A stretch of DNA of 34,796 bases. It comes from Mizuhopecten yessoensis (lineage: Eukaryota). Positions 1 to 34,796 of this stretch are shown piece after piece (the first letter of the stretch is position 1; each line of letters begins with the position of its first letter). The stretch lies in NCBI RefSeq assembly GCF_002113885.1, contig NW_018407210.1, positions 106,497 through 141,292 of the forward strand. The letters run 5' to 3'. A program made the translations under genes and the position numbers. Under the pieces are notes generated by a model. The model ran no database searches, was not told the DNA's origin, and worked only from the letters and a program-made list of their open reading frames with translations.

Positions 1-356
1 AAATTTCATTGAAATTGGTTCAGGGGTTTTGGAGAAGAAGATTTTTGAAATTTTAGTCAATTTGACCCTTTTTGGCCCCGCCCCTCAGGCCCCTGGGGGC
101 TTAGGACTAAACCGGCAACTATTTTTGTTGACCTTTGTCCATGGAAGGTCCCAGCAAAATTTCATTGAAATTGGTTCAGGGGTTTTGGAGAAAAAGATTT
201 TTGAAATTTTAGTCAATTTGACCCTTTTTGGCCCCGCCCCTCAGCCCCTGGGGGCTTAGGACTAAACCGGCAACTGTTTTTGTTGACCTTTGTCCATGGA
301 AGGTCCCTGCAAAATTTCATTGAAATTGGTTCAGGGGTTTTGGAGAAGAAGTCGAA
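1..356. repeat. ~155-bp tandem repeat, ~2.3 copies (unit starts AAATTTCATTGAAATTGGTTCAGGGG; copies begin at ~1, ~156, ~311)
   Basis: Direct near-identical repetition visible in the sequence. ORF 29..259 is an artefact of it. Confidence 0.9.
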
Positions 357-370
357 AATGTAAATTGTAT

Positions 371-421
371 ACGGACGGACGACGGACGACGGACGACGAC
401 GGACGACGGACGACGACGGAC
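371..421 (+). repeat. (GGAC)/(GACGGAC)n microsatellite
   Basis: ACGGACGGACGACGGACGACGG... run of about 50 bp. Confidence 0.9.
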
Positions 422-437
422 AAAAGGCGATCGCAAT

Positions 438-468
438 AGGTCACTTGAGACTTTGTCTCAGGTGACCT
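438..468 (+). repeat. 31-bp palindrome AGGTCACTTGAGAC-TTTG-TCTCAGGTGACCT (stem about 13 bp with one mismatch)
   Basis: Reverse-complement symmetry read directly from the sequence. The 8-bp palindrome GCGATCGC lies just upstream. Confidence 0.85.
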
Positions 469-858
469 AAAAATTAATATTTTATTTTATTTTGACTGCA
501 CTGATTAAATACTGTAACTTACAGGAAACTTCATCCCAATTATTAGTGTCTTTGTACAAAATTTACCAAATGGCAAGCCTCTAAAAACATACACTGAATC
601 CCTAATATTGGAGACACTGATGCTGATACCATAGTATAGAAATAGCTTGTCTTCTTCAACTGCTACATAACAAAATGACTCCCTTGATCATATATGTTTC
701 TATGTTACACATGTTTATCTATTGTAACTAAAACTATAAGGCAGTGTGTCTTTATTCCGATGGAAGATACAGCAGGTAAATGACCAAGACCCCTTAGTCA
801 CCATGTATCACCAAACATACCAAGGGTTTCTAAAACACAAATTTAAAAACTGGGTCAA

Positions 859-1045
859 GGTCATACAGCACAGCAAGCTAATTAAGACCCAAATATCATA
901 GCTCAAGGTCATACAGCACAGCAAGCTAAGGCCCAATTATCATAGCTCAAGGTCATACAGCACAGCAAGCTAAGGCCCAAATATCATAGCTCAAGGTCAT
1001 ACAGCACAGCAAGCTAAGGCCAAAATATCATAGCTCAAGGTCTTA
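859..1045. repeat. 44-bp tandem repeat, ~4.3 copies (GGTCATACAGCACAGCAAGCTAAGGCCCAAATATCATAGCTCAA)
   Basis: Copies begin at 859, 907, 951, 995 and 1039. Confidence 0.9.
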
Positions 1046-1194
1046 TAGATCTCAATTTATTTAAAAATAAATTTGATGGTGGACAAACAGAAACCTGCCA
1101 ATATGATCACAGGCCCTTTGTGCAATCACAATTTCAGAGTAATTAAATCATCTCTTTAAATGGAAGTTTGCGTTTGATTTCAGTGTTTTCTTAA

Positions 1195-1434
1195 TCAAAG
1201 AGCCATAAGGGAAAATATTTCTGAATTGTTATACAGACATACTTTATTTTGAAGTCTTTTAAGTGTGTCAAACTCTGTTTTGGTCAGATTTTTCCTGGCT
1301 GTTTTGGCAATTCTTGGCATCTTTGATCCAACATCCAAGAGATCTTCAAAAGAAAGAACAAAGCTTTTATTTTCATTTCTTACACATTTATGGTGAAGGA
1401 AATATTTTGTAAACAGGAACAAAAACAAGAACAA
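1195..1434 (-). CDS. hypothetical ORF (79 aa) in unique sequence with a mixed charged composition (..SFEDLLDVGSKMPRIAKTARKNLTKTEFDTLKRLQNK..)
   Basis: It is the only ORF in the 1.05-1.75 kb unique segment. No recognisable family, and splice or start signals were not assessed. Confidence 0.1.
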   Translation of the reverse strand: MFLFLFLFTKYFLHHKCVRNENKSFVLSFEDLLDVGSKMPRIAKTARKNLTKTEFDTLKRLQNKVCLYNNSEIFSLMAL

Positions 1435-1757
1435 GCTTTGACGAAGATTAAGGATCTCTAACTCACAAATGTCTCATAAACCATCCCTGCAATCAAAAAT
1501 GACACATTACAAAATATGACATTTGAATCAGCCAACAGAATCTGATTTACAGGCATAAATGCATTGATCAATCAGAAGCTATGACGGCCATCCTCAATCC
1601 TAAAACTTGAAAGACAGCCATTTAACATAAAGGATATATCTTAAGGATCCCTGTCCCACTGCACGTCAGTAACCTCCCCTTTATATCGTTTAGGATATAA
1701 CTGTAGTACAATTTGGTTAAGTCTCTTCTACTAGCCACGTAGTTCAGTCAGTGAGAG

Positions 1758-4220
1758 CAACAGTATAGCAATCTGGAGTGGAGTGTTTCAACCCCCCGGT
1801 GTAGCCTGTAACAGTACTAGTATAGCAATCAGAAGTGGAGTGTTTCAACACCCCGGTATAGCCTGCAACAGTATAGCAATCTGGAGTGGAGTGTTTCAAC
1901 CCCCCCCACCCAGGTGTAGCCTTCAACAGTATAGCGATCAGAAGTGGAGTGTTTCAATCCCCCGGTGTAGCCTGCAACAGTATAGCAATCTGGAGTGGAG
2001 TGTTTCAACCCCCCCCGGTGTAGCCTGCAACAGTATAGCAATCTGAAGTGGAGTGTTTTAACCCCCCGGTGTAGCCTGCAACAGTATAGCAATCTGAAGT
2101 GGAGTGTTTCAACCCCCCGGTGTAGCCTGCAACAGTATAGCAATCTGAAGTGGAGTGTTTCAACCCCCCGGTGTAGCCTGCAACAGTATAGCAATCTGAA
2201 GTGGAGTGTTTCAACCCCCCGGTGTAGCCTGCAACAGTATAGCAATCTGAAGTGGAGTGTTTTAACCCCCCGGTGTAGCCTGCAACAGTATAGCAATCTG
2301 AAGTGGAGTGTTTCAACCCCCCGGTGTAGCCTGCAACAGTATAGCAATCTGAAGTGGAGTGTTTTAACCCCCCGGTGTAGCCTGCAACAGTATAGCAATC
2401 TGAAGTGGAGTGTTTCAACCCCCCGGTGTAGCCTGCAACAGTATAGCAATCTGAAGTGGAGTGTTTTAACCCCCCGGTGTAGCCTGCAACAGTATAGCAA
2501 TCTGAAGTGGAGTGTTTCAACCCCCCGGTGTAGCCTGCAACAGTATAGCAATCTGAAGTGGAGTGTTTTAACCCCCCGGTGTAGCCTGCAACAGTATAGC
2601 AATCTGAAGTGGAGTGTTTCAACCCCCCGGTGTAGCCTGCAACAGTATAGCAATCTGAAGTGGAGTGTTTTAACCCCCCGGTGTAGCCTGCAACAGTATA
2701 GCAATCTGAAGTGGAGTGTTTCAACCCCCCGGTGTAGCCTGCAACAGTATAGCAATCTGAAGTGGAGTGTTTCAACCCCCCGGTGTAGCCTGCAACAGTA
2801 TAGCAATCTGAAGTGGAGTGTTTCAACCCCCCGGTGTAGCCTGCAACAGTATAGCAATCTGAAGTGGAGTGTTTCAACCCCCCGGTGTAGCCTGCAACAG
2901 TATAGCAATCTGAAGTGGAGTGTTTCAACCCCCCGGTGTAGCCTGCAACAGTATAGCAATCTGAAGTGGAGTGTTTCAACCCCCCGGTGTAGCCTGCAAC
3001 AGTATAGCAATCTGAAGTGGAGTGTTTCAACCCCCCGGTGTAGCCTGCAACAGTATAGCAATCTGAAGTGGAGTGTTTCAACCCCCCGGTGTAGCCTGCA
3101 ACAGTATAGCAATCTGAAGTGGAGTGTTTCAACCCCCCGGTGTAGCCTGCAACAGTATAGCAATCTGAAGTGGAGTGTTTCAACCCCCCGGTGTAGCCTG
3201 CAACAGTATAGCAATCTGAAGTGGAGTGTTTTAACCCCCCGGTGTAGCCTGCAACAGTATAGCAATCTGAAGTGGAGTGTTTCAACCCCCCGGTGTAGCC
3301 TGCAACAGTATAGCAATCTGAAGTGGAGTGTTTCAACCCCCCGGTGTAGCCTGCAACAGTATAGCAATCTGAAGTGGAGTGTTTCAACCCCCCGGTGTAG
3401 CCTGCAACAGTATAGCAATCTGAAGTGGAGTGATTTAACCCCCCGGTGTAGCCTGCAACAGTATAGCAATCTGAAGTGGAGTGTTTCAACCCCCCGGTGT
3501 AGCCTGCAACAGTATAGCAATCTGAAGTGGAGTGATTTAACCCCCCGGTGTAGCCTGCAACAGTATAGCAATCTGAAGTGGAGTGTTTCAACCCCCCGGT
3601 GTAGCCTGCAACAGTATAGCAATCTGAAGTGGAGTGTTTTAACCCCCCGGTGTAGCCTGCAACAGTATAGCAATCTGAAGTGGAGTGATTTAACCCCCCG
3701 GTGTAGCCTGCAACAGTATAGCAATCTGAAGTGGAGTGTTTCAACCCCCCGGTGTAGCCTGCAACAGTATAGCAATCTGGAGTGGAGTGTTTCACCCCCC
3801 CCCACCCAGGTGTAGCCTTCAACAGTATAGCAATCAGAAGTGGAGTGTTTTAACCCCCCGGTGTAGCCTGCAACAGTATAGCAATCAGAAGTGGAGTGTT
3901 TCAACCCCCCGGTGTAGCCTGCAACAGTATAGCAATCTGAAGTGGAGTGATTTAACCCCCCGGTGTAGCCTGCAACAGTATAGCAATCTGAAGTGGAGTG
4001 TTTCAACCCCCCGGTGTAGCCTGCAACAGTATAGCAATCTGGAGTGGAGTGTTTCAACCCCCCCCCACCCAGGTGTAGCCTTCAACAGTATAGCAATCAG
4101 AAGTGGAGTGTTTCAACACCCCGGTGTAGCCTGCAACAGTATAGCAATCAGAAGTGGAGTGTTTCAACCCCCCGGTGTAGCCTGCAAAAGTATAGCAATC
4201 TGGAGTGGAGTGTTTCAACA
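1758..4220. repeat. 51-bp satellite, ~48 copies (ATCTGAAGTGGAGTGTTT[C/T]AACCCCCCGGTGTAGCCTGCAACAGTATAGCA)
   Basis: Period 51 measured at several points. The centre is homogenised and both edges carry variant monomers. Confidence 0.95.
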
Positions 4221-4548
4221 TTTATATTTTACATTCAGGGCACTGATGTTGATTTATATTTTACACTCAGGGCACTGATGTTGATTTATATTTTACACTC
4301 AGGGCACTGTTGATGATTTATATTTTACACTCAGGGCACTGTTGATGATTTATAATTTACACTCAGGGCACTGTTGATGATGTATATTTTACACTCGGGG
4401 CACTGTTGATGATTTATAATTTACACTCAGGGCACTGATGTTGATTTATATTTTACACTCAGGACACTGTTGATTTATATTTTACACTCAGGGCACTGAT
4501 GTTGATTTATATTTTACACTCAGGGCACTGATGTTGATTTATATTCTG
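4221..4548. repeat. ~33-bp tandem repeat, ~10 copies (TTTATATTTTACACTCAGGGCACTGATGTTGA)
   Basis: Direct repetition. It abuts the 51-bp array. Confidence 0.9.
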
Positions 4549-5179
4549 TTTATTTCACCTTTTTTTCATAAAGTTCCACAAGGTATGGTTTCCTTTCAGA
4601 AATGATTGATCAAAGCTATAGTAATAGGGGTGAAAGGGTTAAAGGCCTATAGCTAGCTCCTCAGACGTAAGATGTCAGTCTTGAATACACAATGTCATGT
4701 GGAATCAGCCCATCACTACGGATTATTTAATGAAAGGTTGGTCAACCCCTCCTTGAGTACAGATTCTGATCCCAATCACAAGTTGAAAATAAAATTCTGA
4801 CTGACCGTTACTGATAAGGGGAAAACATGAGTTTTATAGACAACTGATAACACCGAACAGATGATGCACAATGTAAGACAGGATTTCACAATGTGTACAT
4901 TTAACACCATTATGCCATATACGTATATCAACCTGCAAAGGATTGACAAAGTCAGCTTGATAGAACTTGAGCCATATCTCAGCCAATCAAAGGCCAAGGT
5001 GGCCATCTTAATTCTGAAACTTAAAAGTCGGTCATTCAAGAAATACTTTCCCTATTTATCAATTCCACAAAGCATAAACAAATTCAGTGAAATAGAATTA
5101 CAGTTACAACCGTCGGCCAATGACAGACATTTTGCAAAAATGCTGATTTTACCTTAAATGTCTTTTATGACCTGCAACA

Positions 5180-5745
5180 CAAGAGGCCAAAAGAGCCTGT
5201 ATTGCTATCATGGCAATATATTCTCATCAAAAGTAGTACTGCTGCATTTCCTCTGATTTGGCTCCATATCTCTGGTCCCAAGGATCATGTTTCAAACCAA
5301 ATCTACTTTTGTTTTTAATTCCTTGACTGATGATGAAGGAGTAGGATTTTCATAGATTTATCTTTGACTTCCCTATTTGGCCCTCCCCTCTGCTCCAATT
5401 GGGCTACAACCTCTGTTTATACTACATTAAAATTGGCATGTGCCTCTGCCCCTGTGGGACTACATCCTGTGCAAAAATCAAGGAGTTTTCTTGGCCCAAA
5501 TTTGCTGCAGAACAAGTTTAAATAATATCTCTTAGCCGAAGGAGTAAGATTTTAAAAATCTGTATTCCCTATTACACACTGTCCCTCTGCCCCCAACATT
5601 GATTCCCCTTGATGAAAAATTGCTTCAGACAAATTTAATTAAAATTTGTTCAATTGCTCTTGACAAGTAGTATTTAAAGGGAAATTGACAACAGACAGAC
5701 GATGGATATGTCAAACCATGTACAATAAAAGTTCACCTGCCTTCC
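5180..5745 (+). mobile_element. degenerate copy of the head + array + tail element: head (ACAAGAGGCCAAAAGAGCCTGTATTGCT), then ~3 diverged ~140-bp units (CCCTCTGCCCCTGTGGG-type), then a degenerate ACAGACAGACGATGG tail
   Basis: Similar to the heads at 23124, 23848, 25807 and 27984 and to the units at 26190-26600 and 27825-27960. Confidence 0.3.
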
Positions 5746-6285
5746 AAGTGTGTGCGCTGAAAACAATCACACAGTCAATGATCCATCTAGTACACACTAC
5801 CAAAGTGTTCCTGTAGGAACGTACTTCAGTAAATTATGATCATTTATCAATTGGAATTAACAAGTACAAAGAAAGAACTTCATGTCAAACTCACCGCATG
5901 GTTTAGTTTTTTGATGATGTACTACATGCAAAAATTGCTGCTGTTCCTCGGATGTTCCTCTATCTAGAACCCAATTTCCATCTACATGCAGACCCCTTGT
6001 TCCTCCATCTGACATGCTAAATCGGCCTGAATTAGAAGCTGAAAATCGTAAAACAATACAGAAAATGTAGGTGTATTGATTTTTGTATTAAACAGTTCAG
6101 CATCAATATGTGTAACCTTACATTTCAACTATAATTTTCAATTTAGACTTTGATAGGAAAGCATAAAGAGTCTTAAAACACTAATCAATATAGTGAGTAC
6201 AACTCAACAGTTAGGTGTTCTTTACATCCTACACTGACCTACAGTAATAATGATTTAAGTATGACGTGTTATTACATCTAATAAA

Positions 6286-6935
6286 TTAGCCACACTGTAT
6301 GATAAAACACCTTGAACTGAGACGAAATGTATGATAAAAAAAACTTGGATTGAAATGATTAAGATAAATTGTATGATAAAACACCTTGGATTGAGATGAT
6401 TGAGATGAATTGTATGATAAAACACCTTGGATTGTGATGATTGAGATGAATTGTAAGATAAAACACCTTGGATTTAGATGATTGAGATGAATTGTAAGAT
6501 AAAACACCTTGGATTGAGATGATTGAGATGATTAAGATGAATGGTATGATAGTACACCTTGGATTGAGTTGATTGAGATGAATTGTATGATAGTACACCT
6601 TGGATTGAGATGATTGAGATGAGATGATTGAGATGATTGAGATGATTGAGATGAATTGTATGATAAAACACCTTGGGTTTAGATGATTGAGATGAATTGT
6701 CTGATAAAACACCTTGGATTTAGATGATTGAGATGAATAGTATGATAAAACACCTTGGATTTAGATGATTGAGATGAATTGTCTGATAAAACACCTTGGA
6801 TTGAGATGATGGAGATGAGATGATTGAGTAGATTGAGATGATTGAGATGGTTGAGATGAATTGTATGATAAAACACCTTGGATTGAGATGATTGAGATGA
6901 TTGAGATGATTGAGATGAAATGTAATTAATCTCTG
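6286..6935. repeat. complex minisatellite: ~42-60-bp units (TGTATGATAAAACACCTTGGATTGAGATGATTGAGATGAAT) with a variable number of nested 9-bp ATGATTGAG sub-repeats
   Basis: Nested periodicity is visible directly. The minus-strand ORFs listed for 6286-6956 are artefacts. Confidence 0.85.
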
Positions 6936-7559
6936 ACTTTCAGTTGTGATAGACATTAAAGCATAAGCCCTGAATGTGTTTTACTAAAATATTTTAGGAA
7001 TGCTCTTAAAAACGATAGCATGACTGAAGTGATTTTGACCTTAAGTTAGACATAAAGTAGGTGTTTAGAAAAATCATTGCTACACAAACTTACCCATACA
7101 ACATGAACCACCGGCTGATTCTGCTTGTCTCCGCATCCTAGCAGGTAGTGCCTTTATTAATATAAAACAGCCAATTTACTTGAGAAATCCACTAACTTCA
7201 TCCTAACTATGACATTATTATCATGCATTATATATGATGTGGTTAGAACATCAGTATCACATGTGAACTTTTTGTTTAAAACTTGAACTCAGTAGATGAA
7301 TGGTATTGGTAAATCTTACTGGATTGTTTTTCATCATTTTTCTATTGCATTAAAATTACTTGCTTTCAGAACATCTATATTGAACTGTACCATTTCTTGA
7401 ATTTTAAAGAGTGCAGATAAGCACTTTTTTCATTTATATTAACAAGGACCAGATTTCACTAACCATCCATTATTGACATTGTATTAACCAGGTAATTGTC
7501 ATCACATTCAAATTAAAAGAATATATCCAGTAACGTATACGTAGCAGTTTATTAACCTA

Positions 7560-10500
7560 CAAATTACCTGATTTCTCTTAATATGTCTCCCTGTAGCTAG
7601 ATTACCTTACATCTCTCGCTACTATGTTTTCTGAAATTGATTAAGTACATGTTCTTTTTCTGATGACCTGATGTCACTCTACAGCTAGATTACCTGATGT
7701 CTCTCTACAGCTAGATTACCTGATGTCTCTCTACAGCTAGATTACCTGATGTCTCTCTACAGCTAGATTACCTGATGTCACTCTACAGCTAGATTACCCG
7801 ATGTCTCTCCACAGCTAGATTACCTGATGTCTCTCCACAGCTAGATTACCTGATGTCACCCTATAGCTAGATTACCTGATGTCTCTCTACAACTAGATTA
7901 CCTGATGTCACTCTATAGCTAGATTATCTGATGTCTCTCTACAGCTAAATGACCTGATGTCTCTCTACAACTAGATTACCTGATGTCACTCTATAGCTAA
8001 ATGACCTGATGTCTATCTACAGCTAGATTACCCGATGACTCTCTATAGCTAGATTACCTGATGTCTCTCTACAGCCAGATTACCTGATGTCACTCTACAA
8101 CTAGATGACCTAATGTCTCTCTACAGCCTTACTACCTGATGCCTCTCTACAGCTAGCTTACCTGATGTCTCTCTATAGCTTTACTACCTGATGTCTCTCT
8201 AGAGCTAGATGACCTGATGCCTCTCTACAGCTAGATTACCTGATGTTTCTCTACAGCTAGATTACCTGATGTCACTCTATAGCTAAATGACCTGATGTCT
8301 CTCTACAGCAAGCTTACCTGATGTCTCTCTACAGCTAGATGACCTGATGCCTCTCTACAGCTAGCTTACCTGATGTCTCTCTACAGCTAGATGACCTGAT
8401 GTCTCTCTACAGCTAGATTACCTGATGTCTCTCTACAGCTAGATTACCTGATGTCTCTCTACAGCTAGATTACCTGATGTCTCTCTACAGCTAGATTACC
8501 TGATGTCTCTCTACAGCTAGATTACCTGATGTCTCTCTACAGCTAGATTACCTGATGTCTCTCTACAGCTAGATGACCTGATGTCTCTCTACAGCTAGAT
8601 TACCTGATGTCACTCTATAGCTTTACTACCTGATGTCACTCTACAACTAGATTACCCGATGCCTCTCTACAGCTAGATTACCTTATGCCTCTCTACAGCT
8701 AGCTTACCTCTAGATTACCTGATGTCACGCTATAGCTAAATGACCTGATGTCTATCTACAGCTAGATTACCTGATGTCTCTCTACAGCTAAATGACCTGA
8801 TGTCTCTCTACAACTAGATTACCTGATGTCACGCTATAGCTAAATGACCTGATGTCTATCTACAGCTAGATTACCCGATGACTCTCTATAGCTAGATTAC
8901 CTGATGTCTCTCTACAGCTAGATTACCTGATGTCACTCTATAGCTAGATTACCTGATGTCTCTCTACAGCTAGATTACCTGATGCCTCTCTACAGCTAGA
9001 TTACCTGATGTTTCTCTACAGCTAGATTACCTGATGTCACTCTACAGCTAAATGACCTGATGTCTCTCTACAGCTAGCTTACCTGATGTCTCTCTATAGC
9101 TAGATGACCTGATGCCTCTCTACAGCTAGATTACCTGATGTTTCTCTACAGCTAGATTACCTGATGTCACTCTACAGCTAAATGACCTGATGTCTCTCTA
9201 CAGCTAGCTTACCTGATGTCTCTCTACAGCTAGATGACCTGATGCCTCTCTACAGCTAGCTTACCTGATGTCTCTCTACAGCTAGATGACCTGATGTCTC
9301 TCTACAGCTAGATTACCTGATGTCTCTCTACAGCTAGATTACCTGATGTCACTCTATAGCTTTACTTCCTGATGTCACTCTACAGCTAGCTTCCCTGATG
9401 TCTCTCTACAGCTAGATTACCTGATGCCTCTCTACAGCTAGCTTCCCTGATGTCTCTCTACAGCTAAATGACCTGATGTCTCTCTACAGCTAGATTATTT
9501 GATGCCTCTCTACAGCTAGATTACCTGATGCCTCTCTACAGCTATCTTACCTGATGTCTCTCTATATCTAGATGACCTGATGCCCCCCTACAGCTAGATT
9601 ACCTGATGCGTCTCTACAGCTAGCTTACATGATGTCTCTCTACAGCTATATAACTTGATGCCTCTCTACAGCTAGGTTACCTGATGTCTCTCTATAGCTA
9701 GATTACCTGATGCGTCTCTACAGCTATATAACTTGATGTCTCTCTACAGCTATATAACTTGATGTCTCTCTACAGCTAGCCTACCTGATGTCTCTCTACA
9801 GCTAGATTACCTGATGTCACTCTATAGCTAAATGACCTGATGTCTCTCCACAGCTAGCTTACCTGATGTCTCTCTATGGCTTTACTACCTGATGTCTCTC
9901 TATAGCTAGATGACCTGATGCCTCTCTACAGCTAGATTACCTGATGTCACTCTATAGCTAAATGACCTGATGTCTCTCCACAGCTAGCTTACCTGATGTC
10001 TCTCTACGGCTTTACTACCTGATGTCTCTCTATAGCTAGATGACCTGATGCCTCTCTACAGCTAGATTACCTGATGTCACTCTATAGCTAAATGACCTGA
10101 TGTCTCTCTACAGCTAGCTTACCTGATGTCTCTCTACAGCTAGATGACCTGATGCCTCTCTACAGCTAGCTTACCTGATGTCTCTCTACAGCTATATTAC
10201 CTGATGCCTCTCTACAGCTATATAACTTGATGTCTCTCTACAGCTAGATTACCTGATGTCTCTCTACAGCTAGATTATCTGATGTCTCTCTACAGCTAGA
10301 TGACCTGATGCCTCTCTACAGCTAGCATACCTGATGTCTCTTTACCGCTATATTACCTGATGCCTCTCTACAGCTAGCTTACCTCATGTCTCTCTACAGC
10401 TATATTATCTGATGCCCTCTACAGCTATATTATCTGATGCCTCTCTACAGATATATAACTTGATGTCTCTCTACAGCTATATTACCTGATGCCTCTCTAC

Positions 10501-13500
10501 AGATATATAACTTGATGTCTCTCTACAGCTATATTACCTGATGCCTCTCTACAGCTAGATTAACTGATGACTCTCTACAGCTAGATTACCTGATGTCTCC
10601 CCACAGCTAAATGACCTGATGTCTCTCTACAGCCAGCTTACCTGATGTCTCTCTACAGCTAGATGACCTGATGCCTCTCTACAGCTAGATGACCTGATGC
10701 CTCTCTACAGCTAGCTTCCCTGATGCCTCTCTACAGCTAGCTTACCTGATGTCTCTTTACAGCTATATTACCTGATGCATCTCTACAGCTATATAACTTG
10801 ATGTCTCTCTTCAGCTAGATTACCTGATGTCTCTCTACAGCTAGCTTACCTGATGTCTCTCCACAGCTAGATTACCTGATGTCTCTCTACAGCTAGCTTA
10901 CCTGATGTCTCTCCACAGCTAGATTACCTGATGTCTCTCTACAGCTAGCTTACCTGATGTCTCTTTACAGCTATATTACCTGATGCATCTCTACAGCTAT
11001 ATAACTTGATGTCTCTCTTCAGCTAGATTACCTGATGTCTCTCTACAGCTAGATTTCCTGATGTCTCTCTACAGCTAGGTGACCTTATGTCTCTCTACAG
11101 CTAGATTACCTGATGCCTCTCTAAAGCTATATAACTTGATGTCTCTCTACAGCTAGATTACCTGATCAGCTAGCTTACCTGATGTCTCTCTATAGCTCTA
11201 CTACCTGATGTCTCTCTATAGCTAGATGACCTGATGCCTCTCTCTACAGCTATATAACTTGATGTCTCTCTACAGCTAGATTACCTGATCAGCTAGCTTA
11301 CCTGATGTCTCTCTATAGTTTTACTACCTGATGTCTCTCTATAGCTAGATGACCTGATGTCACTCTATAGCTAAATGACCTGATGTCTCTCTACAGCGAG
11401 ATTGTTTGATGCCTCTCTACAGCTAGATTACCTGATGTTTCTCTACAGCTAGATTACCTGATGTCACTATATAGCTAAATGACCTGATGTCTCTCTACAG
11501 CGAGATTGTTTGATGCCTCTCTACAGCTAGATTACCTGATGCCTCTCTACAGCTAGATTACCTGATGTCCCTCTATAGCTAAATGACCTGATGCCTCTCT
11601 AAAGCTAGCTTACCTGATGTCTCTCTACAGCTATATAATCTGATGCCTCTCTACAGCTATATTAACTGATGCCTCTATAAAGCTAGCTTACCTGATGCCT
11701 CTCTACAGCTAGATTAACTGATGACTCTCTACAGCTAGATTACCTGATGTCTCCCCACAGCTAAATGACCTGATGTCTCTCTACAGCCAGCTTACCTGAT
11801 GTCTCTCTACAGCTAGATGACCTGATGTCTCTCTACAGCTAGATGACCTGATGCCTCTCTACAGCTAGATGACCTAATGTCTCTCTACAGCTTTACTACC
11901 TGATGTCTCTCTACAGCTTGCTTACCTGATGTCTCTCTATAGCTTTACTACCTGATGTCTCTTTACAACTAGCTTACCTGATGTCTCTCCACAGCTAGAT
12001 TACCTGATGTCTCTCTACAGCTATATAATCTGATGCCTCTCTACAGCTATATTAACTGATGCCTCTATAAAGCTAGCTTACCTGATGCCTCTCTACAGCT
12101 AGCTGACCTGATGTCTCTCTACAGCTATATTATCTGATGCCCTCGACAGCTATATTATCTGATGCCTCTCTACAGTTATATTACCTGATGCCTCTCTCCA
12201 GATATATAACTTGATGTCTCTCTACAGCTATATTACCTGATGCCTCTCTACAGCTAGATTAACTGATGACTCTCTACAGCTAGATTACCTGAAGTCACTC
12301 TATAGCTGAATGACCTGATTGCTCTCTATAGCTTTACTACCTGATGTCTCTTTACAACTAGCTTACCTGATGTCTCTCCACAGCTAGCTTACCTGATGTC
12401 TCTCTACAACTAGATTATCTGATGCCTCTCTACAGCTAGATTAACTGATGACTCTCTACAGCTAGATTACCTGATGTCTCCCCACAGCTAAATGACCTGA
12501 TGTCTCTCTACAGCGAGATTGTTTGATGCCTCTCTACAGCTAGATTACCTGATGTTTCTCTACAGCTAGATTACCTGATGTCACTATATAGCTAAATGAC
12601 CTGATGTCTCTCTACAGCCAGCTTACCTGATGTCTCTCTACAGCTAGATGACCTGATGCCTCTCTACAGCTAGATGACCTGATGCCTCTCTACAGCTAGC
12701 ATACCTGATGTCTCTTTACCGCTATATTACCTGATGCCTCTCTACAGCTACATAACTTGATGTCTCTCTACAGCTAGCTTACCTGATGCCTCTCTACAGC
12801 TAGATTAACTGATGACTCTCTACAGCTAGATTACCTGATGTCACTATATAGCTAAATGACCTGATGTCTCTCTACAGCGAGATTGTTTGATGCCTCTCTA
12901 CAGCTAGATTACCTGATGCCTCTCTAAAGCTATATAACTTGATGTCTCTCTACAGCTAGCTTACCTGATGCCTCTCTACAGCTAGCTGACCTGATGTCTC
13001 TCTACAGCTATATTATCTGATGCCTCTCTACAGCTATATTCCCTGATGTCTATAGCTAGATGACCTGATGCCTCTCTACAGCTAGCTTCCCTGATGCCTC
13101 TCTACAGCTAGCTTACCTAATGTCTCTCTACAGCTATATTATCTGATGCCCTCTACAGCTATATTATCTGATGCCTCTCTACAGATATATAACTTGATGT
13201 CTCTCTACAGCTATATTACCTGATGTCACTCTACAGCTAGCTTACCTGATGTCTCTCTACAGCTATATTATCTGATGCCTCTCTACAGCTATATTAACTG
13301 ATGCCTCTCTACAGCTAGCTTACCTGATGCCTCTCTACAGCTAGCTTACCTGATGTCTCTCTACAGCTATATTATCTGATGCCCTCTACAGCTATATTAT
13401 CTGATGCCTCTCTACAGCTATATTACCTGATGCCTCTCTACAGATATATAACTTGATGTCTCTCTACAGCTATATTACCTGATGTCTCTCTACAGCTATA

Positions 13501-13810
13501 TTACCTGATGTCACTCTACAGCTAGCTTACCTGATGTCACTCTATAGCTAGATGACCCGATGCCTCTCTACAGCTAGATTACCTGATGTCACTCTATAGC
13601 TTTACTACCTGATGTCTCTCTACAGCTAGATTACCTGATGTCACTCTACAGCTATATTACCTGATGCCTCTCTACAGCTATATTATATTACCTGATGCCT
13701 CTCTACAGCTATATTATCTGATGCCTCTCTACAGCTATATTACCTGATGTCTATCTACAGCTATATTACTTGATAGCTTTATAGCTAGATTTGCTGATAT
13801 CCATATACAG
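7560..13810. repeat. 26-bp satellite, ~236 monomers (AGCTAGATTACCTGATGTCTCTCTAC with variants AAATGACC / GCTTACC / TATATTACC / TTTACTACC), organised in places into higher-order repeats
   Basis: Period 26 measured at 7681 to 7707. HOR examples: 9000-9125 matches 9120-9245, 9780-9900 matches 9900-10020, and 11380-11500 matches 12480-12600. Confidence 0.95.
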
Positions 13811-14452
13811 TGAAACCTAACTTACTCACGAATATCCCCTACCCTTCGAATAGTTCACTTGGTCCCGACCGTATTCTTATATATATTTGTAAATTAACCT
13901 TGGATTCCTCAAACAGCTATTGCTCTAATACCTTAGCTGTATTCCTCGAACACTGATTTATCACCCTCCACTCAAAACCTTAGTATTCCACCTATCTATT
14001 CGTTGAACAGGTAGACACACCAGCGTGTATAGCTGCGTGCCGTCGATATGCCTAGAGGCACAGGCTGCGGTCCACGCTCATTGTGCTAAATTAGAGGATT
14101 AACGGCAGTATCATTCAGTAACTGTACCGTTACCCTGGTGTAGCTGCATTATCATTTTGTGTGCATATTTATTATTTTCCAGACGATGTGTTGACATTGA
14201 TGATTTGGCGGGAAGGTTAATTCACTGGGTGTGTAAAACCCTATTTCAGCATTGCAATATTAGGCGGAAATCTCATAGCAGATTCTCCACCAACTTTTTA
14301 TAGATATTCAAACTTGAGTTCGTCATAACATGATAACAGGGATTGAAGATTTTCTTCATTTTAAAATAATCAAAGAGTTCCACACGTTTTGATATTTTGT
14401 AAAGTTAACCTAGCCGATTACAGTATGGTGGACTATGTCAAAACGACAAGCT

Positions 14453-14531
14453 TCTAGATATCGACTTAGCCATTCTGGACTAGAAGGCTAGATATCGACT
14501 TAGCCATTCTGGACTAGTAGGCTAGATATCT
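14453..14531. repeat. 34-bp tandem repeat, ~2.3 copies (CTAGATATCGACTTAGCCATTCTGGACTAGAAGG)
   Basis: TAGATA recurs at 14455, 14489 and 14523. Confidence 0.75.
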
Positions 14532-17500
14532 ATTTTTTCCGCCCGTTCATATACCTGCGGCAATGCTACACCTCTTTGTCTCCTAACTGACATCTCACAT
14601 TCCCTCCACGCAACATCGTCAGCATTGGCCTAGTTAGAAATAATATAGAAAAGTATTCACAAAGTGAAACAGCAGAATTTGACAACTTAAACACCAGAAA
14701 TTGTATACAAAGAACAGATCTAGTTTCCCAACTCCCCTTGCCTTGACAAGGGTGGACTGCATTACCTAGAGCCCTATGAGCCTAAATGTCTAGCGGAGTG
14801 AAATTCATTCATAATTTAAGGACTTAAAGAATGGTTTAAGTTGGAAACATTTTTTCAAGACAACTTTCATCTGAAGCCCCTTTCACAAAGATGCTCTCTG
14901 CATTTTGTATAGTCCTTATGAGGAAACATGTACCAGTATTTCTCCTATATTACAAGCCTACATGTTGTCTCAGTCTCCTCATAAAGATATTTTCTTCTTT
15001 GGTTTTTGACCCTTATACCTCCCATGTGAATATTGTTTTAGATTGTTCAATATCAACCCCTTTAGGACCTATCTATTAGTCCCTTTAGCAGCAAGGCCAA
15101 TCAATAACACATAACAGAAAGGGAAGCCCCTTGTAAAAACGCTTAGAACCAATATTTATTTTTCCCCTTTGTAATTCTATTCTTTATCCCTTATAGCTTG
15201 TTGTTCCTACATTTGGAGACCAGTGGATTTCACCTCTGATTCTCCTAAGTCTTCAGGAGATTAAAAAGTGGTACATGTAATGTCCTGTTTAAGGAAACAC
15301 CCCTCAACCCCTACCCTCCTACTTTGAGGAAACTTTAAGTCCATTGTCATAACGATGTTTCCTTTCATGTTTTGCTGAAATATGTTCGGTCTTTATATAA
15401 GGGAAGCTCAGACAAAGTAATGCAAAGTTCATTATTTATATATATTTTATCACACAACATTATAAGTCTTCTATGTGATAAACAACTTGTGGAATAATCT
15501 GATAACAGCTATGGCGGGTTGCTATGCCTATTTCCCCAAAGTTGTGATCCGCTACAGCGCGCGTGCCGCCGTGTACTGTCATGTGGTGTCCTCATGTATT
15601 TTTATATAGGTAGCTCTTTCGGAATCCTGTGTCTAAGAATAGATTATCTTAAACATACGAATTTAAGAAAATGGCTGTTAAAACATGCGTTTCTCGATAA
15701 AGACTCAACAAAATGTTTATTTCACGTTATTTATAATAATTCAAAACAAACCATACGCTGTATGTAGCAAAAGATCGTACAATCATTACCAACAAGTTTT
15801 AAAAGGATATAATTTTCATTACTACTGCCTGCATCATGCCATTACCTGTTTTTATTACGAATCACACATCTTCCAAATTACATATAATTTTCGAATAACG
15901 TGTATTGCGCTGCTTACTTTGTATTGCAGTCTTCCTGTTTGCCACCAAGTGATTCCTATGTATCATATCTTCATTATTTATATTCAAGAAAATCTCAATC
16001 TCAAATCAGACCTATGGAAAGTATTAATAACGTTTGTGTTCATTATAGGGATATATATGGAAATCACATACCAATGGCGGTTCATCAGATTTCTCATCCA
16101 TAGCCATTTTCTTTTTCCTTTTTGGTAATTTTGGCACCGGTAAATTTTTAACCTGAATTTTTAAGTTTATGTACAATTTGATTTATTTAACTTGAAATAC
16201 TGTATACTGGGAGTTTCACTGCAGTTAAATTTTCGTCCTTTTTGTCCGCCAGAATGAGGGCAAATATATCATTACAGCCAACAATTGTTAACAACATAAT
16301 GATAATAAAAGTTAAGGGTAAATTTCATATTGGCTTAAAATGGATCTTACTTTTGAGGGGTGAAAATTTCCCGGAACACAGTATTTGATTTGCAATATTG
16401 GACAAAACAGATTTGATACGAGATTTCGCAATATGGTACACCTCAATATCCTGGTTCCATTCATAAGCGACACAAATGCTCACACAATAGCTACAATAAT
16501 ATCTTATCATTAAAGGTATGACTTATGACTTTAAATTATAATCCTCACAGACAACATGTCAAATCTGTAATTAATGTAATTGCGAATAAGTTGGGCAAGC
16601 AAAAAGGAACTATAAGATATTAAGGCAAAGTAGCATCATTGTTTTACGAATATATTTTTATGAATATACTTATGTTGACATTGAAATTCTGAAAGACAAT
16701 CTCATTTTAGGTATTGCCATATTTGACCAAAATATTTCATCAAAATCTGCTTAGAAATCAAGTTGGTAGAGTGAGATGGTTCACAAATTTCTATCAACAT
16801 TTACAAAGACCTAATGCCATCAATCCTGGAGCCCTGAAGTATAAACTCATTCCAGATGTTCTCTTACTTGTTCTTTGTATAAAGCTTGATGAAATTCTGT
16901 TAACCAAATGATGTCCCTAGAGACATGATATTGAATCGGAACAAGACTGGACAGGGGTAACACCATATGATCCCAATAAAATGTTTGGTGGGGGAGGAGG
17001 GACAGGGACAGGGGCCGTAATGATAAAAAACCTTTACAAGTGTGTCCACACATACCCATTGCTGAACAGGACATAACTAGAATTTCTTGAATCACCTCAG
17101 CTATAATCACAATCAAAGCACAACAGCAATAAATATGGTTACCTAGATGTAACTGACAGAACATATTACTCTCTTTGTTATAATTTGTGTGTCTGACACT
17201 GGTGACAGATCTTGCTGAAAATTGACAGGTTCAACTCCTATTCTGTCTAAACAGTACCTCGAAAAAGTATATGCCTAAACATTTCATACCACAGAGATGC
17301 TTGATAAAGATTGTCAGATGTATCTCCTGGCAAAAAAGAGTACAGATAGAATGGCCACTCTGACCATAAGTGCTGTCCTGTTTCCTTGTAATGAACAACT
17401 GCCCTCATCCTGTCATGGAACGATTCGGGTACAGGTTATGGTGGAGTCATTTTAATAGGCTTATCAAATGGAACTCCTAGTGCTAACTTCTTCACTGACC

Positions 17501-17617
17501 ATTGACCCATTGATGATCATAGACAAGCACATGCCTAAACCATTCACTCACAAGCCCCCCCCCCCCCTTTCCTCCTTGGATGAAGGGAAATAATTGGCTT
17601 TGAAAATCAGGTGGGAT

Positions 17618-18900
17618 ATCTCATGACAATGGGATCCCTGAACCCTCTTGACTACCACCATCCCTAGACAATGGGATCCCCAAACCCTCTTGACTACTGT
17701 CATCCCACGACAATAGGATACTTGAACCTTCCTGACAACTGCCATCCCACGACAATGGGATCCCTAGACCCTCGTGACTACTGCCATCCGAAGACAACAG
17801 GATCCCCAAACCCACCGGACTACTGCCATCCCACGACAATGAGACCCCTAGACCCTCCTGACTACTGCCATCGTAACACAACAAGATCCATAAACCCTCT
17901 TGACTACTGACATCCCACGACAATCGAATCCCTGGACCCACTTGACTACTGCCATCCCACGACAATCGAATCCCTGGACCCACTTGACTACTGCCATCCC
18001 ACGACAAGGGGATCCCTAGACCCTCTTGACTACTGCCATCGGAAGACAACAAGATCCATAACCCCTCTTGACTACTGCCATCCCACGTCAATGGGATCCC
18101 CAGACCCTCTTGACTACTGCAATTCGAAGACAACAGGATCCACAAACCCACCGGACTACTGCCCTCCCATGACAATGAGATCCCTAGACCCTCCTGCCTC
18201 CTGCCACCGGAAGACAACAAGATCCATAAACCCTCTTGACTACTGCCATCCCACGACAATCGAATCCCTGGACCCACTTGACTACTGCCATCCCACGACA
18301 ATGGGATCCCTAGACCCTCTTGACTACTGCCATTCGAAGACAACAGGATCCACAAACCCACCGGACTACTGCCATCCCATGACAATGAGATCCCTAGACC
18401 CTCTTGACTACTGCCATCCCACGACAGTGAGATCCCTGAACCCACTTGACTACTGCCATCCCACGACAATGGGATCCACAAACCCTATTGATTACTGCCA
18501 TCCGAAGACAACAGGATCCCCTGAGACCCTCTTGACTACTGCCATCGGAAGACAGCAGGATCCATAAACCCTCTTGACTACTGCCATCCCACGACAATCG
18601 GATCCCTGAACCCACTTGACTACTGCCGTCCCATGACAATGGGATCTCCAGACCCTCTTGACTACTGCCATCCCACGTCAATGGGATCCCCAGACCCTCT
18701 TGACTACAGCCATCCCATGACAATGTGATCCACAAACCCTCCTGACTTCTGCCATCCAATGACAACAGGATCCACAAACCATCTTGACTACAGCCATCCA
18801 ATGACAACAGGATCCACAAACCCTCTTGACTACAGCCAACCGATAACAACGGGATCCATAAACCCTCTTGACTACAGCCATCCAATGACAATGGGATCCC
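17618..18900. repeat. 42-bp satellite, ~30 copies (GACTACTGCCATCCCACGACAATGGGATCCCTAGACCCTCTT and variants)
   Basis: Period 42 measured at 17941 to 17983. The period is a multiple of 3, so both strands stay open (ORFs 17621..18481, 18091..18567, 18394..18903). Confidence 0.9.
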
Positions 18901-19309
18901 CAATGAAATTTTTGCATCTATTGTCTAATACATTCCGAGTCAATCGACAGAATTACATTTCCTCCCATGTAGCACTACTTTTTGAGCTTTCAATACACAA
19001 ATGACAGTTTGATTGACCTACCTTCTCCAAGGGAACACTGCTGTCTAAGCTTCTTTCTAAAGTACTGGTTAATGTCCAACCATCACCATCACCTTGTGAA
19101 ACCTACAATTTAGAAATTTAAATCACTAAACAATTCGAGATATTAGAATTAAATTCTGACTGAAAATGAAAAATGTATACTCAAAAGTATAATTTCCCTA
19201 CTTAAACTATATTTAATTCTACATGCTCCCCAGGGTATTGAAATTCACAACTTTTATACTATACGACCTTTTAATCCATGAAGAGTATTTGACTCCAGCA
19301 CATCTGGGC

Positions 19310-19530
19310 CTGAAGAAGAAGATTGTTGAAGTTTTAGCCAATTTTACTCCTTTTGGCCCCGCCCTCAGGGGTTAGATCCATAATATTCACATTGCTTTTG
19401 ACCATGGAACTTTCCTGTAATTTTTTTATTGAAATTGGTTCAGTGGTTATGGAAAAGTAATGAAAAATGTGAAATGTTTACAGACGCACAGCAGCGGACA
19501 GATCACCTGAGGCTTTGTCTCAGGTGACAT
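19310..19530 (+). mobile_element. solo copy of the element-1 family: one ~150-bp unit (..TTTTGGCCCCGCCCTCAGG..TTGACCATGGAA..TTTATTGAAATTGGTTCAGTGG..), a degenerate GGAC microsatellite, and the palindrome TCACCTGAGGCTTTGTCTCAGGTGA (19502-19528)
   Basis: Alignable by eye to 150-470 of this window and in the same orientation. Confidence 0.45.
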
Positions 19531-19667
19531 AAAGAGCATATCTACACAGGTATTTACATATAAACTGGGACATTACATTCAGGAAATCTATGTGATGACT
19601 TTTTTTGAGACCAAACCTGTGTATATAATTATACAGAATGGAATGAATGTAAAAATAAATTAACATA

Positions 19668-20686
19668 CCTGTCTCCTTAGAGCATGCATGCCGTTTTCCA
19701 TAGGCAGAGAGCTAAACCTTTGCTGTTTCTTTTTGCTTTTGATTGAAACCTTTGATTGCAAGCCTGAAAGAGGAGGTGGTGGAAGTGCTGCTGCTGATTG
19801 AAAAGCCATGGCTGATTGTGAAGGTGGGCGAGGAGGTCCTGCTGATTGAAAAGCCATGGCAGACTGTGGAGGAGGTCCTGCTGATTGAAAAGCCCTATCA
19901 GACTGTTGAATTGGTGGAGGAGGTCCTGCTGATTGAAAAGCCACGGCAGACAGTGGAATTGGTGGAGGAGGTCCTGCTGATTGAAAAGCCATGGCAGACT
20001 GTTGAGGTAGGGACATATATGACTTTAGAAGTGGGTGAGGAAAGCCTGGTGCTTTTAGGCACTGTATGGCATATTGTGGAGGTGGGGAAGGAGGTCCTGT
20101 TGATCTGGTATGGAGTGAAGGTGGGGGAGGAGGTCCTGCTGATTTAAAAGCCATGGCAGACTTTGGAGGTGGGGGAGGAAGTCCTGCTGTTTCAAAAAAC
20201 ATGGCAGACATTGGAGGTGGGGGAGGAGGTCCTGCTGATCTGTCAGGGAGTGGAGGTGGGGGAGGAGGTCCTGCTGATTTAAAAAACATGGCAGACTTTG
20301 GAGTTGGGGGAGGAGGTCCTGCTGATTTGGCAGAGAGTGAAGGTGGCGGAGGAGGTCTTGCTGATCTGGCAGAGTGTAGAGGTGGGGGAGGAGGTCTTGC
20401 TGATCTGGCAGAGTGAAGAGGTGGGGGAGGAGGTCCTGCTGATCTGGCAGAGTGTGGAGCTGGCGGAGGAGGTCTTGCTGATCTGGCAAGGTTTCTTGCT
20501 AATCTGGCAGAGCGTAGAGGTGGGGAAGGAGGTCCTGCTGAATTCAAAGCCATGGCAGATGATGGAGGTGGTTGAGGAAGAGAAGACAGACAACTTTCTG
20601 ATGTAAAAGCCATGGCAGAAGGTGGAAATTGGGGAGCTGCTTTTAAAGTCACGGCAGACCTTGGAGACCTTTTGTGCAGAACCCTG
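19668..20686 (-). CDS. candidate internal exon encoding a Pro-rich repetitive peptide (..SAMAFQSAGPPPPPP.. 16-aa repeats)
   Basis: The minus strand has a polypyrimidine tract plus TTGCAG acceptor at ~20687 (TACTGTTCTGTTGCAG|GG) and a CAG|GTATGT donor at ~19667. The open frame itself is weak evidence because the 48-bp repeat keeps several frames open. Confidence 0.25.
19780..20640. repeat. degenerate ~48-bp minisatellite (GGAGGAGGTCCTGCTGATTGAAAAGCCATGGCAGACTGTGGAGGTGGG and variants)
   Basis: Period 48 measured at 20160-20260. Five of the six frames are open across it. Confidence 0.8.
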
Positions 20687-20811
20687 CAACAGAACAGTAG
20701 CAAGATTTTTCTTCATTTTTCCCTGTTGTATTACCAAAGCTAAATCGAGATTTTCAACTTATATGTTTCAGACTTTATTCATTTTTTTATAACCCCCGCA
20801 ACAAAGTTAAA

Positions 20812-20900
20812 GGGGGGGGGGGGGGGGAATACTGGAATCACTCTGTCTGTCTGTCCGTCCGTTCGTCCGTAGACACAAATTGGTACCACCTTCTCCTCCT
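20812..20900 (-). repeat. poly-G16 followed by (GTCC)n/(GTCT)n microsatellite. This is the reverse complement of the GGAC-type tail module, so it is a minus-orientation tail fragment
   Basis: The reverse complement reads GGAGGAGAAGGTGGTACCAATTTGTGTCTACGGACGAACGGACGGACAGACAG, which parallels GGAGAAGAAGTCGAAAATGTAAATTGTATACGGACGGACGACGG at 340-400. Confidence 0.5.
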
Positions 20901-21163
20901 AGATTTCAGCATGGATTTTGATGAAACTTTACACACATGTTATACCTCAAATGAACTTGTGGTGTCTCCCAGAACGCCATTATGTTCCTTTTATATTTAC
21001 TAGAGTTATGGCCCTTGTCTTCAGTAGACGGTACATTATGTTACTGAAATGGCTAATTATCTTGGAAACGGTAGGTATAAATGAACAAAGTGACAGCTAT
21101 ATTCACAATTTCCTCCTTTCAGTGGCACATGACATAGGGATTGAACAGCATTTTTTTAATTTT

Positions 21164-21236
21164 CATGTCGGTATGAACGCAATTCGGTTACATCCATATT
21201 GCATAGATGTAACTGATTTGTGTTCATACCGGCATG
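21164..21236. repeat. inverted repeat CATGTCGGTATGAACGCAA ... TTGTGTTCATACCGGCATG (about 19-bp arms with two mismatches, ~35-bp loop)
   Basis: Reverse-complement symmetry read directly. Confidence 0.7.
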
Positions 21237-21526
21237 ATAATTTAAACTAGAACTGTAAGCCAAAGACTAACTAATACCCCCTGCTCCTATATAAACCAGA
21301 ACTGTAAGGTAAAGGCTTACTAAGGCAAAGCATTGTAAGGCAGTCCATAGTCTCCCACCAGTAATGATTTCTTTATTGACTGAGCTGTTCACTTATTTAA
21401 GTATATAGGTCACTGACATACTTCCTGTACTCTCTCCCAATGCCAACATATACTTGCAAACCAAATCTTGTTAGCCCAGATGAATGAGTTTTGCTGAAAT
21501 CGTCCTAGTATTTAAGGAAGCGCAAT

Positions 21527-21790
21527 ATCAGGTGGTAGTTATCAATAATCATATCTGAAAACTTTCATTAAAATTTGCCCCATAGTTTTGGAGGAGTTGT
21601 GCGGACAAGGATTTTTCAACAAAGGACCATAAATTTGTAAAAAAGGGTCAGACTGAATAAATAATACCTGAATGCACAACTTCAGGTGGTAGTTATAATA
21701 TCCGGAAACTTTCGTTAAAATCGATCCATAACTGTAGAAGGAGTTGTACGGACAAAAAGTTTCAGGATTTTATCAACAAAGCGGGGGGTT
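21527..21790. repeat. ~156-bp tandem duplication, 2 copies (CAGGTGGTAGTTAT...GGAGTTGT[G/A]CGGACAA...CAACAAAG)
   Basis: Two alignable units start at 21527 and 21683. The GGAGTTGTGCGGACAAGG segment resembles the tail module. Confidence 0.7.
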
Positions 21791-22374
21791 ATAAAAACGC
21801 CGTTCAATCCATATATTTTCATTTTTATTAAAGAACAATTGTTTAATTTTATTTATTTGTTCTTAAATAATTTATTGATTTTCTGATTTTCTGCGTTTTG
21901 TATATGCGTCGTCCTTTAAACGACATTGGCGCAACAGCCCTATTTAAATTAAATTGGCGCCAATAATTAACCGTAGTCATTTGAGCGTTTGACGCAGGGG
22001 CATTCTCCATGTTATCCTAAGCGAAGCGACAAGACTCTCATTGAACAAGGTTAATCTATGACGTCAAAAGTAAACCATGTGTTTCGTCACAAGAGTTTTT
22101 GCTTCCATACTCAAATGAAATACATTTCTGCTGGGAATGTTCAAATAGTGGGTTGCAGCACAAAATGTAAATATATAAAGAGGGATGTATGTACCCTACC
22201 GTCAAAATAATATGTAGCATTTATAAACAGATCCCCTCTCCCCAAAATCGACTCCTATTACATAATTGATTACAAGTAAAACACAAATTATTTGAAATAC
22301 CAGAATAACACAATTTACAACTTTACATAGATCTATTTCCATACCTTCCCACTGGGGAATCCTCTTCCTCATCA

Positions 22375-22452
22375 TCAAACAGACCAAAGCCCATGTCATC
22401 ATCACACTCCTCCTCCTCCTCCTCCTCCTCCTCCTCCTCCTCCTCCGACATT
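22375..22452 (-). CDS. short acidic ORF MSEEEEEEEEEEEEECDDDMGFGLV*. Its C-terminus mimics the conserved ribosomal stalk P-protein (P0/P1/P2) tail ..EESDDDMGFGLFD. It may be the terminal exon of a P-like gene or a pseudogene fragment
   Basis: Translated by hand from the reverse complement of 22375-22452, with a TGA stop at 22375-22377. A TGTGTTACAG acceptor lies just upstream at ~22468-22474. The motif match is DDDMGFGL, 8 residues. Confidence 0.35.
22409..22447. repeat. (TCC)13 perfect microsatellite, which reads (GAG)13 on the minus strand
   Basis: Counted directly. Confidence 0.95.
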
Positions 22453-22699
22453 ACTTGCACTGCTTTCTGTAACACATTGAATTCCTGATCTTAACAACAC
22501 ACTTGATTTGATTGGATTTCTGATAATAAGGTTTTCAAGATTTCGAGATTTTTATTTTCAGCCACACTATATGTGGAACAAGAGGTCACATGTATAGGAT
22601 ACATTTATACAAACATTCATGGTGAAAATAACATCCCATTAGATATCTGATTATAATAACACAAATATTATAATCAACAGGTGATTCCTGGAAGTATTT

Positions 22700-22995
22700 C
22701 TAGTAATTGTTTTAAAGGGCTGTTGACTTTGTCTGATCAGTCTATAAGGTTGTCGGTAACCTTATAGCTGGTATTTATTGTTTTACAAGGCTGTTGACTC
22801 AGTCTGATCAGTCTATAAGGTTGTCGGTAACCTTAAAGCTGGTATTTATTGTTTTACAGGGCTGTTGACTCTGTCTGATCAGTCTAGAAGGTTGTCGGTG
22901 ACCTTATAGCTGGTATTTATTGTTTTACAAGGCTGTTGACTCTGTCTGATCAGTCTATAAGGTTGTCGGTAACCTTATAGCTGGTATTTATTCTG
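22700..22995. repeat. ~71-bp tandem repeat, ~4 copies (GGCTGTTGACTCTGTCTGATCAGTCTATAAGGTTGTCGGTAACCTTATAGCTGGTATTTATTGTTTTACAAG)
   Basis: Copies begin at 22718, 22789, 22860 and 22931. Confidence 0.9.
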
Positions 22996-23123
22996 GTAAG
23001 GTTTCCATGAAATGCCTACCCGAGTCATGAGTAGATTCCTGATTAAAGTAACACATTACATTCCAGTTCATAATGACACATTAGAATCCTGATGATCATA
23101 CCAAGATAGATACCTGATTATAA

Positions 23124-23290
23124 CAAGAGGCCCAGAGGGCCTGTATCACTCACCTGGATCTTTATGCCAAACAAGGATATATATGGTTATGGGGTGGGGA
23201 TCTCAACTGTTTCACTGTCATGGCCCAGAAGTTAATGTCCTAGGGGTTTATCTCCATATACCCATCAATTGCATATATTAGCCCCTTAGC
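23124..23290 (+). mobile_element. conserved element head (CAAGAGGCCCAGAGGGCCTGTATCACTCACCTGGATCTTTATGCC...GTCCTAGGGGTTTATCTCC) that precedes a tandem array
   Basis: Near-identical copy at 23848-24010. Related copies at 5180, 25807, 25990 and 27984. It contains the stem AGGCCC-AGA-GGGCCT. Confidence 0.4.
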
Positions 23291-23455
23291 CCCACTGAGG
23301 GTCAGCCTCTTAGCGACACTGCCAGTCAGCCCCTTAGCCCCACTGATGGTCAGTCCCTTAGCCCCACTGAGGGTCAGCCTCTTAGCCCCTCTGACGGTCA
23401 GCCCCTTAGCCCCACTGATGGTCAGCCCCTTAGTCCCACTGAGGGTCTGACTCTG
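23285..23455. repeat. 24-bp tandem repeat, ~7 copies (GTCAGCCCCTTAGCCCCACTGAGG)
   Basis: Direct repetition. Same family as the array at 24005-24885. Confidence 0.9.
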
Positions 23456-23720
23456 TCTGATCAGTCTAGAAGGTTGTCGGTGACCTTATAGCTGGTATTT
23501 ATTGTTTTACAAGGCTGTTGACTCTGTCTGATCAGTCTATAAGGTTGTCGGTAACCTTATAGCTGGTATTTATTGTTTTACAAGGCTGTTGACTCTGTCT
23601 GATCAGTCTAGAAGGATGTCGGTGACCTTATAGCTGGTATTTATTGTTTTACAAGGCTGTTGACTCTGTCTGATCAGTCTATAAGGTTGTCGGTAACCTT
23701 ATAGCTGGTATTTATTCTGG
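23452..23720. repeat. ~71-bp tandem repeat, ~3.7 copies. Second block of the 22700-22995 family
   Basis: Part of the ~760-bp segmental duplication. Confidence 0.9.
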
Positions 23721-23847
23721 TAAGGTTTCCATGAAATGCCTTCCCGAGTCATGAGTAGATTCCTGATTAAAGTAACACATTACATTCCAGTTCATAATGA
23801 CACATTAGAATCCTGATGATCATACCAAGATAGATACCTGATTATAA

Positions 23848-25035
23848 CAAGAGGCCCAGAGGGCCTGTATCACTCACCTGGATCTTTATGCCAAACAAGG
23901 ATATATATGGTTATGGGGTGGGGATCTCAACTGTTTCACTGTCATGGCCCATAAGTTAATGTCCTAGGGGTTTATCTCCATATCCCCATCAATTGCATAT
24001 ATTAGCCCCTTAGCCCCACTGAGGGTCAGCCCCTTAGCCCCCCTGAGGGTCAGCCCCTTAGTCCCACCGAGGGTCAGCCCCTTAGCCCCACTGAAGGTCA
24101 GCCCCTTAGCCCCACTGAGGGGCAGCCCCTTAGTCCGACTGACGGTCAGCCCCTTAGTCCCACCGAAGGTCAGCCCCTTAGTCCCACCGAGGGTCAGCCC
24201 CTTAGCCCCACTGAAGGTCAGCCCCTTAGCCCCACCGAAGGTCAGCCCCTTAGTCCCACCGAGGGTCAGCCCCTTAGTCCCACTGAGGGTCAGCCGCTTA
24301 GCGCCACTGACAGTCAGCCCCTTAGTCCCACTGATGGTCAGCCCCTTAGTCCCACTGAGGGTCAGACCCTTAGCCCCACTGACGGTCAGCCCCTTAGACC
24401 CACTGAGGGTCAGCCTCTTAGCGACACTGCCAGTCAGCCCCTTAGCCCCACTGATGGTCAGCCGCTTAGCCCCACTGAGGGTCAGCCCCTTAGCCCCACT
24501 GATGGTCAGTCCCTTAGCCCCACTGAGGGTCAGCCCCTTAGGCCCACTGAGGGTCAGCCCCTTAGTCCCACTGAGGGTCAGCCTCTTAGCGCCACTGACA
24601 GTCAGCCCCTTAGCCCCACTGATGGTCAGCCCCTTAGCCCCACTGAGGGTCAGCCCCTTAGTCCCACTGAGGGTCAGCCCCTTAGCCCCACTGAGGGTCA
24701 GCCCCTTAGTCCCACTGAGGGTCAGCCTCTTAGCCCCACTGACGGTCAGCCCCTTAGTCCCACTGAGGGTCAGCCCCTTAGCCCCACTGACGGTCAGTCC
24801 CTTAGCCCCACTGAGGGTCAGCCCCTTAGTCCTACTGAGGGTCAGCCCCTTAGCCCCACTGAGGGTCAGCCCCTCCTTTTGTTGAATTTTGAATCCTCAC
24901 CACCTGAGGATGCTTCCAGTCAAATTTAAATCAGTTTTTAAGAAGAAGTTGTTTGAAGAAATTGTTGATGGACGGACGATGGGTGCAACAGTATGGTGTA
25001 AGCTCACTTCGGACCTGGTGAGCTCATTACTCACA
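23848..25035 (+). mobile_element. complete-looking head + array + tail element: head 23848-24010, 24-bp array 24005-24885, tail with GATGGACGGACGATGG microsatellite, and palindrome AGCTCAC-TTCGGACCTG-GTGAGCT at 25001-25026
   Basis: Same module order as 27975-29230 and as the truncated copies elsewhere. All copies are on the plus strand. Confidence 0.4.
24005..24885. repeat. 24-bp tandem repeat, ~37 copies (GTCAGCCCCTTAGCCCCACTGAGG)
   Basis: Period 24 = 8 codons. Plus ORF 24334..24885 (PLAPLRVS repeats) is an artefact. Confidence 0.95.
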
Positions 25036-25354
25036 GAATATTGATTATAATAACACATTAGATTCCTGATCATATAACAATTATCATGTTGGTCTTTTTC
25101 CAGTCATTTAAAATTTCACAGAGCATACTCACCCCAATACCTTTGAGCATCATATATAGAGTATTTGATGTTTCAAGTTTGAACTCCTTTTCTATGGTAG
25201 GAGCCATTCTAAAGATAAAAAGCAGAACTCATTTTGAAATATATGTTTGGTTAAAAAGTTCATTCAACAGAGAAACTGATCTATCCACGGTTGACAAATT
25301 AAAACAGTGAAACACTGGAAAGGTTCATTTAGGTTCACTGGTGATGTTATTGAT

Positions 25355-25585
25355 ATGGGAGTTACTTCCCCTTGTTGACCACTGTGGTGAACAAGGTGAC
25401 GTAAACCTGGCTGAGCCGCTAAGTCCCCTGGTCTCTGTCCATAACGGGCCCCTGTTTTCTGATCTGGATGGCCTCCTTCACTTGTCGCACTCGCTGGTTA
25501 CTCTCTCTGTCCACGAGCAGGCTAAGATCATGGACAGAGAGAGTAACCAGCACAGTGGTGAACAAGGGGAAGTAACTCCCATATC
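25355..25585. repeat. nested perfect inverted repeats: outer 31-bp arms (TGGGAGTTACTTCCCCTTGTTGACCACTGTG at 25355-25390 against 25550-25585) and inner 21-bp arms (GCTGGTTACTCTCTCTGTCCA at 25491-25511 against 25531-25551)
   Basis: Reverse-complement symmetry read directly. Plus ORF 25341..25658 runs across it and is not credible as coding. Confidence 0.8.
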
Positions 25586-25806
25586 ACTAACGTCACCAGT
25601 GACCAAGCTGGCAGAATGTCAGCGTAACTGTCTGGGTAAGAACATTGTTTTTACATAGCAGTGACTCGATGAATCTCGCAAATATATAAAACAGTGAAAG
25701 CTTAATAGGAAGGCTTACAACAATGTAATAGAAAGAAATGATACATGATGTCACAAAACATAACTGTGAACTATTAAGACCAAACATGAGAAAGGTGGAT
25801 TACACA

Positions 25807-26060
25807 CAAGAGGCCTAGAGGGCCTGTATTGCTCACCTGGATCTTCATGCCCAGCAATGGTATATATAGCTATATATAAGTTGGGGATCTAAACCATTTC
25901 AACGTTATGGTCCAGTAATTAAGTCCCTAGGGGTTTGGCCAGACCCAAGCCTTAATATTAATATCATGATTGTTTGTTTCTTGATGCCCAACAATGATAT
26001 ATATGGTTATAGGGTGGGCATCTATTTCAAAGTTATGTCTCAGAAATTAAGTCCCTAGGG
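25807..26060 (+). mobile_element. two partial tandem copies of the element head (CAAGAGGCCTAGAGGGCCTGTATTGCTCACCTGGATCTTCATGCC ... TAAGTCCCTAGGGG)
   Basis: 25807-25960 and 25985-26060 align to each other and to 23124-23290. Confidence 0.35.
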
Positions 26061-26189
26061 GCTGAAATTCAAAGAAACGTATTGAAAAATGAGCAAACGC
26101 ACAGCTGGACAAATGTTTTTACGTAAAGGGGCATACTCCCTTAAAAAGGTCTGAAACGAAAAAAAAATAACTTCATTGGGCACAACTTC

Positions 26190-26600
26190 TACCATTTGTA
26201 CAGAAGAAGAATTTTTAAAAATATTTACCTAAATGTCCCCTATACAGGCCCTTTCCCACTGCCCCAGAGGGGCCACATCCTCCATTAATACAAAAATTGA
26301 ATCCCTATGCCCAAGGATGTTGACATCAATATTTTTTTGTTTGAATCCCTCTCTTCGTACAGAAGAAGAATTTTTAATATTTTTCCCTATGTTCTCCCTT
26401 ATGAGTCCTGCCCCTCTGCCACACGGGGAGCCTCTCTCTCCCTTTATACAAAACTGAATTTTCCTTACCAATGGATGTTTTAGGCAAACTTTGGTTAAAA
26501 TCACTCCAATTGTACAGTAGAAGAATTTTACAGATTTACCTCAATTTCCCCTATTAGGGTCCAGCCCCTCTACCCCCAGGAGGGCACATTCTCCATTTAT
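26190..26600. repeat. ~160-bp repeat family, ~2.5 tandem copies (TACAGAAGAAGAATTTTT...CCCCTAT...GGCCCTTTCCCACTGCCCCAGAGGGGCCACATCCTCCATTAATACAAAA.TGAA)
   Basis: Units at 26190-26330, 26350-26500 and 26515-26600. Extra copies at 27825-27960 and 5335-5640. The array is followed by a degenerate tail (GAGCACCGCGAGCAGAAGCATGA). Confidence 0.7.
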
Positions 26601-27039
26601 ACAACAAGAGCACCGCGAGCAGAAGCATGATACGCCGGTCAGACCCCCAGAAGGGTATTGATATATTGGAAGCAGGTAGTGACATATGATATAAATGTGT
26701 TTACTGCCACCGTTTTGTTGGTGACGGTGACCTTGCCATTCATTTACTGTGTTTTTTGCGCAAGCTTTTTTGTGTTTCAGAATTACACTTTCATGGTCAA
26801 TGTTACGTTGGTATTACTAAAACTAGAACTTTGGTTTTGAGGTAGGAGTCTTGAACTGCAATTTGCACCCAGATATTATGGCATAATATACATAATACAT
26901 TGAGTTGATAGATTCAATTGTAAGATGAACTAATGATAGTCAAAAATATTTCATTTTGTTAAAGATGAATGCTGTAATTATATCTGTTAGATATGTTTGG
27001 TTTTTGTATTACCATACTAAATTTGAAATGAATTAAGCA

Positions 27040-27760
27040 AATAATCAAAAAGTTCTTACATTTTCGACAGAATGCCCTTACTTGGCAATGAAAAAAGGGC
27101 ATAACTCTGCTGAATAGTGTTTAAATGTCACAATTTAAGGACTCATTCCAAGCTTTCAGGTAATGAAACAACAAGGTAGTTTAATAAAAATCAGAGAACA
27201 ATTGTTTGAGTTATCTTGTAAACAAGGAAAAGTTAACAGCAAGAACTAAGTACAACGTAATATATGTTGAACGTTATTGCTTCAAGCATTACCGTACAAA
27301 ATTTGAAAGGAACTTATTAAAACATTATTTGAGTTCTCGCCTAAACAAGCAAAAGTTAACGGCAAAAACGATGAACAGCGATACTATGTTAAGTGTGATA
27401 TGCCAAAACGCGAAAAATTGAAACTCGACAGAAAAACCTGTAATATCTGTTGAACATTATTGCTTTTCTAGCATTACCATACAAAATTTGAAAGGAATTT
27501 ATTAAAAAATTAAAAAGTTCTTGCATTTACTACACAATGCCCTTATTTGGCAATGAAAAGTGGCACAACTCCACCAAAATGCATGTAAACTTCTGAAATG
27601 CAAACTCCTAAGATGTTATATTGGTATGCAATATGTGTACTAAATTTCATCAAACTATGTTCATGACTGAAGGCAGAAAAGTGATGACAAGGAAAAGTTT
27701 GATGGACATCAGACAACGCAGCCCATACCATAATACGACCCATCGGACGACGTGCGTATA
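27040..27760 (+). repeat. composite X/Y interspersed repeat (X: TTCTTGCATTTACTACACAATGCCCTTATTTGGCAATGAAAAG..; Y: ~165 bp CAAGGAAAAGTTAACGGCAAAAACGATGAACAGCG..ATTACC[G/A]TACAAAATTTGAAAGGAA, present twice in tandem), ending in a degenerate GGAC-type tail
   Basis: Order X 27040-27190, Y 27195-27350, Y 27350-27520, X plus tail 27520-27760. Second locus at 33545-33900. Confidence 0.6.
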
Positions 27761-28054
27761 AAACTGACTCCTTTTTGTCCAAGAAGGCCCTACACCAAAC
27801 TTGCATGGTTTAAATTTATCAACTCATACAGAAGAAGGATTTTTTTGTTTCCCCTATGTTATCCCTTATAGGTCCCTGCCCCTCTGCCACCAGGGGAACC
27901 ACACCCTCCGTTAATACAAAATTGAAGAAGCCTCTCCCAAGGATGTTCTTGCTATTTGGGGCAGGTGAACTAAATAAAACAGGAAGAGGGCCTGTATCGC
28001 TCACCTGAATATTTAAGCAGTCATAGCAAATTATTCTCATTAAATATTATATTG

Positions 28055-29165
28055 CACTAAAAATATTTCCCTCGCAAACTTTTTTGGCTCCATCTGTTGA
28101 AACTCCCAGCAAAATATTATTATAAGATTCTATGCTTTTTGATTCTTCTTAAGAAGTTGCTTGACATATTTTTCCCTGTGACCTTGTAGGAAAGTCAATG
28201 TCATTTTCCTTCTCAAATTGGTTAGCTCTACTCCAAAATGCTACCAGCCAAATCTTATGAATCCATTCCTTTTAGTTCTTGAGAACAAATCCTTTAAAAT
28301 GTTGTTGACCTCTGTGACCTCTAAAGTAGGTTGAGGTCATTTTCATTCGCAAACTTTGTTGGGCTCTTTCCCAGAAAGCTACAAGCCAAATATTTAGGTT
28401 CTATAACTTTCAGTTTTTCAGAAGAAGTTGTTCTTAGCGTTCGACATATCTGACTCCTGTGACCTTGAAAGTAGGTCAAGGTCATTTTCATTTTTAAACT
28501 TTGTTGGGCTCCATCCTAGGAAGCCACCAGCCAAATATGAAGATTCTATACCTTTTAGTTCATCAGAAGAAGTCGTTTGAAGAGTTTGACATATTTGACC
28601 GCTGTGACCTTGAAAGTACATCAAGGTCATTTTCATTTTCAAACTTTGTTGGGCTTCATCACAGGAAGCCATCAGCCAAATATGAAGATTCTATCTCTTT
28701 TAGTTCTTCAGAAGAAGTCGTTTGAAGAGTTTGATGCATTTGACCCCTCTGACCTTGAAAGTAGGTCAAGGTAATTTTCATTCTCAAACTTTGGCCGGCT
28801 CTATCTCATGAAGCCAACAGCCAAATATGAAGGTTCTATACCTTTTCGTTCTTCAGAAGAAGTCGTTTAAAGTGTTTGACATAATTGACAGCTGTGACCT
28901 TGAAAGTACGTCAAGGTCATTTTCATTCTCAAACTTTCTCCGGCTCCATCCCAGGAAGCCAGCAGCCAAATATGAAGATTCTATACTATTTAGTTCTTCA
29001 GAAGAAGTCATTTGAAGTTTTTGACATATTTGACCCCTGTGACCTTGAAAGTAGGTCAAGGTCATTTTCATTCTCAAACTTTGTCAGGCTCCAACCAACG
29101 AAGCTATCACCCAAATATCATGACTCTAGGCCTGTTCATTCTTCAGAAGAAGTTGTAAAAAGGAA
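28055..29165. repeat. 145-bp tandem repeat, ~7.6 copies. Each unit contains the hairpin GTGACCTTGAAAGTAGGTCAAGGTCA
   Basis: CCAAATATGA recurs at 28531, 28676, 28821 and 28966. The small ORFs on both strands at 28418-29172 are artefacts. Confidence 0.9.
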
Positions 29166-29200
29166 AAGTTGACGAACGACAGACACCGCACCATGACATA

Positions 29201-29229
29201 AGCTCACTTGCCCTTCGGGCAGGTGAGCT
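29201..29229 (+). repeat. 29-bp palindrome AGCTCACTTGCCC-TTC-GGGCAGGTGAGCT (13-bp stem with one mismatch)
   Basis: Read directly. It sits at the junction between the 145-bp array and the 32-bp array. Confidence 0.85.
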
Positions 29230-31680
29230 AACAAGGAATCATTAACCAGCTGGTAGATAACAACAAGGATCTACTAACCAGCTGGTAGATAACAACAAGG
29301 AATCATTAACCAGCTGGTAGATAACAACAAGGAACCACTAACCAGCTGGTAGATAACAACAAGGAACCACTAACCAGCTGGTAGATAACAACAAGGAATC
29401 ATTAACCAGCTGGTAGATAACAACAAGGAACCACTAACCAGCTGGTGGATAACAACAAGGATCCACTAACCAGCTGGTAGGTAACAACAAGGATCCACTA
29501 ACCAGCTGGTAGGTAACAACAAGGATCCACTAACCAGCTGGTAGATAATAATAAGGATCCACTAAGCAGCTGGTAGATAACAACAAGGAATCACTAACCA
29601 GCTGGGAGATAACAACAAGGATCCACTAACCAGCTGGTAGATAAAAACAAGGAATCACTTACCAGCTGGTAGATAACAACAAGGAACCACTTACCAGCTG
29701 GTAGATAACAACAAGGAACCACTTACCAGCTGGTAGATAACAACAAGGATCCACTCACCAGCTGGTAGATAACAACAAGGATCCACTAGCCAGCTGGTAG
29801 ATAACAACAAGGAATCACTTCCCAGCTGGTAGATAACAACAAGGATCCACTATCCAGCTGGTAGATAATAATAAGGATCCACTACCCAGCTGGTAGATAA
29901 CAACAAGGATCCACTAGCCAGCTGGTAGATAACAACAAGGAATCACTTCCCAGCTGGTAGATAACAACAAGGATCCACTAGCCAGCTGGTAGATAACAAC
30001 AAGGAATCACTTCCCAGCTGGTAGATAACAACAAGGATCCACTAGCCAGCTGGTAGATAACAACAAGGAATCACTTACCAGCTGGTATATAATAATAAGG
30101 ATCCACTAACCAGCTGGTAGATAACAACAAGGCATCACTTACCAGCTGGTAGATAATAATAAGGATCCACTAAGCAGCTGGTAGATAACAACAAGGAATC
30201 ACTAACCAGCTGGTAGCTAACAACAAGGAATCACTAACCAGCTGGTAGATAATAACAAGGAACCACTTACCAGCTGGTAGATAACAACAAGGATCCACTA
30301 AACAGCTGGTAGATAACAACAAGGATCCACTAACCAGCTGGGAGATAACAACAAGGAATCACTAACCAGCTGGTAGATAACGACAAGGAATCACTAACCA
30401 GCTGGTAGATAACGACAAGGAATCACTAACCAGCTGGTAGATAACGACAAGGAATCACTAACCAGCTGGTAGATAACAACAAGGATCCACTAACCAGCTG
30501 GGAGATAACAACAAGGAATCACTAACCAGCTGGTAGATAACGACAAGGAATCACTAACCAGCTGGTAGATAACGACAAGGAATCACTAACCAGCTGGTAG
30601 ATAACAACAAGGATCCACTCACCAGCTGGTAGATAACAACAAGGATCCACTAGCCAGCTGGTAGATAACAACAAGGAATCACTTCCCAGCTGGTAGATAA
30701 CAACAAGGATCCACTAACCAGCTGGTAGATAATAACAAGGAATCACTTACCAGCTGGTAGATAATAACAAGGAAACACTAACCAGCTGGTAGATAACAAC
30801 AAGGAATCCCTAACCAGCTGGTAGATAACAACAAGGAATCCCTAACCAGCTGGTAGATAACAACAAGGAATCACTTACCAGCTGGTAAATAACAACAAGG
30901 AATCACTTACCAGCTGGTAAATAACAACAAGGAATCACTTACCAGCTGGTAAATAACAACAAGGAATCACTTACCAGCTGGTAAATAACAACAAGGAATC
31001 ACTTACCAGCTGGTATATAATAATAAGGATCCACTAACCAGCTGGTAGTTAACAACAAGGAATCATTAACCAGCTGGTAGATAACAACAAGGAACCACTT
31101 ACCAGCTGGTAGATAACAACAAGGAATCACTTCCCAGCTGGTAGATAACAACAAGGATCCACTATCCAGCTGGTAGATAATAATAAGGATCCACTAAGCA
31201 GCTGGTAGATAACAACAAGGAATCACTAACCAGCTGGTAGCTAACAACAAGGAATCACTAACCAGCTGGTAGCTAACAACAAGGAATCACTAACCAGCTG
31301 GTAGATAATAACAAGGAATCACTAACCAGCTGGTAGATAATAACAAGGAACCACTTACCAGCTGGTAGATAACAACAAGGATCCACTCACCAGCTGGTAG
31401 ATAACAACAAGGATCCACTATCCAGCTGGTAGATAATAATAAGGATCCACTAACCAGCTGGTAGATAACAACTAGGAATCACTAACCAGCTGGTAGATAA
31501 CAACAAGGAATCACTTACCAGCTGGTAGATAATAATAAGGATCCACTAACCAGCTGGTAGATAACAACAAGGAATCACTAACCAGCTGGTAGATAACAAC
31601 AAGGAATCACTAACCAGCTGGTAGATAACAACAAGGATCCACTAACCAGCTGGTAGATAATAATAAGGATCCACTAACCA
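29230..31680. repeat. 32-bp satellite, ~77 copies (ACCAGCTGGTAGATAACAACAAGGAATCACTA; variants GGATCCACTAACC, GGAACCACTTACC, ATAATAATAAGG) with local higher-order repeats
   Basis: Period 32 measured at 29281 to 29313. HOR: 30300-30440 matches 30460-30600. A homogenised GGTAAATAACAACAAGGAATCACTTACC run spans 30860-31010. Confidence 0.95.
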
Positions 31681-31709
31681 TAGTGAACACAATGAAGTTC
31701 TTACCAGGT

Positions 31710-31715
31710 TTTATT
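31710..31715 (-). promoter_or_regulatory. AATAAA polyadenylation signal (in CATTGATTAATAAAACC) downstream of the candidate terminal exon
   Basis: Position relative to the stop at 31781-31783. The A/T-rich context lowers its specificity. Confidence 0.3.
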
Positions 31716-31780
31716 AATCAATGAACAACTAACTAGATATGTTACAACAATACTTTTTTTTTTACAAATTCTTTAAACAC

Positions 31781-31963
31781 TCACGAGTATGAAGTCTTTT
31801 GGTTTTTTTCTTCTCTTTCTTCTACATCTTCATATATACCATCTTCACACAGATAAACATCCATCTTTTCTTTAACCAGAACAGCATCATCATACATCAT
31901 ACTCTGTTCAGTTGCCCATTCCATTGCACAATCGTCAGGCTCATATTCATCACCCCCCTGGTA
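31781..31963 (-). CDS. candidate 3'-terminal coding exon: YQGGDEYEPDDCAMEWATEQSMMYDDAVLVKEKMDVYLCEDGIYEDVEEREEKNQKTSYS*
   Basis: Acceptor TGATGTTTTAG| immediately 5' (minus strand). The exon is in phase 0. Stop TGA at 31781-31783, and AATAAA about 66 nt downstream. Confidence 0.3.
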   Translation of the reverse strand, partial: YQGGDEYEPDDCAMEWATEQSMMYDDAVLVKEKMDVYLCEDGIYEDVEEREEKNQKTSYS

Positions 31964-32066
31964 CTAAAACATCACAGATCCCATTTAATATCAAAATTGA
32001 AATTTTCCACCTGTTATCTACATCGTCTCACTTTCTCAATAAATTTCGCTTAAAGTTTGATGACTT

Positions 32067-32160
32067 TTGATATATGACAAGAGTCCCAGGGACCTTAAGA
32101 AGACCTGAGTTTGATATATGACAAGAGTCCCAGGGACCTTAAGAAGACCCGAGTTTGTTT
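32067..32160. repeat. 44-bp tandem duplication, ~2.1 copies (TTTGATATATGACAAGAGTCCCAGGGACCTTAAGAAGACCTGAG)
   Basis: Copies begin at 32067 and 32111. Confidence 0.8.
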
Positions 32161-32618
32161 TAGCAATTATGTTATTGAAATAATCGTTATATAGGGCAAG
32201 ATACAGTAGGACATGTAAATATGGCAACTGTTGATTCACTGACAATCTCATTTTGCCCCGAGCTCCCAGGTCATGGCCTTACTTATACCACAAAACTGTC
32301 ATCTCATGATAATTATTTTATTAAAGTTTTAATTGTTTTCTACCTTATAAACAAAACATCACCTAATAAACAAATACCTATACTTTAAATTGTTATTTCA
32401 AAGTATATGGTAAACCCCCCACCTTTAGGGGAGAAATGGTGACTTTGAGGTAACGAAATTCACAGTTTTTATATAGCACCTTAGGATCTTTCCATTTGTC
32501 CAATGTCAAATCAACAGACTTATAATATTATACTAGTGTCAAACCAACTAAAAACATCCCTATCAGATTAACAAAACATATTTATATGGTGTTGATGTGA
32601 TATGTTATGTGAACTTAC

Positions 32619-32684
32619 GTAAGTTTTAGCATGTAATTCATCTAAAGTTATGCTTTCTTCCTCCTCTTCCTCCTCTTCCTCCTC
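32619..32684 (-). CDS. candidate small exon encoding EEEEEEEEEESITLDELHAKTY, ending at a perfect GTAAGT splice donor; the 5' boundary is uncertain
   Basis: Minus strand reads ...GAG GAG GAA... ACT TAC|GTAAGTTC. Imperfect codon-phased (GAG GAG GAA)n. The exon ends in phase 0, which matches the phase-0 start of the candidate terminal exon at 31963. Confidence 0.25.
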
Positions 32685-33019
32685 CTTAGCAAAGCAGAAA
32701 AAAAAATGATTTATGATATTGTAATAATCATATACTCTTATACTTTCTATATGTGTAACTGTAAGGTGTTCAATATTGCTATATATAGTCTACAGGTAAC
32801 AGAGGTAGTTTTTATCGTGTGTAGTCAACCTTGATAGAATACCCTTCACTTATATTTTCCATCGATAATTGTACGACTAGATTATTTAGGTTATATCATC
32901 TTACATAAGACCAGCGGTCACTGGCCCTGGGTCGATCTTTTTCTCTCTCCTTGGAAGACGACAAGGTAATTAATATTATAGTTTTGGAATAACGACCTCT
33001 CTACACCTTGCTGATAGTG

Positions 33020-33230
33020 AATTGCTGGCGTAACAGGGGACCTGGGATGAGCTGTACTGCAGGGGTATTAGCGCGGCACTGAGTACGCTGGGAAACGCCA
33101 GTAGCGCCAGGAAAGTGGCGCCAGCGTATTTGCTGACCAAGTGGTTCCCGGTAATTCCGTTATCGGCGAGGGTAGCGGTGGCCGCACGTTCCAGAGGTTC
33201 GGAAGCCTGTGTTACTATATGTAAATAGCT
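33020..33230. other. compositionally distinct GC- and CpG-rich island of ~200 bp in an otherwise AT-rich stretch
   Basis: Dense CpGs (GCGCGGCAC, ACGCTGG, AACGCC, AGCGCC, GGCGCCAGCG, CCCGG, ATCGGCGAGGG, GCGGTGGCCGCACG). No ORF. Not recognisable as a tRNA or snRNA. Confidence 0.4.
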
Positions 33231-33544
33231 ACTTCTATCTCATCACATGTAAATACTTCATTCGCCAAAATGAACCTGATCGAACTGTTTTTGTCGTTGC
33301 TGGTCATATGTTGTTGTTTATGTCTATACAACAAGAACCGGGAAAAACGTTACAATATGATTGTATTTGTTAGACGCAATTGATGAACTCTTCTAATTGT
33401 TTTTGTTTTGTTCAGGGTTTAATGTCTACAAACCGTTGAGGCCATGCCAAGATAGACGTCTAGGGAGACATACCAAAATGAAAGGCTGGAGAGACACCGA
33501 CATTTACAAGAATTCCACAGGAGCGGATGTGTTGCCTGCTCAGC

Positions 33545-33900
33545 GCTTTTAGTGAGAAAAGTGTTTTGGCTTGAGTTATAGCGTAAATAAGCAAAAATTT
33601 ATGGCAAAAACGATGAACAGCGTTCCTATATGTCAAGTGTGATATGCCAAAACGTGGAAAGTTGAAACTCAACAGAAAAACCTGTAACATATGTTGATCA
33701 TTATTGCTCCTAGCATTACCATACAAAATTTAAAAGGAGTTGATTAAAATATAAACGAATTCTTGCATTTACTACACAATGCCCTTATTTGGCAATAGAA
33801 GGGGCATAACTCCACCAAAAATGCATGTAAACTTCTGAAATGCGAACTTGTCTGAGCTATACTGTTATGCAATAGGTGGACCAACCCAAGGGAACTGAAG
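33545..33900 (+). repeat. second locus of the X/Y interspersed repeat (Y 33545-33760, X 33760-33900)
   Basis: Aligns to 27350-27620. Confidence 0.6.
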
Positions 33901-34137
33901 TTATCGCACGGAAACCTTGTTTCGGACAACGCAACCGACGCTTTGCAGGCGACACAAAAAGGCGGTTGGTTGGAGAGAAATGAAAATGTCGATGTCTCAA
34001 GAGTTGCAATGGAGACAGTACATCAATTTTTGTTTTTCCAATGTCCCCTTAGAAGAGAACACAGAAAAAAAATGTCCCAAGCTTCGGGTTCCACATGAGT
34101 CACCTCTTGTGGAGTGGGATACAGCAGGCCTATTGTT

Positions 34138-34393
34138 TTATTTATTTTTTTAAACTTTATTTATTTTTTTAAACTTTATTTATTTTACAACAATTATGAC
34201 ACAAGTTATTTCAACTTATATTCATCACTCTTGTAAGCCCGGAGGTCTTAATGTGGGAGGAAACCAGAGTACCCCAAGAAAACCCACGTGGTCGGGTAGG
34301 TGACCCCATACCTTTTCACGTCTGATCAGGGAATCAAACCCCGGCTGCCTTGGTGAAAGACAAGTGCACTATCCACTGCGCCACCCGACCACC
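34138..34393 (-). mobile_element. tRNA-derived SINE, minus strand: tRNA-like head (A box TGGCGCAGTGG, reverse complement of 34373-34383; B box GGTTTGATTCC, reverse complement of 34330-34340), a central region containing GGTACTCTGGTTTCCTCCCACA, and a 3' tail made of (TAAATAAAGTTTAAAAAAA)x2 at 34138-34187
   Basis: Box A and box B sit at tRNA-like spacing, but the acceptor and T stems do not pair, so this is a SINE and not a tRNA gene. The head is closest to tRNA-Arg/Met-type A boxes, from memory. Confidence 0.6.
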
Positions 34394-34796
34394 CAGGCCT
34401 ATTCTTTCCCTGAACCTGCAGTTCGGTTTCTTGTGAAAACTTTAGGTAATCTTTTTTATGCCTAAATATGACTGGGCAGAGGGGGTACCTCCAACCTTTC
34501 AAGTGTTCTCTAGAATCAGCACAAGAAAAATAATTTAAATTGCATATTTTCAAAACTTATAACAGATTACCAAAACGTTTGGACATCTTTCAACAATACC
34601 ATTTTAAATAAATGGAAATTGAAAAAAAAATCTATATATAATGTTCTGAAACAAAAAGAAATCATAGATTTGTCCTCAAAATTGCAACACGTAATATTAT
34701 AGGTAGCTTCACAAACCTATTATATCTAATTACAATAAAAACTCAGTAGAGCATGAAATAAACAAGAAATGTGTATATCTACTTGAGGATATAGTT

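Follow-up and report, generated by a model that had tools for sequence, protein, structure and literature searches.

A probable internal exon of a PARP4-like gene in the scallop Mizuhopecten yessoensis carries a copy of the ribosomal stalk tail

The eukaryotic ribosomal stalk proteins P0, P1 and P2 (PF00428) share a short factor-binding tail, SDDDMGFGLFD, which forms their extreme C-terminus and follows an acidic run. The serine that precedes DDD in these proteins is a CK2 phosphorylation site. PARP4, an unrelated protein, is the vault poly/mono-ADP-ribosyltransferase. In the human protein, a disordered region lies between the vWA domain and the C-terminal MVP-interacting domain (PMC10450202; PMC4038475), and in mammals this disordered region shows recurrent positive selection and has been proposed as a host-pathogen interface (PMC4038475). 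The stalk tail itself is a docking site for toxins: the ribosome-inactivating proteins trichosanthin, ricin A chain and Shiga-like toxin bind SDDDMGFGLFD (PMC2632931, PMC3280276 and PMC5086656). Among annotated proteins, the closest relative of the gene described below is the “protein mono-ADP-ribosyltransferase PARP4-like” of another scallop, Pecten maximus (XP_033740041-45; locus LR736842.1:14278511-14359082; Pecten nucleotide positions given below carry the locus handle L121).

The window, which here means the whole stretch of 34,796 nucleotides that was analysed, contains one segment in which these two families meet. Judging from the sequence and from orthology with Pecten, positions 22466-22345 of the minus strand are very probably spliced as an internal coding exon of a PARP4-like gene, termed the P-tail exon below. 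The best explanation as a whole, that this is a PARP4-like exon with a mimic of the stalk tail, is given a probability of about 0.7. The features of the exon are as follows (a slash marks an exon boundary).

22345..22466, minus strand: predicted internal coding exon (P-tail exon), 122 nt, encoding KAVQVMS-E13-CDDDMGFGLFDDEEEDSPVG plus AG of a split codon
22467..22476, minus strand: splice acceptor TGTGTTACAG; its AG ends at 22467 and the P-tail exon begins in phase 0
22407..22445, minus strand: perfect (GAG)13 microsatellite, in frame, encoding Glu13
22374..22403, minus strand: DDDMGFGLFD, 10/10 against the eukaryotic ribosomal P-stalk C-terminal tail; internal here and followed by DEEED
22343..22344, minus strand: splice donor GT (GGGAAG/GTATGG); the P-tail exon ends in phase 2

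On the minus strand, the order is ATG (22451-22449), TCG, 13 perfect GAG codons (22445-22407), TGT and then the motif. A sequence-only reading of this DNA had noticed the resemblance to the stalk tail, and much of that description holds: DDDMGFGLFD is an exact match, the GAG run is perfect (13.3 copies with 100% matches in TRF), the sequence ahead of the tail is KAVQVMS followed by poly-Glu and not an Ala/Pro hinge, and an acceptor does lie just upstream of the motif. The end of the tail had been misread. It was given as “GFGLV-TGA”, with V in place of FD, but the codons GGC TTT GGT CTG TTT GAT encode the canonical GFGLFD, and no stop follows them. The frame continues through GAT GAG GAA GAG GAT TCC CCA GTG GGA AG, which encodes DEEEDSPVG and a split codon, to the donor at 22345/22344; the first in-frame stop (TAA, 22328-22326) is past this donor.

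A degenerate DNA pattern for DDMGFGLFD has a single match in the window and none in 100 dinucleotide-preserving shuffles, which rules out a chance origin of the stalk-tail match. At the protein level, the exon peptide matches P1, P2 and P0 tails in the PDB with an E of about 7e-4. It scores 27.8 bits against the Pfam profile Ribosomal_60s (PF00428), at profile positions 66-88 of 88, a score that does not reach the gathering cut-off of 28.1. Under strict thresholds, a simple scan for splice sites and ORFs did not pick up the P-tail exon.

It was also asked in the sequence-only reading whether the flank of the run belongs to a repeat. The window contains one other GAG/GAA run (32655-32684), whose flanks are unrelated, and the motif side of the P-tail exon is unique in the window. 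The upstream flank has only a stretch of about 30 nt (ATCAGGAAT..AATGTGTTA) in common with three nearby repeat copies, with 79-95% identity and E of 0.007-0.025.

Compared to true stalk proteins, the locus has the tail without the rest. The P1/P2 N-terminal dimerisation domain, the P0 uL10 domain and the Ala/Pro/Gly hinge are all absent from the exon locus, and tblastn with human P0, P1 and P2 over the whole window recovers the tail and no P-protein body. In P proteins the tail is terminal, whereas in the exon it is internal. In a metagenome sample of 120 loci encoding DDMGFGLFD, 116 have TAA, TAG or TGA directly after FD, as true P-protein ends do, and four read on. The residue before DDD is Ser or Glu in 118 of these 120 loci and Cys in the exon, and the Glu run of ribosomal P proteins in the sample never exceeds seven residues, compared to thirteen here.

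Two of the origins first suggested for the tail do not agree with its surroundings. As the last exon of a divergent P-like gene, it should come with a P0/P1/P2 N-terminal domain or hinge, which the window lacks, and it should be terminal, whereas the motif is followed by a donor that splices in frame downstream. As a retro-pseudogene fragment, it would have coding sequence upstream and a stop, 3′ UTR and poly(A) downstream; none of these is found, and the segment is instead orthologous to an annotated Pecten PARP4-like exon with the same phases. A processed RPLP pseudogene was likewise rejected, with no P-protein coding sequence upstream, no A-run downstream, and splice sites that bound the segment and join it in frame. 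The third suggestion, a P-tail mimic in an unrelated protein, gains support, the host being a PARP4-like (vault PARP) gene. Neither a ribosomal-protein pseudogene nor an orphan micro-ORF needs further consideration.

The rest of the host gene, as far as it lies in the window, is carried by the following features.

32619..32684, minus strand: candidate upstream acidic exon EEEEEEEEEESITLDELHAKTY; ttttttttctgctttgctaag/GAG ... TAC/gtaagt, phase 0 to 0
19669..20683, minus strand: proline-rich exon, 1015 nt, with SAMAF(Q/K)SAGPPPPP repeats; acceptor CTGTTCTGTTGCAG/G, donor CAG/GTATGT
19022..19102, minus strand: candidate 81-nt exon VSQGDGDGWTLTSTLERSLDSSVPLEK, read by eye; attgtag/GTT ... GAGAAG/gtaggt, phase 0 to 0
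14555..14629, minus strand: 75-nt exon ANADDVAWRECEMSVRRQRGVALPQ; ctag/GCC ... CAG/gtatat
7662..13774, no strand assigned: satellite array of a 26-bp unit, 6.1 kb (TRF), within an intron of the gene
5895..6038, minus strand: 144-nt exon ..SNSGRFSMSDGGTRGLHVDGNWVLDRGTSEEQQQFLHVVHHQKTKPC; ttttcag/CT ... TGCG/gtgagt
1243..1343, minus strand: 101-nt exon (D)LLDVGSKMPRIAKTARKNLTKTEFDTLKRLQNK, entering the conserved C-terminal domain; ttttgaag/AT ... AAA/gtatgt

The minus strand of the window is collinear with the C-terminal third of Pecten PARP4-like, through the P-tail exon, the proline-rich exon, three small exons and the first exon of the C-terminal domain. The P-tail exon matches Pecten residues 1414-1446 and 1432-1653 (tblastn/BLASTP). 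The first base of the proline-rich exon completes the codon that the P-tail exon leaves split (two bases plus one); the reading frame is kept across the join, and the splice sites on its two sides are good. This exon is collinear with Pecten residues 1491-1736 (E 8e-38 uncorrected, 5e-10 composition-corrected; Pecten counterpart L121 57053-57997), and its ORF gave no significant match when searched alone. The candidate 81-nt exon is weakly similar to Pecten LLEVESSTSMPSVEEK (exon L121 63437-63493). The 75-nt exon is collinear with Pecten DTSVSWRSCEKS (L121 68268-68378), a match that is weak alone (E about 1), and its VSWR motif is also found in the PARP4 tails of Ruditapes, Dreissena and Sinanodonta. 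The 144-nt exon is 48% identical to Pecten residues 1882-1912 (E 5e-4, tblastn with composition statistics, match 5997-5905), and the 101-nt exon, which joins it in frame, is 57% identical to residues 1911-1961 (E 1e-11, composition-corrected tblastn, match 1368-1216). Joined, the two give 59% identity over 71 residues (E 4e-24, BLASTP against Pecten). In the spliced partial model, the stretch from the motif on matches Pecten PARP4-like with an E of 5e-10 (BLASTP). Weaker collinear tblastn matches to the Pecten protein are found at 18918-18880 and 14629-14528, and the candidate upstream acidic exon, which is a candidate only, resembles the Pecten poly-Glu exon (residues 1304-1345) weakly and in low-complexity sequence.

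In all six delimited exons the frame is open, the AG/GT sites are canonical and the phases are compatible; at least one expected exon between 14555 and 6038 was not found. BRCT, PARP, VIT and vWA exons are absent from the window in tblastn searches with a metagenomic PARP4-like ORF (L093); the N-terminal BRCT-PARP-VIT-vWA exons would be upstream on the minus strand, beyond 34796. The P-tail exon belongs to the long stretch of disordered and fast-evolving sequence that separates the VIT/vWA block from the C-terminal domain. This tail region holds a 39/48-nt coding repeat besides (GAG)13, and the window as a whole is full of tandem arrays. Rfam and tRNA scans of the window returned nothing relevant.

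The Pecten counterpart of the P-tail exon (L121 56255-56352) is retained in all four Pecten isoforms and has the same intron phases, 0 on entering and 2 on leaving; as in the window, the next Pecten exon begins with a single G. The acceptor is conserved (GATGTTACAG/A in Pecten, ATGTGTTACAG/A here), while the Pecten donor is CTAAA/GTACAA, also in phase 2, and the donor here comes about 21 nt earlier. The corresponding Pecten intron (L121 73116-76356) holds a related satellite array, with about 62% identity over 3-4 kb and in the same orientation. The motif is 10/11 identical between the two species, compared to about 35% for the surrounding region, and its codons differ at four places, of which three are synonymous and one is non-synonymous (Gly to Ala, which gives MAFGLF in Pecten for MGFGLF here). 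The sequences also differ after FDD, and the Cys before DDD replaces Ser/Glu. Where the window has Glu13, Pecten has SEESE, and the alignment shows a 39-nt insertion; the acidic stretch ahead of the motif has been lengthened in frame by the (GAG)13 run, an expansion specific to this lineage. A perfect run of this kind reflects recent slippage, and part of the P-tail exon therefore evolves neutrally. Because amino-acid identity between the window exons and Pecten is just 35-59%, the gene in the window may be a paralogue or a distant orthologue of the Pecten gene.

The motif is found in other PARP4-like proteins as well. In a set of 120 such proteins, 20 have an internal motif, acidic and of the form [MLI]G[FM]xLF[DEG], between positions 1234 and 2239, sometimes in two copies; sponges, bivalves, a gastropod, amphioxus, a brittle star and fish are represented among them. 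The metagenomic PARP4-like ORF L093, found through the DDMGFGLFD scan, carries it too, while the extended motif DDMGFGLFDDEE had no match in the metagenome scan. Internal copies also occur in unrelated hosts: a fungal-type DUF4139 protein has an acidic run, DDDMGFGLFD and then more protein (FDDGPAVG..), and an unassigned ORF has an acidic run, an internal DDDMGFGLFD and then FDGSEARP... Searches with the exon peptide itself had little power, the query being of low complexity and 40-41 residues long: a word-index protein search gave nothing, and a HMMER scan of 1.84 billion representatives gave one duplicated P1-like protein. Searches on PARP4 in a literature library returned no published description of a stalk-tail motif in this protein.

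The motif is probably a short linear mimic of the stalk tail, a peptide on which proteins that normally bind the tails of the ribosome would dock. The likeliest mechanism, which is put forward tentatively, is that it is a bait for ribosome-inactivating toxins. In this reading, conserved host targets would be copied in the PARP4 tail, and ricin-, Shiga- or trichosanthin-type toxins, whose docking site is SDDDMGFGLFD, would be caught by the stalk-tail copy. Once bound at PARP4 or the vault, where they would be ADP-ribosylated or sequestered, the toxins would no longer reach ribosomes. A decoy is a copy of a host sequence that pathogen factors recognise, and the motif in the exon has the same sequence as the stalk peptide that these toxins bind. 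In its internal form (EECDDDMGFGLFDDEEED), the motif may bind such toxins poorly because it has no free C-terminus. Counting against a function are the presence of the motif in just 20 of 120 PARP4-like proteins and the Cys that stands before DDD in place of the conserved Ser.

A rather unlikely alternative keeps the same exon and gene and gives the motif an endogenous role, in which it would recruit eEF2, eEF1A, eRF3, eIF5B or GCN2 to PARP4 or the vault; the recruited proteins would be substrates of ADP-ribosylation, or would link vaults to translating ribosomes. The motif is identical to the factor-binding tail, its conservation in PARP4 from sponges to fish is as compatible with an ancient housekeeping interaction as with a role in defence, and the stalk is described as binding translational GTPases and Gcn2 (PMC11624264) and vaults as assembling on polyribosomes (PMC7618893). 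However, such a role leaves unexplained why the same tails contain fragments of actin, ubiquitin, HSP70, SNAREs, Snf7 and calmodulin-like EF-hands, why the motif is absent from 100 of the 120 PARP4-like proteins scanned, and why the mammalian region is under positive selection.

It is improbable that the motif is a passenger, that is, a piece of RPLP captured long ago into the acidic low-complexity region of the PARP4 tail and without a specific binding role. The tail is repeat-prone, fast-evolving and disordered, as its perfect (GAG)13 and 39/48-nt repeat illustrate, many PARP4 orthologues lack the motif, and the conserved Ser has been lost in this exon. Against this, 10 of 11 residues are kept with mostly synonymous changes while identity around them is about 35%, the motif recurs across phyla and sometimes twice in one protein, and neutral identity over ten residues is unlikely at such distances.

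A decayed or skipped pseudo-exon, belonging to a PARP4-like gene or a pseudogene copy in a satellite-rich region and left out of the mRNA, is very improbable. Tandem arrays do crowd the window, the donor is shifted by about 21 nt from that of Pecten, at least one exon between 14555 and 6038 is missing, and two protein searches gave no protein with this exon; but these searches were low-powered with so short and simple a query, and all six delimited exons are open, with canonical splice sites and compatible phases. A remnant of a P gene, either the last exon of a divergent copy or a 5′-truncated processed pseudogene that has lost its stop, is scarcely credible: the 10/10 tail, the 27.8-bit Pfam score and the 116 of 120 metagenome stretches that are true P-protein ends would suit it, but a P0/P1/P2 body or hinge and a downstream poly(A) are absent from the window, FD is not followed by an in-frame stop, and the exon joins the next PARP4-like exon in frame and has the position and phases of an annotated PARP4-like exon.

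The bait reading draws support from the positive selection on the mammalian region and from what else the PARP4 tails of bivalves contain. By hmmscan, and all above Pfam cut-offs, these include ubiquitin, a synaptobrevin SNARE motif, an HSP70 substrate-binding domain, an N-terminal piece of actin, Snf7 and pairs of EF-hands; the scallop PARP4-like proteins are without the actin, ubiquitin and HSP70 inserts of other bivalves. Some stretches of PARP4 tails look by eye like the histone H3 tail and the heptads of the Pol II CTD. Plant NLR integrated decoys are likewise copies of host targets embedded in a protein suspected of defence. PARP4 is not an NLR, and its likeness to these proteins lies in the embedded copies; the comparison is a working analogy and claims no membership. 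The “tripwire” sequences of animal NLRP1 and CARD8 are presumably a further parallel to the copies in PARP4 tails. By this analogy, and doubtful as the proposal must be, an array of copies of conserved host proteins may make up the disordered tail in animal PARP4 and serve as a bait or tripwire against the toxins and proteases of pathogens. Depending on the lineage, the array would hold the stalk tail, the actin N-terminal piece, ubiquitin ending in LRLRGG, SNAREs, the HSP70 substrate-binding domain, Snf7 and calmodulin-like EF-hands. It would be a functional animal counterpart of plant integrated decoys, mounted on a vault-packaged ADP-ribosyltransferase, and the P-tail exon would be its bait for ribosome-inactivating toxins.

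As a genomic feature, the P-tail exon is ordinary: its orthologue is already part of the annotation of Pecten maximus PARP4-like. Its wider interest is that PARP4 retains an internal copy of the ribosomal stalk tail in animals from sponges to fish, and that in bivalves pieces of other highly conserved host proteins lie next to this copy. Such a copy fits the view of the PARP4 disordered region as a rapidly evolving host-pathogen interface (PMC4038475), and it opens cheap and concrete experiments on the role of PARP4 and vaults. If the bait array is real, vaults, whose function has been unknown for decades, would gain a testable job.

On the minus strand, the frame from 22478 translates as NVLQ, KAVQVMSEEEEEEEEEEEEECDDDMGFGLFDDEEEDSPVGR and YGNRSM followed by a stop. 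The predicted exon 22466-22345 within this frame has the following features:

22476-22467, minus: acceptor TGTGTTACAG, with exon start at 22466
22445-22407, minus: perfect GAG microsatellite of 13 codons (TRF: 13.3 copies, 100% matches)
22403-22374, minus: DDDMGFGLFD, from translation
22344-22343, minus: donor GT (GGGAAG/GTATGG) at the exon end

The sequence-only reading had noted an acceptor just upstream, which is real, and an ending GFGLV-TGA, which is a misreading: the codons GGC TTT GGT CTG TTT GAT give the canonical FD. After FD, the frame runs open through GAT GAG GAA GAG GAT TCC CCA GTG GGA AG up to the donor. Searched as a degenerate DNA pattern, DDMGFGLFD occurs once in the window and in none of 100 shuffles. 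The exon peptide aligns to the final 23 positions of the Pfam Ribosomal_60s profile at 27.8 bits, narrowly missing the cut-off of 28.1, and a PDB search with it retrieves P1, P2 and P0 chains through their tails (E about 7e-4).

A ribosomal P-protein remnant is effectively excluded as the origin of this exon. The P-like gene proposed earlier did not hold up, since tblastn of human P0, P1 and P2 (approximate sequences) over the 34.8-kb window matches the tail alone, with no N-terminal P-protein domain or hinge. Neither a stop directly after FD nor a poly(A) tract downstream of the motif is present in the window, and together these results rule out a P-protein gene or RPLP pseudogene. As a control, a metagenome collection was scanned for DNA encoding DDMGFGLFD, which yielded at least 120 loci. 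Among the 120 listed, a stop codon (TAA, TAG or TGA) immediately follows FD in 116, the residue two before DDMGFGLFD is Ser in 79, Glu in 39 and Cys in none, and the longest Glu run is 7. The window copy is thus unlike true stalk proteins except in its ten residues: its motif is internal, and Cys replaces the conserved Ser. This Cys (TGT, 22404-22406) stands where stalk proteins have Ser/Glu and the Pecten maximus PARP4-like protein has Ser-Glu (locus L121, about 56270); the Ruditapes PARP4 has the same Cys (ESCDDDMGFDLF). The sole match of a representative-protein search, P0001 (177 aa, P1-like), has two hinge-plus-tail units, the first tail internal and degenerate (EESDDDMGFKRYDD); its structure reflects either tandem duplication or gene-model fusion.

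The frame is open beyond FD in the remaining four of the 120 metagenome loci listed, one of which encodes a P0 that has lost its stop. Another, L093, is a 2006-aa ORF with BRCT, PARP_reg, PARP, VIT and vWA domains, a predicted set that is the architecture of PARP4 (vault PARP); it carries an internal motif, EEDSSEDDMGFGLFDVGPP, followed by a proline-rich stretch. A protein search with L093 retrieved 585 PARP4-like proteins, many of them bivalve. Internal DDDMGFGLFD after an acidic run also occurs in a fungal-type DUF4139 protein (L006, 4336-4863; ..QEEEESDDDMGFGLFDDGPAVGH..) and in a non-ribosomal ORF without a Pfam domain (L036, 195-725), so internal stalk tails are not restricted to PARP4.

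The minus strand of the window is collinear with the Pecten PARP4-like protein, as follows:

22469-22371, minus: Pecten aa 1414-1446, QKSEPLTSSLMRAMTAPSEESEDDDMAFGLFDD (Pecten) against QKAVQVMS-E13-CDDDMGFGLFDD (window)
20571-19765, minus: Pecten aa 1491-1736, Pro-rich repeats
18918-18880, minus: Pecten aa 1755-1767, weak match
14629-14528, minus: Pecten aa 1806-1841, weak match with a VSWRxCE motif
5997-5905, minus: Pecten aa 1882-1912, E 5e-4, composition-corrected
1368-1216, minus: Pecten aa 1911-1961, 57% identity, E 1e-11

Exon limits were set from splice sites in the sequence:

22466-22345, minus: predicted exon with the motif
20683-19669, minus: predicted Pro-rich exon
19102-19022, minus: candidate exon
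14629-14555, minus: predicted exon
6038-5895, minus: predicted exon
1343-1243, minus: predicted exon

The last two bases (AG) of the motif exon and the first base (G) of the Pro-rich exon join in phase, and the joined reading, ...DSPVG-R-VLHKRSPRS..., is the open frame of this 1015-nt exon. Exon 6038-5895 leaves one base and exon 1343-1243 supplies two, so that these phases also fit. In composition-corrected BLASTP against Pecten, the spliced model gives 35% identity from the motif onward (E 5e-10); across the last two exons, the identity is 59% in a 71-aa alignment (E 4e-24). One or more exons are missing from the model between 14555 and 6038, and the final exons lie outside the window, past position 1. 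By sequence comparison, the window codes for the C-terminal portion of a PARP4-like gene, of which 22466-22345 is one exon.

In Pecten L121, the motif lies in a separate short exon with the acceptor ...CTGATGTTACAG/ACT in phase 0 and the end ...GCTAAA/GTACAA in phase 2, and a large Pro-rich exon starts 0.7 kb later (TTTTGTAG/G GAT). Acceptor, motif and intron phases align between the two species, and the locus is, judged from this alignment, the orthologue of an exon already annotated in Pecten. The (GAG)13 run is absent from Pecten, which has GAG GAG TCT GAG GAT GAC GAT, and is thus a lineage-specific in-frame expansion. Over the 11 codons of DDDM[G/A]FGLFDD there are four codon differences, three synonymous and one Gly to Ala, in a region of about 35% identity, and the motif appears to be conserved by constraint. 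Each of the four Pecten isoforms retains this exon.

Several repeats accompany the gene. One intron is filled by a 26-bp repeat (GATTACCTGATGTCTCTCTACAGCTA) arrayed over 6.1 kb (7662-13774), and a related array of about 62% identity in the same orientation occupies the corresponding Pecten intron (L121 73116-76356), which makes it an intronic satellite older than the split of the two species. A 42-bp tandem array of 30 copies (17618-18900) has open minus-strand frames (..GIPLSWDGSSQEGL..), broken near 18484; its 5′ edge at 18918-18880, DAKISLGIPLSLD, weakly resembles Pecten DANVSIAVPLSLD in a collinear position. This array may have arisen by expansion of a coding repeat, or an exon may have seeded it within an intron. 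At 22706-24874, in the intron immediately upstream of the motif exon, a composite block is present twice (a 24-bp array of AGCCCCTTAGCCCCACTGAGGGTC, about 290 bp of unique sequence and a 71-bp array). Some 30 nt of the unique portion (ATCAGGAAT..AATGTGTTAC) recur around the acceptor of the motif exon, and a third copy lies at 25051-25080 (borderline E-values, 0.007-0.025). Dispersed repeats in degenerate form lie at 24900-25100, 26232-26540, 27822-28046 and 21545-21770, with pseudo-coding frames such as MSSPGPK.. and ..GRGAGLIRENIGKNIKNSSS..; they presumably resemble high-copy elements of bivalve genomes. A 155-bp repeat (188-474) matches L121 79784-80061 and 38878-39122 at 77-82% identity and is, from these matches, a dispersed repeat common to both genomes, with no sign of synteny. 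No Rfam family reaches threshold anywhere in the window, and an ARAGORN tRNA-like call with an unassigned two-base anticodon (34319-34389, minus) probably reflects a repeat of tRNA origin or is spurious.

An acidic [MLIV][GA][FLMI]x[LM]F[DEG] motif is found in 20 of 120 retrieved PARP4-like proteins, internal in all 20 (residues 1234-2239); most of those scanned (100) are without it. The positive proteins include:

Ostrea: DDSDDEEMGFGLFDDDYE
Mactra: EDEEEMGFGLFDDEPLY
Ruditapes: ESCDDDMGFDLFGG
Crassostrea: DVDDLGFNLFGDDD
Amphioxus: ESEEEMGFGLFDDDEG
Amphiura: DSDDDMGFGLFDDDDD
Sponges: Ephydatia (two copies), Dysidea, Amphimedon
Aplysia: two copies
Fish: Anableps (two copies), Cyprinodon

By this pattern match, the stalk-tail motif recurs among PARP4 tails. 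In bivalve tails, hmmscan also finds, above Pfam cut-offs, full ubiquitin, a synaptobrevin SNARE motif, an HSP70 substrate-binding domain, actin residues about 5-55, Snf7 and EF-hand pairs. Fragments of conserved but otherwise unrelated proteins lie between vWA and the C-terminal domain in bivalve, sponge, cnidarian and hemichordate PARP4-like proteins (P0014-P0016, P0018, P0019, P0032, P0041-P0043, P0059 and others). The ubiquitin ends in LRLRGG, the EF-hands are calmodulin-like, and 14-3-3 is among the fragments. By eye, Dreissena and Mactra tails contain histone-H3-tail-like KQTARKSTGGKAPR and Pol II CTD-like YSPTSPS, and FG repeats are seen in PARP4-like tails. We found no paper on the stalk-tail motif or host-protein fragments in PARP4; literature coverage was limited, and we claim no priority.

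In human PARP4, a long disordered stretch separates the ITIH-like VIT/vWA block from the C-terminal MVP-interacting domain (PMC10450202); this region, recurrently under positive selection in mammals, has been proposed as a host-pathogen interface (PMC4038475). The stalk tail is described as the docking peptide of translational GTPases and Gcn2 (PMC11624264), ribosome-inactivating toxins also dock on it (PMC2632931, PMC3280276, PMC5086656), and ricin complexes indicate that the free carboxy-terminus of the stalk peptide matters (PMC6822507). The PARP4 motif, in contrast to the free peptide, has no free carboxy-terminus. The motif probably acts as a linear stalk-tail mimic, which would bring stalk-binding proteins to PARP4 or the vault. 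The reading that we favour, at a probability of about one in three, is that the PARP4 tail would be built of copies of host targets, among which the stalk-tail copy would bait ribosome-inactivating toxins. Its main rival, an endogenous link to eEF2, eEF1A or GCN2, seems somewhat less plausible. It is unlikely that the motif is a passenger, and very improbable that the exon in the window is a skipped pseudo-exon.

The broader proposal that host-target copies make the PARP4 tail a decoy array is tentative. If true, it would assign vaults a defined function in defence, which would be of high interest.

Follow-up and report, generated by a model that had tools for sequence, protein, structure and literature searches.

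Does the minus-strand segment between about 32.7 and 31.7 kb of this 34.8-kb stretch of DNA (hereafter the window, always at its full length) hold the 3' end of a real gene, or are its reading frames, splice sites and poly(A) signal what such DNA contains by chance? An earlier note had read the segment as two exons that join in phase across an intron and end in a stop codon and an AATAAA hexamer. The parts concerned, in the order in which a minus-strand transcript would be read, are as follows.

32685..32706, minus strand: acceptor 5' of exon 1, with a T-rich polypyrimidine tract (32706-32688) and then AAG, its AG being 32686-32685
32619..32684, minus strand: exon 1 candidate, 66 nt, symmetric (phase 0 to 0), encoding E10-SITLDELHAKTY
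32656-32684, minus strand: microsatellite of exon 1, perfect (GAGGAGGAA)x3.2, the first 29 nt of the exon (TRF: period 9, 100% match)
32613-32624, minus strand: palindrome ACTTACGTAAGT, 12 nt, spanning the end of exon 1 and the donor
32613..32618, minus strand: GTAAGT 5' splice donor of the candidate intron, the 3' half of the palindrome
31964..32618, minus strand: candidate GT-AG intron, 655 nt
32066-32157: tandem duplication, 44-bp x 2.1, inside the candidate intron
31958..31966, minus strand: paired in-frame acceptors, 6 nt apart, both phase 0
31966-31964, minus strand: the TAG of the upstream acceptor TAG/TAC (TTTTAG), giving an exon start at 31963; the choice of the earlier note
31957, minus strand: exon start given by the downstream acceptor CAG/GGG
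31784..31963, minus strand: exon 2 candidate, coding part, 60 codons, YQGGDEYEPDDCAMEWATEQSMMYDDAVLVKEKMDVYLCEDGIYEDVEEREEKNQKTSYS (YQGGDEYEPDD...EEKNQKTSYS)
31781..31783, minus strand: TGA stop of the exon 2 ORF
31779..31784, minus strand: GTGAGT, a consensus alternative 5' splice donor that overlaps the TGA
31710..31715, minus strand: AATAAA hexamer, 65 nt past the stop

The poly-Glu exon with its phase-0 end and GTAAGT donor, the intron of about 655 bp with a phase-0 ORF behind its acceptor, and the TGA with its hexamer all lie where the earlier note had placed them, the gap from stop to hexamer being 65 nt for an estimated 66 or so. On the minus strand exon 1 reads GAG GAG GAA three times, then GAA AGC ATA ACT TTA GAT GAA, and then TTA CAT GCT AAA ACT TAC, with its last base at 32619. 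The two ORFs join in frame as claimed (phase 0 to phase 0), and the resulting 82-aa ORF, which ends at the TGA, has 38% D/E, a GRAVY of -1.31, a net charge of about -25 and 7 Tyr; its exon 2 part is acidic and Tyr-rich, with 19 D/E and 6 Y among 60 codons. One peptide named as an example of the predicted protein is MDVYLCEDGIYEDVEER. There is no in-frame ATG 5' of exon 1, which therefore cannot be the first exon, and neither a start codon nor a further upstream exon was identified in 32.7-34.8 kb. Past the 3' end, a GT-rich stretch, TTGTGTT, lies about 25 nt downstream of the AATAAA, and a 32-bp satellite starts at 31680, beyond the hexamer.

By themselves, the splice and poly(A) signals are at chance level in this window. 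In 200 dinucleotide shuffles of its non-satellite DNA (18,252 nt) the splice and ORF configuration arose 3.7 times per shuffle on average and at least once in 88.5% of them, and together with an AATAAA it occurred at least once in 41% of the shuffles, so that these signals, on which the earlier note relied, prove little. Phase compatibility had a chance of 1 in 3 beforehand. More generally, a donor, an in-frame acceptor ORF and an AATAAA are to be expected by chance in most 20-kb stretches of AT-rich eukaryotic DNA. Single sites were ranked among the 1075 AG sites and 1078 donor sites of the minus-strand, non-satellite DNA by PWMs built from generic, vertebrate-like frequencies and not trained on the taxon, and all ranks given here are to be read on that scale. 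The acceptor of exon 1 ranks 8th of 1075. Its GTAAGT donor reaches only rank 59 of 1078 (94.5th percentile) owing to the non-consensus TAC on its exonic side. The TAG acceptor stands in phase 0, as had been said, but scores -5.03 (rank 440 of 1075, 59th percentile) with a poor polypyrimidine tract, and the in-frame CAG 6 nt downstream exceeds it at +0.94. As for the claim that exon 2 is terminal, the TGA is indeed followed by AATAAA, yet the claim is uncertain because the GTGAGT donor overlaps the stop, and this donor, at rank 40 of 1078, stands ahead of that of exon 1; were it used, exon 2 would be an internal exon of 179 nt ending in phase 2. The AATAAA alone is weak evidence, since the minus strand of the window holds 39 copies. 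Two further features to which the earlier note had drawn attention were rejected as meaningful. The in-frame stop exactly at the acceptor AG is present but is a by-product of how ORFs are delimited, as 40 of the 163 ORFs in the window with 50 codons or more begin directly past a TAG; the palindrome, rightly called a curiosity, is one of 23 12-nt palindromes that the window contains, where about 10 would be expected.

Exon 2 itself carries coding-type periodicity in the proposed strand and frame, beyond chance, and this evidence, which the earlier note had not used, favours coding. Codon positions in exon 2 differ in composition (chi2 = 30.3, p = 3.4e-5), with 48% G at position 1 and 55% A at position 2, a pattern that points to the minus strand and to the proposed frame. 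Among the 100 non-satellite ORFs that reach 50 codons its periodicity ranks second, behind one other candidate exon (exon A, described below); none of 2000 Markov-null ORFs reached it, and among null sequences with the composition of exon 2 that were open in a frame, 2 of 1459 did (conditional p 1.4e-3). The periodic signal extends from ~31969 to ~31790, matching the limits of the ORF, and there is no codon periodicity anywhere within the candidate 655-nt intron. TRF, run on exon 2 at a minimum score of 30, found a 15-nt CATCATA x2 and no other tandem repeat. Exon 1, with 12 unique codons (p = 0.5), is too short for such a test, and the periodic signal that it does show stems from its microsatellite. 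When all non-satellite DNA was scanned blind, the only 3-periodic regions were exons 1 and 2 and a second candidate pair, exons A and B, and all four are open on the minus strand; a simple codon-periodicity test thereby set four real-looking exon candidates apart from about 100 comparable ORFs.

The reading that we favour, tentatively and at somewhat below even confidence, is a real spliced pair of coding exons belonging to a lineage-specific gene on the minus strand of a repeat-rich, probably molluscan genome. The pair is probably an ordinary orphan gene fragment that codes for the acidic and disordered tail of a protein. A pre-mRNA would be read from high coordinates to low, with the poly-Glu run of exon 1 presumably derived from a young GAG/GAA microsatellite; the U1 snRNP would recognise the GUAAGU donor of exon 1, the 655-nt intron would be removed, and exon 2 would be joined in phase 0; of its two acceptors the CAG is likelier to be used than the TAG 6 nt upstream of it. 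The second exon would then encode a very acidic, Tyr-rich, presumably disordered segment, translation would stop at the TGA, and the transcript would be cleaved past the AATAAA, just ahead of the 32-bp satellite. Transcription and splicing of these exons, the choice of acceptor and the terminal position of exon 2 are inferred from the letters of the locus, and any function of the acidic tail is predicted in the same way; the Tyr residues in acidic context (e.g. EDGIYEDV) could, as we speculatively assume, be phospho-acceptor or SH2-type docking sites. If the pair is real, it adds another to the lineage-specific genes that encode acidic disordered tails, here in an invertebrate genome dense in repeats, which helps the annotation of the locus and holds no surprise.

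Such a pair resembles the 3' end of an ordinary U2-type (GT-AG) gene in its GTAAGT donor complementary to the U1 snRNA 5' end, its AG acceptor, the phase-compatible join, the coding periodicity of exon 2, and the stop with its AATAAA 65 nt further on and a GT-rich stretch downstream. It differs in the weak polypyrimidine tract at the acceptor, in the rival donor on the stop codon and in having no homologue in the searches described below. With orphan disordered acidic proteins that carry microsatellite-encoded homopolymers, a descriptive class and not a homologous family, the predicted protein shares an E10 run encoded by a perfect (GAGGAGGAA)n and a lack of detectable relatives.

No relative of the exon pair peptide was found in a word-indexed search of 5.8 billion clusters, among PDB sequences, or when metagenome and viral contigs were scanned with back-translated patterns. 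An exhaustive phmmer search of 1.84 billion representatives gave no true relative either; two matches (P0001 and P0002) are tandem-repeat proteins whose scores are summed over 5 short stretches, and they were discarded as artefacts. Neither phmmer nor the PDB comparison matched the peptide to any protein family, transposable-element or other, its similarity to ribosomal P proteins being trivial poly-E. An exact-product lookup of a 47-aa ATG ORF showed no identical called gene on record, and the 34.8-kb window holds no second copy of exons 1 and 2 save for GAG/CTC simple-repeat similarity. Controls from the same window behaved alike: the exon A peptide had no match in the word index, where not even the P proteins came up, an exon A/B fragment had none in the metagenome scan, and the 379-aa product of exons A and B has no homologue, so the missing homologues of exons 1 and 2 cannot be used against coding.

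The claim that exons 1 and 2 are the best evidence for a gene in the window was overstated, because a second pair on the same strand is better supported: its splice sites are stronger, and it carries a protein motif that can be recognised.

22345..22466, minus strand: exon A, KAVQVMS-E13-CDDDMGFGLFDDEEEDSPVG(R), phase 0 to 2
19669..20683, minus strand: exon B, 1015 nt, Pro-rich, fully open, with (SAMAFQSAGPPPPP)-like repeats

Exon A is bordered by the acceptor ttacAG and the donor AAG/GTATGG (PWM rank 15 of 1078), exon B by an acceptor of rank 5 of 1075 and the donor CAG/GTATGT of rank 10 of 1078, and the two join in frame into the 379-aa product; exon B sits within a 39/48-bp minisatellite. 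GAG repeats are also visible at 22407-22446. Exon A is the more intriguing object of the window, as it contains, internally and followed by DEEEDSPVGR and the donor, an E-rich stretch with the motif DDDMGFGLFD. This is identical to the conserved C-terminal tail of the ribosomal stalk proteins P0/P1/P2 (PF00428); the comparison concerns exon A and not exons 1 and 2. The P-stalk C-terminal tail serves to recruit translational GTPases, and ricin-type toxins bind to it. In phmmer against the PDB exon A matched 60S acidic protein P2 at E = 6.6e-5, and against PF00428 it scored 21.6 bits, under the cutoff of 28.1. When human P0/P1/P2 and an eEF1B fragment were compared with the window by tblastn, the tail alone matched. 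Exon A does not fit a ribosomal P protein, given its internal motif, the sub-threshold PF00428 score and the absence of exons for the P-protein N-terminal dimerisation domain from the window. A Pfam scan of 13775-17617 in its three minus-strand frames, for exons downstream of A and B, gave nothing, and a literature search for GFGLFD outside ribosomal proteins gave nothing useful. The block at 25.3-25.6 kb that is open in several frames was rejected as a first exon, being a foldback element with a 55-nt, 93% inverted repeat.

The presence of exons A and B on the same strand, with strong sites and an in-frame join, lends some weight to the idea that the exons are real and exon 2 is not terminal, with GTGAGT used, the TGA spliced out and the gene continuing to exons A and B. 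All four periodic regions of the window share the minus strand, poly-Glu and acidic character are common to exons 1 and A, and the GTGAGT outranks the donor of exon 1. A variant of the same idea has exon 2 as an alternative last exon, with exon 1 also able to splice straight to exon A, a join that is in frame since exon 1 ends and exon A starts in phase 0. Exon 2 spliced via GTGAGT ends in phase 2, however, and its direct join to the phase-0 start of exon A runs into a stop, so that at least one intermediate exon of length 3n+1 would be needed, whereas 31.7-22.5 kb contains no other periodic region; moreover, the stop is followed by AATAAA at canonical spacing, and the compatible phases are a 1-in-3 coincidence. 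We therefore regard a non-terminal exon 2 as unlikely. It would, if true, imply one long gene with satellite-filled introns for an acidic and proline-rich disordered protein. That exons 1, 2, A and B in fact form one such minus-strand gene, its introns packed with satellites and a P-stalk tail lying inside a non-ribosomal disordered protein, seems to us distinctly improbable; exon 2 would then be an internal or an alternative last exon, and the protein a possible molecular mimic binding translational GTPases, GCN2 or RIP-like toxins off the ribosome.

The opposite reading, that there is no gene and that the ORFs, the GT-AG pair and the AATAAA arose by chance in intergenic or intronic DNA, AT-rich and purine-skewed, beside a satellite, takes the periodicity of exon 2 as what is left of an old (GAW)n triplet microsatellite, comparable to 32656-32684 and 22407-22446. 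It accords with the chance rate of the signals in the shuffles, the weak TAG acceptor, the half of exon 1 that is perfect microsatellite, and two antisense frames that are open across exon 2 (86 and 64 codons), as expected for low-complexity purine-rich DNA. The periodicity, on the other hand, holds one phase over 180 nt without a detectable repeat unit and ends where the ORF ends, with a conditional p of 1.4e-3. Decayed microsatellites normally lose phase through indels. Nor do two other points in favour of chance carry far: the empty homology searches are uninformative, the much stronger 379-aa product being equally matchless, and the resemblance of 31719-31750 (32 nt) to the satellite unit, 66% in an ungapped match, is not significant once gaps are allowed (score 16; shuffles had a mean of 12.7 and a maximum of 20), and the idea that the 3' UTR and poly(A) region is degenerate satellite was dropped. 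We consider the absence of a gene rather unlikely. Exon 2 might also be a coding relic, from a pseudogene or a piece of a transposable-element ORF, that has kept its periodicity and lost its functional transcript; it has coding-like periodicity, yet no start or partner exons are detectable within 2 kb upstream, and the neighbourhood is full of mobile-element debris, namely a SINE (about 34250-34400) and, at 33571-33884, a dispersed repeat with a match at 27329-27643 within the window. With an ORF unbroken from acceptor to stop, no further copy in the window and no match to any protein family, TE proteins included, such a relic appears improbable.

As to its surroundings, the locus of exons 1 and 2 is wedged among satellites, the SINE and other repeats, and the tRNA-like head of the SINE (34319-34389) is the only Rfam signal, in both gathering and E-value modes.

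On reading the minus strand, every sequence detail of the earlier note, which had proposed the two-exon 3' end of a minus-strand gene, was borne out. Exon 1, in the frame ...AKEEEEEEEEEESITLDELHAKTY, has its last base at 32619 and joins exon 2 in phase 0/0, giving a product of 82 aa. The TTTTAG acceptor contributes a TAG at 31966-31964, which is the in-frame stop bounding the exon 2 ORF.

Elements of the two-exon candidate. PWM ranks are relative only, being based on generic vertebrate-like frequencies, and refer to minus-strand sites outside the large tandem arrays (1075 AG, 1078 GT).
32684, minus: exon 1 acceptor, rank 8 of 1075
32618-32613, minus: donor GTAAGT as read in the sequence; site at 32618 rank 59 of 1078, with a non-consensus exonic TAC
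32618-31964, minus: proposed intron, 655 nt
31963, minus: exon 2 TAG acceptor, rank 440 of 1075, not above a typical AG
31963-31784, minus: exon 2 ORF, YQGG...TSYS, 60 codons
31784, minus: GTGAGT over the stop, rank 40 of 1078
31783-31781, minus: stop TGA
31715-31710, minus: AATAAA

Four features are absent from the earlier note. Exon 1 is preceded by a clean acceptor (T10CTGCTTTGCTAAG/GAG) and is thus a symmetric 66-nt exon (32684-32619), with a poly-Glu run encoded by a perfect microsatellite (9-bp unit x 3.2). The TGA overlaps with a consensus donor, GTGAGT (31784-31779), and a second in-frame acceptor, CAG/G, lies 6 nt downstream of the TAG acceptor and scores better (PWM +0.94 at 31957 vs. 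-5.03). The 82-aa product has a net charge of about -25, a GRAVY of -1.31 and 7 Tyr, found for example in YEPDD, YDDA and IYEDV.

The signals by themselves do not go beyond chance. After removal of the large arrays, the remaining 18,252 nt were shuffled 200 times (dinucleotides preserved, 1-kb blocks), counting on both strands the GTAAGT donors that are preceded by at least 22 open codons and followed within 50-3000 nt by an AG after at least 8/12 pyrimidines and by at least 60 more in-frame open codons. The shuffles contained a mean of 3.7 such configurations and at least one in 88.5% of cases, or in 41% when an AATAAA no more than 200 nt past the stop was also required; the real non-satellite sequence contains exactly one, the candidate itself. 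The stop lying exactly at the acceptor AG, earlier taken as support, is a consequence of how ORFs are delimited, as 40 of the 163 ORFs with 50 or more codons begin after a TAG. The window has 23 palindromes of 12 nt where about 10 are expected, the one at the exon 1 donor among them. The evidence given in the earlier note is thus insufficient to establish a gene.

Codon periodicity, measured as base by codon position in all non-satellite ORFs (stop to stop) with 50 codons or more, placed the exon 2 ORF second among 100 (chi2 = 30.3, 6 df, p = 3.4e-5). Its first position is 48% G, its second 55% A and its third 38% T with only 7% C; a G-rich first and A-rich second position is a universal sense-strand pattern, and the composition indicates the minus strand, read in the frame that was proposed. 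None of 2000 Markov ORFs (at least 60 codons, modeled on the local kilobase) attained this chi2 (maximum 25.6), and of 1459 sequences simulated with the dinucleotide composition of exon 2 and required to have an open frame, 2 did (p ~1.4e-3). In 90-nt sliding windows the periodicity switches on at ~31969 and off at ~31790, the limits of the ORF, and is absent from the intron and 3' flank. A simple decayed microsatellite is an unlikely explanation, since TRF (minimum score 30) found no tandem unit in the ORF. A blind scan of all non-satellite DNA (120-nt windows, p < 1e-3) flagged only four regions: 31795-31968 and 32617-32736, which are the two exons of the candidate, and 22315-22536 and 19729-20670. 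The periodicity of exon 1 is a product of its microsatellite.

The other two flagged regions correspond to a second, putative exon pair.

Exons of the second pair.
22466-22345, minus: exon A, after a ttacAG acceptor; encodes KAVQVMS-E13-CDDDMGFGLFDDEEEDSPVG
20683-19669, minus: exon B, starting after tcttgctactgttctgttgcAG/G, open for 1015 nt, ending ...AGA CAG/GTATGT

Exon A ends in phase 2 (...GGA AG/GTATGG) and joins exon B in frame (VGR/VLHKRSPRS...) over 1137 nt, or 379 aa. Its poly-E is a (CTC)13 microsatellite (22407-22446), and exon B is proline-rich, with SAMAFQSAGPPPPP-like and SAMAF(Q/K)SAGPPPPP-like repeats inside a 39/48-bp minisatellite. On the same relative PWM scale the exon B acceptor ranks 5/1075, its donor 10/1078 and the exon A donor 15/1078. 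Exon A also holds an exact copy of DDDMGFGLFD, the hallmark C-terminal tail of the ribosomal P-stalk proteins; the motif is shared with P0, P1 and P2 but is internal in exon A. In a PDB search exon A matched P2 at E = 6.6e-5, and each of the 28 matches with E < 1.2 was to P0, P1 or P2; Pfam PF00428 scored 21.6 bits, under its 28.1 cutoff. Beyond this tail no other P-protein parts or exons were found within the window, and the only Pfam match of A+B is the weak one to the P-tail. Exon A could belong to a non-ribosomal protein with a stalk-tail mimic or be an exonised RPLP gene fragment; it is a more curious feature than the candidate. The gene must extend past 19.6 kb toward lower coordinates. 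With its splice ranks and P-tail motif, this same-strand pair is better supported than the candidate, so the earlier claim that the candidate is the window's strongest sign of a real transcribed gene does not hold. Even so, a real minus-strand gene 9 kb downstream makes exons 1 and 2 more credible a priori. The pyrimidine tract of the exon A acceptor is as poor as that of exon 2, so tract weakness of this kind may be the norm in the genome.

The acidic, poly-Glu-starting peptide of exons 1 and 2 had no match in a word-indexed protein search, in the PDB or among metagenome and viral contigs, and exact-product lookup returned no record. An exhaustive phmmer search over 1.84 billion representatives found no true relative; its two matches were tandem-repeat proteins with scores summed over 5 stretches of 12-19 residues. 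The 379-aa A+B product, regarded as real and used as control, was equally without matches. Evidently this lineage, or this type of rapidly evolving disordered protein, is missing from the databases, and the absence of matches therefore says little.

Exon 2 is probably coding now, or was recently; the earlier interpretation is partly supported, with the periodicity speaking for this part of it. The exact model, in which exon 1 is spliced to a terminal exon 2, is possible at somewhat less than even chances: the stop is followed 65 nt on by AATAAA and then a GT-rich stretch, in a window with 39 AATAAA on the minus strand. A longer gene extending to exons A and B is quite unlikely. Splicing at GTGAGT would yield a 179-nt exon 2 ending in phase 2, whereas exon A begins in phase 0, and bridging the two would take at least one further, unseen exon of length 3n+1; the blind scan found no periodic region between exon 2 and exon A. 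Exon 1 and exon A are phase-compatible (phase 0 end, phase 0 start), each such match having a 1 in 3 chance, and could be spliced to each other directly; exon 2 would then serve as an alternative last exon. That there is no gene at all here is rather doubtful, given the shuffles on one side and the periodicity of exon 2 on the other.

The candidate is an ordinary kind of object, most likely a GT-AG gene in which the GUAAGU donor of exon 1, complementary to U1, would be used and the 655-nt intron removed. Exon 2 would be joined in frame, probably at the CAG at 31960-31958 or else at the TAG, and translation would run through a strongly acidic, presumably disordered segment, with tyrosines in acidic contexts, up to the TGA. 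That such tyrosines act in signaling is speculative. No ATG occurs in frame in the ORF upstream of exon 1, so the gene must begin further upstream, probably outside the window; no codon periodicity was seen over 32.7-34.8 kb.

The DNA is eukaryotic and plausibly molluscan. Outside repeats the window is AT-rich (~37% GC). Tandem repeats make up nearly half of its 34.8 kb, and the five large arrays cover more than a third.

Repeats and other elements.
7662-13774: tandem array, 26-bp unit, 6.1 kb
1757-4219: tandem array, 51-bp unit, 2.5 kb
29230-31680: tandem array, 32-bp unit, 2.45 kb
17618-18900: tandem array, 42-bp unit
24004-24874: tandem array, 24-bp unit
34250-34400, minus: tRNA-derived SINE, tRNA-like head (34319-34389), then ...GGGTTTTCTTGGGGTACTCTGGTTTCCTCCCAC... 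core
33571-33884 and 27329-27643, same orientation: dispersed repeat, two copies, ~315 nt, 85% identity
25335-25602: foldback/MITE-like element, 55-nt arms, 93% complementary, 158 nt apart, plus an inner 24-nt hairpin
23134-23161, 23858-23885, 25817-25844 and 27985-28012, minus: dispersed element, four copies, common sequence AGATCCAG/GTGAGYRATACAGGCCCTCT
33000-33230: GC- and CpG-rich block, ~230 nt, isolated in otherwise AT-rich DNA
32066-32157, inside the proposed intron: tandem duplication, 44-bp unit, 2.1 copies, 97% match

The 32-bp array stops 30 nt from the AATAAA of the candidate and carries GTAAGT in many monomers; all but one of the 12 signal-defined two-exon configurations in the window involve it. 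The four copies of the dispersed element each embed a perfect consensus 5' splice donor and are the four top-scoring donors of the window, which makes them a trap for any exon search that relies on signals. The GC-rich block has one minus-strand frame open for 87 codons (…ERAATATLADNGITGNHLVSKYAGATFLALLAFPSVLSAALIPLQ…), with no Rfam match, no second copy within the window and no codon periodicity. The SINE head is called a pseudo-tRNA by ARAGORN (Rfam tRNA 23.7 bits, below threshold). The foldback element accounts for several frames being open on both strands at 25.3-25.6 kb, and more fragments of the ~315-nt repeat lie at 27008-27107 and 27257-27325.
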